DNA from: Macrostomum hystrix
Lineage: Eukaryota; Animalia; Platyhelminthes
Direction of reading: 5' to 3'
Length of the DNA: 64,000 nt
NCBI GenBank assembly: GCA_950097015.1
Contig: CATNEN010000001.1
Location: 14,012,001-14,076,000 of the forward strand
Shown piece after piece: positions 1 through 64,000 of the stretch. The first letter of the stretch is position 1. Each line of letters begins with the position of its first letter. Below the pieces are notes generated by a model. The model was not told where the DNA came from, searched no databases, and saw nothing but the letters and a program-made list of their open reading frames with translations. The translations under genes were made by a program, and so were the position numbers.

Positions 1-915
1 GAGGGAGATAAGAGAGCTAGAGAGGGAGATAAGAGATATAGAGAGGGAGATAAGAGATATAGAGAGGGAGATAAGAGAGGTAAGAGGGAGATAAGAGATA
101 TAGAGAGGGAGATAAGAGAGGTAAGAGGGAGATAAGAGATATAGAGAGGGAGATAAGAGAGGTAAGAGGGAGATAAGAGATATAGAGAGGGAGATAAGAG
201 ATATAGAGAGGGAGATAAGAGAGGTAAGAGGGAGATAAGAGAGCTAGAGAGGGAGATAAGAGAGGTAGAGAGGGAGATAAGAGATATAGAGAGGGAGATA
301 AGAGATATAGAGAGGGAGATAAGAGATATAGAGAGGGAGATAAGAGAGCTAGAGAGGGAGATAAGAGATATAGAGAGGGAGATAAGAGAGGTAAGAGGGA
401 GATAAGAGATCTAGAGAGGGAGATAAGAGATCTAGAGAGGGAGATAAGAGAGCTAGAGAGGGAGATAAGAGATATAGAGAGGGAGATAAGAGATATAGAG
501 AGGGAGATAAGAGAGGTAAGAGGGAGATAAGAGATATAGAGAGGGAGATAAGAGAGGTAAGAGGGAGATAAGAGATATAGAGAGGGAGATAAGAGAGGTA
601 AGAGGGAGATAAGAGATATAGAGAGGGAGATAAGAGATATAGAGAGGGAGATAAGAGAGGTAAGAGGGAGATAAGAGAGCTAGAGAGGGAGATAAGAGAG
701 GTAGAGAGGGAGATAAGAGATATAGAGAGGGAGATAAGAGAGGTAAGAGGGAGATAAGAGATCTAGAGAGGGAGATAAGAGAGGTAAGAGGGAGATAAGA
801 GAGCTAGAGAGGGAGATAAGAGAGGTAAGAGGGAGATAAGAGAGGTAAGAGGGAGATAAGAGATCTAGAGAGGGAGATAAGAGAGGTAAGAGGGAGATAA
901 GAGAGTTAGAGAGGG
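1..915. repeat. Minisatellite, 20-21 bp unit GAGGGAGATAAGAGATATAGA and variants
   Basis: Directly visible tandem array running off the left edge of the window. Confidence 0.95.
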
Positions 916-1444
916 TGGTAGTTAGGTGGATAGCTTAAGTGCATTACAAAATTATTTCTGGATTTAGACATCAGCAGGCAGTAAAAAGTTGTATTTATTA
1001 GGAAATTATTTTACTTCTTATCTCGTCGCTTTTTAAATACTTTTTTGCCTCTCTTCTCGTCGTATTCATGGGCGCGGTCGCTACGAATGTCATGCATCGC
1101 CTGTATTTCATGATCATAAATGTGACATTAATCCTATCCATGGTTGACTAGTTGTGAGCAGGTTGTGTTTCAGGACAAGCCGATTCCAATTTAAAGGTTG
1201 CCTCCTAAGATGGAAGCCAGGCTGTTTAAGGTAGACAAACGCAATTTAGCCTAATCTTTTCTAGTGAATTGATTTTAGCCTTCCTGTGATCGCCAATGCC
1301 TGCCGTGGTCCATTGTTGAGGGGAAATCTTAGTCTGTAGGATTAAATGAAACCTGTTTGACTCAATGCCTAAGACTTCACCTTTATTGGTGCAGTAAATT
1401 GTACTTTCAGTTGTCTCTGGTCAAATTAGGAGTGTAGTTGGGGG

Positions 1445-1997
1445 ATTTACTGTCTAACAGGTAGATTTACTGTCTAACAGGTAGATTTTATGTCTAACAG
1501 GTAGATTTACTGTCTAACAGGTAGATTTCCTTTCTAACAGGTAGATTTTATGTCTAACAGGTAGATTTGCTGTCTAACAGGTAGGTTTACTGTCTAACAG
1601 GTAGATTTACTGTCTAACAGGTAGATTTTATGTCTAACAGGTAGGTTTACTGTCTAACAGGTAGATTTTATGTCTAACAGGTAGGTTTACTGTCTAACAG
1701 GTAGATTTTATGTCTAACAGGTAGATTTTATGTCTAACAGGTAGATTTTATGTCTAACAGGTAGGTTTACTGTCTAACAGGTAGATTTACTGTCTAACAG
1801 GTAGATTTACTGTCTAACAGGTAGATTTACTGTCTAACAGGTAGATTTCCTTTCTAACAGGTAGATTTGCTGTCTAACAGGTAGATTTTATGTCTAACAG
1901 GTAGATTTACTGTCTAACAGGTAGATTTACTTTCTAACACGTGGATTTCCTGTCTAGCATGTAGATTTTTGTCGAACGGGTAGACTTCCTGTCTAAC
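1445..1997. repeat. Minisatellite, 20 bp unit GTAGATTTACTGTCTAACAG
   Basis: About 27 tandem units, degenerating at the right end. Confidence 0.95.
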
Positions 1998-2440
1998 CCC
2001 ACTTTCTCCCTCTCTTATCTACCTCTCTCCCTCTCTTATCTCCCTCTCTACATTGTCTCTCTTTACCTCTACTTTTTTCTATCGTCTGTCTGTCTCTCCA
2101 TTCCACCCTTCCTACCGGTGTCTCCCTCACAATCGCCCTATATCCTCAAATTTCCAATTTAATCCGTCGAATTTTCGTGTCGCGTGTCTTTACAGGAAAT
2201 GCAGATCTCACCAATAGCCAGTTAAAATCGTCAAAAATCCCCAATTGCAATGGAAATAATATTCTATTTTTCTACCCTCAGCTCCGGTCTCTGGTCTGAG
2301 CTTTGGGATGGGAGTGGCTTTACCTGGCCAAGCTGATAAAAATGGGCGTAGTCTGGGCTCCCACAGCCTCCGACATCAAAATTCAGCCACTCTTTCTCCA
2401 CCCGGCCTCTCTATTTCGGAATTCTAAAGTTTCTTTCGCA

Positions 2441-4391
2441 ATGTCCGACATTGCTGTCGACAATGAGGTGGCCAACGAGACGAAACTAGCCCACGATGCT
2501 GTCAACGAAGCCGTTACTGAGGCAGCCAAGACGGTTTCGAGTGAGAAGACCAACTGGCGAAGAACGTCTAAGAAGGTTCGAGAGTTGTCTGCGATATCAG
2601 CATCTCACGACAAGACCGATGAGAAAATCGATGAGAAGATAAGTGCGCAGGCGGATGAGAAAATCGACTCCAAAGTGAATTGGCGAAGGACTTCAAAGAA
2701 GGTCCGAGAACTGGCTTCCCTATCAGGCGGACAGTCGGGTGACAAGGGAGATGAGAAGGCCAATGAGAATTCCGGCTCAAAGAAAACTTGGCGCCGAACT
2801 TCGAAGAAGGTTCGCGAACTGTCTTCTCTATCGCTGACGGAGGCGTCGAATGATAAGGACGCCGATAACAAGGATGAGAATTCAAACGAGAAGGCAGATG
2901 ACAAGGCCGGTTCTAAAAGGGCGAATTGGCGTCGAGTTTCAAAACGATTCAGCGATAAATCATCTTCCTCGTTGAGATCCGACAGAGTGTCGGAAATAGC
3001 CGAAGCCGATGAGAAGACGTCTGAGCAAGTTGGTGAGAAGAAGGTCCGCGAGCAGACGTCACCAACAATGGAAGATGAGACGGCGGCAGCAGCAGAAGAC
3101 AAGTCCAAAGTGAAGGCCGGCTGGCGAAAAGCCTCGAAGCGAGTTCGCGAGCAGACCTCGGCATCGTCTGTGGCAGCTCTGGCGGCTAACGGGGAGGATC
3201 AGGTGGCAACTGCCGGCATCGCTGAAGAAACCGAGGATGAGAACACGGTTGAGAAGATAGAGGTACCTCCAGTTGAGAGTGAACTCGAGAGTCATGACAA
3301 AGTTTTCGAAGGGAATCCTGGTGAGCCACCCAATGAGACCGCCGTTGAAACCCAGGATGGGAAGACGGCGGATGAGGAGAAGGATGAGAAGCCTGGTGAT
3401 AAGACAGGTGAGAAAAACCCTGAGAAGGGTGCATCGTCGCGCACCTCCTGGCGTCGGGCCCGGATGCGATCGGGCAGCGCTGGAAGCAGCAGAGGCTCCA
3501 ATCGCAGCGTGACAAAAGCAGAAAACGAAAATGAAAGCGAAAATACTGAAAAAACTGACGGCGAAGAGGAAAAACTCGGCGAGAACAAAAACCGTTCTGC
3601 CACTAATCGAACAAGTTGGAGGCGAACATCGCAGAAGCAGCAGCAGCAGCAGCAGGACATCCCTGCCAATCCTCCCGAAGGTGCGGCAACCATTCCGGAG
3701 GAAGACGAGCAGGCCAAGCCTCCAATTCGTACCTCGAAGTTAGCAGCCGGTTCCACCTGTCCTAGATGCAGCACCCCGATGCAGGCCGACACGCCCGAAG
3801 GTCGCAACAGTCGCATTCGTCGGTGCCAAGCATGCGGCGCCCAGGTTTGTCTTCTGTGCGACGCGGACTTCGGCTCTGATTCCCAGGGCGCCTGTTGCCT
3901 TCAGGCCAAACTTGTGGGCTGGACCCTGGGCACCCACGCTGACAGGTTCAGCGTGTTTGGCTGCGAGAGAATTCTGTGGCCGGGCTGTCCTGCTGGACGG
4001 AGACTCGCGCGCGGCGTCTTACTGGGTGAGCTTCATGCAGTCTGCGTTTCTATAGTTCTCTAAAATTGTCAATGACCTTTCGGAGGAGAATCGGCGGAGT
4101 GCTGCACAGTCAGAACTGCTCCTTCGGAGGAATATTGTCCAGATTACGAATTTAACGACGGAACTTACCATTCGGAATTGTGAAGAGGCAGTTAATGAAG
4201 ATGAATGGGCCTTCTTTAATACCTCCATTTCAGTGATTCGCTTGCTCCCGTTGCTGCTGTTGCTGACGCTGACGCTGCCGATTGCCTGGCTGCCAGCTGC
4301 GTGCGGCTGCCTTCGCTCCCGCGGTCTGCAGGCCTCTGGACCTGATGATGATAAGGAGGCCCAGATCCTGCCTGATGACGGAGCAGTCTGA
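2441..4391 (+). CDS. Membrane-anchored protein (~580 aa): acidic disordered region with 7 W-R-[RK] repeats, RNF217-like RING2 zinc domain without catalytic Cys, C-terminal hydrophobic segment
   Basis: Model join(2441..4025,4234..4391). ATG 2441 (alternative ATG 2342; in-frame TGA at 2297). Donor G|GTGAG at 4025/4026, acceptor CCATTTCAG| at 4233, phase 1. Exon 2 reads (V)IRLLPLLLLLTLTLPIAWLPAACGCLRSRG...GAV*. CPRC..CQAC..CLLC..GTHADRFSVFGCERILWPGCPAGRRLARG resembles the RNF217 RING2 tail (GDHTSNLSIFGCKYRYLPERPHLRRLVRG, recalled from memory). Confidence 0.8.
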
Positions 4392-7300
4392 CAGCTCCTT
4401 TCAAGATATCGTTCAATCGTTGAACCGATTTACCCCGTGAGACACTCAGTACTGAATACACGCTGGTTATGGAGGCTTGTGTTGTAGTTGTTGTACTTTT
4501 TTATCGCAGAGTATCTTTCATTTCTGCACTACTTCGCAATTACAAGTAGATTAAAACATGTTGCTAGCCTACCTACATGTTAGAAAAATGCTAACCGGAA
4601 AACGAAAGAACACTTTAATTGTCTTCATAGGCGGATTTGTATATGCATATGGTATTGTCGCAATGCAATGTCTACTATCTATTCCTACATAAAAATATAC
4701 AAAACCCACGGTCACTTTTTATTGCATTAATAGATATATTAGGGAAATCTGAAATCTTCAGTCAGATCCCCACTCTCCCTTTTCTCCCAACCTCCCTTCT
4801 CCCTTGCCCTTTACTTCAAACAGCTTCTAGAAGACAGTTCTCCTAAAGGCTTGATTTTATTTCCCCTTTTTGTGATGAGTCGATATTATTCAGCCAGGCT
4901 GATAATCCCTGATCTTGTACGGCACTAGTGCAGACAAAATCGATTAGAGAATGCAATTATTGACGCTTTTGTTTAAAAACGAAATCATCGGCACCATATC
5001 GCTCCTTATCTAGAAATCATCGCATATTTACTTAAATTAAAGTACAAATATCTATGATGAAGCAGTGCTGTTGGAGTGTAAACATGTCTAATAATGTATC
5101 CTAAATAAGAAGAAAAAAATTAAGGCGGGGCTCGTCATCGGCGAATACCGAGTAGCTTAAAGACTGGGCGCGGTATTTCTTAGTAAATATTAATAGTACA
5201 TTATGTTTGGGCGACGGCTCACGCGTTTCTCGCTTTGCTACTCAACAACTGAGTACTTGCACAAGATAAAAGCTTGTACTTTTATCGTTTTCCTTTATTC
5301 TGAAAGGTTAAGATGGTTAAAAGGGTGGTAGAAAATTAAGGAATAAATGAGACTAATTCGAGAAATAAATTAAAGTTAAGTTAAGATAAAGAAAATAAAG
5401 TTAACAAATCATTTTTTCTCAGAAATAACATTTGTTATAATTTAGATTTCAGGTGTTCCGCCGACAGAACACATTATGCCCAAAGTTCAGGTGTATATAT
5501 ATGTACGCATTTATTAAATAATCAACAATGGATGTAATAAATTACAATAGCTAACGACAATTTAGAAAGAAAAATATATATATATTTATGAAAACGAAGT
5601 GTCAAAAAAACTGAATTTTTTAAAGAACAGGAGCAGCATCATCAGTGCATTTAAAATATAATCATGAAACGCAATTCACAGAAGTAACATCAGATAGGCA
5701 GGAAAATGTGGGCTAAATTTTGTTGCCTGGAGTGCAACAGAATAAAATGTCTGTTACAAAATAATAGAACATTTTGCAATCACTAACAACTTAACTACAG
5801 AAACAGAGCACAAGTGTCCAGATAAACAGATAAATAATTTTAGGTAGTATTACAACTATTGTTTTAAAATTCTAACGGCTCTAGATCATACGAGCGTATA
5901 AAGGAAATTTAAACCCTAGTTTGCTCCGAAAATAGTTAAATTGTGAAACTATAAATATAAATTCAATTCAAGGCTCGTTAAACACATCAGGAAGTGACAC
6001 AGGACACTGAGCTGTGCAGTTTTCATAAAATATTTTTCATTGTCGACGTAAAATTTGTTAAACCATTTACAAATTTTTGTAAATGTAAACTTTTTTCGCA
6101 AAAATATTGTTGTTTAGTGTGTTTACATATTTATATTGATTTATATTGATTGATTAGTTAAGTTATAGATACTTAGCACTTTAATTGTAATGTTTTTAGT
6201 AATTCAGTAATAGTTGATTGCAAATGACATTTGCTTACTAAATTATATATTTTTTTCAATAAGTGTCACTTCTAAGACGATTATTTAATGACCCCAAAAC
6301 CAGGAACTATGTAAATAGGCATTGCATTTGCCGGTTGCATTAAAATTATAACAGTCAATAAAATAAATGAATTTCATATTTCTCTTTGAAAATTCTAAAG
6401 AGAGATAAGAAAAATGTGCTAATTAAGAAGTATAACCTTACCTACCAACAAAAATATTTCAGTGTAGTATTTACGAAGTTAAAGTCAAATTTTATTGCGC
6501 TAAAAATAGCAGAGAAATTATGAACTAGATTTATCGTTTTCAGATCGCACAAGCTTTCGATAACTATACATTTGCACACAATACACAGTACATGCGACTC
6601 CTTATAACCCTCCAGAAAAAAGTGACCTCAAACAAACCCGTCGAGTTTTTAATTATTATAATTAAAGTTCTAGTCGGCAACACCAAATATGCAAACAAAA
6701 TATTATTTGCGACCACACTTGTCTAATTCTGGAAACTGTTCAGGATTGGCTCTAGAATTTATTGGCAATCTGAATCATTTCTGCATTTGATTTACCTTAG
6801 TTAATGACGCTACAGGGCCGAAAACCTTACTGAATGACTACTAAGTCTTTTGATAACGAGAGGCTTTCCGTTTAACTTAAAATAGTTTTTAGATTTAACG
6901 CACAATAAAAATATCTGAAATTTAAATAATTTTTTGTTTTAAATTAAGCCATTTTGAGGATCTAAGTAACAAGCAATGCAATGCTTTACACTCACTACTG
7001 ATTTTTTGCTAATATTTGTGCACAAAAAGAACCCATTTTTGTGTGGCAATGCGAATATATTTTATCGTGTATTGTAAAATATATAACCATTTGAATTTAA
7101 TCATTGAGATCTAATCAATAAGTAGGCTATATGGTAAAAGAACTTCTAATACCGAAAAAAGAAAACCATATACATGTGCTTTATGCACTATATAATTACA
7201 ATAGGAAAGAAAGGAAATATGTACCTACAAAATATTCGCTTCTTCTATTTTCTCTTATGCAAAATAATAACAACACGAGAACCGTAGTCTTTTGTATTCT

Positions 7301-7458
7301 TGACTGGCTTTGATTTAGCTTAGCGGTCTGAGGACGAGATAAACTAGATTTGTGTTAAAAAAATATTTAAACCTTGCAACTTTACACAGTCAATGATGTG
7401 AGATGCGGAAATTCTGACAAACTTAAGAGCTGTTTCACTTGGAAATTCAATAGCTGGA

Positions 7459-8552
7459 CTATTGACTCGCCTTTTGCTGCATGACAGCCATCATCTTTTT
7501 GAATTCTGCGGGTTGTGCGAGATAAAAATATAATTAAATGTGCATATTTCTACTCATGTCAGTAGTGAAGTGATGATTATGTGTCATTGCGTTAAAAGCT
7601 AAAATTCATTGCATAAACTGGCAGAAATTAATAAGCCAGGCTGCTCACCATCAAAGTTGATTCTTCCATCGTTGTCAACATCTGCCTCCCGAATCATGGA
7701 TCTGACATCTTCGTCCGAGACCTCCTCGCCAAGGAAGTGCATGGTCTTCTTGATCTCGGCGAAGTCGATATAGTTGTCGCCATTGTGATCGAATGCCTGT
7801 TTCAGAGTCAGGTTTCAGAGGAATAGTTTTGTTTAGGGGAATAGCTGGTACACACTGTCAAGAGTTAGAAGGGCCTACCTTGAAGGCTTCCCACATATCG
7901 GCATCTTCTGAGTGCTCATCTGAGCTCCTCTTGTAGTACTTCTTCATCATCTTCAGGAACTCGTTGAACTCGACTGTGCCGTTGCCTGGAGTGAGCAAAT
8001 ATTTGCTTTGGATTGGAGGCTAGACTAGCAATCCAGTCTAATTATCGACCAATCAGAGGCTAGACTAGCAATCCAGTCTAATTATCGACCAATCAGAGGC
8101 TAGACTAGCAATCCAGTCTAATTATCGACCAATCAGAGGCTAGACTAGCAATCCAGTCTAATTATCGACCAATCAGAGGCTAGACTAGCAATCCAATCTA
8201 ATTATCGACCAATCAGAGGCTACACTAGCAATCCAATCTAATTATCGACCAATCAGAGGCTACACTAGCAATCCAATCTAATTATCGACCAATCAGAGGC
8301 TAGACTAGCAATCCAATCTAATTATCGACCAATCAGAGGCTAGACTAGCAATCCAATCTAATTATCGACCAATCAGAGGCTACACTAGCAATACCTCCCA
8401 TTACCCACCGTCAATGTCAACGTCCGCAATCATTAGCTTGACTTCATCCTCGTTAGTCTTGAAGCCGATAAATTTGAGCACTTTCTGCAGCTCGCCGCTG
8501 GTTATCCGACCATCCTGGTCGATATCGAAGAAGTTGAAGGCCTCTTGCAGTG
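7459..8552 (-). CDS. Calmodulin-like protein, four EF-hand core exons
   Basis: Exons 8552-8409, 7985-7879, 7796-7649 and 7505-7459 are GT-AG with matching phases. Translation: LQEAFNFFDIDQDGRITSGELQKVLKFIGFKTNEDEVKLMIADVDIDGNGTVEFNEFLKMMKKYYKRSSDEHSEDADMWEAFKAFDHNGDNYIDFAEIKKTMHFLGEEVSDEDVRSMIREADVDNDGRINFDEFKKMMAVMQQKASQ*. Intron positions correspond to canonical calmodulin introns. Too diverged to be calmodulin itself. Confidence 0.95.
8016..8392. repeat. Intronic minisatellite, 40 bp unit GAGGCTAGACTAGCAATCCAGTCTAATTATCGACCAATCA
   Basis: About 9.4 near-identical units filling almost the whole 7986-8408 intron. Confidence 0.95.
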
Positions 8553-9010
8553 CTGGCAGGGTGAGGAGGGGCTTGCAATTAAAAGTACATCGAGTAAAGA
8601 CAGACAGCAGGAAGGTAAAGCATTTTCATTTTTAGATGAAAGTGACTAAAGGCACGCTAAAGCAGACTTTTTTTTAAAAAAATTGAACACTGCTTCAGAT
8701 ATGGCCTAGGATGAACTAGATCAAGGATGGTCCGGATATTAAACTTTTGGTTACTAAAGCCACGGTCACTTTGGTCACTTGATCACGCGATTCTAATCAA
8801 TTCATCGTCAATTAAGAGAAAATGCATTGCTCCAGTGCCGGACTCAATTTGAGACCACTTCATCTGCTGCCAGCATCAGTATAGGAATGGGAAGTGGGGA
8901 TAATAGAGACAGAGGGGAGAGACAGGTTGGGTTCTTTGACTTCTTAGACGGGAAGTACAGGAGGTTTGTATTATTCAGAGATAGAAGACGACGAGAATTT
9001 GGAAGAGTGT

Positions 9011-9458
9011 AAGATGTAGGGAGACAATGAGATGTAGGGAGACAATGAGATGTAGGGAGAGAATGCGATTCAGGGAGAGAATGAGAAGTAGGGAGACAAT
9101 GATATGAAGGGAGACAATGAGATGTAAAGAGAGATAATGAGATGTAGGGAGAGAAAGAAATTTAGGGAGAGAATGAAATGTAGGGAGAGAATGAGATGTA
9201 GGGAGACAATGAGATGTAGGGAGACAATGAGATGTAGGGAGAGAATGAGATGTAGGGAGACAATGAGATGTAAAGAGAGATAATGAGATGTAGGGAGAGA
9301 AAGAAATTTAGGGAGAGAATGAAATGTAGGGAGAGAATGAGATGTAGGGAGACAATAAGATGTAGGGAGACAATGAGATGTAGGGAGAGAATGAGATGTA
9401 GGGAGAGAATGAGATGTAGGGAGAGAATGGGATGTAGGGAGAGAATGGGATGTAGGGA
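9011..9458. repeat. Minisatellite, 18 bp unit ATGAGATGTAGGGAGA(CA/GA)
   Basis: Tandem array. Confidence 0.9.
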
Positions 9459-9855
9459 TACAGCAAGAGCCGGTATAGACGTACAATTTCCCGCAAGGCC
9501 AACCGAATCTACATCTATAACATTTCTCATATCGATCACCAGCTCACACATTCGACCAGCATTCGGCAGAAGATTAGCCTGTGAGCACGCTAAGCAATAA
9601 TGAATGCAAATTAGCCGCAAAGAATCTGCAAGGCTGGTGCCGTTAAACTGATCCATACTCCAACATCAAATGCAAATTTTGCAATCCCATAAGATGGCAT
9701 CAGAGAGCCGGGTAGGAAAGAAACAAGAAAGCATTGTAAATGCACGGTTTTGCTGCTGCTGCAAAGAGAACCAATTTAGAGAGAATCGTAAGAGACAGGG
9801 ACTGTGATCTGATGGCTGTTTCTATGGTAGTTTTGAGAATAATTGGGCTTTGACG

Positions 9856-10258
9856 GTGAGATTAGAAGTGAGATTAGACAGTGAGATTAGACAGTGAGAT
9901 CGAACAGTGAGATCAGATAGATTAGACAGTGAGATTAGACAGTGAGATTAGATAGTGAGATTAGACAGTGAGATTAGACAGTGAGATAAGACAGTGAGAT
10001 TAGATAGTGAGATTAGACAGTTAGATTAGACAGTGAGATTAGACAGTGAGATTAGACAGTGAGATCAGACAGTGAGATTAGATAGTGAGATTAGACAGTG
10101 AGATTAGACAGTGAGATCAGACAGTGAGATTAGATAGTGAGATTAGATAGTGAGATTAGACAGTGAGATTAGACAGTGAGATTAGACAGTGAGATTAGAC
10201 AGTGAGATTAGACAGTGAGATTAGACAGTGAGATTAGACAGTGAGATTAGACAGTGAG
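9856..10258. repeat. Minisatellite, 13 bp unit GTGAGATTAGACA
   Basis: Tandem array. Confidence 0.95.
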
Positions 10259-10495
10259 AAGATAAGCAAATGCATGTGTCACGTAATGACAATTTCATGT
10301 AATTCATTCTGCCTGCCTGGTAACACACAGATTCCATTAGCTTTGCTTTAAGTTTAGTTTGAGGTTTTGCTGAAATCATTGAAACAAGAGAAAGATTTCC
10401 CACAGATCCGTTGTACCCCGTGTGAAACAGACTATTTTTACTAAAATCTGCCAATCACTCACTCACAGAACTTTTCTTTTACTCTCTATCTCAAC

Positions 10496-11096
10496 TCAGT
10501 CACTCTCTGATTGTCACTCTCTGAAAGTCACTCTCTAATTGTCACTCTCTGAAAGTCACTCTCTGAAAGTCATTCTCACTCATTCACCCTCACTCAGTCA
10601 CTCTCACTCAGGCACTCTCACTCAGTCACTCTCTGATTGTCACTCTCTGATTGTCACTCCCTGATTGTCACTCTCTGATTGTCACTCTCTGATTGTCACT
10701 CTCTGATTGTCACTCTCTGATTGTCGCTCTCTGAAAGTCACTCTCTGAAAGTAATTCTCACTCATTCACCCTCACTCAGTCACTCTCACTCAGGCACTCT
10801 CACTCAGTGTCACTCTCACTCAGTCACTCTCACTCAGTCACTCTCTGATTGTCACTCTCTGATTGTCACTCCCTGATTGTCACTCTCTGATTGTCACTCT
10901 CTGATTTTCACTCTCTGATTGTCACTCTCTGATTGTCACTCTTTGATTGTCACTCTCACTCAGTCACCCTCACTCAGGCACTCTCACTCAGTCACTCTCT
11001 GATTGTCACTCTCTGATTGTCACTATCTGATTGTCACTCTCACTCAGTCACACTCACTCAGGCACTCTCACTCAGTCACTCTCTGATTGTCACTCT
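10496..11096. repeat. Minisatellite, 14 bp unit GTCACTCTCTGATT / GTCACTCTCACTCA
   Basis: Tandem array of two interleaved variants. Confidence 0.9.
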
Positions 11097-11448
11097 CCTG
11101 CAATAACCTTTGTAGTCAGTAAAAATCTGAGAGTCTCAAACATTTGCAGACTTTATTAAAACAGTCAAACAAAAAAGTAATTAGCCTACGCAAGCATGGC
11201 AAATGAACCCCAGCTTCACTTCCTGATGGACGAAATTCAGAATCAAACACAAACCCAAGGGATTTGTCAGTCAAAAAAAATTCCTTCAAATATCCGCCTA
11301 CGTAAGTTTAGAAAAATCCTAAAATATCGAGCGAAAAGACGGAACTGACTCAAGCTGAGATTTGAGCAGCCAGCAATCGACTGTTCCACTTAGTAGCAGA
11401 GTAGTGCCGAAAATGTTCTCAGATAGATATAGAAATATAGCAACTTAC

Positions 11449-14400
11449 TCTTCTGCTCGGGCTCTCCTATGCCGCCCTAATGAGCACGGGGGGGGGAAGG
11501 CGTTACAGAGGCGGAGAAGAGAAGAGAAGATGAGACCGAAGGGAGAGGACTTTGAGATGACTTTGCGTGCTCATTCGGAGACTCAGCTCAGCTCAGCTTA
11601 CTTCTATTCCGTTGAGCAGTTCGCTCAGCTAAGTATGCCGAATATAAATATATATATTCAATTCCCACTGCTCAGCTCAGCCAAACCCTTACTATTTATA
11701 GATATTTGTGTGCCAGGCGCCAGTGGATTGACAACTTCTCCTCAAACTCACTCACCGATCTCTCACTATACTTGCAATCATATTCAGCTAGCTAAGGACA
11801 CGCTTGTAACAGTGCCTGGCACTGATTTATTGGCTCAGGAAATCTCAGCTAGTTCTTTGGCATGGAGCTAAAACACTCTGACCTACACTGTCTGCTTATC
11901 CACCCTACCCTGTCTGCTTATCCACCCTACCCTGTCTGCTTATCCACCCTACCCTGTCTGCTTATCCACCCTACCATGTCTGCTTATCCACCCTACCCTG
12001 TCTGCTTATCCACCCTACCCTGTCTGCTTATCCACCCTACCCTGTCTGCTTATCCACCCTACCCTGTCTGATTATCCCCTCTACCCTGTCTGCTTATCTA
12101 CACTACCCTGTCTGCTTATCCACCCTACCCTGTATCCTTATCCACCCTACCCTGTCTCCTTATCCACCCTACCCTGTCTGCTTATCCACCCTACCCTGTC
12201 TGCTTATCCACCCTACCCTGTCTGCTTATCTACACTACCCTGTCTGCTTATCCACCCTACCCTGTCTGCTTATCCACCCTACCCTGTCTGCTTATCCACC
12301 CTACCCTGTCTGCTTATCCACCCTACCCTGTCTGCTTATCTACACTACCCTGTCTGCTTATCCACCCTACCCTGTCTCCTTATCCACCCTACCCTGTCTG
12401 CTTATCCACCCTACCCTGTCTGCTTATCTACACTACCCTGCCTTATCATCACACCCTACCCTGCCTTATCACCACACCCTACCCTGCCTTATCACCACAC
12501 CCTACCCTGCCTTATCATCACACCCTACCCTGCCTTATCACCACACCCTACCCTGCCTTATCACCACACCCTACCCTGCCTTATCATCACACCCTACCCT
12601 GCCTTATCACCACACCCTACCCTGCCTTATCACCACACCCTACCCTGCCTTATCATCACACCCTATCCTGCCTTATCATCACACCCTATCCTGATTTCAA
12701 CTACCCTGATCCTGCTAACCCAACACCGTATTCCCCTGATGCATTGGCACAGCTTCTGAACAACTCCCATAGTTCATCCTCACTCTACTCATCCCGGCCC
12801 TACTATGCTCCAAAGCCCCTGATTTGCCTTCGCAGAGTTGTGCTAATTTAAGCTTTCTCAACAAGGTTTCTCTTACCCAAGCCAAGAACTCAGTATTCCT
12901 TCATCTTGAGCCCAGCAATTTCTTCTGATATGATTAGACCTTAGGCTAGCGACCCACACGGCCGCTGCACTGCCACACAAACTATATTCCTCAATCAGTC
13001 TATGCCTCATTTTGTAGGCGTGCACTATATCTATTCAGATGGCTGTCATTTATTTGTATCATTCCGCTGCTGTGAGGCTGAACAGATGAGACCGGAGGAT
13101 TTCAAAGAAATTTTCGACTCAAAATAACTGCTTTGAAATAGTAAGGCTTGATTAACTGAATGATTAACTTTGAGCACTCTTAGTCTGCTTTCTCCTAACT
13201 ATTCATGGACACTCTCAACCTACTTCTCTTATCTACTTTCTCACTCTCAATCTACTTCTCTTATCTACTTTCTCACTGTCAATCTACTTCTCTTATCTAC
13301 TTTCTCACTCTCTCAACCTACTTCTCTTATCTACTTTCTCACTGTCAATCTACTTCTCTTATCTACTTTCTCACTCTCTCAAACTACTTCTCTTATCTAC
13401 TTTCTCACTCTCTCAACCTACTTCTCTTATCTACTTTCTCACTCTCTCAACCTACTTCTCTTATCTACTTTCTCACACTCGATCTACCCTGATCTACCCT
13501 ATCAGAAGTCGAAGCTTCTTATCTTTTAGTTCAATAGTAATTATTTTTTCTTCACCTACAAATGTACTTGTCAGCTATAATACGCCCAAATCAGCCGTGT
13601 GCAACGCAGTCAGTTTTTAATCTATTTGTAAAATCCCCTAAAATTGCGACCAAAAGCGACTGACACATTTTAATATTATTCTTCCCAAAATAGGAGCTAA
13701 ATTCCAGGAAGTGGCTCGCGATTTGACAAGAACGGGAATTCGGGACGGGTGAAAGTCTTAACTTTAAACTGGGCTTATCACATGTTCAACAGCAAAGCTA
13801 AAATAGTTCGAAAAACGATAGAAAACTTTCTATTTCAAGAAAGGACTAGAAAATAATTATTGACTTATCTTAAAAAATCCACATAATTCCCTAAAAATTA
13901 CAACGCTTTCAAGTTAAGACTTACCCTCCAAACGCATCTCCTAATTAGGTCATTCGAATATAATCTATTAGTATCGATCAGTATAGATTTTTATCTATTA
14001 GATTAGATCATTATCGATCCATATCGATCAGTATAGATAATTATCGATCAGTATCGATCCGTATAGACGATTATCGATCAGTATCGATCTGTATAGATCA
14101 TTATCGATTAGTATCGATCCGTATAGACCATTATCGATCAGTATCGATCTGTATATATCATTATCGATCAGTATCGATCCGTATAGACCATTATCGATCA
14201 GTATCGATCTGCATAGATCATTATAGATTAGTATCGATCCTAAGTGATCATTATAGATCATTATCGATCCGTATAGTTCATTATCGATCCTAAGTGATCA
14301 TTATTGATCATTATCGATCCGTATACTCGTAGATCAATATCGATCAGTATCGATCAGCATAGATAATTATCGATCAGTATCGATCAGCATAGATAATTAT

Positions 14401-14974
14401 CGATCAGTATCGATCCGTATAGATAATTATCGATCAGTATCGATCCGTATAGATAATTATCGAACTTTATAGATAATTATCGATCAGTATAGATCCATAG
14501 TGATCATTATCGATCGTTATCGATCAGAATCTATCATCATCCATTCTCTAGTCCTTGTATCGGTCATAATAAATTCTTTTAACCCTGTTTATGTCTCAAA
14601 CAGTTATCCGGTAGTTCTAATTAGTGAAAAAGCCCTTACAAATTTCCTGTGACCATCGGATCTTCATCAGTAATACCACTATCAAGTCTCACCTTTGTCG
14701 CTAGGCTGATGTGGTCTGCCGCTCCGAGCTCCGTTGCTATGGGCCATCTAGCTTATATTTTTTGTCTCGATGGGTCTTCTTTAACACGGCTGCCCAATTT
14801 TTAATAGTTTCAACTTGAACGGAAGTTTTGAAAGTTGCTCTATGCGCTTAGTAACTATGGTATCCAGTTTGGGGAGTGCAGATCAAGGAATCTTTGATTT
14901 GGGAAAATTCTCAACTTTTTAATAATTTCTAGTCAGTCTGGATTTTGCTTTTAGGGGCTTCTTTAGATAAGTAC

Positions 14975-15021
<47 letters not shown>

Positions 15022-18000
15022 ACGCTGCTGCTTGCTTTAGGGAGAATGAGCAAAGGGAAGGCCTAAAGTCCCAACAGCCAATCAGCTTCGACTAGACAGT
15101 ACTCAGCTCTGCTGGTCTGCGATTCAGCCACCCCACCAGCCAGCAACTAAGGAGGCGGCAACCAACCAGAAACAGTTTGTCTTAGTTGGCAACCAGCCCT
15201 GTCTGGCACTGTGTTTGCCTGTCTCCGCTCCGTGCGAGCTCTGCATCGTGGCCTCAACTTTTACTCATATGACTGCATATGCCGACCTAAAACGTTTTAG
15301 CTTCTTCGCATTCTCTCCCCTCTGCCCTTCGCCTCCTCCATTCCTCCACTTCTCTCCTCATCTCTCTCCTTATCTCTCTCCTCATCCGTCTCCTCATCTG
15401 TCTCCTCATCTCTCTCCTCCTCTCTCTTCTCATCTGTCTCCTCATGTCTCTCCTCCTCTCTCTCCTCATCCGTCTCCTCATCTGTCTCCTCATCTCTCTC
15501 CTCCTCTCTCTTCTCATCTGTCTCCTCATGTCTCTCCTCCTCTCTCTCCTCCTCTCTCTTCTCATCTGTCTCCTAATCTCTCTCCTCCTCTCTCTTCTCA
15601 TCTGTCTCCTCATGTCCCTCCTCCTCTCTCCTCCTCATCTATCTCCTCATGTCTCTCCTCCTCTCTCCTCCTCATCTGTCTCCTCATGTCTCTCCTCCTC
15701 TCTCCTCCTCATCTATCTCCTCATGTCTCTCCTCTTCTCTCTCCTTATCTCTCTCCTAATCCCTCTCCTCATGTCTCTCCTCCTCTCTCTCCTCCTCTCT
15801 CTTCTCATCTGTCTCCTCATGTCCCTCCTCCTCTCTCCTCCTCATCTATCTCCTCATGTCTCTCCTCCTCTCTCCTCCTCATCTGTCTCCTCATGTCTCT
15901 CCTCCTCTCTCCTCCTCATCTATCTCCTCATGTCTCTCCTCTTCTCTCTCCTCCTCTCTCTCCTCATCTCTCTTCTCATCTGTCTCCTCATCTCTCTCCT
16001 CATCTCTCTCTTCATCTGTCTCCTCATCTGTCTCCTCATGTCTCTCCTCAACTCTCTCCTCCCTTCCTCCATTGAAGAGATTTACATATCTTCAGTCTGA
16101 GAGGGCATGTCAGCCGTCAATGCTTTGTTAAATAAGCAGTTTTATCAAAGTCAAATTAGCTTGCTCGGCTAGCCAAGGATTAACTGTAACTAGACAGAAA
16201 AAAGAAAAGCATTGCCCAATTAAATCCAACTGGCTGGCCTATCAGACAGAGAGGATCAAATAGAATTTTCAAAGGCCAGCAACAGTAGCAGCTAAACATA
16301 GGAAAGCAAGAAGATCAATAATAGTTTGATGGCCGAGAGCGAAAAAGATGGGAGTTATTTTTGTTGACTCTAAAATTAACCTGGAACTTTGGGAGAAGAG
16401 AGAGACAAAGCAGAGGGTTAGAGAAGGAGAGAGAAATGAGTAGATGAGGTAGGAGTAAGGGGAGAGTAAGGGGGGAGAGTGGGCGGAGCGGTCTAACGCG
16501 TTTGCCTCTCGCATTAAGGTCCCTGAGCTCGATTCCGCGGCGAGGCCACATTCATTTGGGGCGCAGCAGCGGAGAGAAGGCTTGGAGGCTTGTCGTGCAA
16601 TTTACGCCCTTGAGGGCCCTTGAGGGTGAGAATAAGGGTTAGAGTAAGGGGAGAGTGAGGGGAGAGTAAGGGGTAGATGAAGAGGTAGATTAAGGGGTAG
16701 ATTAAAGGGTAGAGTAAGGGGGAGAGCAAGGGGTAGATTAAGGGGGTAGAGTAAAGGGGTAGATTAAGGGGGAGAGTAAGGGGTAGAGTAAAGGGGTAGA
16801 GTAAGGGGGAGAGTCAGGGGGAGAGTAAGGGGGTAGAGTAATGGGGTAGAGTAAGGGGGAGAGTCAGAGGGAGAGTAAGGGGGTAGATTAAGGGGGAGAG
16901 TAAGGGGGAGAGTAAGGGGGTAGAGTAAGGGGGTAGAGTAAGGGGGAGAGTCAGGGGGAGAGTCAGGGGTAGAACCGGAGGGGAGTGAGGCAGTACTTCA
17001 TGGATCAGTGATAAGGCAGAGGAGCAGTTTGGGAGAGGCGCATCGGGAGGGTGGCTGATAGTCGCGGAAGGCAACGCTGGGTTAGTGGTGAAGAGTGGTG
17101 AATTTAGGAGGAATCACGGTACGTATACACAAACTCACACTCACACTCACTCACGCACACACACACAATGCAAGGGCCAAAGGCTGTAAGCATCGGCTCA
17201 GTTCTGCATGAAATTCGAGAAACTTTCGTCAGCTAGTATAAAAAACCTAGACAGAGAGAAGTATTGTAACCCGACACACTGCCGCCTGAGTCGATCTTGT
17301 CGAGAGCGGAAGAGCGGAGGGACAGAGTATATACAACATCGAAGGAAAGGAGCGGATCAAATATGACTGGAGGTGGGATCTGCTGTCTGTTCAAACAATC
17401 TCTTTTTAGGGAAAATTATTGCTTTCCTTTCATCTTCCCATCTGCATCCGGCTGTTTTTAGTGTTTTACGAACAAAAATACGATTCAATAGTTTGATAAT
17501 TTGAATCCAGCTTGTAAAGGGGAGTCTAGCTTCCACTTTCTTCATACTCACATCGCATCATGCTGCTTGAAAAGTAGTTGTCGTCACCGTTCTAAAATGA
17601 GAAGGGCAGTTAAAAACTCTAAAATATATAGGCGCACACTATACTTTCTACTTATTGACCAGAATGAGTAGGCTAATTCGGACATGACAACCTAAATTTG
17701 GGTGAAAATTTATTAGAAAAAAATGTTAATTTTCAATGTCTCACCGCGGCCGAGGCATTGTTGTGACTGCCATTGTTGGCAACGCTGTGATGGGAAGTCT
17801 GAAATGAAAACAATAAAATGTCATTTATTTAGGGAGATGCTTGAAATGTATTGTTAAAATTAGGAGACAAGCAACACAGCAACTATGACTGAACACATTT
17901 AGGCTCTCAATGCCAACGTAAAGCACAAAAAATCTAAATATAGAACACATTAAATTGGCCTCCTTAAGTAAAGAAAGGGCAATCGATAATGTGCAGATCC

Positions 18001-20908
18001 TCGCTTAGAAAAAACGTTATGCGATGTACTTTTAAAACTAGCAGCGGTCAAATAGGAATCGATAAAGTGAAACAACGGGATAACAAATCAGGAGTCATAA
18101 GGACAAAAAGAACATACAGTCATAGAAACGGTCATAAAGAGTCATAGAATCGGTCATAAAAAAGTCATAGAATCGGTCATAAAGAGTCATAGAATCCGTG
18201 AACCAGTCAAAAATAGTCATAGAATCGTTCATAAAGAGTCATAAAAATGGGTCATAATGAGTCATATAATCGGTCAAAAATAGTCATAGAATCGTTCATA
18301 AAGAGTCATAAAAATGGGTCATAATGAGTCATATAATCGGTCATAAATAGTCATAGAAACGGTCAAAAAGAGTCATAGAATCGGTCATGAATAGTGATAG
18401 AATAGTCATAAAGAGTCATAGAATCGGTCATGAAGAGTCATAAAGAGTCATAGAATCGGTCATGAATAGTGATAGAATAGTCATAAATTCATAGAATCGG
18501 TCAAAAAGAGTCATAGAATCGTTCATAAAGAGTCATAAAAATGGGTCATAATGAGTCATATAATCGGTCATAAATAGTCATAGAAACGGTCAAAAAGAGT
18601 CATAGAATCGGTCATGAATAGTGATAGAATAGTCATAAAGAGTCATAGAATCGGTCATGAAGAGTCATAGAATCGGTCATGAAGAGTCATAAAGAGTCAT
18701 AGAATCGGTCATGAATAGTGATAGAATAGTCATAAATTCATAGAATCGGTCAAAAAGAGTCATAGAATCGGTCATACATTTTTTTGACTATCGAACGAGT
18801 CCTTGACTATTGACTAGTTTGACAAGTTTTTGACTATTGAACAACATATATCAATTCAGTACTATTATGAGCAATAGTCCAGGTTCTAGACTCATCGAAT
18901 GCAGCCTGTCACAGCAGGTCGTCCTATTTTTAACTTTATCAGCCTTAATCCTCATGCGAGTGTCTTGCTGTTTCTCGGAACAGGGTTAGAACTGGACAAG
19001 AAAGTCAGAATATAAACCGACAAAGATTAGCCGAACACAAAGATTCAGCAGCTCAATTTTGAGTCTGAGTTCTGTTTGCTAAAAATGCTAAAAATAGAAA
19101 GGGAACATTAAAGGAAAAGTGTGCGTCACTGACTCGTGGGTCTGTGATTTACTGCCACTTTTATTTGCGCCATTTAGTGCAGACTAATTCTGGCAAGCTA
19201 AAAGATACTTGCATTATCCCTTAGCTCCTGCTTTTGCAAAAGGAGACACACTCAACTCTGTCACTCTCACACACACTATCACTCTCACATTTCTCTGTCG
19301 CTCTCACCATTTCTCTGTCACTCTCACCATTTCTCTGTCACTCTCACATTTCTCTGTCGCTCTCACCATTTCTCTGTCACTCTCACATTTCTCTGTCGCT
19401 CTCACCATTTCTCTGTCACTCTCACCATTTCTCTGTCACTCTCACCATTTCTCTGTCACTCTCACCATTTCTCTGTCACTCTCACATTTCTCTGTCGCTC
19501 TCACCATTTCTCTGTCACTCTCACATTTCTCTGTCGCTCTCACCATTTCTCTGTCACTCTCACCATTTCTCTGTCACTCTCACCATTTCTCTGTCACTCT
19601 CACATTTCTCTGTCGCTCTCACCATTTCTCTGTCACTCTCACATTTCTCTGTCGCTCTCACCATTTCTCTGTCACTCTCACCATTTCTCTGTCACTCTCA
19701 CATTTCTCTGTCACTCTCACCATTTCTCTGTCACTCTCACATTTCTCTGTCGCTCTCACCATTTCTCTGTCACTCTCACATTTCTCTGTCGCTCTCACCA
19801 TTTCTCTGTCACTCTCACCATTTCTCTGTCACTCTCACATTTCTCTGTCACTCTCACCATTTCTCTGTCACTCTCACATTTCTCTGTCACTCACATTTCT
19901 CTGTCACTCTCACCATTTCTCTGTCACTCTAACCATTTCTCTGTCACTCTCACCATCTCTCTGTCACTCTCACATCTCTCTGTCACTCTAACCATTTCTC
20001 TGTCACTCTAACCATTTCTCTGTCACTCTCACCATTTCTCTGTCACTCTCACATCTCTCTGTCACTCTCACATTTCTCTGTCACTCTCACCATTTCTCTG
20101 TCACTCTCACCATTTCTCTGTCACTCTCACATCTCTCTGTCACTCTAACCATTCCTCTGTCACTCTAACCATTTCTCTGTCACTCTAACCATTTCTCTGT
20201 CACTCTAACCATTTCTCTGTCACTCTCACCATTTCTCTGTCACTCTCACATCTCTCTGTCACTCTCACATTTCTCTGTCACTCTCACCATTTCTCTGTCA
20301 CTCTCACCATTTCTCTGTCACTCTCACATCTCTCTGTCACTCTAACCATTCCTCTGTCACTCTAACCATTTCTCTGTCACTCTAACCATTTCTCTGTCAC
20401 TCTAACCATTTCTCTGTCACTCTCACATTTCTCTGTCACTCTCACATCTCTCTGTCACTCTCACCCTTTCTCTGTCACTCTAACCATTTCTCTGTCACTC
20501 TCACATTTCTCTGTCACTCTCACATTTCTCTGTCACTCTCACATTTCTCTGTCACTCTCACATTTCTCTGTCACTCAGATTTCTCTGTCACTCTCACCAT
20601 ACTCTATTTGCCACTATATAACTATGTTAAGTTTTTTACAATACACGCTAAAATGAATACAGAATGCTCACCCTGTGACTAGAAGCAGAACCGGAAGCGG
20701 CAGCAGCAGCAGCAGGTGCGGCGGCAGCGCCGGAGCTTCTCACACCGTAAGCCTCATAATTTGAAGAGTTCGAGCTGCTCACCCCTGAGGAGGTGGAGGC
20801 AGAGCCAGCCGACTGCTGCTGTTGCTGGCGCAGACGCTGCCCCGCTGACGATGCCGAAGCAGAAGACCTGGCCCCGTAAGCTGCCTGTCCGTGACTTGGC
20901 TTGCTCAT
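11449..20908 (-). CDS. Probable N-terminal extension exons of the calmodulin-like gene (Ser/Ala/Gln-rich)
   Basis: 20908-20672 (ATG preceded by in-frame TGA; MSKPSHG...SSHR|GTGAG, phase 0); 17798-17745 (TTTTCATTTCAG|TSHHSVANNGSHNNASAA|GTGAG, phase 0-0); 11476-11449 (TTAG|GGIGEPEQK+A|GTAAGT, phase 0-1). These join in frame to give ...GGIGEPEQKTLQEAFNFFD. Confidence 0.6.
11888..12692. repeat. Compound minisatellite: 22 bp TGTCTGCTTATCCACCCTACCC changing at ~12435 to 23 bp CCCTGCCTTATCACCACACCCTA
   Basis: Two related adjacent tandem arrays. Confidence 0.95.
13212..13476. repeat. Minisatellite, 32-34 bp unit CTACTTCTCTTATCTACTTTCTCACTCTCTCAAC
   Basis: About 8 tandem units. Confidence 0.9.
13970..14527. 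repeat. ATCGAT-rich minisatellite, 30 bp unit with 10 bp substructure
   Basis: TTATCGATCAGTATCGATCCGTATAGATCA and variants. Confidence 0.9.
14693..14747 (-). CDS. Candidate alternative first or mutually exclusive exon of the calmodulin-like gene
   Basis: TAG|ATG GCC CAT...GAC AAA G|GTGAG, 55 nt, MAHSNGARSGRPHQPSDK. Ends in phase 1, compatible with exon 8552. Confidence 0.45.
14976..15031. repeat. (GCT)n microsatellite
   Basis: Trinucleotide run with one interruption. Confidence 0.95.
15349..16062. repeat. Pyrimidine-rich minisatellite, ~12 bp unit TCTCCTCATCTG-like
   Basis: Tandem array. Confidence 0.9.
16471..16625 (+). mobile_element. tRNA-derived SINE family A, 5' portion
   Basis: A-box-like GTGGGCGGAGCGG, B-box-like GCTCGATTCC, then a body matching the copy at 37152. 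Confidence 0.8.
16626..16970. repeat. G-rich minisatellite, ~12 bp unit GGGGGAGAGTAA / GGGGTAGAGTAA
   Basis: Tandem array with runs of 4-6 G. Confidence 0.9.
18093..18775. repeat. Minisatellite, ~22 bp unit AAAGAGTCATAGAATCGGTCAT
   Basis: Tandem array with a GTCAT sub-period. Confidence 0.9.
19283..20600. repeat. Minisatellite, 19-20 bp unit ATTTCTCTGTCACTCTCAC(C)
   Basis: Tandem array of about 1.3 kb. Confidence 0.95.
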
Positions 20909-21100
20909 GTTGGATCAGAACTGACGCAATGTTACAGGCGACGGTCTCTGATGAAGTCTGTGTTTTGTCAGTTAACTTAAAATAAATTTACATTGCCCCC
21001 CAGCTCATGGAATTGGTCAGTATGGATATTGCAGTCAGCTCCAGTTTGCTGATTGATCCAATTGGATTCTTGCAGCTGAAAGTGTGAAAATTAGGTGAGT

Positions 21101-22432
21101 GAAGTAGGGAGAGAAGTAGGGAGAGAAGTTGGGAGAGAAGCATGGAGAGAAGTAGGGAGAGAAGTAGGGAGAGAAGTAGGGAGAGAAGTAGGGAGAGAAG
21201 TAGGGAGAGAATTAGGGAGAGAAGTAGGGAGAGAAGTTGGGAGAGAAGCATGGAGAGAAGTAGGAGGAGAAGTAGGGAGAGAAGTAGGGAGAGAAGTAGG
21301 GAGAGAATTAGGGAGAGAAGTAGGGAGAGAAGTAGGGAGAGAAGTAGGGAGAGAAGTAGGGAGAGAAGTTGGGAGAGAAGCATGGAGAGAAGTAGGAGGA
21401 GAAGTAGGGAGAGAAGTAGGGAGAGAATTGGGGAGAGAAGTAGGGAGAGAATTAAGGAGAGAAGTAGGGAGAGAAGTAGGGAGCGAAGTAGGGAGAGAAT
21501 TGGGGAGAGAAGTAGGGAGAGAAGTTGGGAGAGAAGCATGGAGAGAAGTAGGGAGAGAAGTAGGGAGAGAAGTAGGGAGAGAAGTAGGGAGAGAAGTAGG
21601 GAGAGAATTAGGGAGAGAAGTAGGGAGAGAAGTAGGGAGAGAAGTTGGGAGAGAAGTAGGGAGAGAAGTAGGGAGAGAAGTAGGGAGAGAAGTAGGGAGA
21701 GAATTAGGGAGAGAAGTAGGGAGAGAAGTAGGGAGAGAAGTAGGGAGAGAAGTAGGGAGAGAAGCATGGAGAGAAGTAGGGAGAGAAGTAGGGAGAGAAG
21801 TAGGGAGAGAAGTAGGGAGAGAAGTAGGGAGAGAAGTAGGGAGAGAATTAGGGAGAGAAGTTGGGAGAGAAGTTGGGAGAGAAGCATGGAGAGAAGTAGG
21901 AGGAGAAGTAGGGAGAGAAGTAGGGAGAGAATTGGGGAGAGAAGTAGGGAGAGAATTAAGGAGAGAAGTAGGGAGAGAAGTAGGGAGCGAAGTAGGGAGA
22001 GAATTGGAGAGAGAAGTAGGGAGAGAAGTTGGGAGAGAAGCATGGAGAGAAGTAGGGAGAGAAGTAGGGAGAGAAGTAGGGAGAGAAGTAGGGAGAGAAT
22101 TGGGGAGAGAAGTAGGGAGAGAAGTTGGGAGAGAAGCATGGAGAGAAGTAGGGAGAGAAGTAGGGAGAGAAGTAGGGAGAGAAGTTGGGAGAGAAGTAGG
22201 GAGAGAAGTAGGGAGAGAAGTAGGGAGAGAAGTTGGGAGAGAAGCATGGAGAGAAGTAGGAGGAGAAGTAGGGAGAGAAGTAGGGAGAGAAGTAGGGAGA
22301 GAAGTAGGGAGAGAATTAGGGAGAGAAGTAGGGAGAGAAGTAGGGAGAGAAGCATGGAGAGAAGTAGGGAGAGAAGTAGGGAGAGAAGTAGGGAGAGAAG
22401 TAGGGAGAGAAGTAGGGAGAGAAGTAGGGAGA
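21101..22432. repeat. Minisatellite, 12 bp unit GAAGTAGGGAGA
   Basis: About 111 in-register units. Source of the spurious long ORFs here. Confidence 0.97.
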
Positions 22433-23118
22433 ATTAATCTGTTGACAAATCCAAGCGTCGGTGAGACGAGAAGAAATGGCGTGTGAGTAGGAGAGAAATA
22501 TGGTGTGGTATAAAGAACGACATGCAATTGAGGTTAGACAGAAATTTGTCAAAGAGGGGATTAGCAAGGTGAGTATTGATTGAGAAATGCCAAATTTGAT
22601 GTTAGGACAAGCCCAAGGACATAAGACAAGCGGGCGAAGGTGATAGATATCCATAATCATGAAATCCTAATTGACCTAGACAGCTCGGACAGGTGAATGT
22701 ACTCATTAACTGAAACCTTGAGCAGTCCGTCTGACAGTTGCGAGCTCTCTGTCTCTACACACAAAAAACTCAAAGTTGGCACAGCAACTATGCCTCACTC
22801 CACGCATAGTTGCCGCTAAAAATAGAACTAGCTACGCAAGTACTCCTATCATTATGGGCTCGACCATGACAGTCAAAATGATTAACGTCCCGTCTAGGAT
22901 TGAACAGAGAGCTAACATCACAGCTGAGTCACTGCTTTTAGGCATTGGATTTTTCATACTGTAGCACTCAAATAAAATACATAAAAGCCAACACTGCCTT
23001 AGCTAAATATGGCTTTTATGGATTAGCTATCTGCAAAAGGTGTTCTAGACAGTAAAAGGCTAGGTTTCAATAAACACTATATGGATCACCAAGCTCTTAA
23101 CTCACCGTCACCTATTCT

Positions 23119-24173
23119 ACCCTCACTTCCCTGTTCCCCTCACTTCCCCTGTTCCCCTCACTTCCCTGTTCCCCTCACTTCCACTGTTCCTCTCACTTCC
23201 ACTGTTCCCCTCACTTCCCCTGTTCCCCTCACTTCCCCTGCTCCCCTCAACTCACCTGTTCCCCTCACTTCCCCTGTTCCCCTCACTTCCCCTGTTCCCC
23301 TCACTTCCCTGTTCCCCTCACTTCCACTGTTCCTCTCACTTCCACTGTTCCCCTCACTTCCCCTGTTCCCCTCACTTCCCCTGCTCCCCTCAACTCACCT
23401 GTTCCCCTCACTTCCCCTGTTCCCCTCACTTCCCCTGTTCCCCTCACTTCCCCTGTTCCCCTCACTTCCCTGTTCCCCTCACTTCCACTGTTCCTCTCAC
23501 TTCCACTGTTCCTCTCACTTCCCCTGTTCCCCTCACCTCACCTGTTCCCCTCACTTCCCCTGTTCCCCTCACTTCCCCTGTTCCCCTCACTTCCCCTGTT
23601 CCCCTCACTTCCCCTGTTCCCCTCACCTCACCTGTTCCCCTCACCTCACCTGTTCCCCTCACTTCCCTGTTCCCCTCACTTCCCTGTTCCCCTCACCTCA
23701 CCTGTTCCCCTCACCTCACCTGTTCCCCTCACTTCCCTGTTCCCCTCACTTCCCTGTTCCCCTCAACTCCCCTGTTCCCCTCACTTCCCCTGTTCCCCTC
23801 ACTTCCCCTGTTCCCCTCACTTCCCCTGTTCCCCTCACTTCCCTGTTCCCCTCACTTCCACTGTTCCTCTCACTTCCACTGTTCCTCTCACTTCCCCTGT
23901 TCCCCTCACCTCACCTGTTCCCCTCACTTCCCCTGTTCCCCTCACTTCCCCTGTTCCCCTCACTTCCCCTGTTCCCCTCACTTCCCCTGTTCCCCTCACC
24001 TCACCTGTTCCCCTCACCTCACCTGTTCCCCTCACTTCCCTGTTCCCCTCACTTCCCTGTTCCCCTCAACTCCCCTGTTCCCCTCACTTCCCCTGTTCCC
24101 CTCACTTCCCCTGTTCCCCTCACTTCCCCTCACTTCGTCTGTTCCCCTCACCTCCCCTGTTCCCCTCACTTCC
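23119..24173. repeat. Minisatellite, 17-18 bp unit CCCTGTTCCCCTCACTT(C)
   Basis: Tandem array with a 373 bp higher-order duplication. Confidence 0.95.
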
Positions 24174-24850
24174 CATTTTCCCTCACCCTTCACCTTGTCA
24201 CCTTTGCTGTCACCACTCCTCTTACCACAATGTCATTCTTCCCAAGTAAAGCAGATTAGGAAAGTTGCATATAGCAGTGCAGTACAATTTCGCGCAATAT
24301 AAAATCCAATTCAATAGCATGGCACCACATGAATCACAATGGACCCTTTTTGTTGTCACCCAATTAAATGGAAGAATTAATTTCCCCTAAAAGCTGTCCT
24401 TATTGTGTCTGAGACCATGAGTGTGAGTTCTGGCTATTTATACAGAGCTTTGACCTTACAGCTATTAAAACTTTGTTATAATTCTGCACTCGGATTTTAA
24501 CGTTAGATTCGGAAATCAATATGAAGCATGCCGATTCTCTCTAACCAAAAGTGCGCTGAACATTTGAAAGCAAGGGCAGAGTGCCACGTAAAGGTTTTTT
24601 ACAATTTTTAACAAGCTTAAAACTTTTGACAGTAGGAGAAGGAGAAGATTTTTCTTGGCAACTGCCGATTCTTCAGTGAAGTTGGGCAGACAATTAACCA
24701 GCGCTGTATTGGCAACATCCTGAAAGCTTAGAAAGCCAATCTTAGGCTTACCAGCTAAGAACTAACGATGACATTTGAGGACGAAGCATTTGGGTTAATT
24801 AACTAAGGATTGAGTTCAATAATTAGGCATGGCATTTTGGAATTCGGCAT

Positions 24851-26047
24851 GGATTCAGGGATTAGGGACGGGATTCAGGGATAACAGATGGGATTCACTA
24901 CTGGATTCAGGAAAAATAAGTGGATTCAGGAATTAGTAATAGGACTCAGGGATTAGAGACAGGACTCAGGGATTAGAGACAGGACTCAGGGATTAGAGAC
25001 AGGACTCAGGGATTAGAGACAGGACTCAGGGATTAGAGACAGGACTCAGGGATTAGAGACAGGACTCAGGGATTAGTAATGGGATTCGGGATTAGAGACA
25101 GGATTCAGGGATTAGAGACAGGATTCAGGGATTAGTAATGGGATTCGGGATTAGAGACAGGATTCAGGGATTAGTAATGGGATTCGGGATTAGAGACAGG
25201 ATTCAGGGATTAGTAATGGGATTCGGGATTAGAGACATGATTCAGGGATTAGAGACAGGATTCAGGGATTAGAGACAGGATTCAGGTATTAGAGACAGGA
25301 TTCAGGGATTAGAGACAGGATTCAGGTATTAGAGACAGGATTCAGGTATTAGAGACAGGATTCAGGGATTAGAGACAGGACTCAGGGATTAGAGACAGGA
25401 TTCAGGGATTAGAGACAGGACTCAGGGATTAGTAATAGGATTCAGGGATTAGAGACAGGATTCAGGGATTAGAGACAGGATTCAGGGATTAGAGACAGGA
25501 TTCAGGGATTAGAGACAGGATTCAGGGATTAGAGACAGGATTCATGGATTAGAGACAGGATTCAGGGATTAGAGACAGGATTCAGGGATTAGAGACAGGA
25601 TTCAGGGATTAGAGACAGGATTCAGGGATTAGAGACAGGATTCAGGGATTAGAGACAGGATTCAAAAATTAGTAATAGGACTCTGGTATTAGAGACATGA
25701 TTCAGGGATTAGAGACAGGATTCAGGGATTAGAGACAGGACTCAGGGATTAGAGACAGGACTCAGGTATTAGAGACATGATTCAGGGATTAGAGACAGGA
25801 TTCAGGGATTAGAGACAGGATTCAGGGATTAGAGACAGGACTCAGGGATTACTAATGGGATTCAGGATTAGAGACAGGACTCAGGGATTAGAGACAGGAT
25901 TCAGGGATTAGAGACAGGATTCAGGTATTAGAGACAGGATTCAGGGATTAGAGACAGGATTCAGGGATTAGAGACAGGATTCAGGGATTAGAGACAGGAT
26001 TCAGGGATTAGAGACAGGATTCAGGGATTAGAGACAGGATTTAGGTA
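24851..26047. repeat. Minisatellite, 20 bp unit AGGATTCAGGGATTAGAGAC
   Basis: Tandem array of about 1.2 kb. Confidence 0.95.
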
Positions 26048-26806
26048 TTCAAGGATTTTTATATCTTATTTAGGGATGGGATCTTAATTGAGATTGAAAA
26101 TTCAGTAAAGTAGATATTGTACTTACCACAAAGTTTTAACAGTAACGTCTTACGTTTTAACACTCGCAAACTCAAAGCTTTCCAGTTTGCCAACTTATTT
26201 TTTTTCACCGTCTAGAAAATTGTTTGAAAGGGTGGAAACTTTTTGAGAGAGGAGAAATGCACGAGAGGATTTTAGAGGAGGAAGGGAGAGAACACACACG
26301 GACGCAAGAGGTAGCGCCAGTCAAAATTGGATACCCTTAGCAACCGCTTTTGGCGGAACTGGGAGAATTTGAGGGATGAGCGAAGCAGGGATGGTACGGG
26401 ACAAGGCCTTGGCTAAAAATAGAAAAATGGAACAGCGGGTCGATGCGACACAGCTAGGATTGAACGGCTTACCCTAGCCTAACCCACTCTCCTCAATCCT
26501 CAACCCTCGTCTCCCGTTTCCTACAGCTCAAATGTGAGTACCTAAAGTGGACACTCAACGAGTACAGCAGTGCCTCAGTGTAGGCTATTGTAATGCTTTC
26601 AACTTAATACTTTATTCTAGGCTATCCAACTGAATCTAGGCAATCGGGCACAATGTCCTCACTTATTAACAAACAATATCATCTGCTACTTATAAATATA
26701 TTTACTTGCCTAACCATGCACTACCTTAGCAAACGTGTGTGCATCAGTGTCACGAGGAATAATCAATGGAAGAGTACATTTTAAGTTATTATTAATAAAG
26801 ACAATT

Positions 26807-27042
26807 ATAATTGATTAGGCCAAATGTGCAGCCGACGGCACAGCCGCAGCTATTACGCGGCGCATCTGAAGGCTGCGTACGGCTGTTCAGTCCATGGACT
26901 GGGACCTCAATTACCCCACCCGTCAACCGAAGCAATACAGAGTTAAGTGTCTTGCTAATGGATACAAATGGTTCACAGTGGAATTGTGAATCGAACCCCC
27001 GACCTTCAAGTCATAAGCCAGCCACTCAACCCTCTACTCTAC
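26807..27042 (-). mobile_element. CORE-type tRNA SINE family B, decayed copy
   Basis: Shares GGCCA.ATGTGCAGCCGAC.GCACA.CC.CAGC...CTGCGTACGGCTGTTCAGT and a B-box (GGTTCGATTC on -) with 38893-39183. Confidence 0.75.
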
Positions 27043-29198
27043 TGGCTAAAACCAGTTTTTTAGTACAAGAATCATGGATTCAGCAATCAAGGACCACTAG
27101 ATCTGCCATGTGCAAGCTATTAATTTGCTAAAATCTCGCTAAAAATACTAATTTACTATATTATTAATGCAACTTTAAACGATATTTCGCTTTCAGAATT
27201 TTACAGAAATCGGCTTTTAACTTTCATCGCTGTAACATTTTAAATTAAATCAGTTAAGCTAAAGCAAAACAAATTAAAATTACTGAAAATGTATATTTGA
27301 TTACTTGGCCTATGGTCTGATAATACATATGGTGCATTTAGGTATCCCTTAAATTCATCATGCCATAATTTCGACAAGTGGTTTAAATAATATTATATCA
27401 TAAATGGCTAGTTATTTACAGTACAAAAAGCAATATAATTATTTAAAATCGTTGTTTTAGTGTTATAAACTAATAATGAATAATATAATTAAACTAAAAA
27501 ACAAATACTAGACTAGCCATGATAAGAAACTATATTAATAAGCTATGTAAGGCAATGAAGCTGGAAGATTATAAAAGATGATAAATTAATTGCAAGAAAT
27601 TATGGCTTATAAATAAAGTACTTAACACGAGAAATGTTATCGGAAACCCATTCCTTGAATTAAGGTTCCCAGTAAAAAGAAAAAAGGTTCAATAAAATAT
27701 ATTGTTATCTAAAGCTGGTACAAAGGTAGGCATGCATCACAGTTTAAGAAATGTTTCTTGAAAGTTTTCCAAACAGTTATGAGTGCATGATATAAATGTA
27801 TTTAATGATTTTTTATTTTAACAGATTTTACTTTATCTTGCGATTGCATCTTTCCTTGCACCTCTACTGTACGAGATATAACACAATTGCCAAAAAAAGA
27901 AATAGTTTTTATGTACTTCAAACAAAGCTAGATTATCAGATTTTGAAGGAAGTACTAACATGAAAAATATTAAACTCAATACCAAAATAAAAAGTTTCTA
28001 CAGTACTACTTAATAACATTCAGTTTTTCTGTTTTCTTTTCCAGACTTTCGATAAATGCTTATAACGTATTAGTTATGCAACATACATATTTATTAGACA
28101 GCACTAAAAATGACTGTATTCAACACAAAGGAGCACGGCAGCTAAATAATTGAAACAATTTCATATTTTAAGTCGTCGAACGTAAGACCTAAGTCTTCAA
28201 AACAATGTTGAGAGGTTCAATACCGTGTATCTAACGGTAAAATCTGAATCACGCACGAAAATCCAAAAAATCTTGTTAAAATAAATTTTATTTATTATGT
28301 TATCGCCTGATTCTATTTGCTACATTCTGCAAATAAGAAAAGTATATTTAACTTCTAAATAAATACATATGTACCTGTTTCTTGATAAAAGTAACTGGCA
28401 ACACAAAAATGTAGGATACTTTGTCTTACCACTTCAACGTAATTTTTAATCCGTACCTGCTAAGCAACACAATTTTTGCTCGCCTGTTCTAAAAACCACT
28501 TGCCAGTTTTTGCTTTTGTATTACTAGTTTCTTTTCCAAGAACCGTACTGTTAATAGAATGTTTCTGTTTATAAGAATGAATCAACAGCCAGTGTAAACA
28601 TTTATATATAGTACGTATTAAGAAAAACTATTTTACAACAAAAGCACAATGAACGCTAACCATAATCATAGCATGGCGTTAAAGTGAAAAACATCCCAAT
28701 TATATTTTTATTAGGTAATAGTTATAGATTTTTTATCTATTTCTGATGGAACGAATCTACAATCCAGAAGGCTTCATTTCATCAAAGCTGTTCAAATAAC
28801 AAGAAAACAATAAAGACAAAAAATGTCTAGTGCTTTTCAATTTTCTTTCGACGAAAAACAATTAATGCATTTTCAATTAGATTTTGTGAGTTGCTTTGCT
28901 TAATTAAATTAATCCATTAGATGAGAACTTTCAGGGATAAATAATTAATCAAATGTTTTCCACGAACTTCCCTTCTACCTGTACCGACTAAGTCTACGAC
29001 GTCTGGGTGGTCGTAAATATTTTTTTAAGTTAAGAAAAACAATAATCATTTATTGTGCACTCTAAACATTATTGACGATCGCCTAAAAATCAAAAGTTTG
29101 ATTTCAGTTTAGTCTTGAAAAAGTAAGATATCGTAGACTACGACTGAATGTAGCACTGTTAGCATGCTACTGGGGTACATATAAATACCCCATCTAAT

Positions 29199-30195
29199 TC
29201 AGTCAATGAGTCCATTGCCATAAACAAGAACTTCACAGAGATTGACCGACAACTGCTGCAGATTGGCAACTGTCAGCGTGCTGCCGAGGGCATTGCATCG
29301 GAAGCTCGCCACGGAGAATGGGACGGTCAGGTTCACGCGGTGGCACTCGACGCCGTCCACTTGAATCGACATCAGATTGAGCACCGATTGGCAACAATCC
29401 TGCCTGTTGTAGATGGTGACGTGCGTGATGCGAGATCGTTTCGACAACTTTCCTTGCCACCAGCCGGATAAGTTATCTGCGGTGTGACTGCACGACCCAG
29501 CCAGTGTCTGGTTGGTGTCCCCGTCTATGGCTCGGCCGCAGACTGCGCCAAGCTTATCCGAGCTCTGGCTGCAGCTGATAATGTTTAGCCTCTCTGTAAA
29601 AATGGACAGAACTGTAAAAGAAAAATAATAATAATAGTAATCACGCAGATGGGCTGCGGGCAATGGCACACCATTAGGTGACAGTGAATGGGACACCACT
29701 AGACCCGCAGCCAGCGAGGAGGCCATTCTGCCCATTTCGCAGACTCCTTAGTGCACACACTCACACAGGTGTGTTCATCTACGTTGGCTTCCTGAAAATT
29801 GATGTGGCCTCGCGGCGTAATCGAGCTCAGGGACAATGGTGCGAGAGGCGAACCGCACAGCCACTCACCCCTTGACATAACAGTATACCTTAGTTGCAAA
29901 CATCACCTGTCTTTCTGATGTAGACATCGCACTGCTCAGACGGACGCCATTCGTCATTGTTGAAAGCGGACCAGTTGAAAAGACGACAGACACCTCGCAG
30001 CCAGCTGAAACCGAAGCACATCCTGACAGCCGAGCAATCCTGGGCGCACTTCAGCCGCTCACTTCCAGACACGGCCACCGTGGCAGCCGGAGTTGAGAAG
30101 TTGCGCGTCCTGACGGCAATGTACCGGACCTGCAGTGTCACCTGGCCGGAGATGAGGATAGTAGACAGCAGCAGGACCAAATTCTTGCTTGACAT
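29199..30195 (-). CDS. Secreted PAN/apple + F-type lectin (fucolectin-like) protein, ~227 aa, paralogue 1
   Basis: Exons 30195-29907 and 29593-29199, phase-1 intron. Signal peptide; CAQDC..CFGFSW..C PAN pattern; RAIDG..CSHT..WW..VTIYNRQDCC..NLCEVLVYG F-lectin pattern. Confidence 0.88.
29622..29871 (-). mobile_element. SINE family A with internal deletion and (ATT)n tail, in the lectin gene intron
   Basis: Reverse complement matches the head and 3' hairpin/tail of the 37152 copy. It accounts for this intron being longer than the paralogous one. Confidence 0.85.
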
Positions 30196-31832
30196 TTTGA
30201 ACTCTGCTTCTTATTGTTGATTCTAAAAATGCATAGTTCTCATTGTGACGAGTCGCTTTGAACTAAATCCTAAACCCATGGTTGGGCCTTTTTAAATATT
30301 TTCGTCCTTTTGTTTGATTGGCCGTAAGAAAATGACATGAGTGATGTTTAATACCTTATTCCTATCTGTCTGGTGGGCTTTTTGTAGTCCTATAGCAACT
30401 ATAGACATTTTACCAAAGCATACACTCAATAGTGTAGTTAGCTATAGCAGTTCACTCACACAAGTATTCTCTAGTTTTCCTTTATAACCTTTACATTTTA
30501 TAAAACTTTGTTTTTATTTGTTTAACCTACATGAGCTTCTATTGTTCGCAACCGAAATCATGTTCAATTGGAATAAAAGCAAAAGAACATTAAGAACAGT
30601 GACGCAAGATGAAAAAGTCACACTGGAAGTAAAAGTAAAAGTCAAACAAAAGGGGCTGGAAATTCTTGCTTTCCTGACTGTTTCTTCCTCAGAATCTTTC
30701 GTATCCCCAGAAGCGAATGTAAATAGATATTTTTGACAGAACAGAAGGACAACGATTAAACATGAGACAAGCCAAGCGCCAATTATACGATTAAGGAAGG
30801 ACAGGATGAACTCTAACCTTTAATTAACGCGACGTAATTCAATAATTCTCGCGTTTTTGCAGTTTCTGCATGGCAGAATGAGGTGCATGAGGTACGGCTC
30901 GTAACGATCTATATAAATGAGTCGACTTCAAGTTAAAGTAAACAATTTTCAACGGAAGGGTTATTTACTGCAGTAGTTCTTGCTTCAATAAAAAATTACA
31001 TTGATCAAACTTACTAACTAAATCTAAATGTGACTAAAACTAATAAATATTTGCATAATTTTGTAGTTCGGTATCCAGAGCGACACACAACGGACGAAAA
31101 TTTGTTTTATTCGAATAATCAAATTTTCTCGAATTTGAAATTCGAGACAGTTAGTAAAAATGTCGGCATGTCTCAATGGGCAAACTGTCCATATGACTAA
31201 TAGTATTAGTGTGTGTAAAAGAAATGAATTTGTGTCAAAATATTTTGTACCAAATGATTTAGAGGTATACACTAACGCTTATGGGAAAAATCCGACCTTC
31301 ATCAAGAACCGTTGAATATCTCGACGATCTGAAGAGCTTGCCCCACACAGATATTGTACTCAGGAAGCACAGTAGGTTTCGATGTGTACATCTGCTCTAG
31401 AATTCTCAACGAATGTGGCCAATTTGACCCGTTAACCCGTTACTGCACCTTTGGGACACATCAGGTGACGGTCCTACAAGTCCTAAAACGTTTTCTTGAA
31501 TCAATTTTCATTCGTTTTTGCCATCTTTTTATCAGAAATTCATTTTTAACAGTAGAAAGTCCATTCGGTTCTTTGAATTTGAATGAGAAGCCATCTTGAT
31601 ATGCATCGCTTAGAGACCTTAGACATCCCTGACATTGTCGAATGACGACTGTCACAACTTTTACTGACAGGCAGTCCTAAGTTGAGACGTAGCTCTCTTC
31701 AGAAATGAAAAAAACTCAAGCATGCGCCTAAAAGGGGCAAACAATGAAGCCTCGCGCCAAGTATAGCTGTTATGGTTATTTGACGAGTTAGTCGCGATGC
31801 CACAGTTGCCCCTATCATCGCAAGGATAAATA

Positions 31833-31867
31833 CACAGATAATATATAACAGTTATATATTATCTGTG
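31833..31867. mobile_element. 35 bp perfect palindromic micro-element with 8 bp TSD (GATAAATA)
   Basis: CACAGATAATATATAAC-A-GTTATATATTATCTGTG flanked by GATAAATA at 31825-31832 and 31868-31875. Confidence 0.75.
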
Positions 31868-32279
31868 GATAAATATTGACTCGCAGTGGTATTCTCAAGC
31901 GAAGCATTATATCCACTACAGTCGCCAGCCATTATCTTCTCATATTAACTATTAACTAACTATTTTATTTTCAGATTGTCAAGCCAACAATTGTGTCAAA
32001 ATAATGAAGATTTTACCATAGACAGTTAGTAAACAGAGCGCCATAATGCTTGGCTTATCATCAGCGTGCATTAATTATCTTAAATCCACACAATTAATAA
32101 ACTCTCCACTCGTAGAAGAGCAGGCTTGGGAAATCCGTTAACCAACTCAAACATCTAGCTGTGGGTGAAGAGTTGCCATTAACGACTAACATAACCATAG
32201 GTAGCGAGGAAAAGTTAATAAATGGAAAACTATTGTGCAGTGTGACCAACGTAACACAGGTCGATTTCTTCTGTTAGCA

Positions 32280-35200
32280 ATGCGCGTCGCGATTTTATTA
32301 GCTCTGCTGCAAATTGTGTGTTTTAAAGGTGAGCTCACCTGGATTACTGTAAGTTGGCAACCTATAATTTATGTTGAAACTAGAGGTTTTATTTTTTTGG
32401 TCTATTAGTGTAATCATTTTGCACTAATTTTACATAACATTGCATAAAATTGAGTAAATATCACTTTTTGACAAGTTTTTGAACACGAGTGTTAAACACG
32501 CGATGTTTTTTCAGTTTGATTATAGATTAAAACAAAAGAAACAATTAAAACAAGTCTTAGATAGGTAGAACTACGTTTTTGGACAGATAAGTTTGAAGCA
32601 AAAAATGCATTCAATTATTTAGAATCCATGATCTTTTGCTACCTCCGCAATTTTCTATCAGAACGATTGGTTCATTCAAATACTTTAGCTCATTTAAAGA
32701 GCTAAATAGCTAAATTAGCTAACAGTGGATAGTTAGTTAAATAAAAAGCCAATAGCCAGGCAATTCTGCCCCTTTCGCTGACTCCTGAGCACACACGCAC
32801 ACAGATACCGTACGCTGGCATAGGCTCACACAGGTGTGTACGTCTGCCTGACTTTCTCATCATCTGGCCGTGTACACTTCACTGTACCTTGAAGGTTAGC
32901 CCTCAAAATCGCCCCGAAGCGAAGCAATAAATGTTGCCTCGCCGCGGAATCGAGCTCAGGGACCTTGGTGAGAGGGGCTGACGCGTTAGATCGCTCTGCC
33001 ACTCGACCCCTTCAGAAGATAGGTAAATTTGCTCGTAAATGAACTACTATTAGTAGACTTAAAAATTTATAAAACATTAAAGATTAACTCTAGAGGACTT
33101 GAATTAACGAAAAATATATATTGCTCGCCTACACCGACAATATATTTGCTTTTAGTTGGCAGTTCTTTCGCCAGCATCAGGAGCAGCATTTTCCAATCGG
33201 CAGCGTCCATCAAGCTTGACACAACAGTGAGCAGTTGGATCGCTAGTGAAGCCAACATCGGCAGCCACATGGTCTGCTTCGCCAAGTGCCAGTCTGCTGG
33301 CTGCGCCGCTGCTTTGTTTTATCCGGGCCGACGCACCTGCGAATTCTTATTGATTAACGACGCTTCGTTGGCCCCCGGACCGCCTGGAACTCACCTGACC
33401 CGAGAGCTGAACGGCTCTGCGATTGGCGCTAGAGTGTGGAAAGCTGCGAACTATGACGACGTTTTGAGAAGCCGGGCGATGGTCAACCTGACCTATCTAA
33501 GTAAGCCAAAGTGATCTTGACTGCCACACTTTTTAGTTCCGGTTACTGGGGTGAATCCAGCCTGTACAGGTCGAACACACCTTTAAATATGGCACTCCAC
33601 GGGGGTGAGTGGCAGAGGTGTCTAACGCGTTTGCCCCTCTCACCAAGGTCCCTGAGCTCGATTCCTTGGCGATCGCAATATTCATTTGTGGCTTGTCATG
33701 GAATTAATGACTTTGAGGGCCAACCTCCAAGGTACGGCGAGAGTGTACACTGCCTGACGGTGAGAAGGTCAGTGGAGATGTACACACCTGTGTGAGTGAG
33801 TACTCAGGAGTCAGCGAAATGGACAGAATTGACACTCCAAAAACAGCACATCAAATGATCAAGCTAAGCAGCAGCACCCGATACCACCCAGTTCTCCAAG
33901 GTAGCACCCGCCTAAAATACCCCCTTAGCTTATTTTACAAAAAAGGCTCTAGCTTGGTGACTTGGCGTCTCTCGCTGGCTTTTTTCTTTCCCAACATCCA
34001 CCCAAGCAGTCGACATTGCTTGGAGCAATGATCCAGATGGACGATGATTGCTGTTGCAGATTCGGGCACAGGACGTGTTGGCAGTGTACAGGTCCTTCTT
34101 ATCAACATCACCGGCTGCTATCGCATTGAAGCCGCCGGTGCCAGAGGCGGCCAATCAGGAACTTCGCTGCCCGGCGGCTGGGGCGCCACCTCGGCTGGCA
34201 GCTTCGGCCTGGCCGCCGGCACTCGCCTGGCTATCGTCGTTGGCCAGGCTGGTGGAGCCGCTTCAAAGAATCAAGGCGGCGCCGGTGGTGGCGGCGGCAG
34301 CTTCGTGTACACCAACTCGGACAGCGGTTACAGGAACAGCTCAGTCACGAATCCCAGCGTGAGCAACTGCATGCGAGATGGCAGTGCAGCCGCCTGCTAC
34401 TTGCTGCTAGCCGCAGGAGGCGGAGGGGGTGCGTCCAGCGACTATGATGGTGAGTCTCGTCAAAAGTCAAAAGTGCTGACTGGTGTCAGGCGCAGAATGC
34501 GGTTACAGATCGGCTGCTAAAAGTGGCTCCAGTGAAATGCAATAATTAAATTATCTGAAACCCACGCTGGCTCACGGTTTACCAAGGACTAATACTTACA
34601 TTAGAAGGCCCTTAATTATTGGAAAAGTTTTTTTCATAATAGAAAATCTAATTGTGAGCCACTTTAGAGAGCAGAATTATGATAGTTGAGGATATAGTTC
34701 TATAGACTCATTCAGTTTTATATGTGAAATTATTTCGTATGGTTTGAAGCGAGAATGAATATGGCTCATTTTCCAGTTTTTTCTTTCGGCATTCTTCTCC
34801 TGGCCATTTTTTGCCCGATAGTATTCGCGCAATGTACTTTTATTATAATTAGATAAAATGTGTGAATGCAGATGCAAAACTTAGGAAACTGGTTTTCGCA
34901 TAAAAATGAGAGAATTTTTTCATATTTTCACATTTCAGATGGTGATTGATTTCTATTAAAAGCTGCTATTGTGATATAACTCTACCCAGTATTTTGCTGA
35001 TTTGAAAATTATTTTTTTTGAAAATAAAGATTTTCAAATCCTATTATTTTCTTTACTGGGCCTATAAAAAACATTGGCAGAGTCTAAGCATATAAGCAGG
35101 GTGAGTGGCAGAGTGTTTAACGGGTTTGACTCTCGCACCAAGATCCCTGAGCTCGATTCCGCGGCGAGACAACATTAATTGGGGCGGAGAGAAGGCTTTG

Positions 35201-35935
35201 GGGCTTGTCGTGCAATTTGCGCCTTTGAGGAAGGCACAGTGAAAGTGTACACTGCCTGGCGATGAGAAAGTCAGGGAAGATGTACACACCTGTGTGAATA
35301 CTTCAGTAATAGGCTCCTAAACTGTTTCTAAGAAACAGAGGTTCCCGTCCTTCTTCCATATTCCATGTCTACGGTATGCGGAAGAAAAGCACTGCGATAT
35401 GTTGAAAAATAGTCCAGTGGTTGTCCACTTTATCCCTTTATCAGGCATTGCTGGCCGGGATGTCACATCTGGAGCGAACTCGATTGGAAATCTGAACGGT
35501 AAAAGTGGCGACGGTGGCACTAACGGCAACCCGGGATTCCTGAACCCAAGCGACAGGTACATGCTGAACAGCCTGGGCGGCTGCGGCGCAGGCTGGCTCG
35601 GCTGGGCAGTCAATCCGAAGAACAAGCTCAATGATGGCGACCGCGGAGGCAGCCTCAACGTAGACTGGCTAGGCGGCCAGGCCGGCGACGACGGAAGTGG
35701 CGGCGACGGCGGCTTCGGCGGCGGCGGCGGCGGCGGCAACGACAGCGGAGCATCTGGTGGCGGCGGCGGTTTCAGCGGCGGAGGCGCCGGGGGCGGATAC
35801 ACTCATGCTGGTGGCGGCGGCGGCTCTGTCTGCTTTGGAACCGGTTGCGTCGCTTCGACCGGTGGCAACTCCGGTCGCCAGCAGGGCATTGTGACAGTCC
35901 GCCTGCTGAACCATTTGCCAGCCAACTGTGGCTGA
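32280..35935 (+). CDS. Secreted PAN/apple + ALK/LTK-type glycine-rich domain protein, ~424 aa, no transmembrane segment or kinase
   Basis: Exons 32280-32328 (MRVAILLALLQIVCFK), 33156-33500 (CFAKC..C..C PAN), 34060-34449 and 35445-35935. All introns phase 1, GT-AG. YRIEAAGARGG..GGWGA..L.IVVGQAG..GGGGGSFV..LLLAAGGGGGA and GGFGGGGGG..GGGGGFSGG are characteristic of the ALK/LTK glycine-rich domain. Confidence 0.85.
32758..33010 (-). mobile_element. SINE family A, intron 1 of the glycine-rich gene
   Basis: Reverse-complement head GGGGTCGAGTGGCAGAGCGATCTAACGCG...GCTCGATTCC. Confidence 0.85.
33601..33831 (+). mobile_element. SINE family A, intron 2
   Basis: GGGGGTGAGTGGCAGAGG...CCCTGAGCTCGATTCC...TACACACCTGTGTGAGTG...CAGGAGTCAGCGAAAT. 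Confidence 0.85.
35098..35310 (+). mobile_element. SINE family A, intron 3
   Basis: Same head and body motifs, 3' truncated. Confidence 0.85.
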
Positions 35936-36894
35936 AGGATTTTGGAAGGCTTCGAGATCATTCGTTCATCGTTAGCTCCCAATTTTGCGATGATCTTTTG
36001 CGGTTCTTTTGGCTTGTTCTATGACCTGCTACATTATTATAACAAAGTGACACAAAATACTGACTTTCAAAATTAGCACAAACCATACACAATCTTTAAG
36101 TTAGCTATTAAATTATTAGCTTTAAATTATGCTTAATTTGTCTTATGGCCGGCACTATCGGCTTTATTAAAAATGAATAATACAAGTACTACTTTCCTTT
36201 CTTCTGAAAGTAGTAGGTTGATTTTTTTCTCCAGAACTGGCACTATAAAAATGCTGGAAAAACCGTAGAGACGATCTGGGTTGAACGTACGAGTAAATGG
36301 GTAGCTGCCTAGGTTTCAGAGTCCACCCATACACTGATGCGGAGAAGGTTGAAGACTGAGCACATCGAATCAACAACAAAAATATTTCGCTCAGAAAATG
36401 TTAACTCCATGCGCAGAAAAAAATTATTCTGAGAAAACTTCCACAACGATCGATTGCTTCCATCTAAAAAAAGCAATGAAAAAATGGAATACGCAAGCAA
36501 ATAGAGGCACCACTATATGAAAGTAAGTAAAACATGCGAGAAAATCTCGCTTTCCTTTTCCTTTACAAAATAAAAAACTTTCTTCAGCACGCGACTGTCT
36601 GTCCTACGAATCGGATGTGAATCGATCGTTTTTAGTAAAAAAATCGATCTTTTTTTAACAAAACGGAAAGAATAAAACAGAGCCATTGTGTGAGTGCAAA
36701 GACTTCACTTTCTCGCTGCTGAGTTATGATTTTAACTTGGTCATTGTCTCCTCAGTTTGTTGTCAAGCATCCGTCTCCAACGACTACTCGTGGCTGTAGC
36801 GGCATAACAAAAATGTAACTGATCTGAGGCTTAAGAATGGCTTGGTGTGTAATTATTAATAAGTACGAGCATAGCCTACAGATATGCTTCGAAA

Positions 36895-37060
36895 GTAAAC
36901 ACTCACACAGGTGTGTACATCTACCCTGACTTTCTCATAGTCAAGCAGTGTACACTCTCACTGTGCCTTGGGTAATGGACTCCGTAATTGGCTTTCACAG
37001 ACGCAAATTGCACGGCAAGCAGCCCTTCAAGCCCAAATAAATGTGACCTCCCCTGGGGTT
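36895..37060 (-). mobile_element. SINE family A, decayed partial copy
   Basis: CACTCACACAGGTGTGTACATCT..CTGACTTTCTCAT..GCAGTGTACACT is the reverse complement of the family body. Confidence 0.65.
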
Positions 37061-37151
37061 GAACACATGGACAAAGTTGGATATGACAGTCAGACGCGAT
37101 GCTGATGTTCGCTATATATTTCCTGCATCACATGCAGGCTGTACGCATGAA

Positions 37152-37503
37152 GGGGTCGGTGGCAGAGCGGTTAACGCGTTAGCTTCTTGCACCAAGGTCC
37201 CTTTAGTTCGATAACGTGGCGGCGCCACATTTATTTGGGGCGCAGCCGCGGAGAGAAGGCTTGGTGGCTTGTCGTGCAATTTATACACAGTTTATTCAGT
37301 GAAGTTTACACTGCCTGACGATGAGGAAGTCAGGGCAGCTGTACACACCTGTGTGAGTGTTTGCCTGCGTACAGTATCTGTGTGCGTGTGTTCTCAGGAG
37401 TCAGCGAAATCGACAGAATTGCCTCCTCGCTGGCTGCGGGTCTAGTGCCACCGAATGATGTTCCAATGCCCGCAGCCCTCCTGCAATTATTATTATTATT
37501 ATT
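37152..37503 (+). mobile_element. SINE family A, most complete copy (~350 bp)
   Basis: tRNA-like head with A/B boxes, 3' stem GGCTGCGGG...CCCGCAGCC, (ATT)n tail. Confidence 0.88.
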
Positions 37504-37775
37504 TTTATTTTTAAGCTGTACGCATAAGCCATGAAATACAGAAATTTCATAACACAATTGACGTTGTTAACAATAAGAACTTGTTACACAAAAATTCTTA
37601 GATGAGAAGCCATTGAGACTCTGCCTTGGTCGTTTAGCTTTCTAAAATCTTACATTTTATTTTAGACGTAGTTAAATATCAACGTAGTTAGACGCAGACA
37701 AGAAAACTAAAGATATGAGAACAATAATGAAGAAAACCTTTAGAAATGTCTATGTCTGCTCGATGTCTTCAACAA

Positions 37776-38549
37776 TTAAAGGCCATAAATCTCGATTTCG
37801 CAAATACTAACTGCTGACGGCTGCAGGTTGATGACGCTGATTTTGCTCCCAAATGCTTCGCAGCGAAAGGTGGCCACACTGAAGACTGCCGTGAGATTCA
37901 CCCGGTGACACTCCGTGCCGTCCACCTGCAGCGAGAGCTTATTTAGCCAGCCTTGACAACAGTCGATCCTGTTGTAGATGGTGATTCGGGAAATCTGCGA
38001 TGGTTTAGATAGACGCCCCTCCCACCATCCGAACACTCCGTCAACGGTGTGGCTGCAAGATTTAGCAGAATACACCTGGTTGACATTGCCATCCATGGCT
38101 CTCTGACAAATACCGCCAAAATAATCCGAGCTTTGATTACAGCTCACAAAGCTAAGCCTTGTTGTCACTGAAATGAGTTTAGTGAGAATAGTCTCATGCT
38201 TTATGTTTTGATGTCAGTTTTTCAAGTCTCGGTTTTTAGGTAATTAGTTCCTTTCACCTGTGTCTCGAATGTAAACATAGCAGAGCTCCGAGTTGTGCCA
38301 TGCTTCATTGTAATAGGCAGCGAAGTTGAACATACGACACAGACCCTGTAGCCAGCTGAACCCGAAACAGGTGTCATCCACCGAGCAGTCTTGAGCGCAC
38401 TCCAGTCTGTTGCTACCTGACTGGGCGATTGTGGCAGCTGGAGAGCTGAATTGGAGTGTCCTCATGCTTATAAACCTCACTTCATTTGCTTCCAACATGT
38501 TTAAGAGATTTGTAGCGGCAAATAATAGAAGCAAATTACTGCGCCGCAT
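37776..38549 (-). CDS. Secreted PAN/apple + F-type lectin protein, ~227 aa, paralogue 2
   Basis: Exons 38549-38258 and 38167-37776, phase 1, same intron position as paralogue 1. CAQDC..CFGFSW, CSHT..WWEG..IYNRIDCC..ICEIEIYG. Confidence 0.88.
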
Positions 38550-38892
38550 TATTTCTGAAATGATGCTGCAGACCTGCCAAAATAGTACGAGTAAATTGGT
38601 CGCTCAAAATCTTAGTTGTTTTATCAGTTTGGTTTAGCTGTGATTGGCTAACAAAGGTTTTAGGCGAAGAGAAACGTTCTGATCTTTAATACAACAGTTT
38701 CACTTGTTTTGTTTACTTTAAGTAGTCTAGAGAGATGAGACTCAACTGGAGCCCAACGGCTGGTGAGCTGTGTACAATATTGCAAAAGCAGAAAAAATGA
38801 GAGAGAACATTTCACGCAGTGACAACGACTCAAAGCCGCCGTCTTTCATTCCATATTGTAGGAATGCGATATTTAATTTATGCAAGAAAATT

Positions 38893-39183
38893 AAAATAAT
38901 TGATTTCCCCTGCCCGAATTGGGCCAGATGTGCAGCCGACAGCACATCCACAGCAAGTGCGCGGTGCATCTGGAGTCTGCGTACGGCTGTTCAGTTCATG
39001 AACTGGGTGGGACGCCACACCCACCCTCATTACCCCAGCTGATGCTGGTACCCATTCAACAGTTGGGTGAACTGAAGCAAGGCCGAATCGTGTCTTGCTG
39101 AAGGACACAAATTGTTCCAGTGGAGTCAGGAATCGAACCCTGACTTTCAAGTTGCGAGTCTGGCGCTCAAACCACTAGGCTAC
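38893..39183 (-). mobile_element. CORE-type tRNA SINE family B
   Basis: On -: GTAGCCTAGTGG (A box), GGTTCGATTCC (B box), then GTGTCCTTCAGCAAGACAC..TGCTTCAGTTCACCCAACTGTTGAATGGGTA, which resembles the CORE domain. Confidence 0.8.
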
Positions 39184-42057
39184 AAACGACGTGGTTAACA
39201 GTACATGTGATTTTGGTTGTGGTATTGGCTTTAGTTTTGGTGTATGGAAAACATGTGATTTTGTTAATATTCGATATTCGATCTGACTATATGATCGTTT
39301 GGTAAAATACGTGACACGTTCTAGGAGCTGTTAAGGCGAAGTTGTTGTGAGTTTATAATCACTTACAAGTAAATACGTGGCTTAGTCTTAACAACTAACA
39401 AGCCACTTATCTATTCTGTATTCAGTGTGACGGATTAGTTATTGAATTTAAAGTCAATTTCCAGCTTTTTAAAATGTGGTAAGAGAATAAATCTTGAACT
39501 TTATAATCAGCCGAATGTGTTTATTGTATTTTTCTTGGCTTTCTTGAAAAGCCAAGTAGTTAAACTAGGCCTATTCAGAAAATTATAAAAACACTGTCTT
39601 AGAATTAAGCTAGTCAGCCCCTTTATTTGCAATAATGTATAAATTAATTTTTATTACCTTGTTAGGCATTTCTTAATTACATTTTTATGTAAACTCTTAA
39701 CTTTGACTTCAGACCTTCATTTCAGGTATGGGTTCTAAATCCTGGACATTTTCCATCCCAAGATCCTAGACAAAAATGATCTAATCCTGGGAACCTGGGC
39801 CAATCCCAGGACTGAATAAACAAATTTAGGGTAAGCTTTCCATTGTCTACAAAACAAAATTCTCAACCAATTTGAGCATCATTTTGGTTTCTTCTTTCTA
39901 GCTTGTACTGTATTGATAAAATAGGCCTAGGCCTAGTTGAAGTTTTTTCATTTCACTTATCCTTGGTCACTAAGGGGGAATCCAAAAATAGTACAGATTT
40001 TCTGTCCAGGACATTTTAGATAAAAAATTTCACTTAAAATCATTTTTTATCAAAGATAGGGTGAAATCTCATCAACCAAACAAGAAAATGTCATTTTCAA
40101 CCATTCCATGTTTGATAATGAGGCAGAGTATAATTATTGCATATTATTTAAGATTGAATTGGCGCAAAAAATATATTTTACCATATACATTTTGTTTAAA
40201 TAGTTTTGTGTTTTAATGGGGTACGCCACCCCAATTTTATGATATAAATATAGGGAGATTTGAGGAGGAAAAGGACTGGAGTTCCGCACTCACTCGCAAA
40301 TTACAGTGTCTTACTTATTCTTGTTAAAGTGAATTACTTATTTTATATATTCCTCATTGAGACAAAGCCAAGCTGTCTTAGAATTAAAAGCAAGGGAGTC
40401 ATTCATACTGTGTGATTGACTGGGCAACTCTAGTCCATTGGTAACCCAATTAGGACTGGAAACTCAGATCAGTACATATTGTAGAAAAATAAAAATAAAC
40501 CAGTGCGTTATGACAAGTTATTAATTAAGTGTCTTGCTGCTTGGAGTCAGCAAGATGCTAATCCTCTAAACGCTTAGCAAATCGCTACCTACAGAAATAT
40601 ATATAACAAAGGAGTCTTTCCTTACGAAGGCTAGAATTCATGTATCTGGAAGTCATTTATATATAAATAGTAAATTCATAGTTAAATATAATACTACTGG
40701 GAGTACACTAGTGAATTTCAAAAGTGAATAAACCTTAGGTTGGAAATAACAGCAGAATAGCAAAAATGAGAGAGGGACCTGCAACAATAACAAAAAAACT
40801 GAACAAGATAAGAAATTCTAATTTACAGGTACTTGTTGAAAACAACTTTATCTTTCAAATGAAGTCTACTCATCCAAATCGTTTAACTACAAAATAAGTT
40901 GTGGCTATTTTTGTTTCTATTCCGAACAATGAACTTCCCATTGTGATGTTGTCACTTGTTGTAAGCGCCCCTATGAATTTAATCCACGTGTAAATTTACA
41001 TAGCTAATTTACATGCATACTAACCCGGTGTAAAAAACATCGTCCGGCAGACTCTGCTTTTCGACGGACGACCAATTTCGGACCAGTGTAAAATGTTGTG
41101 AATACTACTATTAGTAGTGTAGCTCTGAATAAAAATTGTATTCATTATTCTATCGTCTTCTTTTAAATAACTTATTGATCACGAATAAAAATATTTTGAT
41201 TTTCTCATTTCAAAAAGAAATGTTATCACATGTTTTTTTATTTTTAGTTGCAAATAAATTAGTCATAGCATAAATTCATAATAAATTACATTTGCAAGTT
41301 ATAAAAAGAAACAATTTGGAATAGAAATAAGCAAGACAGAACTTGCTACAAAGTTAGGAGTATAAAAAAATTACATGCAAAAATATAGAATGCAAAGTAT
41401 AAAATACAGATAAAGTATTAATAATCTATATATATAAAAGTGAAAACTCTGTCTGTCTGTCTGTGTGTGTGTGTGTGTGTGTGTGCAACCTTTTGTCTTT
41501 ATAGACGCCGAAACCGCTCAACCAAATCGCACCAAACTTTGCACATACCTAAAACCACCTACGCTGAGTGCAATAGGCTACTCAAATTCCCGAAAAATCA
41601 TTTCCTTCCTGCTCAAAAGTGCAAAAAACTGCTCAAAAATTGTCAAAAAATCACTCAATTCGACATATCGTCGCCCCACTTTGTCAGATTTTCTCCAAAT
41701 TTGATCCACTTACACTTTACATGTTTTCCAACAATGCTGTCAATTTTGAACATCTCTACTCAATCCAGAGCAAAGCTGCATCATCTCAAAGTGAGTCACT
41801 TTTTGTTTTCCGAGGACAGCCACCCCAACTCCCCTCCGCCACTCTGCGGGCCAAATTTTATTACAGCCACCCCCTCCCTTCCCCGGGCGCCGAAGCCCCA
41901 GACTGTAGGGCCTACATTGTATTTCAAGCCGTGAATGTACACAGCCCAAACCCCTAGACTGTCTACTGGCCCCCAAGCAGCACTGAGACTGAGTGTGGTG
42001 AGTGCGGTGGCGTCCCAGTGCGCAGGGCTCTCCGGTCGATATTTGGGTTAGACAGTA

Positions 42058-42641
42058 CTAGAAATGATGCCGCCAACGAAATTAACTACCCACTGCTTCA
42101 GGAGTTGCCAGGTGCAGTTTTCACCTACAAGTCAATTGATACAACGTTGACTGATGACAACGCTGTGGAGTATCCTGTTGAGTTTCTGAACTCTCTAGAT
42201 CCTCCTGGAACTCCATCGCACAACTTGCAGCTGAAAGTTGGGGCACCAATTATGCTCCTCCGCAACCTGAATGCGCCAAAGCTGTGTAACGGCACCAGAC
42301 TGATAGTCAGGCGGCTCTTCCCACACGTGATTGAGGCCACAATAATGACTGGATCTGGCAGAGGAGAGTCTGTGTTCGTTCCCCGGATTCTAATTATCCC
42401 CACGGACCTGCCATTTCAGTTCAAGCGACTGCAGTTCCCTGTGAGAGTGTGCTTTGCGATGACTATTAACAAGGCTCAGGGACAGTCGCTGAAGGTGGCT
42501 GGCATCAACCTGGAGACTCCTTGCTTCTCGCATGGGCAGCTTTATGTCGCCTGCTCCCGTGTTGGAAATCCAGCTGGCCTATTCATTTTCGCACCAAGGG
42601 GAAGAACGAAGAATGTGGTGTATCCCCAGGCCTTGAGGTGA
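42058..42641 (+). pseudogene. Helitron RepHel helicase C-terminal fragment
   Basis: LKVGAPIMLLRNL..LCNGTRL..QFPVRVCFAMTINKAQGQSL..FSHGQLYVACSRV. No Rep domain and no Walker A/B motifs. Confidence 0.9.
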
Positions 42642-42793
42642 CTCGCAAGCAATTAATAGAAAAGTAGTCACGAATTGACCTTGACCTGTCTAACTCTGAA
42701 CTCTGAAACAGTTTAATTTTGTTTCTTTGACATTGTTATTGTTATGCCATGGCTATTTTCCTTATGTATACGCGTGCACATGCATACTGTATA

Positions 42794-43065
42794 CAGAGGC
42801 AGATTTAGGGGGGGCGGGGGGGCAGTTGCCCCCCTAAATTTTAATCATGGGAATAAGATGCCCCCACCAGGGGCGCCAGTCGCAGCACTGGCGCCCCTTT
42901 TCGGCCGCTGGCGCCCCTTTTTCAGCCGCTGGCTCCCGTTTTTCAGCCGCTGGCGCCCTTTCTTGGCTCCTGGCGCCCTTTTTCGGCCGCTGGCACCCCC
43001 TCTGTGATTCTCATGGCGCTCCCCTGACAGACCGCCCCAAAACAAAATTCCTGGATCTGCCACTG
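42794..43065. mobile_element. hAT-like MITE inside Helitron unit 1
   Basis: Imperfect TIRs CAGAGGCAGATTTAG / CTGGATCTGCCACTG; 8 bp TSD ACTGTATA at 42786-42793 and 43066-43073. Confidence 0.85.
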
Positions 43066-43903
43066 ACTGTATAGAGGAGTGGCTAAGAGACATGTTTCTA
43101 AAGAAGTAATCAAGAGGGGGCTGTTTGGACAAACTTTTCACTTATTTTTTACTTAAAACGCTCTTAAACAAACTCTTCACTTTTCATTAATGCAGTAAAT
43201 AAATAAATGGTGACCTTCACTATAAAGTTAATACAGAGACGTGAATTGCTTACTGCTTTGCTTTAAATTTCTGCCCCAAAAACAACGGGCAAAAAAAGCT
43301 AGTCTATATATATAAAAGTGAAAACTCTGTCTGTGTGTCTGTGTGTGTGTGTGTGTGTGCAACCTTTTGTCTTTATAGACGCCGAAACCGCTCAACCAAA
43401 TCGCACCAAACTTTGCACATACCTAAAACCACCTACGCTGAGTGCAATAGGCTACTCAAATTCCCGAAAAATCATTTCCTACCTGCTCAAAAGTGCAAAA
43501 AACTGCTCAAAAATCGTCAAAAAATCACTCAATTCGACATATCGTCGCCCCACTTTGTCAGATTTTCTCCAAATTTGATCCACTTACACTTTACATGTTT
43601 TCCAACAATGCTGTCAATTTTGAACATCTCTACTCAATCCAGAGCAAAGCTGCATCATCTCAAAGTGAGTCACTTTTTGTTTTCCGAGGACAGCCACCCC
43701 AACTCCCCTCCGCCACTCGCGGGCCAAATTTTATTACAGCCACCCCCTCCCTTCCCCGGGCGCCGAAGCCCCAGACTGTACATTGTATTTCAAGCCGTGA
43801 ATGTACACAGCCCAAACCCCTAGACTGTCTACTGGCCCCCAAGCAGCACTGAGACTGAGTGCGGTGAGTGCGGTGGCGTCCCAGTGCGCAGGGCTCTCCG
43901 GTT

Positions 43904-44563
43904 GATATTTCTCTCCAGCCAGCCTATTTCTCTCGATATGCTGACGTTGACTGGCTGTCAGAGAGGGCAATTCTGTGTCCTAGAAATGATGCCGCCAACG
44001 AAATTAACTACCAACTGCTTCAGGAGTTGTCAGGTGCAGTTTTCACCTACAAGTCAATTGATACAACGTTGACTGATGACACCGCTGTGGAGTATCCTGT
44101 TGAGTTTCTGAACTCTCTAGATCCTCCTGGAACTCCATCGCACAACTTGCAGCTGAAAGTTGGGGCACCAATTATGCTCCTCCGCAACCTGAATGCGCCA
44201 AGGCTGTGTAACGGCACCAGACTGATAGTCAGGCGGCTCTTCCCACACGTGATTGAGGCCACGATAATGACTGGATCTGGCAGAGGAGAGTCTGTGTTCG
44301 TTCCCCGGATTCCAATTATCCCCACGGACCTGCCATTTCAGTTCAAGCGACTGCAGTTCCCTGTGAGAGTGTGCTTTGCGATGACTATTAACAAGGCTCA
44401 GGGACAGTCGCTGAAGGTGGCTGGCATCAACCTGGAGACTCCGTGCTTCTCGCATGGGCAGCTTTATGTCGCCTGCTCCCGTGTTGGAACTCCAGCTGGC
44501 CTATTCATTTTCGCACCAAGGGGAAGAACGAAGAATGTGGTGTATCCCCAGGCCTTGAGGTGA
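43904..44563 (+). pseudogene. Helitron RepHel helicase C-terminal fragment
   Basis: WLSERAILCPRND plus the same helicase motifs as unit 1. Confidence 0.9.
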
Positions 44564-44715
44564 CTCGCAAGCAATTAATAGAAAAGTAGTCACGAATTGA
44601 CCTTGACCTGTCTAACTCTGAACTCTGAAACAGTTTAATTTTGTTTCTTTGACATTGTTATTGTTATGTCATGGCTATTTTCCTTATGTCTACGCGTGTA
44701 CATGCATACTGTATA

Positions 44716-44979
44716 CAGAGGCAGATTTAGGGGGGGGGGCAAGGGGGCAGTCGCCCCCCTAAATTTTAATCATGGGAATAAGATGCCCCCACCAGGGGCG
44801 CCAGTCGCAGCACTGGTGCCCCTTTTCGGCCGCTGGCGCCCCTTTTTCAGCCGCTGGCTCCCGTTTTTCAGCCGCTGGCGCCTTTTCTTGGCTCCTGGCG
44901 CCCTTTTTCGGCCCTCTGTGATTCTCATGGCGCTCCCCTGACAGACCGCCCCAAAACAAAATTCCTGGATCTGCCACTG
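44716..44979. mobile_element. hAT-like MITE inside Helitron unit 2
   Basis: Same TIRs and ACTGTATA TSD (44708-44715, 44980-44987). Confidence 0.85.
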
Positions 44980-45273
44980 ACTGTATAGAGGAGTGGCTAA
45001 GAGACATGTTTCTAAAGAAGTAATCAAGAGGGGGCTGTTTGGACAAACTTTTCACTTATTTTTTACTTAAAACGCCCTTAAACAAACTCTTCACTTTTCA
45101 TTAATGCAGTAAATAAATAAATGGTGACCTTCACTATAAAGTTAATACATTGCTTACTGCTTTGCTTTAAATTTCTGCCCCAAAAACAACGGGCAAAAAA
45201 AGCTAGTAATAAAATACAACGCAAACAGGCAGCATAGACATGGGGTCAAAATATTACAAATTTAAATACATAG

Positions 45274-45941
45274 TGTTGTACCTGTGGTAGCGTGGCACAC
45301 ACAATTGGCAAATGACCAAGACAGGACACTGGATTCAGAGAGGAGATTTTACCGGCCTCACACACAGATGCTTCCTAGCAGAGGAACAATCCGGTAGTCA
45401 GGCTCCGAATTGCTAAGTTCTCTCGCAGCTAACTACTCTCACAGATCTTACTCTTGATCGGGCGGCACACTATGCTTCTAAATGCAGTGTGCGGCCTAGA
45501 CCAACAATAGCTTTGTAGGATCTTAGAGAGAATGCAAACACAGACGATAGAAAACTATGTCAGACGATGCAAAAAGGTAAACGCAAAACGATGCAAAACG
45601 CATGAAGACTGGAGACAAGAAAGTGCCATCAATATAAAGAAATAGTGCTACCATGATAACAACACCATCTCAAGGATTCGTCGGACTGTGCTCTACTTAT
45701 AGTAGGAGCATTTGAGCGTTGTTCTGCCAGTCTTCTTCCGAACTTAAGCGATTGCACCATGGTGTGCAATGTGACTCAGTGCACAGACAGAGCTGGAAAG
45801 AGAGAGAGAGAGCGGAGGGTGTGGCGAGCGGAAGTGACAGTGCACGGGAAACACTAACTACCAACCCTAGCCCTCCCACAGACCTAGAACAGCCTGACTC
45901 ACAGATTGCCTGGAGGCTGCTCAGCAGTCTACAGCACATCA
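45274..45941 (-). repeat. 3' LTR (668 bp)
   Basis: Near-identical to 57873-58541. By eye: 4 substitutions and 2 small indels. Confidence 0.97.
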
Positions 45942-45950
45942 CTCTCCTCC
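45942..45950 (-). promoter_or_regulatory. Polypurine tract
   Basis: GGAGGAGAG on - directly abuts the 3' LTR. Confidence 0.85.
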
Positions 45951-46286
45951 AGCTAAAGGATGACGGTCAACACCGGCTGGCCGTCAGCCGTACTTAAACC
46001 AAAAACAGGTAAGCAACTGTCCTTTTTATTTTCCTTCTCAGTAAACAAAAACAATCGCGTAGCCATCATCAAACCAAAAAAACATATAGCTCAATGGCGC
46101 ATGCTCATTTTCTCATGGCGCAAACTGAATAGAAATGACAGGCAAAAAGAGGGAAATAACACAAAACAAAAAAAAGGGGGCACAGGCTTGTGACCTAGAC
46201 AACTTGGCCGCACCGGCCTAAAAGGACCAACAAAATTAGCAACAGGGAGTACGCTCAAGAGTAGGAGCCTACTAACATGTCCCGTT

Positions 46287-47195
46287 CTAAAACCTTGCCA
46301 TGCGGACCAAGGCCTCGGGGTACCAGGCCCCTTCCACCAATTCGATGACGGCCTGACCATATCGTGCTACTAGTAGTAGTGGAGCCGCCGCTGGACCGCC
46401 AACGATTCGTTCCGCCAGTGTCGCTGCCTCGTGGGCCATTTCCCGCCTAGTGGCCCTTTCTTCACTGACGAAACCTTGTTGGATCTCGGCCGGCCACCCG
46501 TCTTCACGTATCCCCTGGGCTGCCCTAGCCAAAGCCTGAGCCAACTCGCCAATAGCACGCTCTCGGTCCGGCGCCCGATGGCCCCACTGTGCCCGGCGCT
46601 GCCTGCGCCGCTGGGCGCCACCTCGTCGTCTTCTTGGCCTGGCCCCCGCGCCCACTTCTTCCAGGCTGTCGCTGGAGGATGAAGTCTGGGGCGGTTGCCA
46701 TGGCAGTGGCGGTGGTGCTGCCGGCCCCTCGGCGACTGGCAGCTCCTCAGAGGAGTCTGGGTCTGAAAGGCCCTCGTCCTCCGAGGGCATGCCCTCCTGC
46801 AAGGCAGCCCATACGTTTTCATCAGGGTCTGCCTGGGCCTCGTCTGACCCACTGCTGCTGCTGCTCGCTATGGGTCGGCGCACCTGCACGCCGGCTTCTG
46901 CGGTTTCCGGCACCGCCTGCACGGCTACTTGTCGCCTCTTGCCTGCTGGCCCAAGTGGTGTAGCAGCAGGGCGCCTGACTGCCTGCTGCGAACGGGGGAG
47001 GGATGGCATGAAATGCTGGTGCCAACTCGGCGAGCGCTGACCCAAAGGGAAGGGCGCACTGTTGCCGAATTGGCTCCTTAAGAGCTCCACCCGTCTACTC
47101 ACCTCCGTCGAATCATTGATTTTCCTCACTAGCCCCATTAGACGTGGGCGTGTCGGCATCCTTTCCTCTGGTCCGCGGTTTTCCTTATTTTCCAT
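46287..47195 (-). CDS. Accessory ORF3 of the Gypsy element, 302 aa, unknown function
   Basis: Intact ATG-initiated ORF between the pol stop and the 3' LTR. No signal peptide or clear transmembrane segment; acidic tract, Arg-rich tract, helical C-terminus. Confidence 0.7.
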   Translation of the reverse strand: MENKENRGPEERMPTRPRLMGLVRKINDSTEVSRRVELLRSQFGNSAPFPLGQRSPSWHQHFMPSLPRSQQAVRRPAATPLGPAGKRRQVAVQAVPETAEAGVQVRRPIASSSSSGSDEAQADPDENVWAALQEGMPSEDEGLSDPDSSEELPVAEGPAAPPPLPWQPPQTSSSSDSLEEVGAGARPRRRRGGAQRRRQRRAQWGHRAPDRERAIGELAQALARAAQGIREDGWPAEIQQGFVSEERATRREMAHEAATLAERIVGGPAAAPLLLVARYGQAVIELVEGAWYPEALVRMARF

Positions 47196-47246
47196 TTTTT
47201 CTTATCTCTTTCGGGGAATCTTCGACGCTCCGATTCGGAAAGGATT

Positions 47247-47609
47247 TCACTGGAACATTGTAGGTAGGCCATACATTGCTCTAACAAAATAAGACTTTCT
47301 ACTAGGGTCGACCTGCAGCCTTTCAGGCTCTCGCCTAACTCTTTGCGGCCTCTGCTGCGGCTCCTGATCCCTAGCTACACCTAGTTGAGCAGCCTCACCT
47401 ACTTCCTCGGCCCTAACACCATCTGCAACCTCCCCGTGCACAGAGGATGGGATAGGGGGCAGGGTTGGAGAGGGCAACGGACTGTCCGACGGCAGGACAA
47501 CCACATCACCAGACGCCTTCCCCGCCTCTTCTCCGTTGCAGATCTCCTGGCCGACCGGTTCTTCAAGATTCGACCTGGAGGCAGCTCGTGATCGCAGGTG
47601 CCACCTACG
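47247..47609 (-). pseudogene. pol: Original Pol C-terminal tail, separated by the LINE insertion
   Basis: Removing the LINE and one TSD copy restores ...EEEIGLWSA-RRWHLRSR...RPQRVRREPERLQVDP...MFQ* in frame. Confidence 0.85.
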
Positions 47610-47618
47610 AGCGCTCCA

Positions 47619-50600
47619 TTTCCATTCCATTTCAGGCTTTCACCCTCGTAGAGGGTATGCCTCACCCCATGTCGCTCATGGATCTTCGTTGTCGCACTTC
47701 TTGCGGTGTCTCGCCATGTTGGTTGCCGCCAGAACTCGCTTGCATCCTGGGCACTCTTTCCACTTTTGTTTGTAGACCCTCGCTGTTCCGGTGATGTTTC
47801 GTTCTGTCGTTTCGGCGCTCTTGCAGCTTCGCCTGTGTCTGGCGAGGTTCTTCCGATGCACTTTTGCTCCGCACTTTCCACAAGTTCTCATTTCTCCTTC
47901 GCTGCTGTCCACTCCATTGCATGCTTTTCTGTGATTGTTGAGGGTATTCTCACTCTTGAAGGTTGAATTGCATCTCTCGCATCTGAAAACGACCACTTGT
48001 TCCCGGTGCATTCTCTTCGTATGGATTGCTAGCCCGCCGCGGGATTTGCAGATTTTTCCGCAGCCTGGCCATTCGCATACGTTTTCTTTCTTTGTCATCA
48101 TAGCATTTCTTTGAAACGTAGTTTCCTTGTTGTACTTGTTGCCTTTACTTCTTTCGAACTCCTCCAGGTGTTGCATTCTTCTGGTGATGGTTTCTTTCCA
48201 CTTCTTTCTGTCTTTCGTTTCCGTTGTTATTCGAGTCCAGTCGATGGCAGCCTCGCTGAGCAGTTTCTTCCAATAAAACAGAGTCTTCTTTTTCTTGCCT
48301 CTGCTCTTCCTCGTTCTCTCTAGGTCTTTAAGCCATCCTAGCGTTGCTACTTTTGTCATTCTGTTGTTGTCCATTCTCATCACATGGCCGATTCTTTCCA
48401 GGGTTCTCTTCTCGATTTTCCATCGGATGGATCTAACCCCCAGCTCGTTGCGTACGTCCTGCATGTTCTTGCCTTCTTTTTCCATTTGCTTCAGAGGAGG
48501 TTCGTGTCTGTTACTCCAGATGGATCGGTAGCACTTGTCGATCCAGCTTTGTAGCTCGCGTATTTCCTTGACAGCCCATGGTCTTGTGTTGCAATCGAAC
48601 AGTAAACCGCTCTCTACGCAAGCTTCCACGATCTTTGCTTGTTTTTTCTTTCCGATGCGACTCTTATATAGCTGAGGTCTGACTCTTCCCCAGAGGCCGC
48701 CTGCTCGGCGTTTGCGGTTTCTTGTGTCGTGTTTCGTTCCGATCCAGCATCCTAGGAAACGGGTTGCTTCTTGATCTGTTCTTCCAAAGACTACTCTTTC
48801 CTCTTTGTCGTCGTTACTGTGTTCTTCGAAATTGTTCATGATGGATTTCACCGTCAGGACGCCTCTCTGAATCTCTTTTGTCTGGCCTATGATCGTGGTG
48901 TCGTCGGCAAAAAGTAACGATGTGGTGGTTACTTCGGCCAGTTCGCTGTTGTTGGCGTTTCTGGATTTGTCGCCTGGCAGGCCACCATCCGGGATCCATT
49001 GCCATTTGATGCCTTCCACTTGTTGGTGTTCCTGGGCTGCAGTTTTCCTTGCTTCTTCAGCCTGTTGTATCACTACTTGGTGGTAGATGTTGAACAGCAC
49101 CGGGGAGGTCGGGCACCCCTCCCGTAGTCCTCGTTCCGGGTACCAGCTCTGGCTATCACCCTCCTTCCCGCGTATGCAGTAGCTCGTCGTCTCATGCAAG
49201 TTGATGGTTGTTTGCAGGAAATTGCCTTTGAGTCCTAGGCGGTCGAGCATCCTCCATAGCGCAGGTTTGTTCACGCGTGGATAAGCTTTCTTTAGATCTA
49301 GGAGTCTGGCTTCTGGGTCCGAGTCCATTTCGGTTTGGAGTCCCATAAGGTCCCTCCGCTTTCGTAGGTCTTCCATGTCTTCTTGTATTCGAACCATAAT
49401 CTGGGTTGCATCGGCTGTGGACCTACTCTGTCGGAAGCCGTTTTGGTTCTCACTGATTATGTTCAGTCTCTCCGTCCATGTTTGTAAGCGTTTCGCGAGC
49501 ACTCTTGCCAGGATGCGGCTGCCCATCGCTAGTAGGCATACTCCTCTGTAATTGTTTGGGTTGTTCCTGTCACCCTTTTTGTGAAGAGGAATGATTTGTC
49601 CTGTCTTGAGAGTTTCGTCCCATTTGTCTGCGTTGCTCTCAAACATTTGTTGTACCATGCCGATTATCTCTTTCTTGATGTTCTCGTCTGCTTCGTTGAT
49701 GTAACACATCCTGACTCCATCCTTCCCTGGTGCTGATTCCTTCACTTCTCTCATCGCTTGGCGAATTTCCTCCTCTGCTGGTCGTCTGTTCATGTCTATG
49801 TTTGCCTGAATTGCTTCCTTGTCTTGTCTTAGGTCTTGCATTCTATCCACTTCTCTGAAGATTTCCTCACGTTGTAATTCGAAACGTTCTTGGGAGACTT
49901 TCTCGAAATGTTCCTTGAACTCGTTGGTTGTAATCGTTGATCCTGTGTTGGGTTTGCTCGTTCTCTGTCCGAGTTTCCTCAACGCTTGGTGCATCCGGCG
50001 GAGGTCCCCTCGGTTGCTCGCTTCGACGCTCTCTTCTATGATTTCTTCCCACCACTTTTCTTCGAGTTCTTTAAGTTTTCTTTTCATGCTTTTCCGTGCT
50101 TCTCGCAGGTTCACTGAGGCGACTTGCAGTTCCCTTCTCAGGTTCCGTTTTGATCTCTCAGATTCTGTTTCGTTCAAGGCTGTTGATATTCTGTTCCTTT
50201 CTTGGACTCTTGTGTTGATTGTGTCATGTAGATGTTTCAGCTCAGTCTCGTGTCCGATTGTCCATGGGTTGGCGACCGTCTTCTTTCTCGTGCCGCAGAT
50301 TTCTCTTGCTGAATCGGTGAGTATCTTCGATACTTCTTCCCATTTCCCGAGCTTCTCGTTGTCGTCGCTTCTGTTTTTGTTTGTTTCAAGAATTTTTGTG
50401 AGTTTTTCTTTGGTTTTGGTGCGGAAACTCCGCTTGTTTTCCTCATTCCTTAGGTTCTCCCAGTTGATTTGGGGTAGCCGGGTGCATTCTCTTTTTCGCC
50501 ATTTCTTCTTCTTTCCTCTCAGATTGATCGAGACCGGTTTATGGTCTGACAGTGCCATTTCTTCCGTTGTGTAGATTTTCTCAACCTGTCTGTGTCTGTC

Positions 50601-51844
50601 TCTTTTCCTGAGGATGAAACCGTCCAGTTCATACCATCTGCCTGTGCTCTTGTTGAACCATGTACCTCTCCTTTTGTGTGGTGAGAAGGTATTGGCTAGC
50701 TGCAGATCTTGCGTGGTGCACCACTCGATGATGTCATCTCCCGCTCTGTTGGTCTGTGTTTCGAGGCCGTATTTCCCTGTTGCCTCGGTGACAGTCCCCC
50801 TGCCTACATGGGCGTTATGGTCTCCGCCTATGATGAGGATGTGGTCTTTCGGACAACGGGAGATTTCTCTCTCTAGTTCTTGTCTGTACTCCTCTCTCGT
50901 CTCTGGGCCGTAGTCCCACAGCGGTTGGTAGGTGGCGATTAGGTGGTAGTTAGCAACCTTGACAGCTGTGACTCTTTCTCCTAGCGACTTTTGCTGTTTC
51001 TCTTCGATCCATTTCTGCAGTATTTTCCCTCTTAGCAATATTCCTGATCTCTTAGAGTGCACTAGGACAATCTGGTCATCGTTTTCTTCGTCCTCGAGCC
51101 AGATGGTGCCGGCTTCCTCCGCTCTGATTTCCGAGATAAGAACTATTTCCCATCCTTTGCTTTGGATGTACTTGATGGTCCTTCTCAGTCTCGCTCTGTT
51201 GTTTTCTCTGACCGATATGCCTTGTAGATTCCAAGTTGTTACTACGAAAACGTGTTTCTTTTCTGTTTCCTGCTCATTCTTCGTTCGTCCTTTTTCTTTG
51301 TTTTTCTCTCTTTTTCTTTCTTTGCTTTTTTTGTGCGTTTCGTTTTTTTCTCTTCTCCTTTTTGTTCTCTGATCTCTGTTCTTTTCTCTCTTTTTGTTCT
51401 TCCGTTCTATTCTTGCTTTCTTCTGCTCTGGTGTTCTCTTCTTCCGTTTGGATCTCCTCTTCTTGCTCTTCCCACTTTCCGCGCCTTGTTCCGTGCTGGC
51501 TGCAGCTGGCCCGGGATTCGGGTGGATGGTCTCAAGCTGCTTCTTTACTATTTCCACTTTGTGCCTTCGGGTCGTGTTCTTCTCGATCTTCTTCTCGTTG
51601 CGACTTCCTTCGATCCTTGGCGGGCTCATGGGGGCCCTCGCCTGGTGGTTGTTTTCAGAGGTGCTCAGGTTGGCTAGGCCGTTGCCGCTCTGTTGTCCGG
51701 GAGGAGGTGGCGGGTGCGAGTCGGACGAGTCGCACCCCACTCCTATTCCCCCGGCCGTGTGGAGAGATTTTGCCGCACTGTCGCGCTGTCGCGTGGCGTG
51801 CGTTTCCCGCTTGCACCGCTTGGAGGTGCCCTCCACTTTCTGCA
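47619..51844 (-). mobile_element. RTE-like non-LTR retrotransposon (LINE)
   Basis: 9 bp TSD AGCGCTCCA (47610-47618, 51845-51853), very short 3' UTR with a tandem tail TGAAATGGAATGGAAA, single ORF. Confidence 0.92.
47676..51629 (-). CDS. LINE polyprotein: 2A-like motif, AP endonuclease, reverse transcriptase, four C-terminal zinc fingers
   Basis: TWNLQG, ISE, GDHNAH and SDH (APE); NYRGVCLL, QNGFR, DLKKAY, GLREGCPTSP and LFADD (RT). First ATG at 51629, but the frame is open to the element 5' end. Confidence 0.93.
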   Translation of the reverse strand: MSPPRIEGSRNEKKIEKNTTRRHKVEIVKKQLETIHPNPGPAAASTEQGAESGKSKKRRSKRKKRTPEQKKARIERKNKKREKNRDQRTKRRREKNETHKKSKERKREKNKEKGRTKNEQETEKKHVFVVTTWNLQGISVRENNRARLRRTIKYIQSKGWEIVLISEIRAEEAGTIWLEDEENDDQIVLVHSKRSGILLRGKILQKWIEEKQQKSLGERVTAVKVANYHLIATYQPLWDYGPETREEYRQELEREISRCPKDHILIIGGDHNAHVGRGTVTEATGKYGLETQTNRAGDDIIEWCTTQDLQLANTFSPHKRRGTWFNKSTGRWYELDGFILRKRDRHRQVEKIYTTEEMALSDHKPVSINLRGKKKKWRKRECTRLPQINWENLRNEENKRSFRTKTKEKLTKILETNKNRSDDNEKLGKWEEVSKILTDSAREICGTRKKTVANPWTIGHETELKHLHDTINTRVQERNRISTALNETESERSKRNLRRELQVASVNLREARKSMKRKLKELEEKWWEEIIEESVEASNRGDLRRMHQALRKLGQRTSKPNTGSTITTNEFKEHFEKVSQERFELQREEIFREVDRMQDLRQDKEAIQANIDMNRRPAEEEIRQAMREVKESAPGKDGVRMCYINEADENIKKEIIGMVQQMFESNADKWDETLKTGQIIPLHKKGDRNNPNNYRGVCLLAMGSRILARVLAKRLQTWTERLNIISENQNGFRQSRSTADATQIMVRIQEDMEDLRKRRDLMGLQTEMDSDPEARLLDLKKAYPRVNKPALWRMLDRLGLKGNFLQTTINLHETTSYCIRGKEGDSQSWYPERGLREGCPTSPVLFNIYHQVVIQQAEEARKTAAQEHQQVEGIKWQWIPDGGLPGDKSRNANNSELAEVTTTSLLFADDTTIIGQTKEIQRGVLTVKSIMNNFEEHSNDDKEERVVFGRTDQEATRFLGCWIGTKHDTRNRKRRAGGLWGRVRPQLYKSRIGKKKQAKIVEACVESGLLFDCNTRPWAVKEIRELQSWIDKCYRSIWSNRHEPPLKQMEKEGKNMQDVRNELGVRSIRWKIEKRTLERIGHVMRMDNNRMTKVATLGWLKDLERTRKSRGKKKKTLFYWKKLLSEAAIDWTRITTETKDRKKWKETITRRMQHLEEFERSKGNKYNKETTFQRNAMMTKKENVCEWPGCGKICKSRGGLAIHTKRMHREQVVVFRCERCNSTFKSENTLNNHRKACNGVDSSEGEMRTCGKCGAKVHRKNLARHRRSCKSAETTERNITGTARVYKQKWKECPGCKRVLAATNMARHRKKCDNEDP

Positions 51845-54800
51845 AGCGCTCCACAGGCCGATCTCTTCTTCGTCGTCGTCGTCGTCGCTGCTGTCGGCTG
51901 GCTCGCCGGTCGCGTCAGCCGTCGGAGGGCTACCCTTGGGTGGCCTTCCGAGCTTCCGCCGTCCCGGGCTCGCCTCCTCCGTTCTGTCGCACATCGAGGC
52001 CGGTACCGGGAGCAGGTTGCGCCGGTGGACTACCAGCACCTGCTTCCTGGCCTTCCTGGTGTTGCCGTGTCGCCCGATCTTGTACACCGTCTCGCCCTTA
52101 CACTCGAGCACTACGTAGACCGATTGTCTAGGCCGATGGAATTTGCTGATCTCGCCGGATTCGATCACCGGGTTGTTGAGCAGGACCAGCTGGCCTGGGC
52201 GGAGTGGTCTCGCCTGCGGTCTTTCTTGATAGTGCTCTTCCCGCAGCACCTGATACCTCTCGAGCTTGTCCCGGGCGCAATTGACAGCCTGGTCTATGCG
52301 CTCCTGGAACTGTCGGAGATAATCTGGCAGATCTGTGTACTCAGCCAGCGCAGTCAACGTGTTGTCTACGGGCAGCCGGTATTCCCGTCCGAAGACCAGG
52401 AAGTACGGCGTATACCCGGTCACAGGGTGGACACTGGTGCGCAACGCGATTAAGCACGCGGGCAGCATCAGGTCCCAATCCTTGTGATCTTTTTCCAACA
52501 AGCACGTGAGCACTGACTTGATTTGGCGATTCAGGTTTTCGACCTGGCCATTGCTGGCCGGGTTATAGGGACACGTGTGCGTGTGGCGGATGCCATACAG
52601 CTTGCAGAAGTCCTCAAACTCTGCACTCATAAAGTTCGTCCCCTGGTCCGTGTGCAGCCAGGCTGGTGCACCGTACTCGGGTATGAACCTATCCAGCAGC
52701 AGTTTGATCACGGTTTTCGTCTTCTGGTTTCGCATCGGATAGGCAAACGGGTACTTCGATGTTGCATCACACAGGGTGAGGATGTACCGATGTCCTCGGG
52801 CACTTGGTTGTGACATAGGCCCGATTACGTCGGCGTGCACCCTTCCCAAAACCTCACACACTGGAAAGTTCTGCGGGGGGACTATTTCCTTCCGCCTTGA
52901 CTTGCTCTCCAGGCATGTCCTGCAACGCGCCACGTACCCCGTCGCCTCCGACCAGAGACCGGGTCTCCAGAACCTGTCTCTCACTCTCTGCACCGTCTTG
53001 GACTGACCAAGATGACCCGCCAAGGGCGAATCATGCAAGGCCTCAAAGACGCGCGAGTCTAATGCTTTCGGTAGCACCGGTCGCGGCGGCCGGTTGTCAT
53101 CAAAGTCAATGACGAGCAACCCGTCGCGCACCTCCAGCTCCTCAAATGCACCCAGGAGGTCTCTGACCTCTTTCGGCATCTGGAGTCGCTGATCGAACCT
53201 GGGCTTGTCCTTTCCTGACAGCTTCAGTTCCGTCAGGTATCGGATTGCCGGGTCTTGGTGCTGAGCTTCTAGCAACTCGATCTGGCTAACCGGCACCTTC
53301 AGGAACTCTGTCACCACTGCTTTTACCGGAGGCAGCTCTCCACTGTCCTTGTCCTCCTTGTCCTTGGACCCAGGAGCCCTGGCAGCAGGGGGTGTCCTTG
53401 ACAGGCGAGACTGGTCGCAACGAGTCTGACAACTCCCCTCCACCTCTGCTCCCTGTCTCACGGAGGGACCAACAGTCGGCAGGCAGGACTGGCTGCAACG
53501 AGCTAACTGCTGATCCTCCTGACCCGAGGACCTTGACACAGCGGGATCAGTCGCTCGCAGGCAGGACTGGCTGCAACGAGCCAGCGACTTCTCCCCTGTT
53601 TCTGAGAACTCCTCGACAGCAGGATTCAGTGTCTGCAGGCAGGACTGGCTGCAACGAGCGGACACTTCCTCCTCTGTCTCTGGACACACCAGAGGCTCTG
53701 GATCCGGCGCCTGCAGGCAGGACTGGCTGCAACGAGCGGGCACCTTTACCTTTACCTCTGAGCCTTCCGCTACCACCTGAGTCTGCACCTGTGCCTTGGC
53801 ATCACAGCCCCGCACCCAGTGCTCCTCCCTTGTGGCTCCCTGGCTCCAGCTACCTTCAGTAGCTACCGTCTGCACGGCGGCATCCACAGTCTGCAGGCAG
53901 AACTGGCTGCAACGAGCTGACTGCGGAGCCCCGTAGACAGGTGCTTCTCGCCTCAAAAGCTGGCCTGCGGTTGTGTCTTCCTGACACCCTTGCAGCACCG
54001 CCTTGTCTTGGCGCACCTCGACAGGCTCCAGGACCGGCTCTTTCACCAGTCCTTCAGACACAGCTGCTCCACTTCCTGATCGGCCGTCCATGACCTCCTG
54101 AGCCCTGGGTTTCACAGCTCGCAGTGGTTCTGCGGCTCCTGTGATTTCACCCTGTTCATTGCTCCTTTCCTGTCCCTCCTCCAGCTGACTCGAAAATTGG
54201 CGGGTGCAAGCACTCGCACCGAACTGGTTGTGGGGCGTTAATACCCCAAGAGAACAATTGACCGGATTATCCGGCTTCCTCGACATCGAGTCAGCATTTT
54301 GGTGAGACTTTCCAGGACGATGAACGATGGTGAAATCAAACTCACTCATTCTCTCAACCCAACGGCCCAAGATGCCTGTCGCCTCAGTCTGATGCATGAG
54401 CCACAGCAGGGCCTTGTGGTCAGACCGGACGACAAACTTCTTGCCAACCAGGAAGTACCGGAAATGCCGCATCGCATCTACGACTGCTAGCAATTCTTTG
54501 CGAGTCGTAGTGTAGCGGGTCTCCGGCCCTCGCAGCTTCCGGCTGTAGTAGCCAACAGGCCTCTCTACTCCATCGGACTGCAGCTGATTCAGAAAAGCCC
54601 CTATGCGGTCATCAGAGGCATCTGTGTCCAGGATGAAAGTTACTTTCGGGTCAGAGGTGTACTCCGGGTACGCCAGTACCTCCGTAGAGCACAACGCATC
54701 CTTCAATCCCTGAAAGGCCCTCTCATGCTCTGTCTTCCACAGACCCTTCAAGCTGGTAACGTCCCGCTTAGTGAGCTCGTGCAATGGTGCTGCAATCCCT

Positions 54801-56599
54801 GAGTAATTGCGGACGAACTTCTTGTAGTACTGCGCCAACCCCAAGAAGCTGCGCAATTCCTTGGCGCTTCGAGGTGTCGGCCAGCCTCTGAGCTCGGCGA
54901 TCTTATCCTCGTTCGTCAGGATGCCATCTGGCGTCACCACGTGGCCTAAGTAGTGCAGCTCCCTCTTGAACAGGTGGCACTTCTTTGGCTTCAGTTTGAA
55001 CTGGGCTTCACGGATTCGAGTCAGCATCATCCTCAGATGCTCCAAATGATCGTCAAAGGTAGGCGAGTGGACGAGTATATCATCGATATACCCCAACGCT
55101 ACCTTTGGCGTCAGCCCCTCCAGCAGCTTGTTGATACAGCGCTGAAAAGACCCTGCCGAATCCGTCATGCCCATCGGCAACACAGTAAACTCAAACTGAC
55201 CTCTGTGGTGAACCGAGAACGCGGTCAGGTGTCTATCCTGCTCTCTCAGCGGGATCTGCCAGAAACCCTGTGCAAGATCTAGGGCGGAATAGTACTGCGC
55301 CCCTCTCAAATGCTCAAAGGTCTGCTGTATGTCTGGCAGCGGATAGACGTGCTTCAGGCAACGGCTATTCAACTCGCGATAGTCTAAGACAATCCTGATC
55401 GTCTTGTCTTTCTTAGGGACAATCAGGAGAGGCGTGTTGTAGCTGGAGAATGTCGGCTTGATGATGCCTTTCGCCAACATCTCATCCAGCATCTTGTCCA
55501 GCTGTTCCATCAAGTGAGGCGGGATCCTCCTCGGTGGAATGTGAACTGGAGTGGGATCTGTCACAATGATCTCATGAGTGACTAAGTCAGTGACACCATG
55601 GTCCAGGGGATGCATTGCGAATGCCTCGCGGCACTCTCTCAACATCTCCTTAACCCGATGCCTCTGCTCCTCGGTCAACCTCTCACAAATCTCCACCTCC
55701 TCTAGCCATGCCTCATCGCTCTCCAGCCCTTCTGCCTGAACCTGCCTGACCGGCGTCTCCTCTAGCTCTGGTAGATATTCCAGTTCGTCTGCCTTCAATG
55801 GCCTCGCTAGCCCTACAAGTCCATTGCGCCGAATGACCGCCGGGAAGCAAGAGGTGTTGACGACTTCAACACACCCTGTCCCGTCAGCCATCGTCAGCAA
55901 TGTCGGGGCCATCTCGACCTGAGACGCCCCTGGCTTCAGTCCTGACCTCAAGGACTCAACAAGCAGCGGCGTGCCGTGACAGTCAGTCCGGCCACCCGCT
56001 AGCTTCACCGCTACGAGCATCGAAGAGCGCGCTGGCACAGTGGTCTGCTCGAGTGAGTAAACCCGACTGGCCCTCGCCTCTCGCCTCGTGAACCTCAGCG
56101 GCACTCTGGTACCTGACTTCATGGTCAGCATTCCCTTCGGAAAATCAATCTTCTGGGTGTGCTGGCGCATGAAATCAATTCCTAAGATGTTCTCGTGCTC
56201 GCCCTTTGTCACACAGAACTCGACGTCTACTGCGTAGTCGCCGAGCCTGACCTCAAAGGCGACTCGCCCTAAAACCGGCAATCGAGAACCATCAAAGTTG
56301 CACAGGGCACTCTCTCCTGTCAGCACAGCGTGCGGCACTACATGCCGCAGAGATGCCCACGTCTCACTTCCAATCAGACAGCGCCTGCTCCCTGAGTCTA
56401 GGAGAAAAGGCACCGTCTTCTTGGAAACCATCGCCGTCACATAGGGGTCAGCGTTGGAGGCATACCAACGCTCGAGGAAGCTGGTGCTAGGAGAGCCCCT
56501 ACCCTCTCCTCCAGCTGACTCCTCAGTCTCCCTCAGGCCCGTCCAGGAACTGGACTGCGAGGGGCACTGCCGTCCGTGCTCCTCGCCGTCCCGTTTCCC
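51743..56599 (-). CDS. pol: Gypsy Pol (protease, RT, RNase H, repeat insert, integrase), reached by -1 frameshift
   Basis: LLDSGS, YIDD, DTDAS..ELLA..SDH, H..H..C..C, and D..D..E integrase motifs. The frame is open upstream to the GGGAAAC heptamer. The current stop lies inside the LINE 5' end. Confidence 0.95.
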   Translation of the reverse strand, partial: GKRDGEEHGRQCPSQSSSWTGLRETEESAGGEGRGSPSTSFLERWYASNADPYVTAMVSKKTVPFLLDSGSRRCLIGSETWASLRHVVPHAVLTGESALCNFDGSRLPVLGRVAFEVRLGDYAVDVEFCVTKGEHENILGIDFMRQHTQKIDFPKGMLTMKSGTRVPLRFTRREARASRVYSLEQTTVPARSSMLVAVKLAGGRTDCHGTPLLVESLRSGLKPGASQVEMAPTLLTMADGTGCVEVVNTSCFPAVIRRNGLVGLARPLKADELEYLPELEETPVRQVQAEGLESDEAWLEEVEICERLTEEQRHRVKEMLRECREAFAMHPLDHGVTDLVTHEIIVTDPTPVHIPPRRIPPHLMEQLDKMLDEMLAKGIIKPTFSSYNTPLLIVPKKDKTIRIVLDYRELNSRCLKHVYPLPDIQQTFEHLRGAQYYSALDLAQGFWQIPLREQDRHLTAFSVHHRGQFEFTVLPMGMTDSAGSFQRCINKLLEGLTPKVALGYIDDILVHSPTFDDHLEHLRMMLTRIREAQFKLKPKKCHLFKRELHYLGHVVTPDGILTNEDKIAELRGWPTPRSAKELRSFLGLAQYYKKFVRNYSGIAAPLHELTKRDVTSLKGLWKTEHERAFQGLKDALCSTEVLAYPEYTSDPKVTFILDTDASDDRIGAFLNQLQSDGVERPVGYYSRKLRGPETRYTTTRKELLAVVDAMRHFRYFLVGKKFVVRSDHKALLWLMHQTEATGILGRWVERMSEFDFTIVHRPGKSHQNADSMSRKPDNPVNCSLGVLTPHNQFGASACTRQFSSQLEEGQERSNEQGEITGAAEPLRAVKPRAQEVMDGRSGSGAAVSEGLVKEPVLEPVEVRQDKAVLQGCQEDTTAGQLLRREAPVYGAPQSARCSQFCLQTVDAAVQTVATEGSWSQGATREEHWVRGCDAKAQVQTQVVAEGSEVKVKVPARCSQSCLQAPDPEPLVCPETEEEVSARCSQSCLQTLNPAVEEFSETGEKSLARCSQSCLRATDPAVSRSSGQEDQQLARCSQSCLPTVGPSVRQGAEVEGSCQTRCDQSRLSRTPPAARAPGSKDKEDKDSGELPPVKAVVTEFLKVPVSQIELLEAQHQDPAIRYLTELKLSGKDKPRFDQRLQMPKEVRDLLGAFEELEVRDGLLVIDFDDNRPPRPVLPKALDSRVFEALHDSPLAGHLGQSKTVQRVRDRFWRPGLWSEATGYVARCRTCLESKSRRKEIVPPQNFPVCEVLGRVHADVIGPMSQPSARGHRYILTLCDATSKYPFAYPMRNQKTKTVIKLLLDRFIPEYGAPAWLHTDQGTNFMSAEFEDFCKLYGIRHTHTCPYNPASNGQVENLNRQIKSVLTCLLEKDHKDWDLMLPACLIALRTSVHPVTGYTPYFLVFGREYRLPVDNTLTALAEYTDLPDYLRQFQERIDQAVNCARDKLERYQVLREEHYQERPQARPLRPGQLVLLNNPVIESGEISKFHRPRQSVYVVLECKGETVYKIGRHGNTRKARKQVLVVHRRNLLPVPASMCDRTEEASPGRRKLGRPPKGSPPTADATGEPADSSDDDDDEEEIGLWSACRKWRAPPSGASGKRTPRDSATVRQNLSTRPGE

Positions 56600-57810
56600 G
56601 ACGTCTGAGTGCCTTGGGCCTGCAGCTCGGACTGCTGCCTGGGCTCTTGCCGTTGCTCTCTCGGGTACCCCTGAGCGTGGTGCTCATAACGCGGCTTGGG
56701 TGGCCTCGTCGGGCAATCACGCCTCAGGTGTCCGAACTTCCCGCAACCAAAGCATGCCCCTCTTGACAACGCCGGTCCTTCCTGCTGCACGGCTCCTTGT
56801 GGTCGGCTGAGCGCCTGGACCAGCATCTCCTACATCTTCTGCTGATGCTGCAGCTGCTGACCCTGGACCTCGACCATCTTGGTCATCAGCGATTCGAGTC
56901 CCTTCAGCGCAGCGGTAACACCTTGCGGTGGCGGCCGCGCATTCAGGTCCTCATCCTCGCCGTGCACCATCCGAGCCGGCCCATCCTTCGCCCTCTGGAC
57001 TGCCTCGTCGACCACCTCTAGGCGCTTTAACTCTCGCCTAGCTTCCAGGAGTGTTCTAGGGCGAGTCCGCAGCAGGTGCTTGCGGTTCTCAACCGAAGTC
57101 CGAACTCCCTTAATAAACTGGTCGACCAACTCATAGTCCAGGTCTCTCTGGCGAAGGTTGGTGTAGGCCTGCTCACCGAGTCCCTGCAACGCATCAGCAT
57201 AGTCATCAAGCGTTTCCGCTTTCTTCTGATAGCGATTGCGGAACTCGTCTCGGTACTCCTCAGGGCTACTCAGCTGCGCGAATCGCTCCACAATACGCTC
57301 CTTGAACTGGGCATACGTGAGCTCTTCAGGCAGCTTCATCCTGAGGACGGCATTCAGGCACTGTACATCGAGGTGGTCGAGTAGAAGGGCCTTGCGTGTC
57401 TCCGAACTGCGAATCGCAGCCCGGGCGCAATACGCTTCAAACGCGTCCACCCACAGATGCACGTCCTGACCCCGAGAAAACTTGGCAATCTTCGCCGTCC
57501 TACCTTGTTGCTGTTCCACCTGCTTCTCCATCAGGTTGAGCATCCAGTACACCAGGTCAGCCGTCGCCCTGTCGTCCAGCCTCGGTCGTCGTCGCCTTGC
57601 TGCCGCTGCCGCTCCTCGGTCGTTCTCGCCGCCGGACTGGTCGTCGTCGCCGAAGTCGCTCTCGCTGTCCTCGCCGTCGCCGACGCAGCCGTTTCCGCGG
57701 TCATACCGTCTTGACCGAGCTTCCTGCAGCGCACAGCCACCGCGAGACTCCTTGCTCCGGGCTACCTGCTGCCTCTCCTCCCTCTCAGAATCCAGCTCCT
57801 CTTGGGACAT
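56533..57810 (-). CDS. gag: Gag with CCHC zinc knuckle, interrupted by an in-frame TAG at 56830-56832
   Basis: ORFs 57810-56830 and 56826-56533 are in the same frame. Capsid-like Q..ETLDDYADAL..L...AY; knuckle CFGCGKFGHLRRDC. Confidence 0.9.
56552..56599 (-). promoter_or_regulatory. -1 ribosomal frameshift signal
   Basis: G GGA AAC in the Gag frame, 6 nt spacer, stem GCGAGGAGCAC/GTGCCCCTCGC, and a loop GGAC complementary to the downstream GTCC. Confidence 0.8.
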
Positions 57811-57855
57811 GGCGTTCGTTTCCGCAGTGAATGAGTAAAAGGCTAACTCGAATCA

Positions 57856-57871
57856 CACCGCTTTGCCACCA
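57856..57871 (-). promoter_or_regulatory. Primer binding site, tRNA-Leu-like
   Basis: TGGTGGCAAAGCGGTG 1 nt after the 5' LTR. The + strand TCGAATCACACCGCTTTGCCACCA resembles a tRNA-Leu 3' end with a 2 nt insertion. Confidence 0.7.
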
Positions 57872-57872
57872 A

Positions 57873-58541
57873 TGTTGTACCTGTGGTAGCGTGGCACACA
57901 CAATTGGCAAATGACCAAGACAGGACACTGGATTCAGAGAGGAGATTTTACCGGCCTCACACGCAGATGCTTCCTAGCAGAGGAACAATCCGGTAGTCAG
58001 GCTCCGAATCGCTAAGTTCTCTCGCAGCTAACTACTCTCACAGATCTTACTCTTGATCGGGCGGCACACTATGCTTCTAAATGCAGTGTGCGGCCTAGAC
58101 TAACAATAGCTTTGTAATAGGATCTTAGAGAGAATGCAAACACAGACGATAGAAAACTGTCAGACGATGCGAAAAGGTAAACGCAAAACGATGCAAAACG
58201 CATGAAGACTGGAGACAAGAAAGTGCCATCAATATAAAGAAATAGTGCTACCATGATAACAACACCATCTCAAGGATTCGTCGGACTGTGCTCTACTTAT
58301 AGTAGGAGCATTTGAGCGTTGTTCTGCCAGTCTTCTTCCGAACTTAAGCGATTGCACCATGGTGTGCAATGTGACTCAGTGCACAGACAGAGCTGGAAAG
58401 AGAGAGAGAGAGCGGAGGGTGTGGCGAGCGGAAGTGACAGTGCACGGGAAACACTAACTACCAACCCTAGCCCTCCCACAGACCTAGAACAGCCTGACTC
58501 ACAGATTGCCTGGAGGCTGCTCAGCAGTCTACAGCACATCA
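57873..58541 (-). repeat. 5' LTR (669 bp)
   Basis: TG..CA termini, adjacent to the PBS. Confidence 0.97.
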
Positions 58542-58821
58542 ATAGCAAGAAATATCTTTGTGTACTATACTCAACGTAAATAACTTAGCGCGTTTCTAAA
58601 GCATGCACGAAAATAATTGAAAGGAAGACGAATAAGTTTTATACGTCACAAACACTACAAAATTTTGTATGTATACATCAAGACCCATAAATACAATTTG
58701 GAGTATAAATTGTGCCACTCATGTCCCATTTTAGCTACTCACTAGCAAGTCGTTAGTAGCAGCATACTAATTATAGTTCCGAAAAATAAACGAAAGGTGG
58801 GACTTATGAGTGAGAGACAAT

Positions 58822-60801
58822 TTATAAATATTCATGTTCTGAGCTGCTGCTCGGAACTCGAGGGCGCTTTCGAGCCGCCGTAGCTCCAGATGCCGCAGCT
58901 CCGGCCTCCGCAGCTAAGGCCGCTGAAGCTCCGGCCTCCGCAGATCCGACCGCCGCACCTCCAGATGCCGCAGCTCCGGCCTCCGCAGCTAAGGCCGCTG
59001 AAGCTCCGGCCTCCGCAGATCCGACGGCCGCACCTCCAGATGCCGAATTTTTAGCCGCCGCCGCGTTGCGCTGCCCGGCACTGACTCGCCGCTCCTTTGC
59101 CGCCAGCCTCTCGGCTGCGTGTTTTAGGAGGTTTTTGATATCCTTCTCCACGTCGAACTCCGATGGTCGACTTTGCTGGTGGTAAAGCACGGCGACAGCG
59201 TCTGAAAAAGAGTGTTCAGAGTCTCAATGACGAAATGCTCATGACATGATTGCCTAATTTGCCCATAACAATTTCATGTTGCCTAAATATCAATGAATAT
59301 GATGAATATCTTACCTAAGAAAATACTGTTGAAATTGCAGAATCCCAGCTCGTTGTCCGACAACTCCACGCCTGTTTCGGCCTCGCGCAGTCTCGCCGAC
59401 ATCTGTCGTCCTGACCAATTGACAACGCACTGCATGTTGCTAGCAAGGCACTTGTTCAGCATGCGCTTGCATGTGTCGTGGACTGAGCTTCCCCGACAGC
59501 TACGGAGGCAGTCGGCCTGTTTGAGATTGATTTAGTGTATTGGTAGTATAATGTGTACAGTGGTCAAAATTTTTTTGAAAAAGCTTTACTTTTTAAATGT
59601 TGTGAATACTACTATTAGTAGTGTAGCTCTGAATAAAAAATAGTGTAAGACAAAAATAATACTCACCAAACGCTCTTGCTCCACGCGGGAATTCCGGAAA
59701 TTCACGTCGGCATCCCAACTCGAAATCGGAGAGAAATCCGGTTGCCCAGCGTTGTTAGACCGCTGACCAAGCTGCTGCACACCGAGCTGCCGCTGCTGCA
59801 TAAATTCAGTCAGTCTAGCCGAGATAGCATCAACTGACGAATTCATGTCTCTCCGGAGAGCTTCGACAGCGGCCTGTGTCTCATAGCATCTCCTAGCAGT
59901 CAGAGTCGCCAAATAGATGGCCGTCTGCAGGGATGCAGGGTCCAGGCCGCTTCTTCGCAGCCGGTTCTGCGTTCCGGCCATAGAGGAGCCCGGTTGGCCT
60001 AGGAAGCTGCCATTGTCTGTTGACAACGTTAAGTGAACGGACGGGTTGATATGTAAGTTTGTAACTAAGCAAGTCTATTTGCGAATAACCAATCAATAAG
60101 ATTGTGAATGGATCAGTGAGTCTCAATGATTCAATAGTGAGTCTACAAATTAGTGAATGCAGAAATATTTTTTTGAAACCTTACCATCAGCTACTTCCTG
60201 ATGGACCGAGCTGCTCAGCCTGCTCGGTGAACGCTGAATGTCTGATGCCGATGGCCCCGAGAATTTTGGCACAGTAGTGGCATTGTCATGAACTGTGAAT
60301 GGAAGCAGAGTGGTGGGGGGAATAAATTAGACTTTGAATCACTTTTTGTAAATACGCTAGTAATTGATTGAGAAAGTCTGTGAATGAATTGAACAGTGAG
60401 TCTGAGTGAATTGAACATTGAATTGTGAATAAATGCACCAGTGAGTCTGTGAATCAATAAATCAATGAGTTTTCGCGAATGGATCAATGAGTCTGCGAAT
60501 TTATATCAATCCGTGAGTTTTTGAATACGTGTTTGCATGGATGGATTGGATAAGTGAACCAATTTAGTCTATAGTCTAATAAACTCTTACCATCAACAAT
60601 CGGAGATTCCATGGCGCTGGTTGAATGCAGTTGGTTTTCCTGGTCCTCCATCAGTCTTTGAGGTGTGGATGGGATCAGTGTCGCGGTGCTGCTTAATCTC
60701 TGTAGCTGCGGTCGATCAGGCGGAGGAGCTGCTTTGGAGCCCACATTCCTCTGATTTATGGCCTCGGAAGCTTCCCTCTCGCTCTCCGAGGTAGTAATGT
60801 T
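58822..60801 (-). CDS. DUF4806/BEN-like domain protein, 3' exons (5' end unresolved)
   Basis: Exons 60801-60591, 60292-60185, 60016-59667, 59516-59315 and 59201-58822 with consistent phases. Coiled coil followed by GSSVHDTCKRMLNKCLASNMQCVVNWSG...IFLDAV...DVEKDIKNLLKHAAERL. Ala-rich 75 bp duplication and RKRPR near the C-terminus. Confidence 0.72.
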
Positions 60802-61211
60802 CTGTTTTAATTTTAGAAGTAAATGTGATGATAGGCAGTGTAATGACTTGTGTTAGAAGTCAAAAGGAACTCCAATTTCAAGTGTCTCGGCTCTCACTGG
60901 GAGCAGACAGAAAAGGAGGAACAGAAGAGTGTGTGGAGCTCAACCAGTCAGGCTCAACATTATATTTGAGGGCTCTGGGCCTATGACAAAGCAGGCTACA
61001 ACAAGCGCAGGGGAAGGCCAGTCTATGGCCGCGGGCTAGCCGGCCCCAGCTCATGCGTTTATTATGCGCCTAGCCAGGGTGCCCTCATGGTGAGGTGAGC
61101 TGGGCTAGCCGATCGCAGCTCATGGGCCCAGGGTGCGCTCCTGGTGTGGGCCTCGGATATGGGATAGGAAGGTGACGGGGGGGAAGGAGGAGGGGGAGAG
61201 GTTGCCCATGA

Positions 61212-61465
61212 GGGCGGATAGCTCAGTCAGTAAGGTGTCGGACTCTGGATCAGATGGTCCTGGGTTCGACTCCCGACCTAGTCTAGAACTATTCGTGCAG
61301 CCCTTGGCAAGCTGCTTTGCCCTGATGTGCACACAGTCTACTCAGCTGCAGATGAGTACCGACATTTCGTCGGGTAATAATAATTCCGGCTGGCGTGGAA
61401 TAAAGCAGTTCTGTGCGGCAATTCTGTGGGGTTCGGATGCTGCCGATATGTTTGGAAAAATAAAT
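61212..61465 (+). mobile_element. tRNA-derived SINE family C with CORE-like body
   Basis: TAGCTCAGTCAG (A box), GGTTCGACTCC (B box), then GCAGCCCTTGGCAAGCTGCTT..CAGCTGCAGATGAGTACC. Confidence 0.7.
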
Positions 61466-62747
61466 TCTTTAAGAGTTTTCTTAATTTAAGAGTTTTTCAA
61501 AACATATAGGCTATCCTACTGTATGTGATTCCTTTGGTGCTTCGAGTGTACTGTATAGTGCTGATATTTATGTAAATCAGCGTAAAACCGCTTTTTTTCT
61601 TACTCAGCCGGATTAAGAAATGAGTAGGCTTATATGATGTTCTTGTTGTTCTGCAAAACATATAATCATTAATTTAAATAAAAAATGAGTCGAACCAACG
61701 ACCCGCAGTTGTCAGGCTGACGTGCTACCAGTTTCACCACATGACATTGCCCATATACAACGAAGAATTACTATTTATTAGTAATTTGGCTTACTAATTA
61801 GTAATTTATTACTTTTTTGGCTGCAGGCTGCAGCTTGTGCTTACTTATTTTAAGCAATGGCCATCGTAGCGATCAAATTCGCAACGCAAGCAAATATATC
61901 GCGAGCTAGCGAATCGCTCCATTATCTAACGACGGGTCCAGCAGGTCCCCAAATTTTATCTGCAAAGCTTCAAAAACCAAAAGGGTGAACGTCAATATTA
62001 CAAATACTCAGCAAAAGTCAAAATTATTAGCACCCGTAACGAAAGTCATCGATTTATCGTTGCACCAAACATTCTACTTATTTTTGTCATTGCATGTAAT
62101 CCATAAAGTTTTAAATAAAGACCAGCAAGGCAAAAATCATTATTTTTAAAGCATAAAAGTAACTTAAAAGAAAGGATGAAGCGAAAATAGTTCGCTAGAA
62201 TATTTTTTTTAAACACATACTACATAAAAACGGCAAAACAGCGTTTAAATTTTGTAGGGTACGAAGTGCAATGCCTCACACCAGTATCTAAATGTTTTAC
62301 TTTGTTTAGAGTTACATAAAGTTTCCGGAACATTTAACTTTTTCGACAGAAATCAACATGATAAATAATCGACCAATTTATAAATCTAATTGATGCAAAG
62401 TCATTGCATTCTGTCGCAAAAGCAGTATAATCGCACGAGTTCAACCTACTGAAACATCGATTCAGTTAATTCATCTACAAATATTATATATTTTTAATAA
62501 AAGTGTCTGAGCTTTCGTGTTCTGCTACAAAGTAGGGAAACCGTAAGACTTTCTGGTATATTAGGTCTTAATTTAATAATTCTCGAAAAACCAAGGTATT
62601 CCAAATAATTAGCTACGAAACACATTATTTTCCTTTCTTGAAGATCGGCTCGATATTACCCGCAACTTACGTATGTAAACCGTAACGTACTCGTAGCGTT
62701 CAAGTTTAAAAAAACAAAATCGTAATAAAGGTATAGGCTACTTAATG

Positions 62748-63338
62748 AAAGTGAGGGCACAGAGAGAAAGTGAGGGCACAGAGAGGAGAGTGAGGGCACA
62801 GAGTGGAGAAAGTGTGGGCACAGAGAGGAGAGTGAGGGCACAGAGTGGAGAAAGTGAGGGCACAGAGGAGAAAGTGAGGGCACAGAGAGGAGAGTGAGGG
62901 CACAGAGAGGAGAGTGAGGGCACAGAGTGGAGAAAGTGAGGGCACAGAGGAGAAAGTGAGGGCACAGAGAGGAGAGTGAGGGCACAGAGTGGAGAAAGTG
63001 AGGGCACAGAGGAGAAAGTGAGGGCACAGAGTGGAGAAAGTGAGGGCACAGAGGAGAAAGTGAGGGCACAGAGAGGAGAGTGAGGGCACAGAGAGGAGAA
63101 AGTGAGGGCACAGAGAGGAGAAAGTGAGGGCACAGAGAGGAAAGTGAGGGCACAGAGAGGAGAAAGTGAGGGCACAGAGAGGAGAGAGTGAGGGCACAGA
63201 GAGGAGAGAGTGAGGGCACAGAGAGGAAAGTAAGGGCACAGAGAGGAGAGAGTGAGCCACAGAGAGGAGAAAGTGAGGGCACAGAGAGGAGAAAGTGAGG
63301 GCACAGAGAGGAGAGAGTGAGCCACAGAGAGGAGAAAG
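62748..63338. repeat. Minisatellite, 20-22 bp unit GTGAGGGCACAGAGAGGAGA(AA)
   Basis: Tandem array. Confidence 0.95.
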
Positions 63339-63706
63339 TATACTACTGACATAGTCAGAGTCGATAAAATTACTAAAAAGTAAGAAAATGGTCATAACTT
63401 TTTCTTCAAAAGATATTGAGCTCGGACCGCCTAGAATGAATTTCCCGTCCAAAAATAGTTTAGAAAACATAGTACCTAATAGTATGGAAGCAGTAGCTAG
63501 CAATCGGCTAGGTACTTGAAATGTTTTCGCATGTATTTCGTCAAATTTTCTAGGTGACTTTCCAGGTTAATAAGTTCAAGTAGAAATCATTTGAAATCAT
63601 GAAACCACAATCGTCAGATAGTACAATTATCGCTCTTAGTACAATACAACGGCAGCAAATCTATCGACGGAATTAACAACATCTGACGCTAAATCTACTG
63701 ACCTAC

Positions 63707-63882
63707 CAGACAACGTCAGTCTCATCTCTCAAGATGAAGCAGTTTTCAAATAGGGTCCACTCAAAGTCGATACCGTCCTGCCTGTCAAGGCTTGTCATTT
63801 TGACGGGGGTACCACTGACAAAAGTGATTTCGGGATGCCCCTTAACTTTGATGAATTTCGATGGGATTTGATTCCCCGTATT
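63707..63882 (-). CDS. Candidate upstream coding exon, possibly of the DUF4806-like gene
   Basis: CCCAG| NTGNQIPSKFIKVKGHPEITFVSGTPVKMTSLDRQDGIDFEWTLFENCFILRDETDVV |GTAGG is an open frame. It ends in phase 2, so an unidentified exon is needed to reach 60801. Confidence 0.4.
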
Positions 63883-64000
63883 CTGGGATAGACGTAGAAG
63901 CGATCCCTGTCGAAATCCGGGGTCAATAAGTAAGCCTGCGGCGTCGCATCACACAGACTATACTTAATTATTACTATTGTAGCCAGATTTATAAACTTGA

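What the first reader, a model, noticed from the sequence alone, without database searches (positions are those of the whole stretch)
2441..8552. Possible calmodulin-sponge/partner pair: multivalent 1-8-14 motif membrane protein convergent with a calmodulin-like gene
Seen: seven Trp-anchored basic motifs (W codons at 2555, 2681, 2789, 2927, 3122, 3449, 3617) separated by acidic linkers. The first three read WRRTSKKVRELSAI, WRRTSKKVRELASL and WRRTSKKVRELSSL, and are conserved as protein while their codons have diverged. Established: smooth-muscle MLCK binds Ca2+/calmodulin through WQKTGHAVRAIGRL (W1, V8, L14), and RRxS is the PKA consensus. These repeats have W1, V8 and I/L14, with RRTS inside. 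The next gene, 3 kb away and tail-to-tail, is a divergent four-EF-hand calmodulin-like protein. Inference: a membrane-tethered, phospho-switchable multivalent calmodulin dock, possibly paired with its neighbour. The adjacency may be coincidental.
Basis: partly seen in the sequence, partly recalled or inferred. Interest (0 to 1): 0.8.

Follow-up and report, generated by a model that had tools for sequence, protein, structure and literature searches.

The report
Dead ubiquitin ligase turned membrane dock
A flatworm gene carries seven tryptophan-anchored basic motifs on a long acidic arm, fused to the remnant of an RBR ubiquitin ligase that lacks its catalytic parts; it likely works as a membrane-anchored dock, probably for calcium-loaded calmodulin, while a dedicated partnership with the calmodulin-like gene next door is unlikely.

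Summary
The seven motifs are real, but only motifs 1-3 fit the 1-8-14 calmodulin pattern. Its C-terminus comes from a membrane-type RBR ubiquitin ligase (RNF217 by recall). A DNA pattern of its tail found 17 loci, all with an RBR RING2 segment, and all 17 have a splice donor at the same codon as the window. Here RING1 and the catalytic RING2 core are missing; an IBR-like zinc domain joins the post-RING2 tail and a predicted transmembrane exon. The neighbour is a spliced four-EF-hand calmodulin-like gene. A mis-built Macrostomum lignano record runs from that gene into this gene's antisense strand, so the tail-to-tail pair exists there too. In that copy the W-R-[RK]-x-S-K core persists, but V8 plus I/M14 survives in one of five motifs. 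Best reading: a catalytically dead ligase reused as a membrane-tethered, phosphorylatable dock, probably for Ca2+/calmodulin, working like AKAP79/gravin basic regions. Binding is untested, and shared gene order between close relatives is weak support for pairing. New variant of a known kind; interest 0.38.

The parts
2441..4025 (+). Main coding exon of the repeat gene (ATG 2441; another in-frame ATG at 2342). Residues 1-433 acidic, low complexity, no Cys.
   Evidence: Open frame; composition; contigs cover 2391-2887 and 3569-3722 in 3 of 4 runs; antisense match to M. lignano record P0003
2555..2596 (+). Motif 1: W1, V8, I14, net +4, RRxS
2681..2722 (+). Motif 2: W1, V8, L14, net +4, RRxS
2789..2830 (+). 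Motif 3: W1, V8, L14, net +4, RRxS
2927..2968 (+). Motif 4: W1, F8, S14; RRxS; not 1-8-14
3122..3163 (+). Motif 5: W1, V8, A14; RKxS; not 1-8-14
3449..3490 (+). Motif 6: Trp-Arg-Arg only; weakly amphipathic
3617..3658 (+). Motif 7: WRRTS followed by a poly-Gln run
3755..3898 (+). IBR-like zinc domain (six Cys in register plus a final Cys pair; the IBR His is absent)
   Evidence: Pfam IBR E 0.0023, below cut-off; hhalign 91.8%, E 7.5e-7 to homologue IBR; Atlas IBR/Rcat clusters 0.86-0.91
3899..4025 (+). IBR-linker remnant meeting the post-RING2 tail at His499; no catalytic GCxHM motif
   Evidence: compatible with the M. lignano antisense record at 41 of 68 positions over residues 461-528, shuffle maximum 27
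4026..4233 (+). Predicted phase-1 intron (GTGAG...TTTCAG)
   Evidence: Donor at the same codon and phase as in 17 of 17 homologous loci; acceptor is the most pyrimidine-rich phase-compatible AG; GC 0.44 against 0.63 in the next exon; not seen in RNA
4234..4391 (+). Predicted last exon completing a transmembrane segment, Cys-rich juxtamembrane stretch and short tail (580-residue model)
   Evidence: Hydropathy 2.46; antisense match to P0003 30 of 52, E 6e-10; 34 of 53 residues compatible, no shuffle control
5475..7458 (-). Likely 3' UTR of the calmodulin-like gene
   Evidence: Contigs 7153-7505 are joined to its coding exons; separate contigs cover 5475-6775, strand unknown; minus-strand AATAAA at 5510
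7459..7505 (-). Calmodulin-like gene, last coding exon
7649..7796 (-). Calmodulin-like gene, exon with EF3 and most of EF4
7879..7985 (-). Calmodulin-like gene, exon with the end of EF2 and a linker four residues longer than calmodulin's
8409..8552 (-). Calmodulin-like gene, exon with EF1 and the start of EF2
14693..14747 (-). Calmodulin-like gene, first coding exon (ATG at 14747)
   Evidence: Loose end in 2 of 4 runs maps exactly to 14695; GT donor; matches the start of P0003

Best explanation
The gene encodes the remnant of a membrane-type RBR ubiquitin ligase that lacks RING1 and the catalytic RING2 motif, with a long acidic arm bearing seven Trp-anchored basic motifs; it likely acts as a membrane-anchored dock whose first three motifs probably bind Ca2+/calmodulin, predicted to be tuned by phosphorylation, with no dedicated tie to the neighbouring gene. 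Shown: motifs, RBR ancestry of the tail, loss of RING1 and of the catalytic motif, persistence of the gene in M. lignano. Predicted: the intron, the membrane anchor, and a cytosolic arm (by analogy with membrane RBR ligases). Inferred: at rest the basic motifs lie on acidic lipids or on the protein's own acidic linkers; Ca2+/calmodulin or a calmodulin-like protein wraps the amphipathic helices of motifs 1-3 through W1/V8/L14; a basophilic kinase acting on the RRxS serine weakens binding. The IBR remnant and membrane segment would keep the ancestral localisation.
For: RBR ancestry: 17 of 17 pattern hits belong to genes with an RBR RING2 segment (GCDHMTC in the same frame in 16; on the preceding exon in L012); Pfam IBR_1 above cut-off in 3 of 3 such exons scanned. 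A GT donor at the same codon and phase in 17 of 17, a feature not in the pattern, is shared with window 4026. The zinc cluster, also outside the pattern, aligns with the homologues' IBR (hhalign 91.8%; scores 49-71 against 41 for the RING2 core; Cys-fixed shuffles reached the IBR score 0-40 times and the RING2 score 130-207 times in 1,000). Loss of ligase parts: no Cys in residues 1-433, no RING1 match in the window, no GCxHM here or in the inferred M. lignano reading. Motifs: conserved as protein, amphipathic (moment 0.56-0.64 for motifs 1-3), net +4, meeting the definition in PMC3685217. Precedent: AKAP79 binds calmodulin through a Trp-anchored basic site that overlaps its lipid-binding region, and gravin has three candidate Trp-anchored sites (PMC5698441 passages).
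Against: Four of seven motifs fail 1-8-14, and the full pattern is clear in only 1 of 5 inferred M. lignano motifs; one of those five has Ser in place of Trp. The three good motifs are copies of one unit, so they count as one event. Any basic amphipathic helix gives this spacing. Pfam IBR stays below its cut-off, and fold matches to RBR domains are weak (Foldseek best E 0.23; Z up to 4.0). The intron and membrane segment rest on sequence comparison alone. The subfamily name RNF217 is recalled.
Confidence: 0.5

Rival explanations
1. The motifs are mainly kinase sites and acidic-lipid contacts (a MARCKS-like electrostatic switch) or docks for another partner; calmodulin binding is absent or incidental.
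For: The [RK][RK]xS core is present in 6 of 7 window motifs and in 4 of 5 inferred M. lignano motifs, whereas position 14 varies. A single Trp beside a basic patch suits membrane-interface binding (established knowledge, recalled).
Against: V8, L11 and I/L14 are kept in all three near-identical copies and in one M. lignano motif, more than a kinase site needs. In AKAP79 lipid and calmodulin binding share one site, so the two readings overlap.
Confidence: 0.27
2. The protein still works in the ubiquitin system, as a catalytically dead adaptor or competitor of an intact RNF217-like ligase, using its IBR remnant, tail and membrane segment; the motifs regulate it.
For: The tail and membrane exon are the best-conserved parts against M. 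lignano, and the ancestral tail motif is retained.
Against: RING1, the E2-binding part, and the catalytic Cys are gone (roles as in PMC10903993 passages). Three quarters of the protein is the motif-bearing arm. No intact paralogue could be looked for, as no genome is held.
Confidence: 0.1
3. One reading: a calmodulin sponge paired with the calmodulin-like protein encoded next door.
For: The same tail-to-tail order is present in the M. lignano record P0003. The neighbour is strongly conserved (141 of 148) and has four canonical loops; its alignment to calmodulin keeps most Met/Phe pocket positions (pocket positions recalled).
Against: One comparison between close relatives, where shared gene order is expected; synteny-guided orthology is routine in this genus (PMC10468722 passages). 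Convergent genes share no promoter. Another calmodulin-like transcript is present in 4 of 4 runs (loose end at 7704), so partners are not scarce. Animal ligand-partner pairs are seldom neighbours (general knowledge).
Confidence: 0.08
4. A decaying duplicate or a wrong gene model, with the repeats as by-products of internal duplication.
For: No protein relative was returned by three large searches; the ligase parts are lost.
Against: 528 open codons; synonymous excess among repeats; the same reading frame is preserved in M. lignano; ancestral splice donor intact; contigs in 3 of 4 runs.
Confidence: 0.05

Closest known systems
RNF217-type membrane RBR E3 ligases (subfamily name recalled; RNF217 listed among RBRs with hydrophobic regions in PMC4021871 passages)
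   Same: IBR-like zinc domain, post-RING2 tail motif, intron position after RGxxx, C-terminal hydrophobic segment
   Different: No RING1, no RING2 core or catalytic Cys, IBR His lost; long acidic arm with Trp-basic repeats, not seen in the flanks of the 17 homologous loci (flanks of 2 kb at most)
AKAP79 (AKAP5) and gravin (AKAP12) Trp-anchored basic regions (PMC5698441 passages)
   Same: Membrane-associated scaffold with Trp-anchored basic sites; several candidate sites in one protein (gravin); calmodulin competing with acidic lipid (AKAP79)
   Different: Their pattern is 1-4-7-8; here positions 4 and 7 are Thr and Lys. No sequence homology found; anchor here is a predicted transmembrane segment; no PKA-anchoring helix was sought
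1-8-14 calmodulin targets such as smooth-muscle MLCK (definition from PMC3685217 passages; MLCK letters recalled)
   Same: W1, V8, I/L14, net +4 in motifs 1-3
   Different: Repeated in a disordered arm and not attached to an enzyme; four further motifs are degenerate; binding untested
Calpacitins (neuromodulin/GAP-43, neurogranin, PEP-19, Igloo; PMC9618489 passages) and MARCKS (recalled)
   Same: Small or acidic proteins proposed to store or release calmodulin under kinase control
   Different: Calpacitins use IQ motifs with PKC sites; no IQ motif here; unrelated origin
Calmodulin and calmodulin-like proteins (neighbour gene)
   Same: Four canonical EF-hand loops
   Different: 51 of 113 identical to a near-canonical calmodulin (L018), four extra linker residues; 141 of 148 identical to M. 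lignano P0002

Membership tests
RBR E3 ubiquitin ligase | RING1 domain that recruits E2~ubiquitin | tested here: not met
   No Cys in residues 1-433; a homologue RING1 exon finds nothing better than E 1.9 in the 64-kb window. Sequence upstream of the window could not be read.
RBR E3 ubiquitin ligase | IBR domain, C6HC | tested here: inconclusive
   Six Cys in register and a last Cys, His missing; hhalign 91.8%; Pfam 18.4 bits against cut-off 24.3; weak fold matches
RBR E3 ubiquitin ligase | RING2 with catalytic Cys | tested here: not met
   GCDHM is present in all 17 homologous loci and absent from the window protein and from the inferred M. lignano reading
Membrane RBR group (RNF217, RNF144, RNF19) | C-terminal hydrophobic segment after the RING2 tail | tested here: met
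   On the predicted splice only: hydropathy 2.46; exon conserved in M. lignano. The homologues' own membrane exon was not found in their flanks.
RNF217 subfamily | Orthology by tree against named RNF217, RNF144 and RNF19 sequences | not testable with these tools
   The 17 loci bear no gene names and no named reference was returned; paper searches for the motifs found none. The name is recalled.
1-8-14 calmodulin-binding motif | Hydrophobic residues at 1, 8, 14 and net charge +3 to +6 (motifs 1-3) | tested here: met
   3 of 7 motifs, net +4
1-8-14 calmodulin-binding motif | Same pattern in motifs 4-7 | tested here: not met
1-8-14 calmodulin-binding motif | Anchors conserved in an orthologue | tested here: inconclusive
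   Clear in 1 of 5 motifs inferred from an antisense-read record; a second has A8 with E or L at 14. The record may contain false introns and frame changes.
1-8-14 calmodulin-binding motif | Ca2+-dependent binding to calmodulin | not testable with these tools
   Needs a binding assay
AKAP79/gravin 1-4-7-8 motif | Hydrophobic residues at 1, 4, 7, 8 | tested here: not met
   Thr4 and Lys7 in motifs 1-3; definition
Calpacitins | IQ motif | tested here: not met
   No Pfam family at E up to 10 for residues 1-433; no IQxxxRG by inspection
Calmodulin-like EF-hand proteins (neighbour) | Four EF-hand loops with canonical ligands | tested here: met
Canonical calmodulin (neighbour) | Near-identity to calmodulin | tested here: not met
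   51 of 113 identical to L018, longer linker

The most novel reading that the evidence does not exclude
An RBR ubiquitin ligase duplicate lost its catalytic machinery and was rebuilt as a transmembrane, kinase-switched calmodulin sponge whose preferred ligand is the divergent calmodulin-like protein encoded tail-to-tail beside it, a genomically linked sensor-and-buffer pair in an animal.
Probability: 0.08. Interest if true: 0.72.

Novelty: new variant of a known kind. Interest (0 to 1): 0.38.

Why it matters
Pseudo-enzymes are well known among kinases, but an RBR ligase relic that keeps only its IBR, tail and membrane anchor and gains a multivalent docking arm was not found in the paper searches made here (open-access library only). 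If the motifs bind calmodulin, this is an independent origin of an AKAP79/gravin- or GAP-43-like calcium buffer, in a genus where knock-down and expression mapping are practical. It also shows that a public 679-residue 'Calmodulin' record is a chimera of one gene and the antisense strand of another. The scope is narrow: one genus, untested binding.

Tried and rejected
Complex prediction of the M. lignano calmodulin-like protein (P0002 residues 90-241, 4 Ca) with a 33-residue motif-2 peptide: no answer, score 0.03 against a mark of 0.34, controls not folded, alignments not used; not counted either way. No whole genome is held, so paralogues, an intact RNF217-like gene and background microsynteny could not be checked. 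No RNA holder was listed as such; the four runs are taken as RNA from their spliced joints and come from one study. No contig covers 3723-4391 specifically; the matches at 4235-4279 are short CTG-rich pieces of other transcripts, so the predicted intron is neither shown nor contradicted. Homologue searches for the repeat protein were empty, as was a PDB search with the repeat profile. Single-sequence fold of the zinc region: pLDDT 46; with homologues 54; fold searches weak though RBR domains fill many top rows. A 30-nt intron 4026-4055 was rejected because it gives an early stop; a 40-nt intron 4016-4055 has a poor donor and ignores the conserved donor. The 111-codon frame 4056-4391 is therefore read as intron plus last exon. 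No calmodulin-like match in 47 kb of flanks of the 17 RBR loci: too little flank to bear on linkage. PP1-docking RVxF fits only the residues before motif 2 (by inspection, motif recalled), so it was dropped. Viral-contig search with P0002 found no relative. PMC6288150 passages were not useful. Earlier findings of the scan: none returned. No supplements were read; gene tables in supplements of Macrostomum papers could hold expression data for either gene.
Full report
Observation. The frame 2441-4063 encodes 540 residues. Its first 433 residues are rich in Glu, Ser, Lys and Ala, contain no Cys, and hold seven Trp, each followed by two basic residues, at exactly the stated codons. Seven W[RK][RK] words against at most 3 in 10,000 shuffles is not chance. 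Motifs 1-3 differ at 6-7 synonymous and 1-3 non-synonymous codons of 14, so they are kept as protein. Only these three meet the 1-8-14 pattern, each with net charge +4, inside the +3 to +6 range given in PMC3685217 (passages). Six of seven carry [RK][RK]xS (that this is the PKA consensus is recalled). Contigs from three of four runs cover 2391-2887 and 3569-3722.

The neighbour. Four runs of one study, taken as RNA from their joints, splice three introns of a minus-strand gene. A loose end in two runs maps to 14695, giving a first coding exon from 14747. The product has 166 residues and four canonical EF loops, is 141 of 148 identical to M. lignano P0002, and 51 of 113 identical to a near-canonical calmodulin. 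The window is therefore a Macrostomum flatworm (inferred), probably not the same species as those records; an old paralogous block within one species is not excluded.

What the repeat gene is. Pfam and the Atlas gave weak IBR-type hints for residues 439-485, and three homologue searches were empty. The tail recalled RNF217, so I searched metagenome contigs with a DNA pattern of 12 tail residues and their spacing. All 17 hits belong to genes with an RBR RING2 segment bearing the catalytic GCDHM motif, in the same frame in 16 and on the preceding exon in L012; six show a full IBR exon upstream and one a RING1-like exon. Two features outside the pattern tie the window to them. First, all 17 have a GT donor three codons and one base after the final RG, and so does the window at 4026. 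Second, the window's zinc cluster aligns with their IBR and linker: hhalign 91.8%, E 7.5e-7; local scores 49-71 against 41 for the RING2 core, with Cys-fixed shuffles reaching them 0-40 and 130-207 times in 1,000. The hhalign test against RING2 (1.3%) lacked the first Cys pair and is biased; the tail match (88.6%) is circular. MAFFT places both the His ending the IBR linker and the His starting the post-RING2 tail on window His499. The simplest reading is an internal deletion of the RING2 core; a very diverged RING2 with an insertion is the alternative. Either way the catalytic motif is absent, and RING1 is not in the window. RING1 recruits the E2 and RING2 supplies the catalytic Cys (PMC10903993 passages), so this is not a working RBR ligase. 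The best phase-compatible acceptor is 4233, giving 580 residues with a 19-residue hydropathy peak of 2.46. No RNA covers this joint. Folds were low in confidence and their matches weak. The name RNF217 is recalled; PMC4021871 (passages) lists it among five human RBRs with hydrophobic regions.

A relative. P0003, a 679-residue M. lignano record named calmodulin, matches the calmodulin-like exons and then the minus strand of the repeat gene in reverse order: 4381-4226 (30 of 52, E 6e-10), 4012-3887 (19 of 42) and 3177-2623 (70 of 191, E 4e-15). It is a mis-built model that runs through the neighbour's antisense strand, which shows the same tail-to-tail pair. Inferring sense residues from it, 41 of 68 positions over residues 461-528 are compatible with the window (shuffle mean 16, maximum 27 of 2,000), the zinc ligands and membrane exon persist, and no GCxHM appears. 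Five motifs can be read: four with Trp, one with Ser. V8 with I/M14 is clear in one, a second has A8 with E or L at 14, and the basic-basic-x-Ser core fits four (a sixth row printed there overlaps the last motif and was dropped). False introns in the record may hide more.

Mechanism. I favour a membrane-anchored dock (0.5): a cytosolic acidic arm presents short basic amphipathic helices (moment 0.56-0.64 for motifs 1-3) that Ca2+/calmodulin or a calmodulin-like protein would bind, in competition with acidic lipid and under control of phosphorylation at the internal Ser. AKAP79 binds calmodulin at a Trp-anchored basic site within its lipid-binding region, and gravin has three candidate sites of that type (PMC5698441 passages); their 1-4-7-8 spacing is not met here, so this is analogy. 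Calpacitins offer the buffer concept but use IQ motifs (PMC9618489 passages). Against: basic 1-8-14 matches are common (8 in 3,292 residues of three transposon frames, none Trp-anchored), the three good copies are one event, and the orthologue keeps the kinase-like core better than position 14. Hence a kinase/lipid switch without physiological calmodulin binding gets 0.27, a dead adaptor in the ubiquitin pathway 0.10, and a decaying duplicate 0.05.

Pairing. The linkage is real in two genomes, but close relatives are expected to share neighbours (synteny-guided orthology is used in this genus; PMC10468722 passages), I could not measure the background, convergent genes share no promoter, and another calmodulin-like transcript is present in all four runs. 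I give a dedicated pair 0.08.

Novelty. Paper searches for RNF217 with RBR terms or flatworms, for the motifs themselves, and for Macrostomum with calmodulin listed nothing on this gene (listings and abstract starts only, open-access library). It is a new variant of known kinds: a pseudo-ligase by descent, a basic-motif scaffold by likely function. Interest 0.38.

Noticed in passing
P0003 (UniRef100_A0A1I8IBS7): A 679-residue public record named 'Calmodulin' is a chimera: calmodulin-like exons followed by the antisense reading of the neighbouring repeat gene.
   Followed up: yes
P0002, P0004 versus P0003; window 14693-14747: M. lignano records of the calmodulin-like gene have two different N-termini, suggesting alternative first exons; the window's spliced first exon matches the P0003 form.
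   Followed up: partly
window 7704: A loose end in 4 of 4 runs reads as a different calmodulin-like transcript, so the organism has at least one more such gene.
   Followed up: no
window 29199-29747 and 37776-38213 (minus); 33023-35935 (plus): Two F5/8 type C lectin-like frames flank a PAN-like frame (below cut-off) and an ALK/LTK glycine-rich frame.
   Followed up: partly
window 41425-44563: Two near-identical tandem blocks with Pif1 helicase fragments, Helitron-like by inference.
   Followed up: partly
window 47676-57852 (minus): A non-LTR retrotransposon frame (endonuclease, reverse transcriptase, zinc fingers) abuts a Ty3/gypsy-type element with gag, protease, RT, RNase H and integrase matches.
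   Followed up: partly
L018:559-933: A viral-collection contig encodes a near-canonical calmodulin, cut off at the end of the fetched locus; host contamination not excluded.
   Followed up: no
window 1-16000: Many short-period tandem arrays (13-66 bases), several inside introns of the calmodulin-like gene.
   Followed up: no
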